From: a virus
IMG/VR virus record: IMGVR_UViG_3300009093_000022
Direction: 5' to 3' (one strand)
Length of the DNA stretch: 45,230 nt
Below the pieces are notes generated by a model that was not told the DNA's origin, ran no database searches, and saw nothing but the letters and a program-made list of their open reading frames with translations. This document shows, one piece after another, positions 1 to 45,230 of this stretch. Both the position numbers and the translations under genes were made by a program. Each line of letters starts with the position of its first letter. Positions within the stretch are counted from its first letter, which is position 1.

Positions 1-123
1 ACGACAGTGTTCGAAGTAGTCGAGATCGTCAAGGCATACCCCTTTTGGGCATTGCCTTGCGACCGCACGAGCTACAACGTGGAATGTGTTCCCGGCGTGC
101 GCAAGTTGTGGATTACTGATTTC
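1..123. repeat. Terminal direct repeat copy A (identical to 45108..45230)
   Basis: Base-for-base identity with the last 123 nt. Contains the 5' end of the tailspike ORF and the stop of the 1859-aa ORF, so it is a circular-closure overlap or terminal redundancy. Confidence 0.95.
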
Positions 124-3100
124 CTTGTCCAAGAGCCAACCCGCGCGCCAGATCTACTGCGCTCTTCGGGTGCTGCTTACCGCTCTTGACATCCGCTGCA
201 TATTGTAGCGTAGTCCCAATCTGTCCGGCACCCGGAATCGCCAATCCAATGGCATTCCCGAGATCCTTAATAGGTGCTTTCGGTTGCTTTCCATGAGCCG
301 CATCCCATGCGTCCTTGAACGGCTTTCCTCCTGCCGAAAGCGCCCGCATCAGTGGCGACAGGCCCGCGTCGTTGAAACCTTTCAGGGCCGACCACGCGTC
401 ACGCAATCCCGGAACCATCCCGGCGAATTCCCCGGTGATAGCCTTCGCCGCCCATTCTCCGAATCCCTCGCCCTTGTGTTGCTTCTCGACGACACCGGCT
501 GCGAGAGCCGGGACGATCGACGCCATCAGGAATCGAGCCAGCACTTCAGGCTTGGAAAAGCCAGAAGTCCGAAGTTTGTCCGCCATGTCCATCGTTTGAC
601 CCAAACTGTTGTTCATGAAGCCGTAGAGAGTGGTCATCATCTTGACCGCCTCGCTCTTGCTTTGAAGGATGCGCGATCGCGCCGACTCGATCTGGCTACC
701 ATGCGCCTCACGGACGATCTGGTTCGCGTATTCGATCGCATCAGCTTCGCTCATCGGCTTGCCCGTGCCGCCACGGTTGGTCGGGATGCCTTCGGTGATT
801 GCGCGGTCATACGCAGCCCACGCCGTGGGGACTGCGGACAGCAGGTCTAGATACGCGACGCCGGCATGACCAAACCGCTCAGCCTTCGAATGGAAACTCT
901 CTGGCTCAAACAGCGATGCCGTGGTTTGACGATAGTCGCGATCCTGCTGCATGGCGCGCGCTCGGATCTCTGGGAACTTCTCGATCGCCCCTTCCATCAT
1001 GCCTGTGTGGTCGGTGGCCATCTGTGCCGCCCGAGCGAGGAAGTATTTGTTGCCGCCGCCCGAGAAATACCCCGACGACTTGAACAGGGCGGAGCCGCCA
1101 TGCTTGATCATCGTCGAGATTCGCAGGGCAATTCCGTTCGCGACCAGCATGTGTCGGGTCGACTCCATGATCTTGCCGAGGCGGCTCATCTGCGCGTCCG
1201 TGTTCGGGCCGTTCGCCAAGTCACCAATCCATTCCTGCATCGCCTTGTACTGCTCGGTTCCATAGGTCAACTGGAACTGGCGCCGGAAGTCCTGACTCGA
1301 CAGGATCTTGTGCGCGTCGAGCAATGCCTCGCGATAGGCAAGATCGTGGATCGTGTCATGCAGACGTCGTTCGATCGAATGGAATCCAAGGTCGAGCCGA
1401 TCGAAATAGTTCGTCCGTGCGTTCAATGAGCCGTTGGTCGTCGTGTCGGCACGGAAATATCCCTTGCCGAACAGGCCTTCGCTCGGGTTGATGGCAGTCG
1501 CGTCGGACTTCCTGACCGCCAGTTTCGAGCGGATCGGATCGTAGTCGATCGGGGCATAGCCCCCCTTCATCTCGATACCGTCCGGCGTGCGGAACGGCCG
1601 CGGCTCGATGTGGTCGGGTGAGACATTCCCCAGGCGCTGGTTCATCGCAACCATGTCAGGCCAGTGGCGCTCGAATGCATCCCACGTTGCCTGCGTCGCC
1701 TTCCAGTCGGCCGGCGTCATGTTCTCGTGCAGGAACGCCCAGACGTCCCGGCCATCCCATTCCATGCCGCGGGTCAGCTTTTCGAAGTTCGATTCGTTGC
1801 CAACGTGGCGAGCGATACCGAGCATGTCGCCGCGCGTCAGGCGCCGATAGACTGGTTCGCCCATCTCCTGCGTCAGATCGGCATCGATCAGTCGGCTGTT
1901 CGGTACCAAGTCACTCAGCGAATTCTGCCAGTCCACACCGAGTTCTCCGGCTACTGACCGGAAATCATCGGCCAGCGTCTTGAGCATGTCGATCTTGCGA
2001 TAGTTGGCATCGAACACCCGATCGAAGATCGCGCGAGTGAACGGACCCAGCACCTCATGCTGGTCGAACTGATTGGCCTTGAACTGCTGAGGTTTCAATT
2101 CTGCAACAGAGGCCCGAAGCCACGACCCCATCCGGTCGAGCGCAACCCGAACGAGTGGGTCAGTACCGACGCGAGGCCGATCGACAATCTCCTGCATGGA
2201 GAACTGTTCGCCGCGGGCTTTCATCTTGTCGACGAGATCGCCGACGATTTCGTCCAGAGCCATTCGCTTGCCGGCGACTGTAACTGTCTTGCGCTCCTTG
2301 GCGATTTGCTCGAGCGAACGGATCGTATCGTTGAATCCTCGAAGCTGCTCGACCGTCATGTCCTTGTAATGCATGCGGACAGTTGGATCCAGCATGCCGG
2401 GATGTTCGACCGGTGCGTATCCGTACGCCTTCTGCGTATCCATCCAGTCCTGAAGCGATACCTGCTGCTTGGTCGGGCCTTCGGGCGGTTTCTGGCGGAA
2501 ATCGAATCGCTCGCGCAGTGCGTCGATTTGCTCGAGCACATCCGGATCCATCTTCGCGCGGATGCTGGCCTTGTCGTAACGGGCCTGCGACGACACGATC
2601 TTCTTGATGTCGGCGATCGCATCTCGCGCAGCCTTCGCCAGCCGGTTAGACAACAACGCCTGGCGCTGGGCTTCGACTGCCTTCTCGGGGCTTTTCGGCG
2701 CCTGTGCAATAGCTTCTCGGTTGGCCTTCGTCTCGGCGACTTCATGCTGGCGCGGGTTGACGTCTCGCACACGTTTCTGCGCAATAGCCGACTGCGCCGC
2801 CTCGTCTGCCGCCTTCGTCAAGTCACGCACCGGAACCGGAGACTTCGCGAGGATCTTCAGCCCGGTCGCCATGAAGCGGGCGCGGGCTTCGTTGTGGACG
2901 GCTTCGTTCGCCGCATCCTCGATCGCCTGAGGGTCGACCAGTTCGCCGTGACGTTCCAGCATGCGCTGATCGGTCAGGCGATCGATCTCGGCGTTGCGGT
3001 CAGCCTTCGTGCGATCCAGGCCGGCGATCAGTTCTTCGCGGCTCGGGATGCCGAACTGCTCCGCGACCGCATCCATGATGACGGATTCTTTCTTCTTCAG

Positions 3101-5692
3101 GTCGTTTGCAGCGATATAGTTCCGGGCCCGCTCGATCGGCGAGTTGTCCATCTCGCGCGTGACTTCCTCCCGAATCAGATCCCGTTGCGCATTCGCCTCG
3201 CGCTGCATTGCGCGAATCGCCTTAGACTTGGCACGGCTCGCCCACTTCATGTCCTTCAGGCTGCGTTCCTGCATGTCGGAGACGGCCTGATCCGTGGCAT
3301 GCTGACCCAGCGCGGCATAGTTCGAAAGCTGCTTCTCGGTCGCGCCTGACTTCGACAGGTCGAGCGGAGCATATCCACGTGCGGCCTCCGTCTCGCGGAT
3401 AGCCTGATCCGAAGCCAGCAGCCGGTCGAACACTCCGCGCACCTCGGGACTCAGTTGAACCCCGAGCGACGCGACGCTGCGGTAGAGGTTGACCAGCCAC
3501 GAACGGAACCGCGCGAACAGCGGTTGAAGCGCCTGGGTCGGGGCCTTCCCTTCCATCAGGTATGCCTCGAATCCACGGGCGAACTTTTCGTGGACGTTGC
3601 GCTGCTGCTCAAGCGTGCGTCCTTGCCAGTCAGCGATATCCTTGCCTCCGGCCCACGACAGGAAGGTCTGGAGGTCGTCCTTGATAGCCGGCGGCGCACC
3701 TTCCCGGCTCGCGAGATCGGTCAGCGTATCGAGGAAGAAGTGCCCGGACTCATGCAGAAAGGTCGACAGGTCGGCGTCCTGCAACAGTGCGACCGTGCGA
3801 GTCTCCGGGTCGAACGCACCGCGGGCGGATTGCTCGAGCGCACCTTCCGGAGCTTCTCCCGCGATGCGCAGCGGGAATTCCTTGTACATCTCGGCCGGCG
3901 TCATCCCGGCCCGCTCGGCCATCGTCCGGTAGAACTCGGTCACTGGGGCCACGCTTGCCTTCACCACGTCAGCCGGATAGCGGCCGGTCGCGGTCATCTG
4001 CTCCGTCAGCGAGTCACCGATCCGCTTGATTTCCTCGTCCTGCGTGGCAGCGTCGGTCTGCATCTTGACCAGTTCATCCGCGCGCGTCGACATTTCCTCC
4101 TTCACGTTCTGGAAGAACTGTTGACCTTCGGCGTACGTCATGCCGCCTTCTTCGGTCTTCAGGTTCGGCAGGATGGCTGCATCCAGAGGGGTTCCAGCGA
4201 TGTGCGTCGCGTAGTCCTCGATCGGAATCTGGACGTCACCGCCAGTTGCTGTCGCTTCCTGAACACGAGCGGCCAAGTCAGGCATGACCGACGTGTCGAT
4301 CGGAGATTGATGCAGGGCATCGGAGAGAGTCTTGCCGTCCACATAGACCGACTGCACCGGACCATCTTCGGCCGCGTCCGCCACGAAGCGCTTGAACGCT
4401 TCCGGGTCGTACTGGCGCAGCTTCGACTCAGCCGCGATCTGGCTGAGCCGCTCGATCGAGGCGCCCCCACGCTCTGCGGTTTCTGCCGCCAGCCCATCCG
4501 AGAATGCACGGCGAGTCGCGTCATGAAGCGGGTTCTGTCCCATCACGCCAGACAGCATGGCGCCAGACAAGCCCGACAGGATCGTGTTGGTCGGATCGAA
4601 GCCTTCTTGTTGCGGCATCACCAGGTTCATCGCCTGGCGACTCACTTCACCCGATACGGCGCCAGACACGAAGCCGGATGCAAGACGAGTGCCGAGGCCG
4701 CCAGCCGCGCCGATCGGCACCACCCCGCCGAGGGTCGTTGTCGCGTAGCTCATCTGCGCAGCACGGATCGCCTGCTGCATGTCGCCGGTCTGGTTGTACA
4801 CGTCCGTACCGGTGTTGACCGCCGACGTCAGCGCCGGGAACAGCATGGCTTTCGCGCCGTGCATTGCCGCCTGCCCGACTGCCGCAAGACCTTCAGTCGC
4901 GGTAGCTGCCTCTCCGCCACCGGCTGTTCCCATGATCTGCACCAGCGTGCCGAGCATGTTGCCGACCGTGTCCGCAGCCTTCACGCCGAACGGCGCATTC
5001 GCTGGTGTCGCCAGCATCTGCCGATTCGCCAGCGGCGGGGCGATCATGTGCCGATACCACCAGTCGGACAGGTGGGTTCCGGCATCCTGACCCGTGACGA
5101 CACTCGACAGGTTCGGGCCAGCAATCGCGCTGGTCGCCTTGTCGATGCCGGACAGACCTGCCCCGATGGCGCGGTTCAGCCCCAGTGCTGCGCTGTTGAA
5201 GCTTGAGCCAAACCCGCGCGCGAGTCCCCCGAGAAAATCGCGCATCATGCCCGTGGTCTGCTGCGACACGATCAAGTCGATGTCGTTCAGACCGCCGAGT
5301 TCGTCTTTCGCGATACGGGCTGAGTCGGGATTGTTGACGGCCCAATTGGCGAGCTTCGGATTGCCGGCCAGAGCAGCGGCTCCCTGCTGCGCCTTGGCCT
5401 GAGCCTCGTAACGCGAGAGGTCAGTCTCGACCGCGCCTTGCGGCAATCCGATCTGACGCCCGACTTGAGCTGCTCGACCGGCCGTGTCAGCCGGCACGTC
5501 CTGCGTACCGATTACCTGAGCCTGTGCGGCGCGGACGTTAGCTGCATCGCTTGCTGCCTTCTGGTCGCGCAGGAATGCCTCGAACGGATCGGCCCCTTGC
5601 TGGTTTGACGTCTGCGGTTCAGGCGCGAGCGGACTCTGGGCCTGAGCACCGCCCTTGTTGTCTTGCAGAAAGGACTCGAAATCATCGGCCAT
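113..5692 (-). CDS. Giant internal virion / DNA-ejection protein (polyvalent-type) with HExxH metallopeptidase-like motif
   Basis: 1859-aa ORF, last gene of the ejection-protein block before the tailspike. Gly/Ala-rich hydrophobic stretch at about residues 240-390. HESGH at residues 647-651 (nt 3740..3754). Confidence 0.6.
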   Translation of the reverse strand: MADDFESFLQDNKGGAQAQSPLAPEPQTSNQQGADPFEAFLRDQKAASDAANVRAAQAQVIGTQDVPADTAGRAAQVGRQIGLPQGAVETDLSRYEAQAKAQQGAAALAGNPKLANWAVNNPDSARIAKDELGGLNDIDLIVSQQTTGMMRDFLGGLARGFGSSFNSAALGLNRAIGAGLSGIDKATSAIAGPNLSSVVTGQDAGTHLSDWWYRHMIAPPLANRQMLATPANAPFGVKAADTVGNMLGTLVQIMGTAGGGEAATATEGLAAVGQAAMHGAKAMLFPALTSAVNTGTDVYNQTGDMQQAIRAAQMSYATTTLGGVVPIGAAGGLGTRLASGFVSGAVSGEVSRQAMNLVMPQQEGFDPTNTILSGLSGAMLSGVMGQNPLHDATRRAFSDGLAAETAERGGASIERLSQIAAESKLRQYDPEAFKRFVADAAEDGPVQSVYVDGKTLSDALHQSPIDTSVMPDLAARVQEATATGGDVQIPIEDYATHIAGTPLDAAILPNLKTEEGGMTYAEGQQFFQNVKEEMSTRADELVKMQTDAATQDEEIKRIGDSLTEQMTATGRYPADVVKASVAPVTEFYRTMAERAGMTPAEMYKEFPLRIAGEAPEGALEQSARGAFDPETRTVALLQDADLSTFLHESGHFFLDTLTDLASREGAPPAIKDDLQTFLSWAGGKDIADWQGRTLEQQRNVHEKFARGFEAYLMEGKAPTQALQPLFARFRSWLVNLYRSVASLGVQLSPEVRGVFDRLLASDQAIRETEAARGYAPLDLSKSGATEKQLSNYAALGQHATDQAVSDMQERSLKDMKWASRAKSKAIRAMQREANAQRDLIREEVTREMDNSPIERARNYIAANDLKKKESVIMDAVAEQFGIPSREELIAGLDRTKADRNAEIDRLTDQRMLERHGELVDPQAIEDAANEAVHNEARARFMATGLKILAKSPVPVRDLTKAADEAAQSAIAQKRVRDVNPRQHEVAETKANREAIAQAPKSPEKAVEAQRQALLSNRLAKAARDAIADIKKIVSSQARYDKASIRAKMDPDVLEQIDALRERFDFRQKPPEGPTKQQVSLQDWMDTQKAYGYAPVEHPGMLDPTVRMHYKDMTVEQLRGFNDTIRSLEQIAKERKTVTVAGKRMALDEIVGDLVDKMKARGEQFSMQEIVDRPRVGTDPLVRVALDRMGSWLRASVAELKPQQFKANQFDQHEVLGPFTRAIFDRVFDANYRKIDMLKTLADDFRSVAGELGVDWQNSLSDLVPNSRLIDADLTQEMGEPVYRRLTRGDMLGIARHVGNESNFEKLTRGMEWDGRDVWAFLHENMTPADWKATQATWDAFERHWPDMVAMNQRLGNVSPDHIEPRPFRTPDGIEMKGGYAPIDYDPIRSKLAVRKSDATAINPSEGLFGKGYFRADTTTNGSLNARTNYFDRLDLGFHSIERRLHDTIHDLAYREALLDAHKILSSQDFRRQFQLTYGTEQYKAMQEWIGDLANGPNTDAQMSRLGKIMESTRHMLVANGIALRISTMIKHGGSALFKSSGYFSGGGNKYFLARAAQMATDHTGMMEGAIEKFPEIRARAMQQDRDYRQTTASLFEPESFHSKAERFGHAGVAYLDLLSAVPTAWAAYDRAITEGIPTNRGGTGKPMSEADAIEYANQIVREAHGSQIESARSRILQSKSEAVKMMTTLYGFMNNSLGQTMDMADKLRTSGFSKPEVLARFLMASIVPALAAGVVEKQHKGEGFGEWAAKAITGEFAGMVPGLRDAWSALKGFNDAGLSPLMRALSAGGKPFKDAWDAAHGKQPKAPIKDLGNAIGLAIPGAGQIGTTLQYAADVKSGKQHPKSAVDLARGLALGQGNQ

Positions 5693-7958
5693 TCTTGCGC
5701 CCCTTCGACAGCGTGTACCGGGTGTACCACTGGTTCAGTTCGTCGTCGGTCGGATCGTGACCCATCACGCGCTTGAACGTCGCGGCCAGTTGCGGCTTCT
5801 GGTCTTCAGGCACGGTCGCCGTGAACTTCGACAGGTCAGGCGACTGGAATGCCATCATGTCCTTGTTCATGCCGAACCAGCCGGCGCCAGCCTGCGAACC
5901 CTGCGAGATCAGGCCGGCTGCCATCTGGCGCGTCGTCTTCGTGTCCGGGTACTTCTTGTTCTGATCGTGATACTGGTCGATCGCTTCCTCGAGCTTGCCG
6001 TAGAACGTCGCGGTCGTCGCCGCTTCGTCGGTCCCGCCCTTTGCCGTTGCACCCAATCCCAGCGGCTTGAGCATGTCCTCGACCTCGCCCTTCGTGCGCG
6101 ACCAGTTCAGATCCTTGGCCGACCGAGCAGAATCAGCCTTGCTGACTGACATCTGTCGGTTCATCAGATCGAGAACTAGGTGGTCCGGCATCTGCCCGTA
6201 TAGCTTCGACAGATCCTCGTTCATGAAGGCGTCACCGTTGTTGACGGCCTCGCCACGCAAGCGGTAATACGTGTTCATGCCGTCCTGCGTCAGGGGTGCA
6301 TTCGTCTTCGACAGACGGTTTTGCACGGCCATCTGCCCTTCCGGAGTCAGTTGCGACCACGCGGTCTTGAGCGTGGGATTGGACATGATCTGGTCAACCG
6401 ACGTAATGCGGTCACTTCCATCAGGCTTGGAACCGACCAATGCGCGCGTAATCGTGTCGGTAGCGGCGGACTGTTGAACCCGGACGCCTTCGAGGATCTG
6501 ATTGCCGTACCCCTGAGTCCGAGCAGCCACCATGTCCGCAAACTGCGGATCGTTCGGGAACATGCGATCGGCGAGTGCCCGAGCTTCGTCGACCTTCTGC
6601 GGCAGGACAGTCGCGAGTTCGTGTGACGTCGGGAGTGCTGACGGCCGACCGTCCGAAGGGGTGATCATGCCCAATCCCTTGCCGACGTATGCACGCGTTT
6701 CCGAGAACGGAATCTTAGCCGCCCAGTCTGAGTCGCTAATCTGACCCGTGCGGGGGTCGCCGTATTTGGCGATCCACTTGTCGACCGTGCCCGGGCCGGC
6801 ATTGTAGGCAGCCAGCGTCAGTGCCGGATCTTGATACCGTGCCGTCATCGCGCCCAAGTAGTCGCGGCCGACACGTGCTAGTTCCTCTGGGCTGTTGTCC
6901 TTCGCAGGAGTCACGCCGAACCCCGGATTTCGGGATGTAAGAGGCATGACCTGCATCTCTCCCTGAGCACCTTTCGGCGACGTCAGGGATTCTCCGTTCG
7001 GCCCGGTTCCACCTTCCAGCGCCTTGACGACACCAGTCAAGGCGGGCGATCCCTGCGAAGCCCCTTGCAAAGTCTGAGGATCGAGCGCCCCGCCCTGATA
7101 GATGATCCCGCGCCCGATGTTGCGCGCCAGCACTTCCTTCGCCCCACGCATCAGGTAGTTCTCGAGCGACGGCAGTTCGGCCGGCGTGATCTGCGACTTG
7201 ATATCGGTGTGCTGGGTCTGTCCGTTGGCCGACCATTCCTCTCCGTTCTCCAGCATCGAATACGCGCCGACTGGATCGTGGAGCGCCATATTCGACAGGC
7301 GGTCCTTCCACATCTGGCTTGTATCGTTCTGGATCTGGGCGCGCGCGTACTCCACCGGCTGACCGATCGCCGCGGCGTGGGCCATGCGTTCAGCGGCGAC
7401 AGACTGGAGCGCCCCGTTGAATATGATCGGATCATTCCAGTGGTCGGAAGCTCGTTGCTGCTCGGACTTCACCATGCCCTCGCTGGCCTGTGTCTGGTAC
7501 ACCTTGTTCTGCTGATCGGCGTACCGCGACATCCCGTCCAGTTCCATCTGCGTGCGCCGCGTCGACACCTGGTCGAACATGCGCTGCGCCATCGGGTCCT
7601 GAAGCTGGGCCCGCTGCTGTTGCTGCAAGTCCTGCAACTGCTGCTGAAACTTCGGCAACTGGTCTACGGCGTCCTTGCCTTGCAACGCGTAGTAGTTCGT
7701 GTAGATCTGCCGAAGCGCGGGACTGAAGCTGTTCGCGTACTGGTTGTTTGCGTCCGTCTCGCGCTGCAAATCCAACTGCCGTACGGCAGCCTGAGTGACT
7801 TGATCGCCGCCTTGCTGGATTCCTTGCGCCAATTTCCCCGTTGCTTCGGCCGTAATCCCACCGAACGCATCCGGCGTCGCACCCGCAATCTGCTGCGGTT
7901 GCAGGGTGACGTTGCTGAAAACGCTTTGCGAGGTCTCGAGTTTCGGCAGGATCGGCAT
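5682..7958 (-). CDS. Internal virion protein with soluble lytic transglycosylase (SLT) domain
   Basis: 758 aa. SLT-like signature GAQGEMQVMP ... AAYNAGPGTVDKW. Position between a small internal virion protein and the giant protein resembles T7-type peptidoglycan-degrading core proteins. Confidence 0.7.
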   Translation of the reverse strand: MPILPKLETSQSVFSNVTLQPQQIAGATPDAFGGITAEATGKLAQGIQQGGDQVTQAAVRQLDLQRETDANNQYANSFSPALRQIYTNYYALQGKDAVDQLPKFQQQLQDLQQQQRAQLQDPMAQRMFDQVSTRRTQMELDGMSRYADQQNKVYQTQASEGMVKSEQQRASDHWNDPIIFNGALQSVAAERMAHAAAIGQPVEYARAQIQNDTSQMWKDRLSNMALHDPVGAYSMLENGEEWSANGQTQHTDIKSQITPAELPSLENYLMRGAKEVLARNIGRGIIYQGGALDPQTLQGASQGSPALTGVVKALEGGTGPNGESLTSPKGAQGEMQVMPLTSRNPGFGVTPAKDNSPEELARVGRDYLGAMTARYQDPALTLAAYNAGPGTVDKWIAKYGDPRTGQISDSDWAAKIPFSETRAYVGKGLGMITPSDGRPSALPTSHELATVLPQKVDEARALADRMFPNDPQFADMVAARTQGYGNQILEGVRVQQSAATDTITRALVGSKPDGSDRITSVDQIMSNPTLKTAWSQLTPEGQMAVQNRLSKTNAPLTQDGMNTYYRLRGEAVNNGDAFMNEDLSKLYGQMPDHLVLDLMNRQMSVSKADSARSAKDLNWSRTKGEVEDMLKPLGLGATAKGGTDEAATTATFYGKLEEAIDQYHDQNKKYPDTKTTRQMAAGLISQGSQAGAGWFGMNKDMMAFQSPDLSKFTATVPEDQKPQLAATFKRVMGHDPTDDELNQWYTRYTLSKGRKNGR

Positions 7959-7961
7959 GAC

Positions 7962-8492
7962 TTAGCTCGTCGCAGACGGGTAGAACTTGTTCCACTGGTT
8001 CGCGAATGTCCCGGCGCCGGATAGCAGTGTGGAGAAGCTGCCCATCAGCCCAGCGGTTTCGGCTTGGCTGGCGCGCATCGAGTCGAGTTGAGACTGTGCA
8101 CTGTAGTCAGACCCTTGGTTGCGGAAGTTCCACGCCGATCGAGCAGCGTTCGACGTAATCGTCGCCTGGTTCAACTGGTCGACCTGAGCAACACCTTCCT
8201 GATTGCGTAACGCCGAGCCGGAATTCAGATCGATGCCGCCGGCACCCATCACCGCGCGGATCATGCCTTGATGCTGGGCGGCTTGCTCGCGGGCGGCTTG
8301 CAGTTGCTGATTGCCGCTGTCGGTTGCCGCATTAGCGTTGAATGCTGCAATCTTGGCATTGTTCGCAGCCACCTGAGCCTGGTAGTTAGCCGCTTCAGAC
8401 TGGGCCTGCGCGTTGGCGACGGCACTATACGCACCGACTGCCGTACTTACGACAGTCGCTGCAATGGCGATTGGTACTGCGGCGGGACCCAT
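7962..8492 (-). CDS. Putative internal virion protein (N-terminal membrane anchor, Ala/Gln/Asn-rich)
   Basis: 176 aa. Hydrophobic N-terminus PAAVPIAIAATVVSTAVGAY followed by a coiled, low-complexity region. Tightly packed between the tail and SLT genes. Confidence 0.4.
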   Translation of the reverse strand: MGPAAVPIAIAATVVSTAVGAYSAVANAQAQSEAANYQAQVAANNAKIAAFNANAATDSGNQQLQAAREQAAQHQGMIRAVMGAGGIDLNSGSALRNQEGVAQVDQLNQATITSNAARSAWNFRNQGSDYSAQSQLDSMRASQAETAGLMGSFSTLLSGAGTFANQWNKFYPSATS

Positions 8493-8493
8493 A

Positions 8494-8955
8494 TCAGCCT
8501 CCTATTTCGAAACGGCGCCACGGCTCACGAGCAACGCCCCATGGTTCTGGCTCATCTATCTTTGCGCCAAGCCATTCAAGCCAGCGGATTGACAACCCAT
8601 ACCGGGCATCCACCATTCCGACCAAGCGAGGATGACGCTCCAGCAACTCGGGCAGCAACGTTTTGCACGCTCGCGCGAACTGTCGCGCATGCGTCTCTAC
8701 AAGGTAGGTCGTCAAGAACCACGGATACGACTGGGCATCAAGCATATTGGGCGAGATAATCCCAAACATGCATGCCACTTCGCCATCAATGATCCATGAC
8801 CACGCGGATGCTGAACGTTCCAACTCAAACAGCAGACCTTCCTCTGGATCAAATCCAGCACCACTCATGAGTTCACGCATCTCCGCGACGCGCATATTTG
8901 GCGCCATGCTGGTCGCATGTTCTCGGGTCGCCGGCACGATTTCTCCGAGCATCAA
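8494..8955 (-). CDS. Hypothetical virion-associated protein (possibly T7 gp13-like / GNAT-like fold)
   Basis: 153-aa ORF overlapping the upstream stop by 4 nt. The family assignment is only from weak recollection. Confidence 0.3.
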   Translation of the reverse strand: MMLGEIVPATREHATSMAPNMRVAEMRELMSGAGFDPEEGLLFELERSASAWSWIIDGEVACMFGIISPNMLDAQSYPWFLTTYLVETHARQFARACKTLLPELLERHPRLVGMVDARYGLSIRWLEWLGAKIDEPEPWGVAREPWRRFEIGG

Positions 8956-11771
8956 TTGTCTCCCACCTGAAGTTCAGGAATCAGCGCAAGCACCGTGCAC
9001 GGTACAGGATCCGTGATCTGCACGCACAACTGTCCAGGGACATTGTAGTTAGCCGGCAGTACGACGCGTTGATCGCCAGTGAACAGGCGAATCGGCTGCC
9101 CCATCGGTTCTGTCGTGCGTTCCTTGATCTCGATGAGTGAGTCGAAGGTCGGGCCAGTCCATACCCCGCGGGAGTCCTGCACACGAACCGTAACTGCCGG
9201 GATCGTTTTGCGCTTGCTCTGGATCGTGCCGCCAGCTCCTTGGACGTCTATGTACAGACTCTGAAGCTGACAGGTGAACGGTAGCCCCGCCGTGATAGCG
9301 CTGTACGGACGATCGAGGGTGATAGAACCGTTGACTACCGTCTGAGACGGCGCGACGTTGCCATCTGCAAGAATCGATACCGACTGGCCGTTCAGATGAT
9401 CCAATCCGCTGATCGTCTGTACCGGCGTCGTCACCGACCAGTTCCCAGCGATAGCGGGCCACGTGTTGGTGAGCATCTGCTTGATATCGACGATGATCTG
9501 AGTCGTCGAAGGAATCGATAGCACGTTCCCATACCCACCATTCACGCGCACCACGTCGCCCACTTTCGTCGAACCGAACACCGCGGCGTTCGCATTCATC
9601 GTCACTGGACTGGCGAGGATTGCTGATAGCACGGCACCCGACCCGGTGCCTGCTGGATCGAATACGGTCAATGTCGGATTCGTCCAGTTCGTGCCGGGGT
9701 CGACGATCAGGACATTGGTGATCACACCGCCAGTTATGACGGGTGTCAGAACCCCACCAGAGCCCGTATCGTCCTTGATATTGATGACTGTCTGCGCGCT
9801 GTATCCAGTCCCGCCAGCAATGATGTGGATACCATTGATGATGGGGATCGAATCGGTCGCAACCGGCGTCAGCGTTGCATTCGGCTTCGTCAGCGGGTAT
9901 TGCAGGCCTGCATCGACACACCACGCCCGGGTGGGATCGGCCGGCAGCCCGATCGTCGGATCGGCACCCATCTGGCGCGAAGCGAAGCGCTCGATGTATT
10001 GCAGGTACTGCCCGTTGATCAAACGCTCGACGATCACATATACCGCGTTCTCGTTTCCTTCACTGACTGAACAGATCGACTTGAACAGGCCATTCGTATC
10101 CGAGTGCGCCCACGCGTAGACGTCCTGTTCCTTCAGGAAGGTGAGCGACAGCAGGATCCCATCCTCCCGCACGCACCATACGATCTTGAACGGTTCTTCC
10201 GCATAGCACCATTCGGTGATCTGGTGGCCGTAGAACAGATGGTTCGACAGGATCGAAATGTCGGTCCCTGTGAAAATGTTGACGTAGAAGTTGTACGCCA
10301 GATCGCGGACGATCGACCCCTTCGCCTGTACGTACAGGATGTCGTAATTCACGACAAGGGGAGGAACGTCGGAACAGCCGTTGTATGCCTGCGGAACAGC
10401 CTCGATCTGCGAAGGCGTCACCGCAGTACCAGCCCCGCCAGCGTCGATCTTCCACGCACCTGATGACGTAAGAGCGATCAGGGACTGCATCGGCACCAGA
10501 TGCTTGACCGCGTTCACCTGTTGGCTGGCGATGGTGATCTCGATGTTGTCGTCATCCTTCGACGGGATCGAGAAGTCCATGTTGAAGAAGTCGCCAGTCT
10601 TCGAGAAATCGATCTGCTCCGGAGCGTTCGCCATCCCGCCGAACACCTGGCGCTGCTGGTAGTACGTGACGCAACCAGGATTCCCGGCCGTCGTGAACGG
10701 GTTGTATGCCTGCGGTGGGGTCTTGGTGAAGTCTGGCAGGATGTTGTCGTCGATGAACGTGTTCGTTGCGGCGGGGTTCGCGGCTCCGATGTAGCCGAAC
10801 AACGCACCCTGAGGTACGTTCGAGCTCAGGTTCTCCTGCGTCCGGTAGATGCTGTACAGCGTCGCACCAGTGACCGAATTCCACGACACCACGTTCTGGG
10901 CGCCGACGTTCTGACCGAGCGCGATGCTAGTGGATGACGCTGACGTGGATCCCTGACTTTCCACTCCGCCAACGGTGGCCGTCACGACATACGAATACTG
11001 TGTGTTCGGATAAGCCGTCCCTGTTCCGTGGTTCTGGAACGTCACCGCCGTCCCGGTGGGCGCTGGGCTGCTCGGGACGAACGTGATCGCCGCAAGTGTC
11101 CAACTTGCGTTTCCTTGGCGCGTCAGTTTCTGAGGCGTGTAGCTGGGGTGAACCAGCGTCATCACGTCCGCAGACTGCGTGTACTTCAGGAGCGACAGAT
11201 CAGCGGCAGCATACGGCGTGGCGATCGTGTACACACGAGCTGCCGTCCCACCGGACGTGTACGTGCCGTAGCTCGTCGTATCGATCGTGTTCCCGTACAT
11301 GTCGTTCAGCGTGTACGAGTTCGTCGACACGTTCGCGACGATCGCGTAGCGCTGGTTCAACTGCGTCATCCCGCCGATCCCGGACAGGAAGATCGTGTCG
11401 CCATTGCTGTAACCGTGGCCTGGATCGCTCACCTGTGCCGGGTTGCCACGCGAGATTCCGGTGATGCTCGTCCCGCTCTCGAGCACATAACCGCCGTTCG
11501 TCACGAAGCGCAGTGTCTGGTTGCCGAAGACCAGCGCGTAGGTCTGCTGCGTGTTGAACTGGAACGGAATCAGCCGGTTCGGCGTGGTGCTGTCCTTCAC
11601 CTGCCCGACGAATTGCGTGCCGGTTCGCGAGGATGCGCCGCCGCGGTAGTCCACGAAGAAGTTGCGAAGCAGAGCAGCACCGACGTGGTATTTCGCCAAG
11701 TCGACGCGACCATACATCGAAGGCGCCAGTTCACCGGCGCCGAACGAAGGGAGGATGATCGGCTGGCCCAT
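8952..11771 (-). CDS. Large tail structural protein (tail tubular B / nozzle-like)
   Basis: 939 aa. Immediately downstream of the adaptor-like gene and upstream of the internal virion proteins. Beta-rich, Thr/Gly/Asn-rich composition. Confidence 0.45.
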   Translation of the reverse strand: MGQPIILPSFGAGELAPSMYGRVDLAKYHVGAALLRNFFVDYRGGASSRTGTQFVGQVKDSTTPNRLIPFQFNTQQTYALVFGNQTLRFVTNGGYVLESGTSITGISRGNPAQVSDPGHGYSNGDTIFLSGIGGMTQLNQRYAIVANVSTNSYTLNDMYGNTIDTTSYGTYTSGGTAARVYTIATPYAAADLSLLKYTQSADVMTLVHPSYTPQKLTRQGNASWTLAAITFVPSSPAPTGTAVTFQNHGTGTAYPNTQYSYVVTATVGGVESQGSTSASSTSIALGQNVGAQNVVSWNSVTGATLYSIYRTQENLSSNVPQGALFGYIGAANPAATNTFIDDNILPDFTKTPPQAYNPFTTAGNPGCVTYYQQRQVFGGMANAPEQIDFSKTGDFFNMDFSIPSKDDDNIEITIASQQVNAVKHLVPMQSLIALTSSGAWKIDAGGAGTAVTPSQIEAVPQAYNGCSDVPPLVVNYDILYVQAKGSIVRDLAYNFYVNIFTGTDISILSNHLFYGHQITEWCYAEEPFKIVWCVREDGILLSLTFLKEQDVYAWAHSDTNGLFKSICSVSEGNENAVYVIVERLINGQYLQYIERFASRQMGADPTIGLPADPTRAWCVDAGLQYPLTKPNATLTPVATDSIPIINGIHIIAGGTGYSAQTVINIKDDTGSGGVLTPVITGGVITNVLIVDPGTNWTNPTLTVFDPAGTGSGAVLSAILASPVTMNANAAVFGSTKVGDVVRVNGGYGNVLSIPSTTQIIVDIKQMLTNTWPAIAGNWSVTTPVQTISGLDHLNGQSVSILADGNVAPSQTVVNGSITLDRPYSAITAGLPFTCQLQSLYIDVQGAGGTIQSKRKTIPAVTVRVQDSRGVWTGPTFDSLIEIKERTTEPMGQPIRLFTGDQRVVLPANYNVPGQLCVQITDPVPCTVLALIPELQVGDN

Positions 11772-11774
11772 CCG

Positions 11775-12524
11775 TCACCCGATCAGTGAAAGTTGCTGCG
11801 GGCCATACGTGAAGAGGCCACCTTCCGGCCAAGCCCAATCCGAAGCGTAGCCGCGGACGCGCATCCAGTCCGGTGTCTGGTCGATGACCGTGATCCCTTC
11901 GTTGCCGTTCTTTGCCTTCGCGTCGTCCGCATAGGCCTGGGCCTCTTGCAACGCCATGCGGAGCGTGTTCTTATCGCCGGTCAACGCGAGGCAGACACGC
12001 GCACCCAAGTAGGCGGCAAGACCCTGAACGAACAGGGAATCCCACATCGCCGTGTTGGTGTTGCGGAACGTATAGATGCCGATCGCCTGCGGCTGGTTCG
12101 TCAGCAAGACGTTAAGCGGATTGCCGTTGAAGTCCAGATCCGTGCCAAGCTGGAATCGCACCGGAGGCCCATAGGCTGCGATCGGGGATGCGCTACCAGG
12201 CGTCGAGACGGGCGGGATGGGCTGCGTCTGAATCAGCGGAACAAGTTGGCGCATCAGCACGCAATCGCTAGGATATGCGTACTCGTACAGCCAAGGCGTC
12301 GGAACAGTCTGCCCTTGCGTCGCATCTTGCAACAGCGTGAGCGGGATTTGCTTGCGAGCAAAGTTCCAGTGAGCAGCGCGCAGCATTGCGTCGACGGCAT
12401 TATCCCAATGCCGGCTGATCGCGTTGGCTTCCGTGCTTCCTTCGCTCAGACTCGCGATCGTCGAGCGCGTGCCGATGACGTCCAGCGCCATGTTTGCAAT
12501 CTGGACCTGCGAGGCCGAGCCCAT
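11775..12524 (-). CDS. Head-tail adaptor / tail tubular protein A-like
   Basis: 249 aa. N-terminus QIANMALDVIG...HWNFARK resembles the conserved N-terminus of podovirus gp11-type adaptors. Position precedes the nozzle-like gene. Confidence 0.4.
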   Translation of the reverse strand: MGSASQVQIANMALDVIGTRSTIASLSEGSTEANAISRHWDNAVDAMLRAAHWNFARKQIPLTLLQDATQGQTVPTPWLYEYAYPSDCVLMRQLVPLIQTQPIPPVSTPGSASPIAAYGPPVRFQLGTDLDFNGNPLNVLLTNQPQAIGIYTFRNTNTAMWDSLFVQGLAAYLGARVCLALTGDKNTLRMALQEAQAYADDAKAKNGNEGITVIDQTPDWMRVRGYASDWAWPEGGLFTYGPQQLSLIG

Positions 12525-12527
12525 GTG

Positions 12528-12884
12528 CTACTCCTGGTTCTTGTACAGCGTCTTTGCCGCGCCTCGGAATCCACCCTTCACCGCATCCGCGCGCTCTTCC
12601 TCTTCGACGGCCGGCGGCTCCTCGATCGACATCTTCTGGATCTGGATACCGACACACCCCGTCTCGCCGTACTCGTCCTCACGTTCTTCCGTGCTGACGA
12701 CGCAGCCGCAGACGTAGAAGGCGACTTCGTCTCCACACTCCGGCATCTCATCGACGCCAAGCTTGGTGAGGTCTTCCTTCGTCATGGTGATGCGAAGGCC
12801 GTATGGGTACGGGTTCGGGGGACAATCGACGTACTGAAAGTCCTTGTCCCGCGCCATGTCGACGATATCGCCGGCCATGATCAA
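12528..12884 (-). CDS. Hypothetical acidic, Cys-containing structural-module protein
   Basis: 118-aa ORF in the head-tail joining region. No recognisable motif. Confidence 0.5.
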   Translation of the reverse strand: MIMAGDIVDMARDKDFQYVDCPPNPYPYGLRITMTKEDLTKLGVDEMPECGDEVAFYVCGCVVSTEEREDEYGETGCVGIQIQKMSIEEPPAVEEEERADAVKGGFRGAAKTLYKNQE

Positions 12885-13165
12885 GCGCTCGCTTGCGACT
12901 GCTTCAGGGCTGCGGCCAACACCGTGACCAGTTCGCCGAGCGACGTCTCACCTGTCTTCATGTTCAGGTTCGTCATCTCGTCGATCGGGCTCGGGCGCTC
13001 GCTCGGGTGCTTTTCTTTCATCGCCTTGGCGGCTTGGTTGACCGGCTCCATGTGCCAGCCGGGAATCCCGAGCCATTCGATTTCGGCGCCCTTCTCGTAC
13101 ATGACGTCACCGATGTAGGCGACTTCCTCGAGGCGGTACTTCGGTGCTTCGTCTTTCTGGGCCAT
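12881..13165 (-). CDS. Hypothetical protein (head-tail module)
   Basis: 94-aa ORF. 4-nt overlap with the downstream gene. Confidence 0.5.
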   Translation of the reverse strand: MAQKDEAPKYRLEEVAYIGDVMYEKGAEIEWLGIPGWHMEPVNQAAKAMKEKHPSERPSPIDEMTNLNMKTGETSLGELVTVLAAALKQSQASA

Positions 13166-13177
13166 GACTCTCTCCGT

Positions 13178-13477
13178 TTATTTCATGGTTTCGGGCAAGA
13201 ACCCGACAGTCGCAGAAGTAGTTCCGGTGCCGCCAATCACAACGTTGATCCCGTTCAGCGCGTAGAACGGCAGCTTGTAATACGTGCCAGCCACTGGCGT
13301 GAAAGTGTCCACAAGCGTCACGGTGGTCCCGGTTCCCGAGTCGTCATACACCGTGATAGTCGGCGTGGTTCCGATGGTCGAAACGAAAATCCCGACAAGA
13401 CCAGCCGATTTCGGCCAGACATTCCCGCTCGCCTTGACCTGCTTGTATGCAACCGATTCGAACATGTCCGATGCCAT
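13178..13477 (-). CDS. Hypothetical protein (head-tail module)
   Basis: 99-aa beta-rich ORF. AGGAG-type RBS (ATAGGAGCCGCTC then ATG). Confidence 0.55.
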   Translation of the reverse strand: MASDMFESVAYKQVKASGNVWPKSAGLVGIFVSTIGTTPTITVYDDSGTGTTVTLVDTFTPVAGTYYKLPFYALNGINVVIGGTGTTSATVGFLPETMK

Positions 13478-13492
13478 GAGCGGCTCCTATCG

Positions 13493-13541
13493 AAAAACGC
13501 CGCGGAGCCGAAACCCCGCGGCAAAACGCCCCGAAGGGCGC
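13493..13541 (-). terminator. Two tandem rho-independent terminators after the capsid/decoration genes
   Basis: On the minus strand: GCGCCC-TTCG-GGGCGT followed by TTTTG, then GCCGCGG..CCGCGGC followed by GTTTTTCG. Located in the 75-nt gap after the decoration gene. Confidence 0.7.
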
Positions 13542-13552
13542 GGAGGAGACGC

Positions 13553-14035
13553 TTAGTTCGAAACGGTGATGCCGGGCTTGTAGTACCGCACCGTGTCGAC
13601 CGTGCCCAGCCACGCGATGACAGCACCCGCCGTGTTCGCGCCGACGTTGACGTATGCCGTGCGCAGGTAGCGCGGCATCGCCCCGTCATCCGGGTTCACG
13701 ATCGGCATCTTCAGCTTCACGCGGGCGCCGGCCGTGAGCGAGGCGATCGGAATCGCACCCGTCTCGCAGTAGGTCGTCCACGTGCTGCTGTCGGTCGAGC
13801 CCTGCACCTGAAAGTTCACCGACGTGCCGCCCGCGTAGGCGGTCGTGATCAGGAACTCGAACGTCAGGTCGGCGTGGTCGTTGACCGTGCCGGCGCCGAT
13901 GTCGCGAGCGTTGATCAGGTCGATGATGTTCGTCGACGTGGTGGTCGCACCCGAGGCGAACTGGTTCGCACCAGTCATGCCAGTCGTGTACGAATACGTG
14001 CCCTGGTCCACAACCAGGAGTTGATCGATGATCAT
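13553..14035 (-). CDS. Putative capsid decoration / cement protein
   Basis: 160-aa beta-rich ORF directly downstream of the major capsid gene and followed by strong terminators. Confidence 0.45.
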   Translation of the reverse strand: MIIDQLLVVDQGTYSYTTGMTGANQFASGATTTSTNIIDLINARDIGAGTVNDHADLTFEFLITTAYAGGTSVNFQVQGSTDSSTWTTYCETGAIPIASLTAGARVKLKMPIVNPDDGAMPRYLRTAYVNVGANTAGAVIAWLGTVDTVRYYKPGITVSN

Positions 14036-14047
14036 GGCTGCTGCTCC

Positions 14048-15091
14048 TTAGATAGCGGCTTCGGTCGAAACCAGCGCGTCGACCGTGCGAACCGGGATGC
14101 CGCGGAAGGTCGTGATCGCCTTACCTTCCCACTCTTCGAGACGCAGCAGGACGTTGGTCTTGTTGACCGCCTGAATGTCCAGATACGTGCGAATGGTACG
14201 GTTGCAGTAGATGGCTAGCTTGCCCATCTGCATCATCTGGCCGTCCGGCGCATCCGACTTCTGTTCCGTCGACACGCGTGCCGGCGCAGTCGGCAGGCGG
14301 TGAACGCCGCGGATCAGGCCGTTGATCAGGTTCGCCGCCGATCCGCCCGAGAGCAGCGTGACGTCGATGTTGGCGAGACGAACCGTGTAGCGCCAGTCGC
14401 GAACGGTCAGGCCCATGTCCCACTTGAAGTGGGTACGGTAGCCCTGGTACAGGTTGCCGTTCGCGTCCGACAGCGGCCATTCGCCGAGGTCGCGGTGTTG
14501 CAGCCCGCTGATCTTGCCCTTCGGGAAGATGCCATGGGTCGTGTTGGGGCCCCACGTCGTGATCCAGATCGACGTGTTGGTCGACTGCGTGCCGCCCATG
14601 CTGATGACGTTCGCAGCCGTCTGCGCGTTGGCCGTGTTCGATGTGTTGTAGCGCGGCGCCAGACCCATGAACCGCTCGGGGTTGGTCGTGATGTTGCCGT
14701 AGAACAGCGTCGTCGCCATCTGCTGGTTCATGCCTTCGAGGAAGGCCATGTCTTCCGACAGACGGAACTCGGCGGTGTTGCCGTTGAGGTCAGCGAGATC
14801 CTTGTCGATTTCGCTGTAGCACTCAAGCATGCCGGTGTTGTCGGTGATCTGCGCGGTCGTCGACTTGGTCTTGACCACGCCGTAGTTGAGCAGACGCCAC
14901 GTAGCGGACGGGAGGCCCGTGCGCACCGTCGTCTTGTGACCGGTGGGGAGATTGCCCTCGACGACGAGCATGTCGTCCAGGATTTCGTTCGTCTGCGAAA
15001 GCAGGTTGATGATCGTCGCGACCTTGCCGTCGTCGTCGATCCGCTTAGCCCAATCCGCGTAGGTAAGGGCGGTGCCGCCGAGCGTAGCCAT
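14048..15091 (-). CDS. Major capsid protein
   Basis: 347 aa, directly after the scaffold gene. AGGAG RBS. Size and position are typical. N-terminus resembles capsid proteins of BPP-1/epsilon15-type podoviruses (from memory). Confidence 0.8.
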   Translation of the reverse strand: MATLGGTALTYADWAKRIDDDGKVATIINLLSQTNEILDDMLVVEGNLPTGHKTTVRTGLPSATWRLLNYGVVKTKSTTAQITDNTGMLECYSEIDKDLADLNGNTAEFRLSEDMAFLEGMNQQMATTLFYGNITTNPERFMGLAPRYNTSNTANAQTAANVISMGGTQSTNTSIWITTWGPNTTHGIFPKGKISGLQHRDLGEWPLSDANGNLYQGYRTHFKWDMGLTVRDWRYTVRLANIDVTLLSGGSAANLINGLIRGVHRLPTAPARVSTEQKSDAPDGQMMQMGKLAIYCNRTIRTYLDIQAVNKTNVLLRLEEWEGKAITTFRGIPVRTVDALVSTEAAI

Positions 15092-15178
15092 GGTGTGGCT
15101 CCTATGTGGTCATGTCTGAATCTCCTTTGCAATTAGCTCGGCTGACAACGTGGAAGGTGTGTCCGACAGAGCAAAGAG

Positions 15179-15895
15179 TTAGCCTTCGTGCCCGTTCCCC
15201 AAGCCTGCCATTGTCGGGTACAGCGTCGCGCCGGCCGATTTCGCTGGCTTGGCGGGACTGCCTGCAACCGGACTGGCGGGCGCGTGGGGGGCTGCCGCCT
15301 TCATGAGGCCACGTAGGATCGCGGGGTTGTTCCCGGCGCCCGTGATGTTCAGGGCATCGAAGAACGCTTTTGCTTCTTCACCGAGCAGATTGCTCAACCC
15401 GGCTTTCGTAGCGGCCAGATTCTTGTCGAGGTTCGCGCCACCGATGACGGGGTCGTTCCTGACTTCCTCTTGCCACTTATTCTGCAAAGCAGTCCATGCA
15501 CGCATCGGCGCTTCTGTCAACTGCTTTAACTCGGCAGTATATAGGTCTACGAACTTTTGCGCCACTTCTTGCGGCATTTTCGCTTCGGCTGCGAGCTTCG
15601 AGAACTCGGCAACCTTGGCTTCGTCGAGCGCCAGACCTTCGGGCGTCTTGAACGCTTCGTAGGTGATCGGCTCGTCGGGCTTCGGTGGATCGGCCGGCTT
15701 GTCGTCCGCGGGCTTGTCGGACGGCTTCTCTGCATCGGCCGGCTTGTCGTTCAGCATCGACTCCGGGGGCGTCAGATCCGCAGGTGCTGCCGGAGCCGCA
15801 TCAGCTGCGGGCGCAGCAGAAGGAGCGCCACCAGCCGGAACATCGCCACTCTCGCCTTCCAGCAGCATCCACCGATTCATGAGTCGCTTGAACAT
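15179..15895 (-). CDS. Scaffolding protein
   Basis: 238 aa. Pro/Ala/Asp/Lys-rich low-complexity N-terminal half and helical C-terminal half. Immediately upstream of the capsid gene. Confidence 0.65.
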   Translation of the reverse strand: MFKRLMNRWMLLEGESGDVPAGGAPSAAPAADAAPAAPADLTPPESMLNDKPADAEKPSDKPADDKPADPPKPDEPITYEAFKTPEGLALDEAKVAEFSKLAAEAKMPQEVAQKFVDLYTAELKQLTEAPMRAWTALQNKWQEEVRNDPVIGGANLDKNLAATKAGLSNLLGEEAKAFFDALNITGAGNNPAILRGLMKAAAPHAPASPVAGSPAKPAKSAGATLYPTMAGLGNGHEG

Positions 15896-16206
15896 CAGCC
15901 GTTCTCCTTGATCATTTTCAGGTAGTCATCCATGCAGTGCTTCTGGATATCCAGGAACACGGGCATGCCTGCGTTCTTCATGCCGTTATCGAAGGCGTCG
16001 CGGTTGCCGTTGCCCGTGAAGGACACGCGGAACAAACCACACCGGCTCAGGAAATCCCACATCCACACGCGGCCGTCCGGCGACGCCATGATCATCTTCA
16101 TGGCGTTCAGCATGCGTTGCTGGCGCAGCTTGACGCGCTTGGCGTCGTCGGCTACTTGGCGCGGATCGCCGAGATCGCGCTCGATCGTGTCTTGTTCAGC
16201 GGCCAT
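15895..16206 (-). CDS. Hypothetical head-module protein
   Basis: 103-aa ORF with overlapping start/stop junctions to both neighbours. Confidence 0.55.
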   Translation of the reverse strand: MAAEQDTIERDLGDPRQVADDAKRVKLRQQRMLNAMKMIMASPDGRVWMWDFLSRCGLFRVSFTGNGNRDAFDNGMKNAGMPVFLDIQKHCMDDYLKMIKENG

Positions 16207-16888
16207 GCGGGTTCTCCTCGATTTTGGTTGCAGGGATCATGTTGGCGGCCTGGCCGATGTGGCGCAGGGCGAAGGACAGGGGCCAGTCGAGGTGGATGCT
16301 GTAGCCAATCTCGCTTGCGCGACGGCAGAAGAAATAGTCTTCGCCTTCGATCAGGTAGCTTTCCGCCTTGTCACTCCAGAACTGCGGCGTCTGAAACAGC
16401 AGGTCGCCGAAGTGGTTGTACATCGAGTGGCACACGCTCTCCTTCACCAGCACGCATCCGAACGGCAGACCGCTGACTTCCATCAGCTCTGCCGGCTTGA
16501 TCGGCTCGTCCTGCAACGTCTCGGCCAGGGGCCGGCCGTCCAGCGCCTTGCCGAGCAGCAGATGCGGCGGATTGCGCTGCACATACGTGGCGCCGACGAT
16601 CGGCTTGTCGTGCGCCAGCAAGTGCCGGATCGCCATCGGATGCAGGACCATGTCGCTGTCCGCGAAGAACAGATAGTCGACGTCCAGCTTGAGCGCTTCC
16701 TCGGCCAGCTTGTTCCGTCCGTTGGCGACAAGCGAATCCTTCACGTTGACGATCACCGTGTCGATCGGCTCGAGAATCTCGCCGTGCGCCTTGACCGGCC
16801 CGCAGTGGTGGACGAGCGATGCGAGGGACATGGCGAAGTCAGCGTGAACCATGTCGCCAGAGGGGATACAGATCGCGACCTTGGTCAT
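16196..16888 (-). CDS. GT-A fold (family 2-like) glycosyltransferase-like protein
   Basis: 230 aa. N-terminal VAICIPSG, RNKLAEEAL, DxD-type motif FFADSDMV, later GEDYFFCRRA. This pattern is typical of GT2-like enzymes. Confidence 0.55.
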   Translation of the reverse strand: MTKVAICIPSGDMVHADFAMSLASLVHHCGPVKAHGEILEPIDTVIVNVKDSLVANGRNKLAEEALKLDVDYLFFADSDMVLHPMAIRHLLAHDKPIVGATYVQRNPPHLLLGKALDGRPLAETLQDEPIKPAELMEVSGLPFGCVLVKESVCHSMYNHFGDLLFQTPQFWSDKAESYLIEGEDYFFCRRASEIGYSIHLDWPLSFALRHIGQAANMIPATKIEENPHGR

Positions 16889-17112
16889 TTCAGCACCACC
16901 TTGCAGAACGGCGCGACGTGCATCAGCGGATGCTCCAACAGCTTCTCAGCCGTATCGCGCGTGTACACCGTGGCTTGGTCGCGCTCATTCGCCCAGCCGC
17001 CATACTTGCCAGCGCCCCAGTCCTGCCCGAGCTTCTCGCTCAGCCACGTGGGGCGCGCACCGTCGATGCGCTCAATCAAGACTTCCTCCGGATTTTGTTG
17101 TTCGTGGGTCAT
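16885..17112 (-). CDS. Hypothetical protein
   Basis: 75-aa ORF with 4-nt overlaps at both ends. Confidence 0.5.
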   Translation of the reverse strand: MTHEQQNPEEVLIERIDGARPTWLSEKLGQDWGAGKYGGWANERDQATVYTRDTAEKLLEHPLMHVAPFCKVVLK

Positions 17113-17591
17113 ACGTTGAAAACCTCCACCGTGTAGGCGTTCAGGGTGATCGTGTCCGTCCCGGTGCCAAGCTGGCCCGTGATGGTCAGCGTCGAGGCGT
17201 TGAGCATGTTCGCGCCCACGTTCGCGCCGGCCTGCTGCACCGTGGCGCCCATGAAGGCGATCACGCTGCCGAAGTTGCTGTTCGGCGTCGCCCCGTTGAC
17301 CACGTTGGCCTCAATGTCGAACGTCGATACGCCAGCCGCTGACGTTGCAATAGCGCCGCCGATCACGGTCGAACCGATCTTCACCTTGATCGTCTTCGTG
17401 TTCGTGTTGGCGGTGACGGAGCCAGTCGCCCAGATGCGGATGCGGCCATGCCGGCGGAGCGCGCCAGCCGGGATCGGGATCGTCGCGAGCACCGTCTCGC
17501 TCGTCGTCCCGGTGAGTGCGACGGATTGCCCGGACTGGTTCAGCACGCTCGGCACTGAGTCGAGGATCGGGTTCTGGAGATTCGAGGCCAT
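17109..17591 (-). CDS. Hypothetical beta-rich structural protein
   Basis: 160 aa, Thr/Gly/Ala/Asn-rich, in the head module between portal and scaffold. Confidence 0.5.
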   Translation of the reverse strand: MASNLQNPILDSVPSVLNQSGQSVALTGTTSETVLATIPIPAGALRRHGRIRIWATGSVTANTNTKTIKVKIGSTVIGGAIATSAAGVSTFDIEANVVNGATPNSNFGSVIAFMGATVQQAGANVGANMLNASTLTITGQLGTGTDTITLNAYTVEVFNV

Positions 17592-17833
17592 TATTTCTTC
17601 CCCTGTTTCGGATAGACGCGCTCGGCGGCTGACTTGCCGAGGACGCGATCGGCCTTCGCGTCGATCTTCTCTTCCTCGGACTTCGACATGCGGCCGGCGT
17701 TGACAGCCTGACTCGCGCGCGCCTTGGCGTTCGCGGCATGGCTCTTGTCCGGCATCGGGTACTTGCGCGATCCAGGCTCACCGAACTCGCTGGACGGGAT
17801 CGCCTTGCGCTTCGCCGCGGTCAGCTTGGCCAT
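17591..17833 (-). CDS. Hypothetical small basic protein
   Basis: 80-aa Lys/Ala-rich ORF. 1-nt overlap with the next gene. Confidence 0.5.
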   Translation of the reverse strand: MAKLTAAKRKAIPSSEFGEPGSRKYPMPDKSHAANAKARASQAVNAGRMSKSEEEKIDAKADRVLGKSAAERVYPKQGKK

Positions 17834-17836
17834 GGC

Positions 17837-18034
17837 TCAATCCTCCCCGTCCACGCCGTCGCTCTGGCTAGCCAGCTTCGGATACACCTTCTTCGCGGCC
17901 GACTTCGGCTTCACGCCCGGTTGCTGCCGGCCGTTCGTCAGGTTCTTCGGCTTGGCCTGATCACCTAGGCCTTGCCCCGGCGCTTCGGCTGCGGCCTGCT
18001 TTTGCAGGACTTCGGGCGGGATGTTTGAGGGCAT
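17837..18034 (-). CDS. Hypothetical small protein
   Basis: 65-aa ORF, low complexity, compactly spaced. Confidence 0.4.
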   Translation of the reverse strand: MPSNIPPEVLQKQAAAEAPGQGLGDQAKPKNLTNGRQQPGVKPKSAAKKVYPKLASQSDGVDGED

Positions 18035-18399
18035 TACAACCTCCGGGTTGTGCCAGTTTCAGGGTCGATCAACAGCGTGGGCTTGTCGGGCTCAACCACC
18101 ACGAGCCGATCACCCGGCAGGATTGCCAGTTCGCAGTGCTCACCGCCATAGCCTTTCGGCAGCGGACAGACGCGGCGCGCGCCCTTGATCGCCACGCCGA
18201 CCGTCTGGTTTGCCACGTCGAACACAAGCTGCGCATTCGGCACGGCCGGACGGTCGAAGCGCGCCCGATCTTCCACCGCTTGCTTGTCCGATTCCTCGGC
18301 CAGCCGCAGGTCGAACAGACGCTTCTCACCACGCGAGCGGCCAAGGTCTGACCGGTACAGGTCGAGCAGCGAGTGAGGGTTGATGATCTTTTCGCTCAT
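18034..18399 (-). CDS. Hypothetical protein downstream of portal
   Basis: 121-aa ORF. ATGA overlap with the portal stop. Confidence 0.55.
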   Translation of the reverse strand: MSEKIINPHSLLDLYRSDLGRSRGEKRLFDLRLAEESDKQAVEDRARFDRPAVPNAQLVFDVANQTVGVAIKGARRVCPLPKGYGGEHCELAILPGDRLVVVEPDKPTLLIDPETGTTRRL

Positions 18400-20108
18400 G
18401 CTGCCCCCACCATGCGCTGCAATGCGTTCTGTCCACCGCCGACGTCGATGTTGCTGAGCGTCTCGGCACCCTGAGCCAGCGGCGCACTGCTCTGCACGGC
18501 CATCGCCGCCTGCTGCTGCTGATTGCGCGCGTTGCGAATCTGCGCCACCTTCGCGGCCGACATGATCACCTTGGGCGACACACCGAGCATGTCCGCGTAT
18601 TCCTCGATCGCTTCGTCTGCATCCAGGTTGTCGAGGATCTCAGGCTTGACCGCAGCCAGGTTGCCGGCGAATCCGAACAGGCGTTCGATAGCCGCCGTCG
18701 ACGCTGCCTTCTGCGCCTCGGCCAGCATGGAGATGTAGTCGACCTTGATCGCCTGACCGGACAGTTCTTCTGGCACCGGAGGCAACAGGTTGCCGCGCAG
18801 CATGATCCCGAACACGCAGTCGATCGCCGGATCCAAGGCTTTGTTCTCGAACCGCTCGAGAACCGGGCCAAGCTGGATCAGCTTTTCCTCACGGCGAGCG
18901 TCGATTTCGGTTGCTGTGCGCACCGTGTCGAGCTGCGAGATCATCATGAACAGGTCGTTGAAGAACGTGATCTTGATCCGCTCCTGAACTTCCTTGATGT
19001 CCTCGACCAGCCCGGAGAAGTCAGGCGCGATCTGGTACGCAGGCTTGAAGCCGATCGTGCTCGACGGGTTCGTGACGTACGTCACGCCGCCCGGGATCAT
19101 CGACGCCGGCTCGTTCTTCATCGCCACGTCAGCGATCATCGGCGGGTTCACGTGCTTGTCGATCGCCTGCGCTTTGCGCTTCTGCTCGACCTGAAGCATC
19201 TTGACGTCACCCAGCGCATCCATGCCCGGCGAGCGGCCATACGCATCGTTGCCGACGATGTCCCACCGCGGCGCGATGAACGGCTTGTCGTGGAAGCCAC
19301 GGACGCGCAGCAGCAGGTTCTGGTCCGTGCCACGCTCCCAGTACACCTCACGCCACGGCATGCCCTTCACCCCCGGGGCTTGCGGCACGTACTCGTTGTT
19401 CCGTTCGATCAGGTGTCCGATGATGATTTCGCGGGTGAGCATCGCCCCACCCGTCTCGATCGCCCCACGCACCGTAGGCGAGCAGTTCTCCAGCCCGAAC
19501 GTTTCGGCCACCTGCTTGACCGTGAGCACGAACTCGCGGCCCATCGTGGACACGTCCTGCCGGTCATCGTTCTGGAGGAAGAACTCCCCGAGCGCCGAAT
19601 TGAAGCACCGGATTACGTCGTTGTAATCCTGATAGATGATCATCACCGACGTGCCGAAAACACCCAGATCGCCGTACAGCGTGGCGAGCGACGTGTAGAA
19701 GTTCGAGTGCGCGAATACCATTTCCATGCGCCGCTGGACTTCGGAGAGCCAGAGCTTGACCGGTGGCTTGTCGTCCAGCCCGGAATCACCCGTGGTCAGC
19801 TTGAACCACGGCTTACCCGGTGACGTGATGCCGCTCATCATCCCTGCGGACAGCACGCGAGCAGCAACAGTGGCCGTGTTGTCGATGATCCGCTGGTTGA
19901 TGGGCGAGCCGCGGTTGCCTTGGTTCGGCGTGATCAGCCACTTGTACCGGCGCGGCAGGATGTAATCGCTGATCTCGCGCCAGTGCGTCCAGAACGAATA
20001 GCGATCGGTCTTCATGCCGATCAGCAACTGGTCGCAGTGCTCCCGCAGGCGCTGAGCCTCTGGCGATGAACTCGCCTGGTACGTCTTGTCGAGAGCGGTC
20101 GCGGCCAT
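18396..20108 (-). CDS. Portal (head-to-tail connector) protein
   Basis: 570 aa. Follows the terminase large subunit. Size and position are typical of podovirus portals. Confidence 0.85.
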   Translation of the reverse strand: MAATALDKTYQASSSPEAQRLREHCDQLLIGMKTDRYSFWTHWREISDYILPRRYKWLITPNQGNRGSPINQRIIDNTATVAARVLSAGMMSGITSPGKPWFKLTTGDSGLDDKPPVKLWLSEVQRRMEMVFAHSNFYTSLATLYGDLGVFGTSVMIIYQDYNDVIRCFNSALGEFFLQNDDRQDVSTMGREFVLTVKQVAETFGLENCSPTVRGAIETGGAMLTREIIIGHLIERNNEYVPQAPGVKGMPWREVYWERGTDQNLLLRVRGFHDKPFIAPRWDIVGNDAYGRSPGMDALGDVKMLQVEQKRKAQAIDKHVNPPMIADVAMKNEPASMIPGGVTYVTNPSSTIGFKPAYQIAPDFSGLVEDIKEVQERIKITFFNDLFMMISQLDTVRTATEIDARREEKLIQLGPVLERFENKALDPAIDCVFGIMLRGNLLPPVPEELSGQAIKVDYISMLAEAQKAASTAAIERLFGFAGNLAAVKPEILDNLDADEAIEEYADMLGVSPKVIMSAAKVAQIRNARNQQQQAAMAVQSSAPLAQGAETLSNIDVGGGQNALQRMVGAA

Positions 20109-20110
20109 AG

Positions 20111-20314
20111 TCAGCTACCGAGAAGGGTTTTGGTGCCGGTCGAAGCCGGCGACTCCAGCCCATTCGGGCCGGTGTTGATCGTTGCAGCCGGACCAGTAGC
20201 GCTCTGAGCGCGCGTCTTGGTCGAGTTCGCTGCCTGGATCCCTTGCGGCGATTGCACCGTGGGGATCGGCGGCGGAACAGTCACTGCGGGTACGGATGGG
20301 GCTGAGCCTCCCAT
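20111..20314 (-). CDS. Hypothetical small Pro/Thr/Ser-rich protein
   Basis: 67-aa ORF with a strong RBS (TAGGAGAACG then ATG) between terL and portal. Confidence 0.5.
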   Translation of the reverse strand: MGGSAPSVPAVTVPPPIPTVQSPQGIQAANSTKTRAQSATGPAATINTGPNGLESPASTGTKTLLGS

Positions 20315-20323
20315 GGCGTTCTC

Positions 20324-21844
20324 CTATGCGTGAGCAAACGGGTCGTAATCGCTCTGAACGAGCGGACGGTTGAAAGCTGCGGCGCGGCCGGCTTGCTGGT
20401 TCGGCATCACCGGATAGGCGAACGTGAGTGCGAGCGCATCAGCGATGTCAGGCGACGACAGACCGCGCTTCTTCATGTCCGTCTTCTTCTCGAGCTGGAT
20501 CGCGTCGCGCCCATCCTTCAGCACGAAGCCGTATTCGCGGGATTCGAGCTGGGCCTTCAGGTCGTTGTCGTCCGGAATCGCGCCACCAGACCCGAGCCAT
20601 TCGCGCATGACGCCCCACATCTCGGCGCACTTGTTGGAGTAGGCCGTGCCTTCCTGTCCCGGGGTCGACCGATCCGGCGAGGCGCCGAATTGAACCTCGA
20701 TGACCGGGATTCGTAGCTGCCTAAGACGATCCACCACGCCGGCCCCCAGACCGCCGCCATCAACAAAAATGGCATCGGCCCGAAAGAACTCGTACTGCTC
20801 AGCCACGCGAGCAGCCAGTTGCATGGTGTCCAGACCGCGGAACTTGAGTGGTGCGTGTGTGCGTCCATCACGGCCCTTGCGGATGTAGATCACAGACTCG
20901 TCGTCACCAAAGCGAGCAGGATCGACACCGAGCACAAGAGCGTCATAGATTCCAGCATGTGCTTCGCGCGTAGCGGCTGCCTCGACGATATCGCTGCCGA
21001 TAAACTGAGTAGATCCCGCACGAGGGAACACGCCCCGAACACGAACACGGACGAAGTCAGAATCTTCACCATAGTCGGCTACCCATTGGGCGATCTGCTG
21101 CTTGTTGGTGATCTTGACCGTGCGGCTGTCGATCTGACGGTGCAGCCAGCGGTGCTTGAACGAGCCGAAGCACTGGCGGAATCGGCCGGTGTTACGCGTC
21201 GGGTTGCCGAACACGGCCCAGATGATCTGAGTGTTGCTGTCGGTCAACGCGCCCTCAGCCGTCTCCCAGATGATGTCCGGGATAGCCGATGCCTCGTCAA
21301 AGATCAGCAGGACGCGCTTGCCCTGGTTGTGCAGGCCTGCGAAGGCTTCCACATTCCGTTCCGACCACGGCACCATGTCGATGCGCCATGTGTCGGCATG
21401 CTTCGGATCGCGGGCGAAAAGCTTGGTAGCGGTGTACTCGAACCAGTGCCCGCAGATGCAGAGCCGGTGCCACTTGGCAAGTTCGGCCCATGTTTTCGTC
21501 TTGAGCTGGCTTTCCGTGTTGGCCGTAACCACGCCTCGCGTGTCCTCGAACGTACTGATCGCCCAGAGGATCAGCCATGACACGAACGCGCTCTTGCCGA
21601 TACCATGGCCTGATGCAATTGCAATCTGTATGGCGGCTTGGAGCACCTCACCAACCGATGCACCAGACTTCAGTGCCTTGCCCATCTCGATCAGGATCTC
21701 GCGCTGCCAATCGTCTGGGCCATCGTGTTCAGCAAGCTCGCCAGATCCCCACGGGAAGGCGAACATCACGAAACGCAGAGGATCGCTAGAGCAGCGCGCC
21801 AGCTCCTCGATAAGTTGTTCCTCAAGGCTGACGGCTTTACTCAT
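20324..21844 (-). CDS. terL: Terminase large subunit
   Basis: 506 aa. P-loop-like GHGIGKS, a DE-type Walker B (LLIFDEAS) and a C-terminal nuclease-like region. Follows the small subunit. Confidence 0.9.
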   Translation of the reverse strand: MSKAVSLEEQLIEELARCSSDPLRFVMFAFPWGSGELAEHDGPDDWQREILIEMGKALKSGASVGEVLQAAIQIAIASGHGIGKSAFVSWLILWAISTFEDTRGVVTANTESQLKTKTWAELAKWHRLCICGHWFEYTATKLFARDPKHADTWRIDMVPWSERNVEAFAGLHNQGKRVLLIFDEASAIPDIIWETAEGALTDSNTQIIWAVFGNPTRNTGRFRQCFGSFKHRWLHRQIDSRTVKITNKQQIAQWVADYGEDSDFVRVRVRGVFPRAGSTQFIGSDIVEAAATREAHAGIYDALVLGVDPARFGDDESVIYIRKGRDGRTHAPLKFRGLDTMQLAARVAEQYEFFRADAIFVDGGGLGAGVVDRLRQLRIPVIEVQFGASPDRSTPGQEGTAYSNKCAEMWGVMREWLGSGGAIPDDNDLKAQLESREYGFVLKDGRDAIQLEKKTDMKKRGLSSPDIADALALTFAYPVMPNQQAGRAAAFNRPLVQSDYDPFAHA

Positions 21845-22277
21845 CGCCCTTCAAGCGCTTGCGCGCTGCCTCAAGAGCGCTGGCCAGTTCGATCTGACCG
21901 GAATGCTCGATGCCGATCTTGTCGCCGTACTTCTTCGGCGCCAGCTTGGACATCGCCCACTTGCGGGCGTCTACGCGCAGGCGTGACCGGGTGATCCATT
22001 CGGTATTCGGCTGCTCGCCGTCTTTCTCGGTGGTGGCCGTATCACTAAACAAAAAATCCGCGATCTCCATGATCTCGTCGAGGAAGTGCTCAGCCTGATC
22101 CTCGCGCGCGCATGCGTATTGCTGTCGAAAATCCCCGTTTTCTCTCAGCCAACGATAGACGGTCTTTTCGGACGGCATGCCTTCATCGAGAACGATGCGG
22201 CGAAGGCCCTCCCCCTCCGCGATACGCTCGCAGATCCTATCGGCGATCTCTTGAGTGAATGAGGAGGGGCGGCCCAT
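21837..22277 (-). CDS. terS: Terminase small subunit
   Basis: N-terminus MGRPSSFTQEIADRICERIAEGEGLRRI is typical of HTH-type TerS. I prefer the ATG at 22277 over the TTG at 22286 given by the ORF track. Confidence 0.75.
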   Translation of the reverse strand: MGRPSSFTQEIADRICERIAEGEGLRRIVLDEGMPSEKTVYRWLRENGDFRQQYACAREDQAEHFLDEIMEIADFLFSDTATTEKDGEQPNTEWITRSRLRVDARKWAMSKLAPKKYGDKIGIEHSGQIELASALEAARKRLKGDE

Positions 22278-22320
22278 TGTGCGCAATCATGAAGAAGACT
22301 GCGCGCGACACTACTACGAC

Positions 22321-22473
22321 TTACTTTCGTTGTCTCGACTTGCGATAGTTGATGAAAGAGCGGACAGCGAAGTAGATGAAGCCAGCTATCAGAAGATAGC
22401 CAATTGCCTGTCCTGCGATGTATCCAAGTTGGGAAGCCACGAGAGCACCTTTTCGGTGGTTGGGGGCTTCCAT
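22321..22473 (-). CDS. Alternative candidate: 50-aa single-TM peptide
   Basis: Hand-translated as MEAPNHRKGALVASQLGYIAGQAIGYLLIAGFIYFAVRSFINYRKSRQRK. Overlaps 22389..22473 in another frame. Not in the ORF track (under 60 aa). Confidence 0.25.
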   Translation of the reverse strand: MEAPNHRKGALVASQLGYIAGQAIGYLLIAGFIYFAVRSFINYRKSRQRK

Positions 22474-22613
22474 CCTAAACCTTTGCGGGTGACGGACTGG
22501 ACTTCGTCCCAGATCCGCTCCATTTCCTCGGTAGATCGCTTCTGTAGTCCGCCCCGGCCATTGCGGGGCTTCTGTTCTTCCAGGCTATCCAGATCGCGTT
22601 CGTCTCGTTTCAC
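22389..22613 (-). CDS. Hypothetical 74-aa protein (GTG start overlapping upstream stop)
   Basis: GTGA start/stop overlap with the 68-aa gene. GGGAG lies 8 nt upstream. Third-position GC is higher than in the competing frame. Confidence 0.3.
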   Translation of the reverse strand: MKRDERDLDSLEEQKPRNGRGGLQKRSTEEMERIWDEVQSVTRKGLGWKPPTTEKVLSWLPNLDTSQDRQLAIF

Positions 22614-22816
22614 GTTTGGCTCCCAGCTTGAGCGCGGCCAACCAGCGCGCGGATGATCTCGAATTGCTGCGCCGTGAGGCAGACGTAAGGCACGCCGTTG
22701 ATTACGGTCGGACGATCCGATGATTCGCACGTCGCCTGGACATATCGCTCTTCGAACGACAGGCCGGCGTAGACGCCAAGGGAAAGAACTGCGAGATACA
22801 GGAACAGCTTTTTCAT
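22610..22816 (-). CDS. Small secreted/membrane-anchored protein (signal-peptide-like N-terminus)
   Basis: Internal ATG at 22816 with RBS TGGAGAG. Product begins MKKLFLYLAVLSLGVYAG... (68 aa, two Cys in the mature part). Confidence 0.5.
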   Translation of the reverse strand: MKKLFLYLAVLSLGVYAGLSFEERYVQATCESSDRPTVINGVPYVCLTAQQFEIIRALVGRAQAGSQT

Positions 22817-22998
22817 GTCGCTCTCCAAGGTTGCGAATCCGGCATTCCCTGACTTTCCCCTCAATGATTTAAGCGCTCGGGGTTTTCGCACTACAACGGC
22901 GTGTCTTCACCTTCGCCACGGGCGCCGTTTGCTTAGCGAGTCAGGGCTCTGTACCACTGCGCCGGCAGCGGCTGGAATCGAGCGCCCCGCAAAACTGG

Positions 22999-23580
22999 TT
23001 AAGCTGCCTCCATCTCGTCATGCAGATGGATGGTCATGTCTTGCGAATAAACGCGACCAGTTGGTGCCTCTTTAGGCTGGACGAAACCAGCAGCCGTGAG
23101 GAAGGGATTGACGTTGCCTCCCTTCACTCTCCGGCGCTCCCGATCACGACGATTGGTTTCGGCTTTCGACAGAGCTGCAGGCTGAGGTGCGTCTTCACCT
23201 GGGCCGAGCACCCACTTTGGCGATTGAGTGCCGCGGGCGTACACCCGCGCATAGCCAGCGACGTGCCATTTCGTGCCGCGCCCTTCGTACATCGTGACGC
23301 GGATACGGTGATACGAGGCGCCCGTTGCCTGAGCCATTTCAAGCACGGTCAGAGGGGCGCCAGCCGACAGAAGGCGGATGATTGCCTCTTCCACCCAGCG
23401 ATAGTGCGACCGGCCACGACCTCCACGCTTCGGAAGGCCGAGCGATTGAAAGCGTCCCATGATCGAGAAATGGCTTCGGCCCGGCAGCAAATGGGCTGAT
23501 TCCTTGGCCGTCTTATCGCTGGCGTGGATCTGCCTTACGATCTCGTCTTCTTCCGGCTTCCATTTCGGTGCGCCCATCAT
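22999..23580 (-). CDS. Myb/SANT-like DNA-binding protein, candidate late-gene regulator
   Basis: 193 aa. N-terminus KWKPEEDEIVRQ...LPGRSHFSIMGRF fits a Myb/SANT repeat. It is the last gene before the late (terminase) block. Confidence 0.4.
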   Translation of the reverse strand: MMGAPKWKPEEDEIVRQIHASDKTAKESAHLLPGRSHFSIMGRFQSLGLPKRGGRGRSHYRWVEEAIIRLLSAGAPLTVLEMAQATGASYHRIRVTMYEGRGTKWHVAGYARVYARGTQSPKWVLGPGEDAPQPAALSKAETNRRDRERRRVKGGNVNPFLTAAGFVQPKEAPTGRVYSQDMTIHLHDEMEAA

Positions 23581-23801
23581 GCGACCTCACGACGGTCAGT
23601 CAAGCCAGCGAGATAGTCCAGGCTGACGCCAAAGAAACGAGCGGTTTCCAGAAGCGTCCAATAGCCAGGAACACGGAGATCTCGCTCGAGCATGGAGACG
23701 TATTCGGACGACAGCCGGCATTCAGCAGCGAAGGCCGATTGGCTGAGATGTCGCTCTTTGCGCAACGCACGCAGGCGATCACAAAACATGGGCTCTTTCA
23801 T
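23577..23801 (-). CDS. XRE-family helix-turn-helix regulator
   Basis: 74 aa. LRALRKERHLSQSAFAAECRLSSEYVSMLERD is a classic HTH_XRE pattern. Confidence 0.7.
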   Translation of the reverse strand: MKEPMFCDRLRALRKERHLSQSAFAAECRLSSEYVSMLERDLRVPGYWTLLETARFFGVSLDYLAGLTDRREVA

Positions 23802-23802
23802 T

Positions 23803-24345
23803 TCATGACTCCCTTTTCATCCGCCGAACCTCGGCGCGGTAATGCGATTTCATCTGCTCGATCTGCGTGAGCGTGAGCTTCAGGGGCTCATGCTTGCCTT
23901 CGAGCCATTCGACCTTTTCGAGTCCGATTTTCTCGATCAGGTTGATGCGGTATGCGGTCAGGTTCCCCGACAAGTACAGGTTGCAGGGGGCGCACTGAAG
24001 ATGGACGTTCAGCGGCTCGAACCGCAGTTCCGGCGCCGATCCGACCGATCGGTAGTGGCCCGCATGCCAACGCCCCTTGTGCATCCGGCCGCACGATATG
24101 CAAGGCTGGCCGGCGTCACGAAGGCGGATCCAGGCGTTGAATGCGCCTTGCAGATCGGTCAGATGCTCGCCGCGGCTCTTTGCCTTAAGCCTCGCCTCAC
24201 GTACTTCCTTGTCCGCCTTCTTCGCCGCGCAATGTCGCGCCCACTCGAGAGCGCACGGAACGGAGCATGCTTTCGCCAAACTCCGGAACGGCGTGAACTC
24301 GCGATGGCAGACCTTGCAGACCTTCTGCGTGAGAACTCGATTCAT
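23803..24345 (-). CDS. ninG: NinG/Rap-like recombination endonuclease
   Basis: Start at the internal ATG 24345 (ATGA overlap with the upstream stop). CKVC...CSVPC N-terminal Cys pairs and CISCG...HAGH...CAPCN pattern as in lambda NinG. Confidence 0.65.
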   Translation of the reverse strand: MNRVLTQKVCKVCHREFTPFRSLAKACSVPCALEWARHCAAKKADKEVREARLKAKSRGEHLTDLQGAFNAWIRLRDAGQPCISCGRMHKGRWHAGHYRSVGSAPELRFEPLNVHLQCAPCNLYLSGNLTAYRINLIEKIGLEKVEWLEGKHEPLKLTLTQIEQMKSHYRAEVRRMKRES

Positions 24346-24986
24346 CGAACGTCCCAAAGAGGCTTGCCGCGCATCCGGTAGTCGTCGACGATCGTCTGCC
24401 GAATCTCCGCGTACTGGCGCTTGAGCTCCGGATCGGCGCACGAATCAACGACGCGCTTACCGGCGCCAGACGTGATTGCATCCGTGGCGCAGGTCACGAC
24501 CGAGAAAGGCAACGGCTTACCGCTTGCCGATTTGCCTCGAATGATGAGCTTGAACGCCCATTCCGCAGTCGGCTCCTTGGTCATCAGACGCGCGCTAGCG
24601 GCCCGGATGTGGCCTAGGTTGGCGTCGACCGTCGCTTGGTCAGCACGCTTCTCGTCGGCCAGCTTCGGTGCCGTCGCCGCTGCTTGCTCAGCCCGAGCGG
24701 AACGACAATGACCGATGAATTCCGGAAGATTCGGTGCCTTCGGCAACGCCATCAGGTTTTCCATTCCCGCCTTCAACTGCTCCGGCGAAAGCTTGTTCAG
24801 CTCGATCCCCCACGATCGCTTCACATCATCGAGGTTGATGCCTCTCCAGAGATCCGCGAACTTCGCGCCGTACGTCGAGAACATCATCCGGAAAAGCTTC
24901 TCGACCCACGGGCGCGGGATGGCGTTCAGGGGCCAATCTGGCTTTTCAGGGCGGTCATACATCGATGGTTCTGTCGTCGTGCTCAT
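24342..24986 (-). CDS. Replication protein, lambda P-like N-terminal domain (helicase loader candidate)
   Basis: 214 aa. WGIELNKLSPEQLKAGMENLMALPKAPNLPEFIGHC parallels the lambda P N-terminal region. Follows the DUF1376 initiator-like gene. Confidence 0.45.
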   Translation of the reverse strand: MSTTTEPSMYDRPEKPDWPLNAIPRPWVEKLFRMMFSTYGAKFADLWRGINLDDVKRSWGIELNKLSPEQLKAGMENLMALPKAPNLPEFIGHCRSARAEQAAATAPKLADEKRADQATVDANLGHIRAASARLMTKEPTAEWAFKLIIRGKSASGKPLPFSVVTCATDAITSGAGKRVVDSCADPELKRQYAEIRQTIVDDYRMRGKPLWDVR

Positions 24987-25680
24987 TCGTTGCTCCGGTC
25001 AGTCCTGCAATCACCGCTGCGCGCTCATCGAAAAAGTTGGGAGGACTTCGGCCGGAAGCTGCCCGCTGACGCCTCACCCAGTTCCGCCACGTGGCGTCCC
25101 ACTTCGTTTTCGCCGCATCCTTCCCGCTCTTTGCCGTCCAGTAGTCGCGGAACTCCGCGGCAACTTGCCTCCAATCGAGATCGGGGCGCTCGGCTTTGCA
25201 GAAAGCCACGTCGTCATCCGAAGGAACCCAGTCGTTGGGCAAGCGCGATCCGCGCGTTCCCTTTACCGCAGGTAAAGGGTTATGGTTATCGGTTACTGGT
25301 TGCTGGTTAGCATTACCTTCGGTATGCGATCGCATTGCGTCCGCATTGCCACCGCTTCTTTGCTTTGCCCAGCGTGCCTTTGCTGACTTAGATGCACTGT
25401 CCGATTTGGCCTTGAACTGCGCAATTTCACTCTCACAACGCTTGTGCACATACCCCTCTTCGGTGCGCACAAAGAAGTCCTGCAATACGTTTTCGAAGGC
25501 CTGCACTTCGTCTGCACTGCGAACGGAATGCGATCGCATAAGCTTCGCATGATCGAGCGTCAGAGGCCTCTCATCGAGGTAATACGTATCGAGCAACTGC
25601 CGGTAGATCCCATGCTCCACCAGCGACAGGTGGGCCGTGTCTTTCCGGTAATCACCGATGTGGTGGTAGTACGCGTACAC
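24955..25680 (-). CDS. DUF1376 (YdaU) / DnaT-like replication protein
   Basis: 241 aa, GTG start. N-terminus YYHHIGDYRKDTAHLSLVEHGIYRQLLD is typical of DUF1376. The C-terminal W-rich DnaT-like segment is FRDYWTAKSG...WRNWVRRQ. Confidence 0.65.
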   Translation of the reverse strand: MYAYYHHIGDYRKDTAHLSLVEHGIYRQLLDTYYLDERPLTLDHAKLMRSHSVRSADEVQAFENVLQDFFVRTEEGYVHKRCESEIAQFKAKSDSASKSAKARWAKQRSGGNADAMRSHTEGNANQQPVTDNHNPLPAVKGTRGSRLPNDWVPSDDDVAFCKAERPDLDWRQVAAEFRDYWTAKSGKDAAKTKWDATWRNWVRRQRAASGRSPPNFFDERAAVIAGLTGATNEHDDRTIDV

Positions 25681-25769
25681 TAGAGTTCGCCCGATCCAAT
25701 CAGATACGGCAGGCCAACAAACAGCATGCCGAAGAAGCCGCAGAGGAAGCCGTCAGTGAGCCAGTTCAT
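25680..25769 (-). CDS. Micro-ORF, 29-aa hydrophobic peptide
   Basis: Hand-translated as MNWLTDGFLCGFFGMLFVGLPYLIGSGEL. ATGA overlap with the upstream stop and TAGTG overlap with the downstream GTG start. Confidence 0.45.
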   Translation of the reverse strand: MNWLTDGFLCGFFGMLFVGLPYLIGSGEL

Positions 25770-26134
25770 GGCGATTCCTTCGCATCCGGATCTCCGCTAG
25801 GAAGTTCGATGCGGGCGGTGATAATCAGCCTCGCACCCGGCGGGAAATCTTTCGCATACGCTTTAAACCCAGGCCCGCTCACAAAACCGAAATTCCCGAA
25901 ATAGCGGCCATGTTCCTTCTGCTCATTGAGCAACTCGCAGCGAGTCTCTTGGTTACTAGTAGACAGAACGCTCTCTGGGTTGGTGTGTCGTAGGCATTTC
26001 CACCGGCCGCCGCTGTAATGCTTCTGCTCATACGATTCAACTAGATCGCGACGCGTAGTGAAGCGATACGTCACGCTCTCGTTGCATCCTTCATGTGCGC
26101 ATACGAATCGCAATGGCCATTCTCTTTTGGGCAT
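25766..26134 (-). CDS. Hypothetical protein (122 aa from internal ATG)
   Basis: The ATG at 26134 is preceded by GGGGAGG. The N-terminal part of the 236-aa track ORF looks like an off-frame read of neighbouring genes. Confidence 0.5.
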   Translation of the reverse strand: MPKREWPLRFVCAHEGCNESVTYRFTTRRDLVESYEQKHYSGGRWKCLRHTNPESVLSTSNQETRCELLNEQKEHGRYFGNFGFVSGPGFKAYAKDFPPGARLIITARIELPSGDPDAKESP

Positions 26135-26226
26135 CACGAACCTCCCCGCGTCAGCCAACCAAGCAACCCGAGCAGCCCGATAAACAAGGCGCTCCATGCG
26201 ATCAGTGCTTGCAGAACGGGAGTCAT
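26134..26226 (-). CDS. Micro-ORF, 30-aa hydrophobic peptide
   Basis: Hand-translated as MTPVLQALIAWSALFIGLLGLLGWLTRGGS. ATGA overlap upstream and TGATG overlap downstream. Confidence 0.45.
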   Translation of the reverse strand: MTPVLQALIAWSALFIGLLGLLGWLTRGGS

Positions 26227-26498
26227 GCGGGCACCTCATCGTGCATTTCTTCGGTGAGAGGAACGCCCCCGATCGGGCGCAGATGCGCATCCGGCGCATA
26301 GAACTCGACGCCGGGGCTGACCCGGACGTTTTGCTGAGTATCGGAATCCCATGCAACAACATGGCTGCTGCACCGGCAGCACCACTGAGGGCCGTATTCA
26401 CCATCGGGGCCACGTGAGATGACCTCCAGGACTCGCCCGAAATTGTCCGGGCACTCCATATAGGTGACGTAGGCAAGATCGCCCTTTTGCACGTTCAC
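26223..26498 (-). CDS. Hypothetical 91-aa protein
   Basis: GTG start at 26498 with GGAGG 7 nt upstream. GTGA overlap with the stop of the cII-position gene. Confidence 0.5.
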   Translation of the reverse strand: MNVQKGDLAYVTYMECPDNFGRVLEVISRGPDGEYGPQWCCRCSSHVVAWDSDTQQNVRVSPGVEFYAPDAHLRPIGGVPLTEEMHDEVPA

Positions 26499-26863
26499 GC
26501 TGCTGCCTCCAATGCCGCCACCTTCGCGCGAAGCTCTCTCAGCTCGCGCTCCTGCGGCGTCTCCGCGATGGTTTTGAAACCGAAGACCCGATCCTCGTAC
26601 TGGCGGATCGCGTAGTTCCCGCAGAATTGCTGGAACCGAACCCGCATGTCGTAAGGCAGGTACTTCTTTCCGGCCAAGATGTTCGACAGGTGCGACTTCG
26701 GCAGCCCCAACAGCGCCGCGGCGTCGCTCATCGAATACTTGACTCGCCGTTTGTTCCAGCAAAGCAGCACGGCATCGTGCTCGTTGCGCAAGCGGCCAAT
26801 CAAATACTCAGCTACCCAGTCAGGCTCCTTGACGGCCTGAAAAACCGGAATCTCGGTCTGCAT
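26495..26863 (-). CDS. HTH DNA-binding regulator at the cII position
   Basis: 122 aa. AAALLGLPKSHLSNILAGKK is HTH-like, with a C-terminal coiled-coil tail. It is the second gene of the rightward-equivalent early operon, after cro. Confidence 0.45.
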   Translation of the reverse strand: MQTEIPVFQAVKEPDWVAEYLIGRLRNEHDAVLLCWNKRRVKYSMSDAAALLGLPKSHLSNILAGKKYLPYDMRVRFQQFCGNYAIRQYEDRVFGFKTIAETPQERELRELRAKVAALEAAA

Positions 26864-26900
26864 GTCCTGCTCCCCTTGTTCTTCTTGGAAAGTTCTTGGT

Positions 26901-26921
26901 GTTCCACGTAGCGTTCCACGT
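26901..26921. promoter_or_regulatory. Direct repeat GTTCCACGT-N3-GTTCCACGT (12-bp period) in the cro / cII-position intergenic region
   Basis: Two exact 9-mers at 26901..26909 and 26913..26921. The second creates a CACGTG palindrome. Candidate activator or regulator binding site. Confidence 0.35.
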
Positions 26922-26939
26922 GCTGCATCGCAGAAATTT

Positions 26940-26960
26940 AAGGCGTCCTAACGACGCCTT
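26940..26960 (-). terminator. Hairpin downstream of cro-like gene (possible tR1-like terminator or RNA element)
   Basis: Perfect 8-bp stem AAGGCGTC/GACGCCTT with a 5-nt loop. On the minus strand it is followed by AAATTTCTG, so the U-tract is weak. Confidence 0.3.
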
Positions 26961-26977
26961 ACGAAAAGATGAAATGG

Positions 26978-27178
26978 TTATGCGACCTCGACGCGAACAA
27001 GCAACCCAACGGGAATCTGCTTCCCGAGCCGGAGTGCTGCGCCGATGATTTCGTCGCTGGTTCGCTGGTCGAGAACCTCGGGCCACTGCGATACGGCGCT
27101 CTTGGTGATTCCAAGAGCACGGCCAAGAGCGGCACCGGAGCCGAACATAGCGATCGCTTGGAATTTGGTCAGGGTCAT
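26978..27178 (-). CDS. Cro-like (Cro/YdaS family) HTH regulator
   Basis: 66 aa. GSGAALGRALGITKSAVSQWPE is typical of the Cro/YdaS family. Divergent from the CI-like gene and first gene of the lytic operon. Confidence 0.7.
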   Translation of the reverse strand: MTLTKFQAIAMFGSGAALGRALGITKSAVSQWPEVLDQRTSDEIIGAALRLGKQIPVGLLVRVEVA

Positions 27179-27205
27179 CGCTCATCCTCACTTCTGAATG
27201 AGTTC

Positions 27206-27234
27206 AGTGTAGTGCACTTCACGCAAACAGTCAA
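27206..27234 (-). promoter_or_regulatory. Sigma70-type early promoter for cro-like operon (PR analogue)
   Basis: Minus strand reads TTGACT-N17-TACACT. The -35 is at 27234..27229 and the -10 at 27211..27206. A 15-mer ACTACACTGAACTCA (27199..27213) overlaps the -10 and start site. Confidence 0.6.
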
Positions 27235-27269
27235 ATCGACTTCACTTAGGCCGGTGTAGCCTGCTTCAC

Positions 27270-27641
27270 ATGACACTCCCTGAAAAAATCAAGCTGATCA
27301 TGGCGACCGCGACCTACCAAGGTGCGCGGATTGATCAGACAACTCTCGCCAAGATAGCCGGCGTCACGAAGTCGGCCGTGGGGCGCTGGCTGAAGGAAGA
27401 AGTGAATCCCAAGATCGCGCATGAGCACGCCCGGAGCATCGAGGCGAAGCTCGGATTCAGCGCCGATTGGCTGGCCTACGGCGAAGGCCCGATGAGGCGT
27501 AACTACGTGGCATCGGCCGCAATGCAAAGGGTTCTCGAGCGCCTGGTAGAGATCGATCGCCTCGGTGGCGTCGACCGGGAAGACGCCCTGTACATGCTGG
27601 AAAAACTCCTGCCAACTTGGGAGAAGAAAGATACGGGATAA
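27270..27641 (+). CDS. CI-like repressor (HTH only, no S24 peptidase domain)
   Basis: 123 aa. QTTLAKIAGVTKSAVGRWLK is an HTH. Divergent from cro. No Shine-Dalgarno sequence precedes the ATG, so the mRNA may be leaderless. Confidence 0.6.
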   Translation: MTLPEKIKLIMATATYQGARIDQTTLAKIAGVTKSAVGRWLKEEVNPKIAHEHARSIEAKLGFSADWLAYGEGPMRRNYVASAAMQRVLERLVEIDRLGGVDREDALYMLEKLLPTWEKKDTG

Positions 27642-27736
27642 ATACCTATTAAGCAGGAGATCGACTGGCGCGATCATCAACATTCGGCATTCAATATGAA
27701 AAATTGGAGCCGATTGTTAAACTTTTTGGGGGATAT

Positions 27737-27922
27737 ATGGCATACGCTGGCAGGCCAACCAACGTCATATTCCTCTCTCGGGACAGACCACGTAAGAACC
27801 CGCAAGAGGGACCACAAAGCGAGGAAGATCGATGCACACAATGCCGCAAAAAAGATAGAAGATTGCTAGACTGCTTGGAATTGATGAAGCAGATTGTGCA
27901 AGACAGCCACAAGAAGCAATGA
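27737..27922 (+). CDS. Small basic 61-aa protein in AT-rich moron downstream of cI
   Basis: ATG at 27737 preceded by GGGGGA. Product MAYAGRPTNVIFLSRDRPRKNPQEGPQSEEDRCTQCRKKDRRLLDCLELMKQIVQDSHKKQ. The stop is followed 13 nt later by a strong terminator. Competing ORFs exist in other frames. Confidence 0.3.
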   Translation: MAYAGRPTNVIFLSRDRPRKNPQEGPQSEEDRCTQCRKKDRRLLDCLELMKQIVQDSHKKQ

Positions 27923-27934
27923 AACCCCAGATAC

Positions 27935-27960
27935 AGCCCGCAAACGCGGGCTTTATTTTT
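27935..27960 (+). terminator. Rho-independent terminator
   Basis: AGCCCGC-AAAC-GCGGGCT followed by TTATTTTTG. Confidence 0.8.
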
Positions 27961-27980
27961 GCCCGTCCAGTACACTCCAC

Positions 27981-28009
27981 TTGACTGCTGCGGTTGAGTC
28001 AACTACACT
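27981..28009 (+). promoter_or_regulatory. Sigma70-type early promoter for the plus-strand operon (PL analogue)
   Basis: TTGACT (27981..27986)-N17-TACACT (28004..28009). The spacer holds the palindrome GTTGAgTCAAC. A 15-mer ACTACACTGAATTCA (28002..28016) matches the PR copy at 14 of 15 positions. Confidence 0.6.
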
Positions 28010-28041
28010 GAATTCAACTGATCGACACCCGCGAGGCAGCC

Positions 28042-28329
28042 ATGACAAACCTGATCAACACCTTCCGCGCCGGCTTCACGGTCGATCCGCGCGAGCTGGA
28101 ACGCGAGGTCGCAAGGAAGCTTGCCCGTCACGAGCTGTACGACGAGCTCGACGCGGACAACAAGGCCGAGACGAAGCTATTCGAGCTTCTGATTGAAGAC
28201 GACACGGACGAGAACGCGAAGCGTATCGGTCATCTGGTCTGGTCGGTCTACGCCCGGTTGGTGAGGCGCGAAATCGACACTATGAACGAGCAGATCGCGG
28301 AGCAGTCGGTGCGCGATCGGGCGGCTTAA
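28042..28329 (+). CDS. Hypothetical early protein
   Basis: 95-aa acidic, helical ORF. First gene after the PL-like promoter. GAGG RBS. Confidence 0.6.
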   Translation: MTNLINTFRAGFTVDPRELEREVARKLARHELYDELDADNKAETKLFELLIEDDTDENAKRIGHLVWSVYARLVRREIDTMNEQIAEQSVRDRAA

Positions 28330-28342
28330 CTAGGAGGCGGAC

Positions 28343-28552
28343 ATGTTTATCGAGAAGATTCTGAGTCAGCATCGCAACGATTTCACGGCGACGCTGAAGT
28401 GTGAGCACTGTGGCAGCACGCAGAAGCTTGACAGCGGATATCACGATGACTTCTATCACTCGAAGGTGATCCCGGCGATCGGGTGCCACTCGTGCGGAAA
28501 GCGCCGGGATGGGTCAACTGGCCAATCCGAGTTTCAAAGTGTAGCTGCGTAG
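28343..28552 (+). CDS. Small zinc-ribbon-like protein
   Basis: 69 aa with CEHC...CHSC Cys pairs. TAGGAGG RBS. Confidence 0.6.
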   Translation: MFIEKILSQHRNDFTATLKCEHCGSTQKLDSGYHDDFYHSKVIPAIGCHSCGKRRDGSTGQSEFQSVAA

Positions 28553-28561
28553 GAGGGAATC

Positions 28562-28768
28562 GTGGACTGGTATCAGGAAATCAGCGTAACCAACGGCGTG
28601 ATGTACGCCGGCTCCCGGTGGATCGGTTCGTTTTCCTCGCACGAGGCAGCGCTGGAGATCATGAGCATCCGGCGCGAGCAACGGACGGTGTACAGCGCGC
28701 GTGAGACGCATTGCTGTACGGAGTCCGATCTCGAGCTTGCCGAAGCCATCAATTTTGACGAGAGATAG
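28562..28768 (+). CDS. Hypothetical early protein
   Basis: 68 aa. GTG start with AGGAGGG 5 nt upstream. Confidence 0.55.
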   Translation: MDWYQEISVTNGVMYAGSRWIGSFSSHEAALEIMSIRREQRTVYSARETHCCTESDLELAEAINFDER

Positions 28769-28771
28769 ATC

Positions 28772-28918
28772 ATGAACTTCCATCGCCTACATACCGTACT
28801 CGTGCTTTTGTCCGGTGGCTATCTTGAAGTCGCCTGCGCAGACATGGAGCTGCCGGAAATGCAGCGACATTGGCAGATTCGGCGGACCGTGGACTACGGG
28901 CAAGTTTGCTGGTGCTGA
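28772..28918 (+). CDS. Possible 48-aa ORF
   Basis: Hand-translated as MNFHRLHTVLVLLSGGYLEVACADMELPEMQRHWQIRRTVDYGQVCWC. Weak RBS. Confidence 0.25.
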   Translation: MNFHRLHTVLVLLSGGYLEVACADMELPEMQRHWQIRRTVDYGQVCWC

Positions 28919-28924
28919 CTGTTT

Positions 28925-29041
28925 TGTAGGGAGAGGAATGCCCAGGTGGTGACTGAGCGCATCGTCTGAACTACGGTTAATCAGCGCTGGGAAAATCTGA
29001 CGCCAGCAAGCCAGAGCTTCACCACTGGCCCTCTCCCTACA
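28925..29041 (+). repeat. Long-range inverted repeat enclosing about 93 nt; candidate structured RNA
   Basis: Perfect 12-bp arms TGTAGGGAGAGG (28925..28936) and CCTCTCCCTACA (29030..29041). These are extended by about 11 further pairs (28940..28952 with 29019..29029, two 1-nt bulges). Lies in a gap between small ORFs. Confidence 0.5.
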
Positions 29042-29069
29042 GATCAGTAAGTATTGCGAAGGAGTTGGT

Positions 29070-29195
29070 ATGCGAGCCCACATTTACATGCGGTTCGGCC
29101 TTTGGGTAGCGAGGCTAGAAGATGAAACAGCGCTGCCGTTCCGGACGTTCGAAGGCGCGGCAGCTTGGGCAAAACGGATTCACGAAGGTAACTAA
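29070..29195 (+). CDS. 41-aa small protein
   Basis: Hand-translated as [47 protein letters not shown] lies 6 nt upstream of the ATG. Confidence 0.5.
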
Positions 29196-29206
29196 CCGAG
29201 GAAGAC

Positions 29207-29920
29207 ATGAAGGTCGAGATCAAACATTGGATTACCGGCGCAGTTCTGTTTGCTCATAGCGCAGATGTGAACGGAATCGAGATCGCTCTGAGAGCTGCTA
29301 TTAACGCTGACGCGAACCTGCGCGACGCGAACCTGCGCGACGCGAACCTGTGCGGCGCGAACCTGCGCGACGCGAACCTGCGCGGCGCGAACCTGCGCGA
29401 CGCGAACCTGTGCGGCGCGAACCTGTGCGGCGCGAACCTGCGCGACGCGAACCTGCGCGGCGCGAACCTGCGCGGCGCGAACCTGTGCGGCGCGAACCTG
29501 TGCGGCGCGAACCTGCGCGACGCGAACCTGCGCGGCGCGAACCTGCGCGGCGCGAACCTGTGCGGCGCGAACCTGTGCGGCGCGAACCTGCGCGACGTTA
29601 AAAACCTTGTCTTCCAAATAATTCCCGCGGAAGGCGCATTCATCGGCTGGAAGAAACTCAAAGACGGCGTAATCGCTAAACTGGAAATCCCGGCTGACGC
29701 GAAACGTAACTCCACACCTATAGGCCGGAAAAACCGCGCGGAATTCGTCCGAGTGCTGGAATTGTTCGGCGCGGAAGAAGCGTTAAGCCAGCATGACGGC
29801 GAGACGGTCTATCGAGTTGGTGAGATCGTACGGCCGGATTCGTACAACGACGACATTCGCCTCGAATGTACGCACGGGATTCATTTCTTTATCACGCGCG
29901 CCGAAGCCGAAGCGTATTGA
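29207..29920 (+). CDS. Pentapeptide-repeat protein with a non-repeat C-terminal domain
   Basis: 237 aa. About 20 consecutive A(N/D)LxX pentapeptides ([15 protein letters not shown]), then a roughly 115-aa domain ([10 protein letters not shown]...[18 protein letters not shown]). GAGGAAG RBS. Confidence 0.85.
29312..29596 (+). repeat. 19 tandem 15-bp units GCGAACCTG(C/T)GCG(A/G)C, including two identical 75-bp higher-order copies
   Basis: Only two variable positions per unit. 29432..29506 equals 29507..29581. The array lies inside the pentapeptide-repeat CDS. Confidence 0.95.
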
Positions 29921-29939
29921 CACCACCCAGAGGGACCAC

Positions 29940-30269
29940 ATGAACAAGATCAAATCGACGCCGGGGCCGTGGGGCATCAGCGCAGAGTCGCCAACGATCA
30001 TCAAGCAGTTCGATTTCATGGGTGAGTCGCCCGTGATAATTGGATCCGCTGCGTCACATCCGGGTTCGGCGTACTTCCCGACGAACCAAGAGGCTATCGA
30101 GAACGCCCTGCTTTTCGCAGCTTCGCTCGACATGGCCATGACCCTCGAACTGATCGCCGCCGATGCTGACGCCGGGAACAGCCTCCTCACATCAGACGTC
30201 CGCATGGCCCTCGACGCTGCGCTGATCAAGGCAGGGCGTAAGGAAGCTCCGGTTAGGACGGGAGAGTGA
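29940..30269 (+). CDS. Ead/Ea22-like protein (short paralogue)
   Basis: 109 aa from the internal ATG 29940. The STPGPWGI motif and ENALLFAASLDMAMTLE resemble the Ea22-type PGPW / ANA-LIAAAP pattern. Confidence 0.5.
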   Translation: MNKIKSTPGPWGISAESPTIIKQFDFMGESPVIIGSAASHPGSAYFPTNQEAIENALLFAASLDMAMTLELIAADADAGNSLLTSDVRMALDAALIKAGRKEAPVRTGE

Positions 30270-30270
30270 G

Positions 30271-30336
30271 ATGGAAATCTTCATGATCCTGCTGATCTGG
30301 ATGATCGTGCTTCTCGCAATTCTCATGGATCGATAA
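30271..30336 (+). CDS. Micro-ORF, 21-aa hydrophobic peptide
   Basis: Hand-translated as MEIFMILLIWMIVLLAILMDR. GGAGAG RBS. The start follows the preceding stop by 1 nt. Confidence 0.4.
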   Translation: MEIFMILLIWMIVLLAILMDR

Positions 30337-30337
30337 C

Positions 30338-30493
30338 ATGCGCGCCCCACTCCAAAGCATCCGCAAGGTAGACGACAACGAGTTGCTTCGCGCGTGCGGT
30401 CGCGCTTACGCAGGTCTTGCAGCGATCTGCTGCGTGTTGATCGTGGCTTGTGTGACGGTTCAGTTCACTGACGTTTTGGCGGGGGCGGTATGA
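30338..30493 (+). CDS. 51-aa protein with C-terminal TM segment
   Basis: Hand-translated as MRAPLQSIRKVDDNELLRACGRAYAGLAAICCVLIVACVTVQFTDVLAGAV. ATGA overlap with the next gene. Confidence 0.45.
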   Translation: MRAPLQSIRKVDDNELLRACGRAYAGLAAICCVLIVACVTVQFTDVLAGAV

Positions 30494-30852
30494 GCGAGAC
30501 GAAATTTAATCCTCTGGCAAGAACTGCAAGCGCTCAAGAACTTCATGCCGCCGTCGCGAAAGAAGAATTGCCCGCAATCAGCTTGAAATTGGCGGTCGAG
30601 CATCTGGCGTGTCAGGCTGCATGGGATAAACGACGCGGGGACGCCGTTGCTAGGCTGGGCAGTCAATATCTGCTTGGCTGGATGGACCGATCTGCATTAG
30701 CCGATGAAGTTAGGCACGATCTGCTCGAAGCACTCAAGGTGCTCTACGAAGAAACGGTCGATTACATCCAACGCAACAACTTGGGCGATGTACATCACAA
30801 CCTGAGCATGCGTTTATCTCGGGACGCGCTCAACAAGGCTGCGGGAGTCTGA
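30490..30852 (+). CDS. Hypothetical early protein
   Basis: 120-aa ORF, translationally coupled on both sides. Confidence 0.6.
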   Translation: MSETKFNPLARTASAQELHAAVAKEELPAISLKLAVEHLACQAAWDKRRGDAVARLGSQYLLGWMDRSALADEVRHDLLEALKVLYEETVDYIQRNNLGDVHHNLSMRLSRDALNKAAGV

Positions 30853-30853
30853 C

Positions 30854-30982
30854 ATGAAGAAGATCCTCACCCACGACATCACAAAGGTCTTAGCCGGCTG
30901 GATTGTGCTGTTCGTGTTCTGGCTGGTTCTGCCCGCTGACCCTCCGTATGTTGACCAAGCGGTGCATCGGAGTTCGACATGA
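30854..30982 (+). CDS. 42-aa single-TM peptide
   Basis: Hand-translated as MKKILTHDITKVLAGWIVLFVFWLVLPADPPYVDQAVHRSST. GGGAG RBS. ATGA overlap with the next ORF. Confidence 0.45.
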   Translation: MKKILTHDITKVLAGWIVLFVFWLVLPADPPYVDQAVHRSST

Positions 30983-31170
30983 CAGACGACGGGCCCGACT
31001 ACTGGATGGCGCAACAGGCGCAAGAAGAACTGGAATGGCATGAAGAGCGGAGAAAGAATCGTGAGCGAGAAGAAAACCGGATTGCAAAGGCTGCGGGAGC
31101 CCTTCCCGGAACATCAGATCAGCCTCCTCCCCAAGCCCTACAAGCGGGACTCCCCGAAGGGGAATTGTGA
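30979..31170 (+). CDS. Hypothetical 63-aa acidic protein, 3' part overlapping the annealase gene
   Basis: ORF coupled by ATGA to the upstream peptide. The last ~36 codons overlap the Rad52-like gene, where its third-position GC is low. Confidence 0.35.
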   Translation: MTDDGPDYWMAQQAQEELEWHEERRKNREREENRIAKAAGALPGTSDQPPPQALQAGLPEGEL

Positions 31171-31708
31171 TGTGTGTGGTGGCTGGCATGGTCTTCCTGC
31201 CCTCCATTTGAGCTATGTCGGCCACGCCGCTCTTACTGACCGGTTGCTTGAATGCGACGAAAACTGGTCTTGGGAGCCTCTGGCGCTCGGCCCTGATGGC
31301 CTGCCCTTGCTGGACCGTGACGGCGGCATGTGGATCCGTCTGACGGTCTGCGGCGTGACTCGACTTGGTTATGGCGATGCGCAAGGGAAGACTGGACCTG
31401 ACGCCACGAAAGAACGGATCGGTGACGCACTGCGTAACGCAGCCATGCGTTTCGGTGCCGCGCTAGATCTGTGGCACAAGGGTGATCTTCACGGGCCGGA
31501 AGGCGAGCCGGAAGAACCCGAGGTACAAGCTATCACCGAAAGCGAATTCGAGGATCTCCGCGTTGCTCTTCGCGAAGCTGACGATCTCGAAACGCTGGAA
31601 AGAATCGGGAAAGGTGTGCCGCAGAACGCAAGCCAGCAACAGAAGGCCGAACTTGCAACCGAATACACCAAGCGGAAGCGCGCGCTGAAGGCCCAGGTGC
31701 CAGCATGA
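31040..31708 (+). CDS. Rad52/Sak-type single-strand annealing protein
   Basis: 222 aa. LREPFPEHQISLLPKP, CDVCGGWHG, IGDALRNAAMRFGAALDLW are typical of phage Rad52-family annealases. The true start could be GTG 31061 (GGAG upstream). Confidence 0.65.
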   Translation: MKSGERIVSEKKTGLQRLREPFPEHQISLLPKPYKRDSPKGNCDVCGGWHGLPALHLSYVGHAALTDRLLECDENWSWEPLALGPDGLPLLDRDGGMWIRLTVCGVTRLGYGDAQGKTGPDATKERIGDALRNAAMRFGAALDLWHKGDLHGPEGEPEEPEVQAITESEFEDLRVALREADDLETLERIGKGVPQNASQQQKAELATEYTKRKRALKAQVPA

Positions 31709-31983
31709 ATCTGGACAACATCGACCCGACCGTGATCGTGGCACGTGGCGAATATGCGACCGTGAACGGCGAGTACAAAACCACGATGTCCCTGCTGCAA
31801 ACGCGCGTTCAGGGCGCCTGCGATTCGCTGCGTCATGCGTTGCAGCACGACACCGACCGGATCGAGTTGATCGACCAGATCGCAATCCTTCTGTCCAGCA
31901 TCCGGGAAACTGCGGTTATCGCGAAAGAACTGAAAGAGCAGAAAGACGAGCTTTGGGAATCAGCGTGGGGAGGCAGGAAATGA
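31705..31983 (+). CDS. Hypothetical protein
   Basis: 92-aa ORF with ATGA overlaps at both ends. Confidence 0.55.
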   Translation: MNLDNIDPTVIVARGEYATVNGEYKTTMSLLQTRVQGACDSLRHALQHDTDRIELIDQIAILLSSIRETAVIAKELKEQKDELWESAWGGRK

Positions 31984-32369
31984 GCAAGGTATTCGTTCTC
32001 CGCGCGCCTGAACACGGCCACGCACTCGTCAGCTACATCAAGTCGCTTGCCGGCCCCATGGCGGCTTCCGGAAAGCCTCTGATGGTCACGGTGGACGAAT
32101 ATCAGGCGAAGCGCTCCAGCGAGCAGAACCGGCTTCTCTGGGCTCTCCTGACGGAGATTGCCGAACAAGTGGAGCTGGAAGGCAAGCGGTTCGCCAAGGA
32201 AGCTTGGTACGCCCACTACCTCGATCTCTATGCCCCCAAGCAGGAAGGACCGCGCGGCCTTGTGCCGGTGGGATCGAGCCAGATGACGAAAGAGCAGTTC
32301 GCCAATTTTGTGACGCGCATCGAGTGCCACGCAGTGCAGGAACTTGGCGTCGAATTCGCAGCGATTTGA
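31980..32369 (+). CDS. ninB: NinB/Orf-family recombination mediator
   Basis: 129 aa from ATG 31980. KRSSEQNRLLWALLTEIA is a NinB-type SxxQNxxxW motif. Confidence 0.7.
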   Translation: MSKVFVLRAPEHGHALVSYIKSLAGPMAASGKPLMVTVDEYQAKRSSEQNRLLWALLTEIAEQVELEGKRFAKEAWYAHYLDLYAPKQEGPRGLVPVGSSQMTKEQFANFVTRIECHAVQELGVEFAAI

Positions 32370-32447
32370 CTTCATGACAGCCCCCCCTTGGAAGGGCCGC
32401 AGTCCCGGGCCCGACTTTTTGAGGCTGTACTACTGATTGAGGATGAC

Positions 32448-33500
32448 GTGCCTGCGTACTACAACGAGCACGACCCATACGCCGCGCAGTGGCTGCGCAA
32501 CCTGATCGCCGCCGGACACATCGCTCCTGGCGACGTCGATGAACGGAGCATTGAGGATGTCCGACCTGATGACCTGCGAGCCTACGACCAGTGCCATTTC
32601 TTCGCCGGAATCGGCGTCTGGTCGTACGCGCTTCGACGCGCCGGCTGGCCCGATGATCGACCTGTTTGGACCGGTTCCTGTCCTTGCCAACCTTTCTCCG
32701 CGGCAGGCAAAGGAGCTGGGTTTGATGACGAGCGGCACCTGTGGCCTGTGTGGTACTGGCTCATCGGCGAGTGCCGCCCTCCAGTCATCTTTGGAGAGCA
32801 GGTTGCGAGTTCGGCTGTCGACCCTTGGATCGATCTTGTACACGCTGACATGGAAGCGCTGGACAACGCCTTCGGGTGTGTCCCGTTCCCGTCTGCGGGC
32901 GTCGATGCCTCGCACATCCGTGACCGGGCGTACTGGCTGGCCTACGCCAGTCGTGAACGATTCGAGCAATACCCGCAACGCAACTGCGAACCGATTCCCA
33001 AATGCGAAACCGGCGCACTCGGGGATGACATTGCTGGACGCGGCGACACTCGCAGGCTGGGGCACGCCGAACGCATCGGCGCCGGGCGGAACGCCGGAAC
33101 AGGCGCTGGCTCGCAAAGCAGGATTGCAGTGCGGGCAGTCAGTGACGACGCTCGATCACCAGGTGCAATTGGCTGGCTGGCCGACACCTCGAGCGGCGGA
33201 CGGCGAGAAGAATGTTCGGACGATGGACGGGGCATGGCGAGAGATCGAGAGGAAGGGTTCGCCGCAAGACCTCTCGATGGCAGCGGCAATTGTGGGGCTA
33301 GCCCGACTAACGGCTTCTGGCGAGCTGCTGATTGGCTCCTCTGCCGGGATGGAAAATGGCGGCCAGTTGAACCCGGCACATTCCCGCTGGTTGATGGGGC
33401 TCCCGCGCGAGTGGGACGACTGCGCGCCTACGGCAACGCGATCAACGCAGAAGCGGCAACGCAATTCATCCTCGCCGCGCAAGACATCCTGACCATCTGA
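32448..33500 (+). CDS. DNA (cytosine-5)-methyltransferase, with an anomalous middle region
   Basis: GTG 32448 (GAGG upstream). Motifs [36 protein letters not shown] and [15 protein letters not shown]. The middle ~130 codons are R/G/D/A-rich and look off-frame. Confidence 0.75.
32539..33492 (+). other. +1-frame ORF inside the methyltransferase gene carrying LAGW(P/G)TP modules and a motif-IX-like [16 protein letters not shown]
   Basis: 317 codons open. From about 32930 onward it has three ~40-aa modules, ordinary amino-acid composition and higher third-position GC than the annotated frame. A possible internal ATG lies at 32905. Confidence 0.35.
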
Positions 33501-33508
33501 GGACCACC

Positions 33509-34564
33509 ATGACCACCACCGACAATAGCCGCGCTGATGCGCTGACGGCACAAGAAGCACTCGCCGCGATCGAGACGTTCGAAATCGTCGGCGAGAACAA
33601 CGATTCGCGCGAACCGAACGACGACGATCGTTTCATCCTGACCGAGTTCATTGCGCACGCGTTCGGCGGATACCCTGTCGAGCAGCACGAAGCAGCGCCG
33701 GCCGACGTGAACCAGCTTCTCGAAGCCGCCGCACTCGGGCTGGAACGAGCCGGGATGCTCGACTGCATGCGCATCGTGCGGGGCATGAAACCCGGCTACC
33801 CAAAGCAACCCGCACCGGCCTCCCCGCTCGAAGGCACGGGCAATGGGGCGGATGAGCGGGTGGCGAATCCCATCGGCTATATCCGCGCAGATGATCTGAA
33901 AGAGCTGGCGGCTGGTAACGGCGCAATCATATCCCCGAAATGTGGCGCTACTGACGTGCCTGTGTTCGCCCGCGCCCCTCGCACTGAGGTGGCGGGGGCG
34001 GAAGCCCCGATTCTTAATCGGAAGGAATATGAGTATGCGCAACCCGGTTCGCCGGAATTTGATGGCGCAGAAGCATATGAGCAATATCTCGCTAAAACGT
34101 ATTCAAATGCAGAAGCGACGGAAGATGAGCGGGCGGATTGTATTACGTGGGCGAATGCAAACGGGTTCACGAAGTACCACGAATCGATGTGCGCAGCATG
34201 GGAAGAACGCGGACGCCGCGCGGCAGCATCGCAGCCCGCAGCGGGGCAAGAGACGCCGGAACCCGTGTGCTGGATCACGAAGGAGCAGCTCGAACAATTG
34301 GAAGACCTGACCTCCGATGCATGGGTCTACTGGCGCGAAACGGGCCACGTTGCTGAAGACGACGAGCTCGCGCTCTACACCGCCCCGCCCGCGCAGGTCG
34401 CCACTCGGCAGGGGCTGACGGACGAGCCGCCGTACTTCTGGCGTCGAATCTTGGACACCCTGAATCAGCAGGGCATCACGTGGACTGATGCGGGGTGGGT
34501 GTTCACAGATGACGATCGCCTTTACCGATTCGGCGTCGCCCTTCTCGAAGGAGCCAAGCAATGA
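33509..34564 (+). CDS. Hypothetical 351-aa acidic early protein
   Basis: Largest ORF of unknown function in the early operon. GAGGA RBS. Normal codon-position GC. Confidence 0.7.
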   Translation: MTTTDNSRADALTAQEALAAIETFEIVGENNDSREPNDDDRFILTEFIAHAFGGYPVEQHEAAPADVNQLLEAAALGLERAGMLDCMRIVRGMKPGYPKQPAPASPLEGTGNGADERVANPIGYIRADDLKELAAGNGAIISPKCGATDVPVFARAPRTEVAGAEAPILNRKEYEYAQPGSPEFDGAEAYEQYLAKTYSNAEATEDERADCITWANANGFTKYHESMCAAWEERGRRAAASQPAAGQETPEPVCWITKEQLEQLEDLTSDAWVYWRETGHVAEDDELALYTAPPAQVATRQGLTDEPPYFWRRILDTLNQQGITWTDAGWVFTDDDRLYRFGVALLEGAKQ

Positions 34565-34716
34565 GCCATCCCGAATTCATCGTGATCCGCGTCAAGCGGC
34601 CCGAGGACTACAACGACGTTTGCGCGGAGTTGGTAGCCGAAGACTTTCTCGCCACGCATGACAACGGGCATTGGCAATACGAAGTGGCTGACGGCGAAGG
34701 AGCCAAGCATGAATAA
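34561..34716 (+). CDS. 51-aa acidic protein
   Basis: Hand-translated as MSHPEFIVIRVKRPEDYNDVCAELVAEDFLATHDNGHWQYEVADGEGAKHE. ATGA overlap with the upstream stop. Confidence 0.45.
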   Translation: MSHPEFIVIRVKRPEDYNDVCAELVAEDFLATHDNGHWQYEVADGEGAKHE

Positions 34717-35050
34717 TACGCTGACGACCGCTCAGGTCGAAGCCGCGAAGGCAGCGGGATTCCATTGGCATACGGTCGGGAAATGTCTTGTCGTGCGCCA
34801 TAGCAGCGGCGCATGGGTTGCTGTCGATGAGATGCTCGCTCAATTCGCCACCCTCCTCGCCGCTCAGCAGCCGGAGCCGCGCGCCGAGGTGACAGTAGAG
34901 AATTTCGGAGATCAGGCACTCGCAATCTTGGAAGAATTAGTGTGGATGCGCTACGAGAAATGCCGAATCGTCTGTCAAGACCATATATCGGCCCTCACCT
35001 TCCAAACTGCGCGCGCCCTTGTCGCCGCCCGCGCAGGAGAAGGCCAATGA
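34709..35050 (+). CDS. Hypothetical protein
   Basis: 113 aa from ATG 34709. AAGGAG lies 7 nt upstream. Confidence 0.55.
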   Translation: MNNTLTTAQVEAAKAAGFHWHTVGKCLVVRHSSGAWVAVDEMLAQFATLLAAQQPEPRAEVTVENFGDQALAILEELVWMRYEKCRIVCQDHISALTFQTARALVAARAGEGQ

Positions 35051-35340
35051 CTGAACCGATTCTGACGCGCGAGGAAGTGCTTAAGTTCTTCGATGGATGG
35101 TGTTGTTCACATCCAGGATGCAAGGATTGGGTCGAAATACCAGAGGAAGTCCTTGTCGATCGACTGGCTGCCCTCCAAGCCGCCGTGCTGGAGAAGGTTT
35201 GCGGAGAGCCGATGGCATGGGCTGTTCTCGAATGCGTGCATCTCAAGCCGTGCAGCGTGACGCTTGATCATGAGGACATGGAAGGCCATCGGCCCGAACA
35301 CATCGTCCCGCTTTTCGCCCTCACCCGGAGCAAGCCATGA
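35047..35340 (+). CDS. Hypothetical protein
   Basis: 97 aa from ATG 35047. ATGA overlap with the upstream stop. Confidence 0.55.
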   Translation: MTEPILTREEVLKFFDGWCCSHPGCKDWVEIPEEVLVDRLAALQAAVLEKVCGEPMAWAVLECVHLKPCSVTLDHEDMEGHRPEHIVPLFALTRSKP

Positions 35341-35573
35341 AGATCACCGATGACATGCTGACTGGGTGGTTTCCGAATCATGTGAAGCCGACTCGCATCG
35401 GTTTATACGAAACGCATCGGCCATGCATGACTTCGGGACGACAAGATTTCATGGTTTGGACGGGATTTTTCTGGACCTATCAGGATGGCAGCTATACCGA
35501 CTTTGGCAAGCCATACGGAAGCGAAAGCGAGAGCAAATGGCGCGGCCTCAACAAGGAGCCACAACGTGACTGA
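35337..35573 (+). CDS. Hypothetical protein
   Basis: 78-aa aromatic-rich ORF. ATGA overlap. Confidence 0.55.
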   Translation: MKITDDMLTGWFPNHVKPTRIGLYETHRPCMTSGRQDFMVWTGFFWTYQDGSYTDFGKPYGSESESKWRGLNKEPQRD

Positions 35574-35922
35574 GAGAGAACTGATGCCGTGCCCGTTCTG
35601 CGGCAATCAGCCGTACATTGCCGAAGAAATGGATCCTGAAGACTGGTGGTATGTCGCCTGTCAAACGCCTGGCTGCATTTTGCCGATAGCGGCAGGTTAT
35701 ACGTCCATCGAATCAGCAATCGCGAAGTGGAACCGCCGCACCACTCCCGACAGGGAGGCGATCATCGAGGAATGCGCGAAGGTGTGCGAAGAATTGTCGG
35801 CTGGATTCAGTGAACCCGGTAAACACAGAACGCGCATGGTAGCCGCTGCGATGCAAGGTGCTCTGACCTGCGCTTATGCGATCCGACAAACCAAGACCGT
35901 CCCCAATGGAGAGAAGGGATGA
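35566..35922 (+). CDS. lar: Lar-family restriction alleviation protein with C-terminal extension
   Basis: GTG 35566 (AAGGAG 7 nt upstream). LMPCPFCG...WYVACQTPGC...ESAIAKWNRR matches the Lar-family zinc-ribbon pattern. A further ~60 aa follow. Confidence 0.6.
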   Translation: MTERELMPCPFCGNQPYIAEEMDPEDWWYVACQTPGCILPIAAGYTSIESAIAKWNRRTTPDREAIIEECAKVCEELSAGFSEPGKHRTRMVAAAMQGALTCAYAIRQTKTVPNGEKG

Positions 35923-36227
35923 CACCGCTCATCAAATCACCGGACATCTTGGAGCGACTCGACGGCGCTCTGAAGCGATTCACTGACCGCGATTTTTCGA
36001 TGCGCGTGCCGGTTGATCCGACTGACATCGATGTCGCATTGGGCGACGCCAAGGTCGAGATCGTGAATCTCCGCGCTGACCTCGAAGCCCGAGAAGCGGA
36101 TCGGCGGGATGCAATCGAGAAATCGGCAAAGATTTGTGACGAATACGCTTTTATGTCGGCTTCGTGCGTTGAAGCTGCATATAGGATTCGCGCCCTCGCG
36201 CAACGACAAGAAGGGGAAGAGAAGTGA
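35919..36227 (+). CDS. Hypothetical protein sharing a C-terminal motif with the Lar-like gene
   Basis: 102 aa. IEKSAKICDEY...CVEAAYRIRAL parallels IEECAKVCEEL...CAYAIRQ in the preceding gene. Confidence 0.55.
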   Translation: MTPLIKSPDILERLDGALKRFTDRDFSMRVPVDPTDIDVALGDAKVEIVNLRADLEAREADRRDAIEKSAKICDEYAFMSASCVEAAYRIRALAQRQEGEEK

Positions 36228-36622
36228 AGCGCCTAACCAAGTCCGAGCGCGAGCAGGTGCGCCAGATGTTCGGGGGTCGATGCGCATATTGCGGAGAGAT
36301 GTTGGGTGAGCGTTGGCACGCAGACCATGTTGAGCCAGTTTTGCGTGGCGTTGGTTCGTACTGGTCGGGGCTTCCGGCAGCTCGTATGCAGAATCATCGC
36401 ATCGACAACATGATGCCTTCATGCGCGCCATGCAATATCAGCAAAGCGACGTTCAGCATTGAGCAATGGCGCTCGATAATCGCCGGCCATGTTGGCGCAC
36501 TGAATCGCAATCATCCGACATATCGGCTGGCGAAAAAATACGGCCTCATCGCCGAAACGAACGAGGCCGTAACGTTTTACTTCGAGCGCCGCACCCCTGC
36601 TAGTGAGGGAGAACAGAAATGA
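36224..36622 (+). CDS. HNH endonuclease
   Basis: 132 aa, GTG start. CAYCG...HADHVEP...NMMPSCAPCNISK is an HNH pattern. Confidence 0.75.
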   Translation: MKRLTKSEREQVRQMFGGRCAYCGEMLGERWHADHVEPVLRGVGSYWSGLPAARMQNHRIDNMMPSCAPCNISKATFSIEQWRSIIAGHVGALNRNHPTYRLAKKYGLIAETNEAVTFYFERRTPASEGEQK

Positions 36623-37143
36623 CCGATATTGATGAACTAGAAAGGCTGGCGAAATCTGCAACACCGGGACCTTGGGTGGTATGCCAACATCTTAAGAGCG
36701 TCGAAGCGGATCAAGCATGCACATGTGGATATCGCGGTGTCATCTTTGGACCCGAGCAGGATATACCGATGGCGATCTGTCAGCCGGGGCATGATCAAGA
36801 ACTGGATGGGCAGGAAGGATTGGGGCCGCAGAACTATCCTCGCGAGGTGCAGATTGCCAATGGACGATGGATTGCGGCTGCTAACCCAACAGCAATCCTC
36901 GAACTGATCACTGAACTAAAAGCGTGCGAGGCGGCAAGAAAAGGAAGAAAAATGAAATCAGCCATCGGCTTCATCGCTTCATGGTCGTTCTTTTGGCTAG
37001 GTCACTGGGTCAGCCGTCCAATGGAGTGGTGGGACTGGGCAGACCATCTTTATACGCCATACAATTGGCTGATGCTGAAGTCGGTCTACTGGCAAAACTG
37101 GGGCGGCAAAGGCCCATGGAACCGTTGTGAAGAAGGAGATTAA
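36619..37143 (+). CDS. Ead/Ea22-like protein fused in frame to a Trp-rich hydrophobic C-terminal module
   Basis: SATPGPWVV...NGRWIAAANPTAILELI is Ea22-like. At 36952 an in-frame ATG is preceded by AAGGAAG and starts a 63-aa W-rich segment, MKSAIGFIASWSFFWLGHWV... Confidence 0.6.
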   Translation: MTDIDELERLAKSATPGPWVVCQHLKSVEADQACTCGYRGVIFGPEQDIPMAICQPGHDQELDGQEGLGPQNYPREVQIANGRWIAAANPTAILELITELKACEAARKGRKMKSAIGFIASWSFFWLGHWVSRPMEWWDWADHLYTPYNWLMLKSVYWQNWGGKGPWNRCEEGD

Positions 37144-37145
37144 AA

Positions 37146-37301
37146 ATGGATCAATCAGTGGTGACGGCGGCTTTGTTCTGTTTGGTTGTAGGAATGGCAA
37201 TTCTGAATGCTCGTAGTGCCCGTATCATTTGGCGCGCACGCAGAGCTGTCGAGGAAGCAAAAAAAACGATCGAAGAATGCGACGGCCACGCAACTAGTTA
37301 A
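37146..37301 (+). CDS. 51-aa single-TM protein
   Basis: Hand-translated as MDQSVVTAALFCLVVGMAILNARSARIIWRARRAVEEAKKTIEECDGHATS. AAGGAG lies 8 nt upstream. Confidence 0.5.
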   Translation: MDQSVVTAALFCLVVGMAILNARSARIIWRARRAVEEAKKTIEECDGHATS

Positions 37302-37366
37302 GGTCTGCTCCTGAATGCACACCACGCTCCAACGAATCTTAGAGATCAAACGCAAGGAATGGGGAT

Positions 37367-37579
37367 ATGAGCGAAGAACTGACGATTGCGCGGCGGGCTG
37401 TGCAGCTCTATGCCGAGAGTCATCCTCGGCCGCCTCAGGTCAACCAGAAGCAGGCAGCCGAAATGCTGGGCGTCAGCACCCGCACCATCCACAACATGAT
37501 CAAGCACGGGACGCTTAAGCTGAACCGATGCGGGATGATTCCGATCGAGCAGATCGATGCGGTCTTGCAGCCGGCCTAA
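37367..37579 (+). CDS. xis: Excisionase-type HTH protein
   Basis: 70 aa. KQAAEMLGVSTRTIHNMIKHG is an MerR/excisionase-type HTH. Convergent with and adjacent to int. Confidence 0.6.
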   Translation: MSEELTIARRAVQLYAESHPRPPQVNQKQAAEMLGVSTRTIHNMIKHGTLKLNRCGMIPIEQIDAVLQPA

Positions 37580-38574
37580 ATGCGCGCCGCGATGTCCTCG
37601 GCGGACTCGCGGTAGTAGACCTCACTCAGCATTCGAAGGTCTGTATGGCCGCTGATTTTAGAGAGCGTAAGGACATCGACGCGGCGAGCAAGCCGCGTCA
37701 GCGCCTCTGCGCGGCTGTCGTGGAAATGCAGCCCATCGATCTTGAGCTTGGTTTTCGCGCGATGGAACAAGGCGCTGAGTGAGTCGGAGTCGACCGTGAA
37801 GAATCGGTCCCGATCGGCCACCGGCGCAAGTAGTCTGGCAGCCTCGCGCGTGAGAGGGATCGCCCGAGGCTTTCCAGTCAGGTGCTGCATCTTGTGCTTG
37901 ACCGTCGCCACGCGCTTGCGTAGGTCGCAGTTCTTCTTGCCGAGCTGGAGAATCTCGCCGGCTCGCATCGCAGACCGGAGTGCTACCAGAAACGCTAGCG
38001 CGACCTCTTGGCTCTTTGTATCCGGAGCGCGGCCACTGACGTATCCCAGCGCTCGGCAGATGGGGCGCACTTCGCCCCACGGATCAATACGCCTGTCTCG
38101 AGGTGCACCCTCCTGCGGAACCTTGAATCCCGTGAACGGATTGTGCGTCAGCCAATGCCACTCGTCTCGAGCCGTGTAGAACACGTTGCGGATCAGGTTG
38201 ATGTCTCGCACCACCGACCCCGGCTTCACTTTCTTGAGGCGCGCGTCGCGCCACTCAACCAGTTGCGGTGTCTTGAACTCAGCCAGCGTCAGCGCGGCCA
38301 GGTGCGGAAAGTCTTTCTCAAACGCTTTCAGACGAAGCATCTCGGACCTGGCGCCGGCCTTCTTGTCCGACACCTTCTCTATGTACTCGCGGAACATCTC
38401 GCCCACGGTATGCAGTTCGCCCGGGTCCCGACCCATCTGCGTCCGGATCTCGGTTTCCCGGTTGGCCGCCCACGCCTTGGCCTCCCGCTGGGTGCGGAAG
38501 GTCTGGGAGTCCCGCACGTCGCCCATCTTGATCTGGGCGCGCCATCCGGACTTGTATGGGGTGATCGATGCCAC
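37576..38574 (-). CDS. int: Tyrosine integrase
   Basis: 332 aa. SAM-like N-terminal domain. Catalytic-region motifs LRSAMRAGE, HFHDSRAEA and GHTDLRMLSEVYY. Confidence 0.9.
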   Translation of the reverse strand: MASITPYKSGWRAQIKMGDVRDSQTFRTQREAKAWAANRETEIRTQMGRDPGELHTVGEMFREYIEKVSDKKAGARSEMLRLKAFEKDFPHLAALTLAEFKTPQLVEWRDARLKKVKPGSVVRDINLIRNVFYTARDEWHWLTHNPFTGFKVPQEGAPRDRRIDPWGEVRPICRALGYVSGRAPDTKSQEVALAFLVALRSAMRAGEILQLGKKNCDLRKRVATVKHKMQHLTGKPRAIPLTREAARLLAPVADRDRFFTVDSDSLSALFHRAKTKLKIDGLHFHDSRAEALTRLARRVDVLTLSKISGHTDLRMLSEVYYRESAEDIAARI

Positions 38575-38717
38575 CGTGGGGCCTCGCGTGGGGCAGTTAT
38601 GGGGCCGCCAGTGTATAAAGAACCATTTCGGCCGGCAAGTAGCAGAAACCGCGCCTTCGCCTATCCCCTTGATTTCTTGTATTTTCCGTATAAAGTGGAA
38701 CGTTCAGGAAGTGTTAG

Positions 38718-38734
38718 TGGTGCCGGGGACCGGA
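38718..38734 (-). other. Candidate attP core resembling a tRNA 3' end
   Basis: Minus strand reads TCCGGTCCCCGGCACCA, i.e. a T-stem 3' half, a 7-nt acceptor strand, discriminator A and CCA. The upstream T-loop is not canonical, so this is a fragment and not a gene. Lies in the int-proximal non-coding region. Confidence 0.35.
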
Positions 38735-38845
38735 GTTTAACGGCCACATTCCTACTTGCTGGAAAATTCCGTGGGGCTTTTTTGGGGCCCCGCATCACAA
38801 GTGCGCCCGATGCTAATATTCGGTGCGAGGAAAAAGGAAGAGACA

Positions 38846-39880
38846 ATGGCCCCAAATAATCAGAACGCGTTCACCGCGCTCCGCTTGCTCGCCGCCTACG
38901 CGGTGATCATCACGCACAGCCATGTCGTGCTAGGACTTGGCCCGGACTGGCTCGAGGCGCACGGCTTCCCGCAGTTTAGCGAGCTCGGCGTCGACGCCTT
39001 CTTTGCGATCAGTGGATACCTGGTGTGCAAGTCGCTGCAACGCAACGCCAGCCCGCTCGCATACCTGCGCAACCGGGCGCTGCGCATCTTCCCCGGGCTT
39101 GCGGCCCTGATCCTGCTGACGATCTTCGTGGCCGGCCCGATCATGACGCACACATGGTTCCCGGAATGGCTCGAGTATCTGACGAACTTGTCGCTGTACA
39201 AAATGGTCCCGACGCTTCCCCATTTCTTCGCGACAAATCCAATTCCAGTCATCAACGGGTCGCTGTGGACGCTGGCGCTCGAAGTCACGTGCTACCTACT
39301 TCTGCTCAGCGTGTCGTGGGCCGGCGCGCTGAACTGGAAGGGTACGCTGCTGATGCTGGTGGGGTGCTATGTCGCGTTGATGGGTGACCTGCTGTGGCAG
39401 GGCAATGTGCTGTTTGGCGTGAACACCTTCCAGATCGCGCGACTCGGCATCTACTTTTGGGGTGGCGCCTTCATCGCGACTATCACGCTGCCGCGTAGTT
39501 GGCCGTTGTGGGCCACTTCAGTCGTCGTGGCGCTGGCACCCTTCTATCTGTTCGCTTCGGATCCTGATTGGAAAATCAAGGCGTATGCGTTCAATCTGCT
39601 GCTGCCGTTCATCGTCATCTTTGCGGCGGAGCGCCTACCGAAGTTGGCTTTTCTGAACCGCTTCGATATATCGTACGGCGTCTACATCTACGCTTTCCTC
39701 GTGCAGCAGATGCTGGTGCGGCACTTCGGAATTGGGCTGCACCCGACGTCGCTGTCGCTTCTCACGATCGCAATCGTGACGCCGATCGCCTCAGCCTCGT
39801 GGTTCCTGATCGAGAAGCCAGCACTCAATCTAAAGAACGGATCAGCAGGCTCGCGAAGAAGGATGCCCCATGTGGTTTAG
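38846..39880 (+). CDS. Acyltransferase family 3 membrane protein (candidate O-antigen/polysaccharide acetyltransferase)
   Basis: ATG 38846 (AAGGAAG upstream). FTALRLLAAYAVIITHS...FFAISGYLV and about 10 hydrophobic segments. Next to int/attP, as is typical for conversion genes. Confidence 0.75.
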   Translation: MAPNNQNAFTALRLLAAYAVIITHSHVVLGLGPDWLEAHGFPQFSELGVDAFFAISGYLVCKSLQRNASPLAYLRNRALRIFPGLAALILLTIFVAGPIMTHTWFPEWLEYLTNLSLYKMVPTLPHFFATNPIPVINGSLWTLALEVTCYLLLLSVSWAGALNWKGTLLMLVGCYVALMGDLLWQGNVLFGVNTFQIARLGIYFWGGAFIATITLPRSWPLWATSVVVALAPFYLFASDPDWKIKAYAFNLLLPFIVIFAAERLPKLAFLNRFDISYGVYIYAFLVQQMLVRHFGIGLHPTSLSLLTIAIVTPIASASWFLIEKPALNLKNGSAGSRRRMPHVV

Positions 39881-41046
39881 CGGATGCGGCGCCCACGGAT
39901 TCGTCCATTACACGTCGCGGTGCTGGTGGTAATGCCGGCGCTTGCAACGAGATAAACTGTCGTCGTTGTCGAGAACGATTCACGTACTACCGGGGTGACG
40001 AGCGTGTCACCAAGACCAGCCCCGTTAGTGCCATCTTTCTGCATTGTCGTATCGAACGATCCCAGCGTAGCAGACGTGGTAGAGATACCGATCTCGGGGT
40101 TAATGAGAATTGTCGAGCCAGCCGGGACAAATTGAACGATACCTTGGATATCCCAATCGCCGGCTGTGAATGATGTGCTTGCACAGTTTGCCGTGACGTT
40201 ATTGGTCAGACTGGTACCAGTCGTCGCGGCCGGGTTGATAAATTCCCCGACACTCCCTGCGTTCGCATTGTCGTTTGTCGTCGTGCCGACGATGCCGGCG
40301 GTGCTCGACGGCGTGATTGCGCCAGTGAAGGTAAGCGCGCCCACGCTCGACCCAAACGCTGGATCTGCGCCGGTCGCGCCTACCAGAACTTGCCCGGTCG
40401 TGCCAACGGCCAACTGGTTGATCGCACTAGTCCCCTCGCCGACCAAAACCCCGTGTGCGGTGAGCGTCTGACGACCGGTACCGCCCTGAGCAACGGATAG
40501 CGCAGTCGTGAGGCCGGACAAGCTCGTGATATTGGCATTCGCTCCGGATGTAGCGACCGAAGAATTGCATCCGAATCCCGATCCATTCGTCCACTGAAGC
40601 GCTTGCGCGGCACCATTGCATCCGGTGACGGTCACGGCAGCAACGTTCGCGGTCGATCCTGTCGCGTTGCCGAGCAACGTATTAGCGGCGATCTGAGCGA
40701 TGTTCGAAAGAGTGATGCCGTTTGTCAGGCTCTGAAACGAATAGGTGCCAGCGCCAATACGCGTCAGGAATCCGGTGCTGGAGAATCCGGTGATGTTGTC
40801 GAGTGACGTTCCGCTGGCTGTCGATGCATTCGTGCCGCCATTGGCAACTGGAACAATCCCCGTCAAGGCGGTCGCAGATATGCTGCCCCACGCCGGGGCG
40901 CTTGACGCACCGCTGGAGATGATCGCCTGTCCTGCCGACGACCCAGCCGGGTTGAGCAACTGAACCGGGTTCAGTGTCGTCCCGAAGGATACGCTCGAGA
41001 CAAGCACCAGAAGTGCGGTAAGGATTCGTTTCATGGCGAGCCTCAT
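39877..41046 (-). CDS. Signal-peptide-bearing tail-fibre-like protein
   Basis: 389 aa. N-terminus MKRILTALLVLVSSVSFG is signal-peptide-like. It has fibre-like motifs VANGGTNAST and VAQGGTGRQT and a C-terminal globular region with GDWDIQG. ATGA overlap with the holin stop. Confidence 0.55.
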   Translation of the reverse strand: MRLAMKRILTALLVLVSSVSFGTTLNPVQLLNPAGSSAGQAIISSGASSAPAWGSISATALTGIVPVANGGTNASTASGTSLDNITGFSSTGFLTRIGAGTYSFQSLTNGITLSNIAQIAANTLLGNATGSTANVAAVTVTGCNGAAQALQWTNGSGFGCNSSVATSGANANITSLSGLTTALSVAQGGTGRQTLTAHGVLVGEGTSAINQLAVGTTGQVLVGATGADPAFGSSVGALTFTGAITPSSTAGIVGTTTNDNANAGSVGEFINPAATTGTSLTNNVTANCASTSFTAGDWDIQGIVQFVPAGSTILINPEIGISTTSATLGSFDTTMQKDGTNGAGLGDTLVTPVVRESFSTTTTVYLVASAGITTSTATCNGRIRGRRIR

Positions 41047-41612
41047 TGGTTGTTGGTCGGCGTAGATTTCGCGAGCAGTTCGTTGACTTGACCCGTGTCG
41101 CTTGTCGAGCCGAACCAGAAGTGAACGACCACGAGCCAGACCGTTCCGAGCGTGCCGGTTGCAGAGTAGATAAGCGCCTTGCTGCCGTCAGGGACTTGCA
41201 TCAGGAACAGGGCAGCGAGCAGTCCGAAGAAGCCGAACGTGATCAGGAACGTCAGCCACGCGGGAACAATCGACCTGTTCTTGGTCTGCATGTCGCGCGC
41301 GCTGATCGTGTCCTGCACCTTCAGCGAGGCCAGCGTCTCGACGTCCTTGAACCCAGCCTGTGCCATCGCCAAGGCGTAGTCCTGATCAGCCTTGCGCATC
41401 GCCGCCAGTTGCTCGGGCGTCGCACCGCTGATCGCCGCGGCGATATCGTTCTGCCGATCATCTGTCGATGCGTCGGGCTTGGGTGTGAGGCCGAAAACAG
41501 CCTCAAGCGCCGCAAGTCCACCGCCCACCAGCGGGCCGCCAAGTACGGTTCCGATCGTCGGGGCAAGCTTCTCGACGACGTTGAGTGCATCTGTCCAACC
41601 GCTCATGGTCAT
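41043..41612 (-). CDS. Holin (3-TM, GTA-type holin-like)
   Basis: 189 aa. Soluble N-terminal part, then three hydrophobic segments (IVPAWLTFLITFGFFGLLAALFLM, ALIYSATGTLGTVWLVVVHFWF). Directly after the endolysin gene. Confidence 0.6.
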   Translation of the reverse strand: MTMSGWTDALNVVEKLAPTIGTVLGGPLVGGGLAALEAVFGLTPKPDASTDDRQNDIAAAISGATPEQLAAMRKADQDYALAMAQAGFKDVETLASLKVQDTISARDMQTKNRSIVPAWLTFLITFGFFGLLAALFLMQVPDGSKALIYSATGTLGTVWLVVVHFWFGSTSDTGQVNELLAKSTPTNNQ

Positions 41613-42142
41613 GCTCCTTTCAATGCATCAGTTGCCAGCGCAAGCAGCGCTTGGCGATCTGCGTAGCCATTCAGACCACCGTTGATGCGACGGGTGATCG
41701 TCTCGAAATCGCCCGCATCGGCAAGATCGTTCAAGCCGTGTACGTTCCAGAACCAAGCAGCAGAGAGCGCGGCATTCGATGGTTCTTGGAGCAACTCCGG
41801 GCATGACACGAAATCGATGCCGAGTGCATCGCTGGCTTTCTGGTAATTCACCCGCCCGGTGATCTGGATGAGGCCCCGACCCATGAATCGAATGCCGTCA
41901 CCTGGTTGCGTGTTACCGAGATCGGCTCGCCCTTCGTATCCAGCCTGAGCGGCGGTCGGCCCCCACAGTTCGCGGACGTAGACAAGCCGCCCACTCTCGT
42001 GACCGATCTGTGCCAGAAACGCTGCCTGCCGCGCGCTGCTGCTGATATCCCAAAGCGCCATGGCGGCGCTGATCGGATCAGCCCACTCCTGAGCTCGCGA
42101 GACAGAAATACCAAGCGCGGCAGCTAGTGTTTCCGGCGTCAT
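41609..42142 (-). CDS. Endolysin, glycoside hydrolase family 19 type
   Basis: 177 aa. FLAQIGHESG...GRGLIQITGRVNY...AAWFW is a classic GH19 pattern. Confidence 0.85.
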   Translation of the reverse strand: MTPETLAAALGISVSRAQEWADPISAAMALWDISSSARQAAFLAQIGHESGRLVYVRELWGPTAAQAGYEGRADLGNTQPGDGIRFMGRGLIQITGRVNYQKASDALGIDFVSCPELLQEPSNAALSAAWFWNVHGLNDLADAGDFETITRRINGGLNGYADRQALLALATDALKGA

Positions 42143-42444
42143 GACTTCTGCCTTTCGGTGAGAATTTTCAGGATGCGTTCTTCAAATGCCAGCACCTTTT
42201 CTTCGAGAGAGATGATCTTCCCGAGCATTTCCTCGATCATAGTTGCCGACTCTTCTTGCACCATCAGCATCACTGCGCCTGCCACCGTTGCCTCGATCGA
42301 CAGGATCAGGTTCGTCGATCCGAATTCATGGTCGTAACCACGAAACCAGTGAAGCGCCAGAGACGTGCCGATAAAAACGCAGAGCAACTTCAAAAAGTTG
42401 CGCGGCTTTCTGATGGTCAGATAGAAGCGCAGGATCGGATTCAC
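42139..42444 (-). CDS. Two-TM small membrane protein (lysis-associated?)
   Basis: 101 aa. Hydrophobic segments LLCVFIGTSLALHWF and LILSIEATVAGAVMLMV, then a coiled C-terminus. GC is lower than in its surroundings. Confidence 0.5.
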   Translation of the reverse strand: MNPILRFYLTIRKPRNFLKLLCVFIGTSLALHWFRGYDHEFGSTNLILSIEATVAGAVMLMVQEESATMIEEMLGKIISLEEKVLAFEERILKILTERQKS

Positions 42445-42722
42445 TTGTCTGCCTTAGTGTTGATGAGCGCCACGATGTCATCGAGCTTCTTGAAAACAGC
42501 TTTTTCGAAATCGCGATGCTCGACCTTCATCTGGTAGTGCTCAGCGACGTGTGCTTTGTATTCGAGAAACTTCTTCTCCAGTTCGTCGACCTTCTCGTGC
42601 GCGCTCTCCGTCGCCTCTTTCGAATGGTCAGAATGCCGGTCGAATCGGTTGAAAATCCACATCACGATCGATCCGATGATCGCGGAGATGATGTAACCTG
42701 CGCCGCCGTCGAAATTGAACAT
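42441..42722 (-). CDS. Single-TM small membrane protein with coiled-coil tail (holin/antiholin or spanin-like?)
   Basis: 93 aa. N-terminal TM YIISAIIGSIVMWIF followed by a charged helical region. GC is lower than in its surroundings. Confidence 0.5.
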   Translation of the reverse strand: MFNFDGGAGYIISAIIGSIVMWIFNRFDRHSDHSKEATESAHEKVDELEKKFLEYKAHVAEHYQMKVEHRDFEKAVFKKLDDIVALINTKADK

Positions 42723-42745
42723 GCGATACCCCGTTGGTCTATGGT

Positions 42746-45175
42746 TTATTCAAGCGACGCCCGCCAGTTGAAACTGATGTTCACCCCCGGATTGACGTCG
42801 CAACTCACGGTGAAGGTCGTCGCAGTAACTGCGCTAATCCATGTGCTCTTCGCAGATCCAACCCCGGTCGTCATGCAAAACTGGATCTGGTTGATGCTCG
42901 GCGTAATCAACAGGCCGTGATTGATCGTGACCGACGTAGATCCATTCGGGATGGTTCCGTTACCCAGGCTTACGTTTTGCGGATATTTGATGGCGCCACT
43001 GCCGGCGAAGATGACGGTGCCAGATGTGCCATCCGTTACGATTCGATCGGCGATATAAAGCGTATTGCCAGCGGCAATATTGAAGAGCGCGAACGATGCT
43101 GCGAGCAGATCCCAATTTTTTACGCGCGCATGCGAAACGTTAATCGTGTTGCCCGTAGCGGCGCCGTCGATCAAGAGAAGACCGTGAGCCAGTTGCTCAC
43201 CATTCAGGCCGATGAAATCGATGCGGCAATTGTTCCCTCGGATACGCGCGTTGTACCCGTTGGAAGTTGCCGGAGACGGCCCGTATGAAATGATATTCGT
43301 GAACTGCGCTGTCACGCCGCTCGTAACAGTACTATCGACCACGAGCCAGTTCTGGCACTGATCGAAGTCCAGGTTGATGCCCTGCAACTTGTTGACTGTA
43401 CCTGTCGAGTTCTGCGCAATGAAGAACCCGTTAAGGTTGAAGATGCTGAAAATGTTCGAGAAGAACGGGTTGTCGCAACGGTTGAGCGCGAAGCATGTCG
43501 AATTGGCGGTTTGCCATCCCGTGACGTTCGGATCGTTGTACCAGAACGGCCAGTTGTGCCATTGGTCGACATGGAGAACATCCTCCATCACGTCGACACG
43601 CAAACCGATGTTGAGGAACTGCCCGCGGACGTTGTAGAACATCCCACGCACGCCGCCGCCGTTGAGTATCTCGATCCCGTTATACGGGTTCAGCAGCATC
43701 ACATCTTCCATCAACGCTTCGGCGTTGTTGAAGATGAAATCGAAGTCGAATACCGTTGGTGTCCAACCGACCCCAATCGCGTTGGTATGCTTGCGCTGAG
43801 TTCCAATCTTGGAAAAACGTACCGTAGTGATGAAGCCGCCATCGCCACGGACAGCGTTGAAGCCAATGCTAGGATGATCGAGAAGAAACCAACTACCCGC
43901 CCCCTGATTGTTATACGGCCCGACAGAAGTATAAGGAACGGTGCCCTCACCCACGATCGTAAGACCAGACGTGATCGTGATGGTCGACGTGAGACGATAA
44001 TTCGTCGACACGGCTGGAACAAAAAGCGCCATCACACCACTACCAGTCGCCCACGTGACAGCGGCTTGAACAGCCGCCGTGTCGTCGGTTGCTCCATCTC
44101 CTTTTGCACCGAACTGCTTAATCGAAACCATCCCAGTCGCTTCAAGCAACCACCGCCCGGCTCCTCCCGCAGCAGCCAGGACGGTACCACCGTTGACCGT
44201 GGCAGATGACGTCGAACTGTAGTAGTACGCGCCACCTCCACCATCACCGGCTGCGTAGTAGCCAGTCGCGAAGCAACGCGTATAGACGGCAACATTCAAT
44301 CCACTGATGGCCGCGACGTTGTCGACGACGCGGTTTAGGATGTTGCCCCATGTCAATTGAGCATCGCCCACGGATTGACTGGGCGGGATACTTACCGACA
44401 GCGTAGTGCCGCCAACGATATAGACCTTATTCACTCCCACAGGGATTGGAGACGTGAAAGTGATCTGCGTACCATTCAGCGAATATTGGTCGGTACCTTG
44501 GTAGTTCGTATCAAAATGAACACTAACGTTGGCCGGCGTACCGTATGCCTGAGACAACGTCAGCGTCGTCGTGACGCCCGGCGTGAAATTTGTGCCTGCT
44601 ACGAATGGCCCTTCGCTAATGAGGTTGCCAGCCCCCACGCTGGCGGTGATCGGATAAGTGGTCGCATTGCCGCTGACGTCGAATCCGACAAGCTGACTGG
44701 CGCGTGCCGCAGCATTCGGCAGAACGAGGTTCTTCGGCGTGGCCGAGATCGGAACAGTCAGAGCGAGGCCAAGCTGTTGAGCCAGTTGCTGGGTCTGCAT
44801 CGTCAAGTAGTCGAGTGCGTTCTCGACCACGTTAGGATAGAACCCGGACTGGTTCACCAGATCGGAAAGCTGCTGATACGTGACGATGCGCTGGATCGTC
44901 AGACTCGTGCCGGTTGCGATCGGGCTGCCGACTAGGGGATAGGTGATTGCGCCACCGACAGCAGACCCGATGCCGGTCACGCTGTACGTGCTCGGATTGA
45001 GCAGAGTGACGGTACCCGTTGTGTCGGTGTAGTAGACGAACAGTTCAGACGCGAGCGGTACGGGGAACGTGAAAGAGAAGCTCGTGGTGAGCCCATTCCC
45101 CTGCACAACGACAGTGTTCGAAGTAGTCGAGATCGTCAAGGCATACCCCTTTTGGGCATTGCCTTGCGACCGCAC
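42746..45175 (-). CDS. Tailspike / tail fibre with pectate-lyase-type beta-helix (polysaccharide depolymerase candidate)
   Basis: 809 aa. Conserved fibre N-terminal domain, then SIKQFGAKGDGATDDTAAVQAAV, typical of pectate-lyase-3-type tailspikes. The real start may be TTG 45139 (AAGGGG upstream) rather than GTG 45175. Confidence 0.8.
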   Translation of the reverse strand: MRSQGNAQKGYALTISTTSNTVVVQGNGLTTSFSFTFPVPLASELFVYYTDTTGTVTLLNPSTYSVTGIGSAVGGAITYPLVGSPIATGTSLTIQRIVTYQQLSDLVNQSGFYPNVVENALDYLTMQTQQLAQQLGLALTVPISATPKNLVLPNAAARASQLVGFDVSGNATTYPITASVGAGNLISEGPFVAGTNFTPGVTTTLTLSQAYGTPANVSVHFDTNYQGTDQYSLNGTQITFTSPIPVGVNKVYIVGGTTLSVSIPPSQSVGDAQLTWGNILNRVVDNVAAISGLNVAVYTRCFATGYYAAGDGGGGAYYYSSTSSATVNGGTVLAAAGGAGRWLLEATGMVSIKQFGAKGDGATDDTAAVQAAVTWATGSGVMALFVPAVSTNYRLTSTITITSGLTIVGEGTVPYTSVGPYNNQGAGSWFLLDHPSIGFNAVRGDGGFITTVRFSKIGTQRKHTNAIGVGWTPTVFDFDFIFNNAEALMEDVMLLNPYNGIEILNGGGVRGMFYNVRGQFLNIGLRVDVMEDVLHVDQWHNWPFWYNDPNVTGWQTANSTCFALNRCDNPFFSNIFSIFNLNGFFIAQNSTGTVNKLQGINLDFDQCQNWLVVDSTVTSGVTAQFTNIISYGPSPATSNGYNARIRGNNCRIDFIGLNGEQLAHGLLLIDGAATGNTINVSHARVKNWDLLAASFALFNIAAGNTLYIADRIVTDGTSGTVIFAGSGAIKYPQNVSLGNGTIPNGSTSVTINHGLLITPSINQIQFCMTTGVGSAKSTWISAVTATTFTVSCDVNPGVNISFNWRASLE

Positions 45176-45230
45176 GAGCTACAACGTGGAATGTGTTCCC
45201 GGCGTGCGCAAGTTGTGGATTACTGATTTC
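45108..45230. repeat. Terminal direct repeat copy B (identical to 1..123)
   Basis: Exact 123-nt identity with the window start. Confidence 0.95.

Follow-up and report, generated by a model that had tools for sequence, protein, structure and literature searches.

What does a phage protein do whose gene is built around one 15-bp unit repeated almost without change, and is the number of units fixed? The question is raised by the gene at 29207..29920 of a 45,230-nucleotide viral DNA (IMG/VR record IMGVR_UViG_3300009093_000022), which is referred to as the window. The first-pass annotation described a recently expanded pentapeptide-repeat protein (PRP) with an extra C-terminal domain and proposed that it mimics DNA to modulate host topoisomerases. 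The PRP fold, the extra domain and the unstable array stand up to the analysis below, while the supposedly unusual DNA identity and the DNA-mimic/gyrase role do not.

The gene and its tandem array

The window represents a complete temperate podovirus, epsilon15-like and with relatives of the Burkholderia type, and no tRNA genes were found in it. The gene is a stand-alone accessory gene in the early/DNA-metabolism operon, on the same strand and in the same block as genes for a single-strand annealing protein (31040..31708), NinB, a DNA methyltransferase and a Lar-like restriction-alleviation protein. It is tightly packed in this operon, since a 41-aa ORF ends upstream at 29195 and the next ORF begins at 29940. 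The closest homologues align from residue 1, which indicates that the start codon at 29207 is correct. A nucleotide search of positions 28500-30500 against GenBank phages found nothing. An exact look-up of the 237-aa protein returned no record, so the 19-unit allele of the window is without an independent sighting.

The array consists of 19 consecutive in-frame units, a provisional count taken from an apparently assembled contig. Three unit types occur, GCGAACCTGCGCGAC (seven copies, encoding ANLRD), GCGAACCTGTGCGGC (seven copies, ANLCG) and GCGAACCTGCGCGGC (five copies, ANLRG), and the only variable nucleotides are position 10 (C/T) and position 14 (A/G). Tandem Repeats Finder detected a period of 15 (18.9 copies, 93% matches, score 477) and a period of 75 (3.8 copies, 98% matches, score 546); the runner-up array elsewhere in the window scores 47. 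The pattern GCGAACCTGYGCGRC has 19 matches in the window, every one within the array, compared with 0.07 on average, and at most 1, in shuffled sequence. The string count and the pattern scan agree with the 19 units of the first-pass annotation, and its two variable positions per unit and exact 75-bp duplication are likewise reproduced (Table 1). The array also lacks a stop codon in all six reading frames, as had been claimed; antisense and alternative-frame ORFs over it were rejected as a mere consequence of a stop-free repeat.

Table 1. Features of the pentapeptide-repeat/DUF5758 locus (window coordinates; aa, residues of the encoded protein).
Feature	Coordinates	Strand	Basis
GAGGAAG, purine-rich, Shine-Dalgarno-like	29198..29204	+	Shortly 5' of the ATG, read from sequence
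Complete pentapeptide-repeat/DUF5758 gene	29207..29920	+	ORF list, 237 codons plus stop; Pfam PF00805 and PF19062
N-terminal cap, aa 1-35, beta-hairpin and helix closing the start of the beta-helix	29207..29311	+	AF2 model
Tandem array, 19 x 15 bp, A-N-L-(R/C)-(D/G) pentapeptides, ~5 coils	29312..29596	+	DNA repeats, AF2, Foldseek
75-bp (5-unit) block, copy 1	29432..29506	+	String identity with 29507..29581
75-bp block, copy 2, polymorphic segment	29507..29581	+	Missing in L001/P0001
DUF5758, aa 139-234, mainly-beta globular with terminal helix	29621..29908	+	Pfam PF19062
GWKK motif of DUF5758, aa 147-150	29645..29656	+	57-sequence alignment
ECTHGIHFF motif, aa 220-228	29864..29890	+	Alignment; used as family-wide search pattern

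Predicted fold and family

The protein is predicted to have three parts: an N-terminal cap, a PRP beta-helix of ~5 coils and a C-terminal DUF5758 domain. The full-length AF2 model has a mean pLDDT of 89. The cap, whose sequence is conserved among relatives, is modelled as two strands (residues 2-7 and 13-18) and a helix (24-33), and residues 36-135 follow a regular pattern of one strand per five residues. Beta-helices of this class contain four pentapeptides per coil. The repeats match Pfam PF00805 with 154.1 bits against a cut-off of 20.2 (E 6e-46), and Foldseek superimposes this part on solved PRPs with an rmsd of 0.3 Å over 91 columns (4yc5) and 0.6 Å over 96 (4yfo). In the AF2 models, a 107-aa globular region that includes DUF5758 comes after the beta-helix. 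The domain matches Pfam PF19062 with 82.5 bits against a cut-off of 26.9 (E 2.5e-23, profile positions 5-105 of 105), and its isolated AF2 model has a pLDDT of 85 and a pTM of 0.79. The Pfam assignments thus bear out the claims of a genuine pentapeptide-repeat gene and of an extra C-terminal domain, and the confident AF2 prediction together with Foldseek supports the claimed right-handed quadrilateral beta-helix. A near-threshold hit to the NCBIfam model "Cys-every-fifth RiPP peptide CefA" (27.4 versus 30 bits) was rejected, since the periodicity of the ANLCG units produces it.

The alignment of 57 sequences revealed two conserved motifs in DUF5758. In GWKK, K149 is invariant and G147, W148 and K150 are near-invariant; in ECTHGIHFF, residues E220, C221, G224, H226 and F227 are invariant. 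On sequence grounds, ECTHGIHFF is a candidate active or ligand-binding site. A fold search with DUF5758 against the PDB gave no match (best E 0.84), PDB chains searched with the C-terminal sequence yielded nothing, and a lenient Pfam scan of that domain returned DUF5758 alone. The PADLOC-DB defence models matched neither the full protein nor the C-terminal domain. A literature search for DUF5758 or PF19062 found no paper in the library covered, and one for pentapeptide repeats combined with anti-defence, mycobacteriophages or early genes found no functional study.

The combination of PRP and DUF5758 is a catalogued architecture, and phages and prophages from many phyla commonly carry it. An E value of 1e-10 or better was reached by 7785 of the 8000 scored candidates, and DUF5758 is matched by 3199 representatives of clusters at 50% identity. 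The domain forms the C-terminal end in 149 of the 150 listed representatives, and PRP arrays of 3-30 units are present in 122 of the 148 top representatives; in some DUF5758 proteins there are just 0-2 units, or the N-terminal region is of another kind. The pairing ranges over Proteobacteria, Firmicutes, Actinobacteria, Bacteroidota, candidate-phylum-radiation bacteria and giant viruses, and in giant viruses and phages DUF5758 is found with PRP, MORN, HEAT or RING domains or as a stand-alone protein. Phage examples include gp59 of Mycobacterium phage 244, a Kostyavirus "pentapeptide repeat protein" and proteins of Rhizobium phage RHph_TM3_3_14B and Ralstonia phage BOESR1. These phage proteins share the three-part layout of the window protein, with most listed matches at 43-49% identity and 92-100% coverage, and in them, as in the window protein, both Pfam domains score over threshold. 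Their genes also lie early in the operon beside the immunity region, as in the window; the orthologue of cluster E mycobacteriophages is the gene three after the immunity repressor. The neighbours of family genes are early recombination and replication genes, and a conserved-neighbour search at 80 loci found no partner gene, the commonest neighbour being SSB (9 of 80).

Unit number and unit sequence among relatives

One metagenome contig (L001) is identical to the window over 733 bp and 99.89% identical over 3535 bp, except that exactly one 75-bp block is absent, and it carries 14 units compared with 19 in the window. A sister phage has alleles of 22 (L002), 19 (L006) and 17 (L098) units, nested at the array's 3' end, and the first two align over 6.7 kb with 0 mismatches and a single 45-bp gap within the array. 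The source of this closest evidence of polymorphism is short-read assemblies of metagenomes, in which repeats can be collapsed. Two pairs of isolates also differ in protein length, P0027 (245 aa) from P0034 (210 aa) and P0015 (207 aa) from P0029 (167 aa), and in each pair the flanks are identical except for five array-adjacent residues. The comparison of repeat number among relatives that the first-pass annotation proposed therefore yields differing unit numbers despite an identical flanking protein, and the recent, length-unstable array that it described is upheld by near-identical contigs that differ only by in-frame array indels of 75 or 45 bp. The locus fits the in-frame variable-number tandem-repeat type, with near-identical 15-bp units and differing counts in metagenome assemblies. 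On/off phase variation was rejected, because every indel is a multiple of 15 bp and the frame is kept.

Six contigs from five samples carry the 22-unit allele in identical form, which indicates that the array is not hypermutable over short time scales. Scans of viral and metagenome collections with a 3'-flank pattern recovered four loci, all of 22 units, comprising one new contig and three repeat sightings. Across relatives the unit number ranges from 3 to 59 (3-36 by the spacing measure, with 59 in L080) and is uniform modulo 4, so whole coils are not preferred.

In most of 80 loci from many phyla, a given array uses one codon per amino acid, whereas the codons of the consensus unit vary by lineage (GCG/GCC/GCA/GCT, CTG/CTC/CTT/TTG etc.). 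Codons that are uniform inside each array yet differ from lineage to lineage point to concerted evolution. The DNA-level identity that had been singled out as unusual is therefore the rule in this family, and a P22-like PRP gene is likewise homogenised.

Differences between units concentrate on the surface of the predicted helix. Between units, piN exceeds piS in 65 of the 80 arrays; at codons 4 and 5 piN is ~0.32 and piS ~0.15, whereas piN is below piS at codons 1 and 3. Differences are in excess over third positions, with ratios of 182:50 for codon 4 and 177:49 for codon 5 where 2:1 is expected. The variable residues are the outward-facing i-1, i+1 and i+2, and the inward-facing A and L are fixed. 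The excess of piN could partly reflect selection on synonymous codon use, or a need to balance the charges of R and D instead of an arms race, and a ratio near or above 1 also fits an unconstrained surface. In contrast to the near-perfect, length-polymorphic array of the window, that of cluster E mycobacteriophages is degenerate in its DNA (unit identity ~0.58) and constant in length (281 aa in six phages); 18 of its 20 amino-acid-changing codons are at outward positions. The cluster E case shows that an array of fixed length suffices for the protein to work, and variation in length may be something that is tolerated but not exploited.

Possible roles and comparable systems

On balance, the protein is probably a single-gene early host-interaction factor that joins a conserved DUF5758 head to a fast-evolving PRP rod. 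The array DNA stays nearly identical because 15-bp units and blocks of several units are continually gained and lost, likely by replication slippage or unequal recombination, and the unit number thereby changes in frame between otherwise identical phages. With each added unit the square helix would gain one face and ~1.2 Å, and the C-terminal domain would be rotated by 90 degrees. DUF5758 would be the part that stays constant and does the work, whether as an anchor or as a head with a catalytic or ligand-binding function, and the rod would serve as a stalk of adjustable length or as a surface that binds proteins. Early host takeover or counter-defence, through protein-protein contacts rather than DNA mimicry, would then be the likeliest role. 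A bolder version, which we regard as unlikely, holds that the array is a rapidly reprogrammable recognition surface whose exposed-residue alphabet (RD, CG, RG) is shuffled by slippage and block duplication, and which together with the virus-wide DUF5758 represents a new class of viral adaptors or effectors, with which phages and, in a different form, giant viruses would track variable host or defence targets. A contrary and rather unlikely explanation is that the rod is a functionless, tolerant spacer whose length and surface drift neutrally under frequent slippage, with all of the biology residing in DUF5758. Such drift agrees with the unconstrained unit number, with the DUF5758 proteins that have few units or another N-terminal region, with a nonsynonymous/synonymous ratio near or slightly above 1, and with a cluster E protein that is functional with a frozen array. 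However, the array is retained in the great majority of representatives counted above, units differ almost solely at outward-facing codons and in excess over third positions, and the breadth of the PRP-DUF5758 pairing, over bacterial phyla and giant viruses, argues that the rod is selected.

The remaining explanations concern the array itself or a particular target. That the array is real but the count of 19, the 75-bp duplication and the length polymorphisms in metagenomes were made or distorted by short-read assembly has a small probability. The 123-bp direct overlap in which the window ends is typical of circular contigs from assembly, the contigs used for comparison are k141 assemblies, and at k of 99 or less the array k-mers are repeated and all those of the 14-unit allele are also present in the 19-unit allele. 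Nevertheless, the array is resolvable at k=127 and k=141, because its 127-mers and 141-mers are all unique and no k-mer of these lengths recurs in the region; at k=141, the 14-unit allele has 18 private k-mers and the 19-unit allele 93. The identical recovery of the 22-unit allele in five samples speaks against a distortion as well, as do related isolate genomes on megabase contigs, which also vary in unit number, and two complete Salmonella phage isolate genomes with a 15-bp repeat indel in an analogous gene. Still less credible, and in our judgement very improbable, is a role at the DNA level, with the repeats serving as iterons, as sites of protein binding or as a hot spot for recombination, and coding being secondary. 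The regularity of the 15-bp units, the six open frames and the nearby replication and recombination genes are compatible with it, but thousands of relatives always keep the array in frame with a conserved cap and DUF5758, the DNA unit changes by lineage while the A-(N/D)-L-x-x peptide pattern stays, and the unit has no copy elsewhere in the genome. A DNA mimic, in which the beta-helix would imitate B-DNA and bind gyrase/topoisomerase or a DNA-targeting enzyme (a restriction enzyme or RecBCD) early in infection, is improbable. The PRP fold is the same as that of MfpA, QnrB1 and AlbG (Foldseek E 2e-5 to 9e-4), all being right-handed quadrilateral beta-helices of A(D/N)LXX repeats; the operon also contains an anti-restriction function (the Lar-like protein), the analogous P22-like orf232 adjoins ral, and family arrays are mostly mildly acidic (57 of 80 negative). 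In contrast, the sequence-based net charge of the window array is +5 (pI 9.1; whole protein pI 8.1), and no acidic surface is conserved, since array charges in the family range from +7 to -24. The NCBIfam models for Qnr (35.7 bits, cut-off 240), MfpA (40 bits, cut-off 360) and QnrB (25.6 bits, cut-off 460) all score far below threshold. Qnr, MfpA and AlbG form tail-to-tail homodimers via a C-terminal helix, and the MfpA dimer spans ~100 Å. In the window protein, as modelled, a globular domain stands at the position of this dimerisation helix, the array is uninterrupted and without Qnr-type loops, and ~5 coils of 4.8 Å would amount to ~24 Å, or ~7 bp; the helix is thus much shorter, in addition to being basic, variable in unit number and joined to DUF5758. 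The part conserved in the family is DUF5758 rather than the rod, and the presence of DUF5758 in viruses of eukaryotes argues against a bacteria-specific target. The DNA-mimic modulator of gyrase/topoisomerase put forward earlier accordingly finds no support, in view of the basic array, the sub-threshold Qnr/MfpA scores and the unconstrained unit number. The protein does not fit the acidic anti-restriction mimics of the Ocr/ArdA type either, with a net charge of +2 and no sequence or fold relation to them.

PRP-DUF5758 proteins are very common, occupy immediate-early positions and carry a domain that resembles no solved structure. With near-identical relatives that differ solely in unit number, the locus shows cleanly how repeats turn over in a phage gene in nature, and the frozen cluster E orthologues offer a tractable contrast in culturable phages. 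Should the rod serve as a variable binding surface and DUF5758 as an effector, these proteins would represent a new family for host takeover or counter-defence; if the rod is instead a tolerated spacer, the locus would be a useful strain marker and a warning for the assembly and annotation of repeats.

Several known systems combine some of these properties. TAL effector repeats and contingency loci offer a conceptual analogy only: they too have near-identical DNA units with few exposed variable residues and a unit number that changes through recombination or slippage, but TAL units have 34 residues compared with 5 here, and a recognition code is not in evidence for the window protein. A diversity-generating retroelement was rejected, because the variable sites are C/T and A/G and thus not adenine-specific, and the genome has no further copy of the unit that could serve as a template; no reverse transcriptase is present among the annotated window genes, an annotation that covered part of the ORFs.

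Giant viruses encode DUF5758-like C-terminal domains for which the same fold is predicted (Foldseek E 4e-8 to 1e-3, TM 0.62-0.80 on the query), which again sit behind a repeat scaffold, as in an Edafosvirus PRP protein and MORN-repeat proteins of Hyperionvirus and Harvfovirus; a Klosneuvirus RING protein is a further example, and in mimivirus and moumouvirus the domain is a stand-alone protein. These proteins differ from that of the window in their eukaryotic hosts, other types of N-terminal repeat and an identity of 16-38%, and the structures compared are predictions.

In DotG/IcmE of the Legionella type IVB secretion system, pentapeptide repeats in variable number adjoin a conserved C-terminal domain, and the repeats vary from species to species (PMC6761968). 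DotG/IcmE shows weak sequence similarity to the window array (E 7.5e-10), but it is not viral; it belongs to the structure of a secretion channel, and its conserved domain resembles TrbI/VirB10. A precedent comes from the P22-like phages L and ST64T, which are >99.9% identical except that orf232 of one lacks a single pentapeptide repeat of 15 bp (PMC8022706). The C-terminal region of orf232 is unrelated, being neither DUF5758 nor a carrier of ECxxGIHFF. Like the gene in the window, however, orf232 is an early PRP gene, located in the early left operon between ral and gene 17, and its array is near-perfect (14.7 x 15 bp, 89% matches).

The repeat array and its genomic setting

The first-pass annotation described 19 tandem units in the pentapeptide-repeat (PRP) gene, and 29312..29596 does consist of 19 head-to-tail 15-bp units of three types only, GCGAACCTGCGCGAC (seven copies), GCGAACCTGTGCGGC (seven) and GCGAACCTGCGCGGC (five), which encode the pentapeptides ANLRD, ANLCG and ANLRG. 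The units differ at positions 10 (C/T) and 14 (A/G) only, as claimed there, and the reported exact 75-bp duplication holds, with no difference between 29432..29506 and 29507..29581. Tandem Repeats Finder scores the array at 477 (period 15) and 546 (period 75), and all other arrays in the window score 47 or less. The degenerate unit pattern has 19 matches in the window, every one within the array (mean in shuffled sequence, 0.07). Stop codons are absent from all six frames across the array, again as proposed, which accounts for spurious antisense and alternative-frame ORFs in the ORF list. The PRP ORF is tightly packed: a 41-aa ORF ends at 29195 and the following ORF begins at 29940. Residues 96–146 give a near-threshold match to the NCBIfam model CefA ('Cys-every-fifth RiPP peptide'; 27.4 bits vs a cut-off of 30), which stems from the seven ANLCG repeats. 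It is unusual for a cytoplasmic protein to expose seven cysteines along one β-helix.

Bases 1..123 of the window recur exactly at 45108..45230, which indicates that the genome is complete, at 45,107 bp; the repeat reflects either a circular assembly or a terminal repeat. The portal protein is epsilon15-like, the minus strand carries the terminase, major head, tail and tailspike genes together with an integrase, and we regard the phage as a temperate epsilon15-like podovirus. Two large minus-strand proteins, of 1859 and 758 aa, are likely to be virion or ejection proteins. The plus-strand block that contains the PRP gene (28.0–37.2 kb) also encodes a Lar-like protein and a DNA methyltransferase, so the phage already has recognisable anti-restriction functions. 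The closest relatives comprise soil metagenome contigs and prophage proteins of Burkholderia cepacia-complex isolates.

Features of the window and predicted regions of the PRP protein
Feature	Position	Strand	Remarks
1859-aa protein (phrog_9880)	113..5692	-	function not assigned
758-aa protein	5682..7958	-	endolysin/transglycosylase matches; after the 1859-aa protein
Terminator-like hairpin	27935..27952	+	directly before the promoter match; consensus match only
Sigma-70-like promoter match	27981..28009	+	heads the early block; consensus match only
PRP ORF	29207..29920	+	237 aa; purine-rich GAGGAAG upstream
Single-strand annealing protein (phrog_3290)	31040..31708	+	same block as the PRP gene, downstream
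NinB	31953..32369	+	same block as the PRP gene, downstream
DNA methyltransferase (phrog_1008)	32539..33492	+	E 6e-46; block of the PRP gene
Lar-like restriction-alleviation protein (phrog_599)	35485..35922	+	E 2.5e-12; block of the PRP gene
Cap	residues 1-35		β-hairpin and helix (AlphaFold2)
β-helix	residues 36-135		perfectly regular, ~20 faces / 5 coils (AlphaFold2)
C-terminal domain			mainly β, terminal helix (AlphaFold2)

Homogenisation and length variation across the family

We compared 80 loci that encode a PRP followed by DUF5758 (Pfam PF19062), drawn from many phyla; the genomes range from 33% to 70% GC. In most of them the same residue is encoded by the same codon within one array, and the fraction 'same codon given same residue' is 1.0 for most arrays. 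The consensus codons are lineage-specific (Ala GCG, GCC, GCA or GCT; Leu CTG, CTC, CTT or TTG; Gly GGC, GGT, GGG or GGA). Because homogenised arrays occur in most loci, the premise that the DNA-level identity of the window array is exceptional fails for the PRP + DUF5758 family. Uniform codons within lineages and different codons between them are the signature of concerted evolution, in which each lineage repeatedly regenerates its own array from a few units.

Between the units of an array, nonsynonymous diversity (piN) exceeds synonymous diversity (piS) in 65/80 arrays. With i as the inward Leu of the unit A-N-L-x-x, piN is ~0.32 vs a piS of ~0.15 at codons 4 and 5 (i+1, i+2) and 0.20 vs 0.09 at codon 2 (i-1), and piN is below piS at codons 1 and 3 (the inward A and L); the between-unit diversity sits at outward-facing positions. 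Variable alleles at codon positions 1+2 vs 3 number 182:50 (codon 4) and 177:49 (codon 5), against an equal-rate expectation of 2:1 (chi-square ~14, p ~2e-4 for each codon, with lineages taken as independent), and codon-use selection or plain R-vs-D balancing could contribute to this excess. By the spacing measure, arrays hold 3 to 36 units; representative proteins have 3 to 30. Multiples of four are not favoured, which indicates that whole coils are not required. The PRP + DUF5758 gene of Adlercreutzia shanghongiae R25 (L080:5403..6770) has 59 units of three types (41, 17 and 1 copies) in a higher-order repeat of ~12 units, and the whole array has a net charge of -24; it is an extreme array expansion, whose 59-unit length is doubtful if the genome comes from short reads.

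The suspected length variability is borne out by near-identical contigs and isolate proteins that differ in array length, the closest allele comparisons resting on short-read assemblies. The metagenome contig L001 is identical to the window across 733 bp (100%) and nearly so across 3535 bp (99.89%); its array has 14 units and lacks exactly one 75-bp block. In a sister phage, contigs L002, with 22 units, and L006, with 19, show no difference over 6.7 kb except for one 45-bp gap within the array. Contig L098 has a 17-unit array, and the three alleles nest at the array 3′ end, which is the most repetitive part. Among proteins from isolate genomes, P0027 (245 aa) and P0034 (210 aa), like P0015 (207 aa) and P0029 (167 aa), have identical flanks save five array-adjacent residues. 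At k=127 and 141, neither the 14-unit nor the 19-unit allele has repeated k-mers and each has private ones; at k<=99, collapse of the long allele could yield the short allele. The 22-unit allele recurs unchanged in six contigs from five samples, so turnover is not extremely fast, and no second sighting of the window's own 19-unit allele was found. The single-strand annealing protein, NinB and other neighbouring recombination genes could promote repeat turnover. In other loci too, the PRP gene often has recombination genes (ERF, YqaJ, SSB, RusA) as neighbours.

As a control set we used cluster E mycobacteriophages (Kostyavirus), six phages that come from three continents. Their PRP gene is the third gene of the early rightward operon, beside the immunity repressor. 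The orthologue is constant at 281 aa in 6/6 phages, and its array DNA is degenerate (unit identity ~0.58, mixed codons). Degenerate DNA with fixed length and homogeneous DNA with variable length fit the prediction of a slippage or recombination mechanism. The cluster E array has 20 amino-acid-changing codons vs 2 synonymous-only (binomial p ~0.04 against a neutral expectation of 73% nonsynonymous), DUF5758 plus the linker has 7 vs 3, and the array evolves faster than the remaining protein even here. All but two of the 20 array changes (18/20) fall at i-1, i+1 or i+2.

Protein architecture and candidate function

The window protein matches the Pfam pentapeptide family PF00805 at 154 bits, and the extra C-terminal domain noticed in the first-pass annotation is DUF5758 (residues 139–234; 82.5 bits vs a cut-off of 26.9). 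The expected β-helix is confidently predicted in an AlphaFold2 model built from a 57-sequence alignment (mean pLDDT 89). It superposes on solved PRPs in Foldseek (4yc5, 0.3 Å rmsd over 91 columns), with MfpA, QnrB1 and AlbG matched lower in the list. Modelled in isolation, the C-terminal domain reaches pLDDT 85 and pTM 0.79. Solved structures gave no sequence match and no fold match to this domain (best E 0.84); predicted viral structures gave phage and giant-virus proteins at TM 0.62–0.80, in which the DUF5758-like domain stands alone or follows PRP, MORN, HEAT or RING regions. Residues invariant across the family include K149, K175, Y202, E220, C221, G224, H226 and F227, and the invariant residues span the GWKK and ECxxGIHFF motifs. 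Acidovorax phage ACP17 has at least four paralogues with a DUF5758-like fold (BFVD A0A218M3G5, A0A218M3D6, A0A218M3F4, A0A218M3B0), which suggests family expansion inside one phage genome, as in giant viruses.

No conserved neighbour was found among the 80 loci, the best being SSB (9/80), which indicates that the PRP protein is a single-gene module. Its typical surroundings are early phage recombination/replication genes (SSB, ERF, YqaJ, RusA, AAA_24, helicase, antirepressor). A PADLOC search of the window protein gave no match.

The earlier proposal that the β-helix is a DNA mimic modulating gyrase fails every test run. The window array has a net charge of +5 and a pI of 9.1, and array charges across the family extend from +7 to -24. 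The protein scores far under the cut-offs of the Qnr and MfpA models, the Qnr loops are absent from its array, and a globular domain occupies the place of the dimerising helix of MfpA/Qnr. A PRP β-helix rises 4.8 Å per coil; the window helix spans ~24 Å vs ~100 Å for the MfpA dimer. Array length is unconstrained across the family. What the family conserves is DUF5758, and since eukaryotic viruses have this domain too, the family is unlikely to be defined by gyrase or another target specific to bacteria. The best reading is a DUF5758 head on a variable PRP rod, engaged in host takeover or counter-defence early in infection; its main rival is a rod that is a purely passive spacer. In the head-and-rod reading, DUF5758 would be the constant working part, which may anchor, bind a ligand or nucleic acid, or catalyse via the invariant E-C...H residues, and the rod would be a fast-evolving stalk or binding surface, adjustable in length.

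Relation to known systems

The literature searched contains no mention of DUF5758, and no description was found there of family-wide homogenisation with variation confined to exposed residues, or of a link between DUF5758 and giant-virus repeat proteins. We consider the evolutionary behaviour of the locus moderately interesting. The window protein belongs fully to the PRP family and to the catalogued, uncharacterised PRP + DUF5758 architecture, and falls outside the Qnr/MfpA/AlbG group. Variable repeat number in P22-like phages has one passing mention (PMC8022706): phage L and Salmonella phage ST64T, >99.9% identical, are distinguished by a 15-bp deletion in orf232, a gene of the early left operon, that removes one pentapeptide repeat. 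ST64T orf232 (L007:11086..11784, minus strand) resembles the window gene in its near-perfect 15-bp array (14.7 copies, 89% matches), but its C-terminus is unrelated to that of the window protein and matches no Pfam family. Located between ral and gene 17, orf232 represents a second, unrelated phage PRP family. In DotG/IcmE, too, pentapeptide-repeat number is known to vary beside a conserved domain (PMC6761968).

Follow-up and report, generated by a model that had tools for sequence, protein, structure and literature searches.

A two-chain C5-methyltransferase with superimposed genes is known in M.EcoHK31I, a heterodimeric enzyme of an Escherichia coli type II restriction-modification system in which both chains are required (PMC2836561, PMC3404938; Lee et al. 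1995, PMID 7870574). In the available accounts, its beta polypeptide is encoded wholly inside the alpha gene in another frame, which is the sole characterized case of this kind (PMC2836561, PMC3404938), and the first 42 residues of beta are dispensable (PMC2836561, PMC3404938; PMID 7870574). M.AquI is likewise a two-subunit C5-methyltransferase (Karreman & de Waard 1990, in PMC3404938). Among phage genes, an example of embedding is Rz1 of lambda, which lies inside Rz (PMC11445585, PMC9409062). Rz1 is a same-strand gene located wholly within another in a different frame, as is the gene considered here, and the Rz1 and Rz products are thought to cooperate. The overlap of Rz1 with Rz spans less than 200 nt.

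We analyzed a 45,230-nt stretch of viral DNA, IMG/VR record IMGVR_UViG_3300009093_000022 (referred to below as the window), and confirmed that, within the gene of a phage DNA cytosine methyltransferase (frame A), the +1 frame (frame B) codes for a second protein over almost the whole length. A first-pass annotation, made from the sequence alone, had reported both open reading frames and quoted motifs for each; the ORF listing of the window contained the two frames, including the 317 open codons of frame B (32539..33492, offset A+1), and all of the quoted motifs were found where they had been placed. The features of the locus, including values of the selection test described below (omega; bootstrap intervals in brackets), are as follows.

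32448..33500, + strand: frame A ORF, alpha, C5-cytosine methyltransferase, 350 aa from GTG 32448
32448..32978, + strand: A residues 1-177, the catalytic (large) domain bearing motifs I, IV, VI and VIII; omega of A 0.11-0.32
32544..32547, + strand: Shine-Dalgarno sequence GGAG for B, 9 nt upstream of ATG 32557
32557..33492, + strand: frame B ORF (A+1), putative beta, 311 aa from a conserved ATG
32557..32690, + strand: leader of B, about 45 codons, open, amino acids unconstrained; omega of B 0.90 [0.74-1.10], omega of A 0.11
32691..32930, + strand: first doubly constrained segment, with motifs IV-VIII of A and the conserved N-domain of B
32931..33290, + strand: middle segment, with three modules of about 40 aa, (A)GW(P/G)TP, in B and an open, unconstrained, disordered linker in A
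33291..33440, + strand: second doubly constrained segment, with the motif IX-like element of B and the conserved C-terminal piece of A
33429..33470, + strand: motif X of A, in a C-terminal helix packing on the catalytic domain (AlphaFold helix, aa 322-349)

Frame A is already open from TTG 32388, and the gene call of the contig itself comprises 370 aa; the homologues of A, which are named 'DNA cytosine methyltransferase', start at the position of 32448. Further B-frame ATGs are present in the window at 32539 and 32569. Counted from ATG 32557, B lies wholly inside A on the same strand with an offset of +1, an arrangement kept in 80 loci, and covers about 89% of the methyltransferase gene, the overlap being about 930 nt. 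Motifs I (FFAGIGVWS), IV (SCPCQPFS), VI (FGEQV) and VIII (HIRDR) of A are located at 32598-32624, 32676-32699, 32790-32804 and 32913-32927, respectively, motif VI reading GEQV rather than ENV. The GW(P/G)TP motifs of B start at 32935, 33055 and 33175, with a spacing of exactly 120 nt, and are followed by the motif IX-like element at 33364-33423. The first-pass annotation had also compared third-position GC contents of the two frames. Its values were reproduced for 33061-33300 (0.57 in A versus 0.70 in B) and 33301-33402 (0.56 versus 0.71); for the last 75 nt, the recount gave 0.76 for A and 0.56 for B in place of 80% and 64%, in the same direction, and the neighboring gene has 0.68, not 0.76. 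Third-position GC is a poor frame discriminator here because the first codon positions of A have a GC content of 0.65-0.75 along the whole gene. An antisense ORF at 32430..33116, considered as a third gene, was set aside because the antisense frame is long-open only inconsistently.

Profile searches run on the two translations separately, as the first-pass annotation had advised, assigned A to phrog_363 (E = 4.6e-82, aa 2-347) and B to phrog_1008 (E = 5.7e-46). The A product, alpha, is a C5-cytosine methyltransferase whose Rossmann-type large domain contains the AdoMet-binding and catalytic motifs I, IV, VI and VIII. It matched PF00145 with 28.5 bits (cut-off, 22) in the motif IV region only (aa 74-119), and hhalign aligned it to residues 9-179 of M.HhaI with a probability of 97%. 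AlphaFold modeled the catalytic domain with a pLDDT of mostly 80-96, and Foldseek matched only this large domain, over about 167 columns, to M.HhaI, M.HaeIII and DNMT1 (E of about 3e-6 for M.HhaI and M.HaeIII). Residues 178-300 are predicted to be disordered (pLDDT of about 30), and neither AlphaFold nor the selection test nor Foldseek gave any sign that the alpha chain has a folded small domain (TRD plus motif IX) after motif VIII and ahead of motif X. Since this middle region is neutral as well as predicted to be disordered, alpha alone appears to be without a folded recognition domain. The C-terminal helix (aa 322-349) was modeled with a pLDDT of about 85-88, and G329, N330 and A331 are invariant in 54 homologues. 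Motif X of alpha (GNxV/I followed by a helix) is recognized by pattern and position; hhalign of the A C terminus against M.HhaI was not significant and did not align it. A conserved piece of about 45 aa is retained directly upstream of this motif.

The B product, beta, belongs to a family that no Pfam or NCBIfam model matched, and its profile found no match among PDB sequences. AlphaFold of B alone gave a pLDDT of 58 and a pTM of 0.25, and the Foldseek matches of this model were discarded as meaningless in view of this low confidence. The best local hhalign alignment of B with M.HhaI falls exactly on motif IX but is not significant (E = 0.2-0.5). The motif IX-like element also aligns with the segment preceding motif X in single-chain actinophage methyltransferases (E = 2.6e-5 and 2e-4), and the assignment of this element to motif IX is only moderately supported by these sequence comparisons. 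In our own reading of the sequence, frame A displays a similar pattern over the same nucleotides. Runs of GGGG and CCCG give G and P in both frames, so that the resemblance of B to motif IX may in part be a by-product.

The A and B pair was present with the same offset in all 80 genome loci, which are from different species, and in about 95% of the phage records containing this type of methyltransferase, down to 45-47% GC. Loci with both frames open occur in beta-, gamma-, alpha- and deltaproteobacteria, including Yersinia at 47% GC, and the same pair is found in phages N15, K1ind3, HdK5 (45% GC), RcDora and Xanthomonas PhiXhv-18. Among phage records, the A-specific C terminus was detected in 229 and the B C terminus in 217, in the same taxa. 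At least 250 codons were open in 79 of 81 loci for A and 80 of 81 for B; the third frame reached this length in none (median, 64 codons). In genomes of 45-53% GC, frame B still comprises 197-351 codons. Homologues of B number more than 6000 in a database clustered at 90% identity and form 16,242 clusters at 50% identity (E <= 1e-3); they carry one to five GWPTP modules, gained or lost always through in-frame indels. Conservation of, and selection on, each of the two frames extend to thousands of phages and prophages. Openness of A in the middle segment was assessed by resampling synonymous codons with the B protein kept: A is open through 32932-33291 in 69 of 69 loci versus 2.6 expected, these 69 loci having been preselected as uninterrupted (3 of all 80 loci have one stop in A). 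The third-frame control of this test gave 2 observed versus 3.3 expected.

Selection was evaluated by an OLGenie-type test (dNN/dNS) on 34 independent pairs with bootstrap intervals. In the leader of B, identities at the three A codon positions (.87/.89/.57) have the single-coding pattern of A. The first doubly constrained segment (32691-32930) has an omega of 0.32 [.27-.38] for A and 0.42 [.38-.47] for B, and the conservation of A third codon positions rises to 0.74, versus 0.52 in the A-only part. In the middle segment (32931-33290), omega is 0.58 [.47-.72] for B and 1.10 [1.02-1.18] for A, and the most variable position is the third codon position of B. Omega is 0.33 for both frames in the second doubly constrained segment (33291-33440), where all three codon positions are conserved at.81-.88; 3' of 33440, the A-only conservation pattern returns (.63/.65/.47). 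Thus, in three segments omega of B and its bootstrap interval fall below 1, and A is constrained everywhere except at 32931-33290. The unconstrained stretches, B at 32557-32690 and A at 32931-33290, provide internal controls. A and B therefore form an overlapping, dual-coding pair, with separable purifying selection on B and an absence of stops beyond expectation. The suggestion of the first-pass annotation that the coding signal moves from A to +1 and back to A correctly describes the places at which selection acts. Of the three explanations that it listed without choosing one, that of an overprinted gene holds insofar as selection and openness support a real overlapping gene; this gene is not nested in the target-recognition region, since it extends over most of the methyltransferase gene. 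Frame B is probably not an unrelated overprinted gene and looks like the recognition and motif IX part of the same enzyme.

Frame B has start signals of its own, written into A. The GGAG sequence is embedded in the A codons CGG AGC; of 69 loci, 33 have AGG and 10 have CGG as the A Arg codon at this site, as against 7% AGG among the Arg codons of the whole gene, and 58 of the 69 use GAT for the A Asp codon at 32556, versus 38% gene-wide. These atypical synonymous choices in A keep the Shine-Dalgarno sequence and the ATG of B.

Mycobacterium phage ShiLan encodes a relative, gp70 (NC_041988, 389 aa), in which all parts are in one frame. The A profile matched gp70 residues 66-160 (E = 4.5e-16), and the B profile matched residues 199-360 (E = 2.6e-5; score of 43.8 versus 14.7 ± 2.9 for shuffles), a region composed of LLPTP modules and ...APAFSEWMMGWPAGW... 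directly before GNGVVP. The catalytic half of gp70 and A are homologous and hardly differ around motif IV (PCQPFSAAG...DERHLWP); the LLPTP modules together with ...FSEWMMGWPAGW... are homologous to the GWPTP modules and C-terminal element of B; and GNGVVP corresponds to GNAI of A. Unlike in gp70, where the catalytic domain, modules, motif IX and motif X share one frame, the modules and the motif IX-like element are here in the +1 frame. The layout of the present locus looks like that of a canonical single-chain enzyme with its middle part moved to the +1 frame. In actinophages MidnightRain and Darolandstone, the modules are in a +1 ORF and motif IX is in the annotated frame. The gp70 gene also has a +1 ORF of 122-192 codons over the catalytic region (MNDTSG...SETWPPSGMTRSGAAFELP...LLPTP), with an omega of about 0.5, which resembles the N-domain of B. 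This N-domain aligned with +1-frame ORFs of actinophage methyltransferase genes in a 6-sequence profile (E = 4.1e-5); the ShiLan +1 ORF alone was not significant against the B profile (E = 0.23), and a single-protein locus scan with the actinophage +1 ORF retrieved 9 loci only.

One may ask whether frame B is open merely through the GC content and composition of A, or through compensating indels, sequencing errors or decay into a pseudogene. For one gene of 63% GC, an open B is not very improbable (in the window, it survived in 12 of 300 synonymous shuffles of A), and one antisense frame is often long-open too (81 loci). Comparative sequence data nevertheless already refute this explanation, which we consider scarcely credible: sequencing errors and indels, the first option of the first-pass annotation, are excluded because the identical +1 layout recurs in over 200 phage records and in 80 independent genomes at the species level, among them genomes of 45-53% GC, and omega of B is significantly below 1 in three segments, with its third codon position the most variable in the middle one. 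Module gains and losses are always in frame, the start codon and Shine-Dalgarno sequence of B are conserved, and the third sense frame behaves as chance predicts. Recoding, the second option of that annotation, would involve programmed frameshifting from A to B near 32930 and from B to A near 33425, yielding one fused polypeptide with motifs I-VIII, TRD, IX and X, the remainder of each ORF being incidental. The best-conserved segments indeed run A, B, A, mimicking a canonical single-chain enzyme, and a single-chain relative with such an order exists. However, slippery heptamers (X XXY YYZ) and homopolymer runs are absent from both supposed junctions in all of 69 loci, both frames run on open to the gene end, the 0-frame not being closed after the supposed shift site, and B is open from its own conserved ATG with a Shine-Dalgarno sequence. 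Selection also extends beyond the junctions, since B is constrained upstream of the supposed entry (omega of 0.42, 32691-32930) and A before the supposed re-entry (omega of 0.33, 33291-33440). Each frame, including the neutral 360-nt stretch of A, stays open where its amino acids are unconstrained, which is unlike frameshifting, as a hopping ribosome would not need that. We know of no precedent for two efficient frameshifts in one message, and this second explanation is very unlikely.

A more serious alternative, although still an unlikely one, is that B is a genuine translated overlapping gene with another job, alpha being self-sufficient with a minimal recognition region; beta would then be a regulator, an anti-restriction or anti-defense factor, or a DNA-binding accessory. 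The conserved N-domain of B overlaps the catalytic domain, and a similar +1 ORF occurs beside a complete single-chain enzyme in ShiLan, prophiGD91-2 and Phasih, so that the N-domain of B may do something else than complete the enzyme. In addition, the conserved piece of about 45 aa preceding motif X of A could serve as a minimal small domain, and no similarity of B to methyltransferase small domains of known structure could be detected. Against this, the modules and C-terminal element of B have their homologue in the stretch that separates motif VIII from motif X in the single-chain enzyme, the corresponding region of A is neutral and predicted to be disordered, and the sole characterized enzyme with this gene layout needs both chains, as described for M.EcoHK31I (PMC2836561).

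We therefore favor, with a probability of roughly 0.65, the reading that two separate polypeptides are made from the same stretch of about 930 nt and that beta supplies the DNA-recognition domain lacking in alpha, in an M.EcoHK31I-like heteromer. Beta is most likely the missing DNA-recognition subunit of the methyltransferase; from sequence comparisons, we infer that it would be translated, bound to alpha, and needed for methylation and target choice. Alpha would provide the catalytic large domain with motifs I-VIII, tied by a disordered linker of about 100-120 aa, free in sequence and always open, to the C-terminal piece ending in motif X. The openness of the neutral linker in 69 of 69 loci versus 2.6 expected is consistent with a requirement for a physical connection between motif X and the catalytic domain. 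Some 110 nt downstream of the start of alpha, translation of beta would begin from an ATG with a Shine-Dalgarno sequence of its own. In order, beta would comprise a free leader, a conserved N-domain that shares its nucleotides with motifs IV-VIII of alpha, a variable number of GWPTP modules, and a motif IX-like element that shares its nucleotides with the conserved C-terminal piece of alpha. It would thereby contribute the small recognition domain (target-recognition modules plus motif IX) in trans, the active enzyme being an alpha/beta heteromer, as in M.EcoHK31I.

A broader proposal, to which we give slightly less than even odds, is that such superimposed alpha/beta pairs form a very large, ancient family in phages of Proteobacteria and Actinobacteria, with the present locus as its type example, in which the modules and motif IX have moved between two permanently open, co-translated frames and the number of GWPTP or LLPTP modules sets specificity. 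The placement of these parts, tentatively read in the same way, would be single-frame in ShiLan, +1 here, and mixed in Streptomyces and Arthrobacter phages.

The comparison with M.EcoHK31I was made by published description and is limited to what the available accounts report. In both cases, the alpha gene harbors beta in a different frame, and more than one internal ATG is available as a start for beta. The dispensable first 42 or so residues of M.EcoHK31I beta have a parallel in the free leader of B, whose first 45 or so codons have an omega of about 0.9. In contrast, M.EcoHK31I beta has 176 aa within an alpha of 309 aa, whereas B has 311 aa, about 89% of a 350-aa alpha; the TRD has been assigned to alpha in M.EcoHK31I, whereas here the alpha region is neutral and disordered and the GWPTP modules are in beta; and the present enzyme is an orphan phage or prophage methyltransferase without a restriction partner. 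In low-GC E. coli phages of the present family, alpha comprises 284-309 aa and the beta frame about 197-265 codons, suggestively close to the dimensions described for M.EcoHK31I; no match named EcoHK31I was present among the listed homologues of A, B and K1ind3 ORF29 in protein searches. M.AquI, as far as it is described in PMC3404938, similarly combines a large-domain chain (motifs I-VIII) with a separate chain containing the distal recognition region, but its small subunit has motifs IX and X together, whereas motif X is here on alpha and the two genes are superimposed. With respect to Rz1, the present overlap is far longer (about 930 nt) and includes two segments, of 240 and 150 nt, in which purifying selection acts on both frames at once.

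The second frame is not entirely absent from databases. It corresponds to PHROG families phrog_1008 and phrog_31772 ('DNA methyltransferase'), and in the GenBank record of K1ind3, ORF29 ('putative Mte8-like protein') overlaps ORF30 ('putative C-specific methylase'), representing the same family and the same overlap; these names are annotation labels only. Literature searches found no published analysis of the family comprising phrog_1008, phrog_31772 and K1ind3 ORF29, no origin of the label 'Mte8-like', and no account of such an overlap for methyltransferases of phages. Only frame A is annotated in the majority of phage records (e.g., N15 gp58) and in the listed RefSeq E. coli genomes, B being omitted because gene callers reject embedded ORFs.

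Relative to M.EcoHK31I, the present case is distinguished by an overlap of about 930 nt, a very large family, and a B protein without a Pfam or NCBIfam model, although its family comprises more than 16,000 clusters at 50% identity. If the proposed pair is real, the NCBI's PGAP annotation would be missing it in thousands of genomes. Predictions of methylomes based on alpha alone may be mistaken about specificity or expect activity where there is none. Should the recognition modules be carried by beta, the pair would be a natural, widespread split C5-methyltransferase, and its modular repeats could explain target changes of phage orphan methyltransferases; such a split enzyme might also be used as a scaffold when DNA methylation is to be targeted with split enzymes, as has been tried with M.EcoHK31I. 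On the broader proposal above, few same-strand dual-coding pairs known from prokaryotic viruses would be as long or as widespread. Purifying selection acts on both frames at once over about 390 nt (32691-32930 and 33291-33440), another 360 nt remain open in one frame, probably with no role but that of a tether, and related phages place the same modules in different frames. The family thus offers a sequence-rich, tractable system for the origin and maintenance of dual coding and for the exchange of segments between overlapping genes.

The window is a phage-like contig of 45,230 bp that corresponds to an entire JGI contig. The methyltransferase locus and its neighbors comprise the following features.

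31040-31708, single-strand annealing protein (phrog_3290)
31953-32369, NinB/Orf recombination mediator (phrog_72)
32448..33500, + strand, frame A ORF (C5-cytosine methyltransferase), open from 32388
32539..33492, + strand, frame B ORF (A+1), 317 codons
32430..33116, - strand, antisense ORF, 228 codons
33509-34564, 351-aa protein of unknown function (phrog_6628)

Both sense ORFs are uninterrupted, as the first-pass annotation had reported, and every motif that it quoted was found in place, the three GW(P/G)TP motifs of B being spaced by exactly 120 nt. Its third-position GC counts were reproduced (0.57 in A versus 0.70 in B, 0.56 versus 0.71, and the reverse over the last 75 nt), although GC3 alone is weak evidence because the first codon positions of A are GC-rich throughout the gene. 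The annealing protein, NinB, and phrog_6628 neighbors place the methyltransferase within an early recombination/replication module of a temperate-type phage. The antisense ORF runs across the methyltransferase gene; in homologues, the same frame is often, and inconsistently, long (median of 187 codons; at least 250 codons in 17/81 loci), and it probably arises from the base composition that two constrained sense frames impose.

Single full-length tblastn matches to A and B were obtained in 80/80 genome loci, each from a different species of beta-, gamma-, alpha-, or deltaproteobacteria (GC content of 47 to 68%), and the offset was B = A+1 in all of them. This retention of the pair across species makes it extremely improbable that the two-frame layout is an artefact. 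Frame A was open for at least 250 codons in 79/81 loci and frame B in 80/81, versus 0/81 for the third sense frame (median of 64 codons). Three of the 80 genome loci (L018, L033, and L058) have one TGA in frame A (at 3078, 2958, and 3492, respectively) and an intact frame B; pseudogenization, sequencing error, or retention of B alone could explain these. B is interrupted by an insertion in one locus. Among other irregular loci, an insertion of ~430 nt (about 3850-4290) interrupts the conserved 3' region of the gene in L009 and L047, frame A extends to 570-650 codons in L013 and L073, and frame B extends to 635 codons in L065; fusion with downstream genes may account for these.

E. coli phages K1ind3, in which the two ORFs are annotated, and N15, in which only gp58 is, carry the pair, as do a Xanthomonas phage, Rhodobacter phage RcDora, an EBPR siphovirus, a cyanophage, and myovirus HdK5 (45% GC). 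In the phage collection, 229 records contain the A-specific C terminus and 217 the B C terminus, the two sets having the same taxonomic composition. In the RefSeq E. coli genomes listed, the sole annotation is "DNA cytosine methyltransferase." In a P2-like prophage of E. coli TOK-001 (L087; NZ_AP018395, 1854-3897), a member of this C5-methyltransferase family is annotated for frame A only and lies immediately 3' of a Dam-family adenine methyltransferase gene. In the T4-like Krischvirus LF73P4 (L088; OZ035795, 855-1713; 43% GC), the A-like and B-like readings switch frame near the same point, which suggests a 1-nt indel (assembly error or decayed copy). In EBPR siphovirus 2 (L085; JF412297, 1-1865), the frame A methylase gp44 (832 aa) has a large insertion ending in ...DGIVVHN directly before CQPFS (catalytic Cys, motif IV), suggesting an active-site intein; a B-like ORF, open for 419 codons, begins 3' of this insertion.

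Chance origin of the two open frames is excluded. With the B protein fixed and synonymous codons shuffled, A was open in 0/300 shuffles in most loci tried; with A fixed, B was open in 0-13/300 shuffles in most loci. In the middle segment, A was open in 69/69 loci versus 2.6 expected, these loci having been preselected as uninterrupted (stop in A in 3/80 loci overall), and the third-frame control behaved as chance predicts (2 observed versus 3.3 expected).

Selection was localized on a B-codon alignment of the 69 loci by measuring nucleotide conservation per A codon position (A1=B3, A2=B1, A3=B2) and by applying an OLGenie-type test to 34 independent pairs, with intervals obtained by bootstrapping.

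Nucleotide identity at A codon positions 1/2/3 and selection ratio (omega, dNN/dNS) per frame, by segment
32451-32538 (A only):.86/.88/.52; ordinary single coding
32557-32690:.87/.89/.57; omega_A 0.11, omega_B 0.90 (0.74-1.10); A constrained only, B a free leader
32691-32930:.77/.84/.74; omega_A 0.32, omega_B 0.42; A and B constrained
32931-33290:.39/.45/.47; omega_A 1.10 (1.02-1.18), omega_B 0.58 (0.47-0.72); B only
33291-33440:.81/.88/.81; omega_A 0.33, omega_B 0.33; A and B constrained
33441-33489:.63/.65/.47; A pattern

Segment-wise omega and codon-position conservation thus confirmed the shift of coding signal from A to +1 and back seen in the first-pass annotation, and the two-frame test gave purifying selection on B in three segments (omega_B of 0.42, 0.58, and 0.33). 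Beyond that picture, each frame stays open where its own sequence is free, and two stretches are doubly constrained. The locus is real, conserved, and dual-coding, and we assign a probability of about 0.93 to both frames encoding selected proteins. Frameshifting as the source of the two-frame signal is very improbable, since neither slippery heptamers nor homopolymer runs were found at either putative junction in the 69 loci.

B has a start of its own: its ATG at 32557 (311-aa product) is embedded in A codons GAG GAT GTC; the A codon at this site is GAT in 58/69 loci versus 38% gene-wide, and, of the remaining loci, nine carry either ATG or GTG at 32569. Nine to 10 nt 5' of the ATG, the Arg codon of A is AGG in 33/69 loci (rare, 7% gene-wide) or CGG, a choice that creates GGAG upstream of B. 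Additional in-frame ATGs occur in the window at 32653-32655 (MIDLFGP), which is probably where many database gene calls of B start (at profile position 27), and at 32725-32727 (LMTSGT), the DNA position of the mycobacteriophage +1 ORF start (MNDTSG). These two ATGs are not conserved across Proteobacteria, so the B start may differ by lineage.

Separate profile searches of the two translations, also proposed earlier, assigned A to phrog_363 (E = 4.6e-82) and PF00145 and B, across nearly its whole length, to phrog_1008 (E = 5.7e-46); no family was found for B in Pfam and NCBIfam. B has >6000 homologues in a 90%-identity clustered database (49-76% identity, ~96% coverage), and its profile retrieved 16,242 clusters at 50% identity with E<=1e-3 (7,466 with E<=1e-30). 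Their alignment combines strongly conserved blocks with a varying count of (A)GWPTP modules, whose gain or loss always keeps frame. The AlphaFold model of A was confident for residues 1-177, which matched M.HhaI, M.HaeIII, and DNMT1 over the large domain, and for residues 322-349 (motif X helix), versus a pLDDT of about 30 for residues 178-300. B alone was poorly predicted (pLDDT 58), and sequence and fold searches of the PDB gave no match.

According to two reports (PMC2836561 and PMC3404938, citing PMID 7870574), M.EcoHK31I is the sole characterized C5-methyltransferase of this kind: its alpha chain has motifs I-VIII, X, and a presumed TRD; its beta chain, encoded wholly within the alpha gene in another frame, carries motif IX and has 42 dispensable N-terminal residues; and both chains are needed. 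By that description, the window locus shares this gene logic. Unlike M.EcoHK31I, the window enzyme is a phage orphan, its putative beta chain (311 aa) spans about 89% of alpha, and its recognition modules are placed elsewhere. Our literature search found no description of the widespread phage version; the second ORF is merely labeled in a few GenBank records and PHROGs. Several records of 2010-2017 call it "putative Mte8-like protein" (K1ind3 ORF29 [GU196281], K1H, K1ind1, and phage P AB-2017), a label whose source we did not find.

Mycobacterium phage ShiLan gp70 (389 aa) carries, in one frame, a PF00145 catalytic domain, three LLPTP modules, and ...RLAPAFSEWMMGWPAGWVTEVPGISRNDQLRIIGNGVVPQQAA. 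The A profile matched gp70 residues 66-160 (E = 4.5e-16) and the B profile (window B residues 126-296) matched residues 199-360 (E = 2.6e-5, probability 75%), with an alignment score of 43.8 versus 14.7+-2.9 (maximum 23.4) in 100 shuffles, indicating that the modules and C-terminal element of B correspond to the motif VIII-X interval of a single-chain enzyme. The motif IX-like segment of B alone matched a four-sequence alignment (E = 2e-4); the best local alignment of B with M.HhaI, which is not significant, falls exactly on motif IX. A function of B other than methyltransferase small-domain subunit is the main rival and appears unlikely; B is probably a trans-acting small-domain subunit of the methyltransferase.

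An actinophage motif used as a lead matches 576 actinophage records. A conserved +1 ORF overlaps the catalytic region in the actinophage genes and reads M[NS][AD]TSG...SETWPxSGMxxxGxAFELP...SSLLPTP. It has 122-192 codons in mycobacteriophages (ShiLan, prophiGD91-2, and Phasih) and Propionibacterium phage B22. In Streptomyces phage Darolandstone and Arthrobacter phage MidnightRain, it reaches 291-311 codons and contains 4-6 modules; in these two phages, the annotated "DNA methylase" frame has Arg/Gly/Asp/Ala-rich, off-frame-like filler in mid-gene, yet retains motifs IX and X. Actinophages differ in the frame that encodes the LLPTP modules: some have them in the annotated frame, others in the +1 ORF. 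Ten mycobacteriophage loci, a small sample of non-independent pairs, gave omega_A of 0.31, omega_B of 0.48, and identities of.82/.90/.75 by A position. A profile of the actinophage +1 ORFs aligned with the N domain and first modules of B (E = 4.1e-5). Therefore, the overlap seems to be old, with the allotment of modules to frames varying by lineage.
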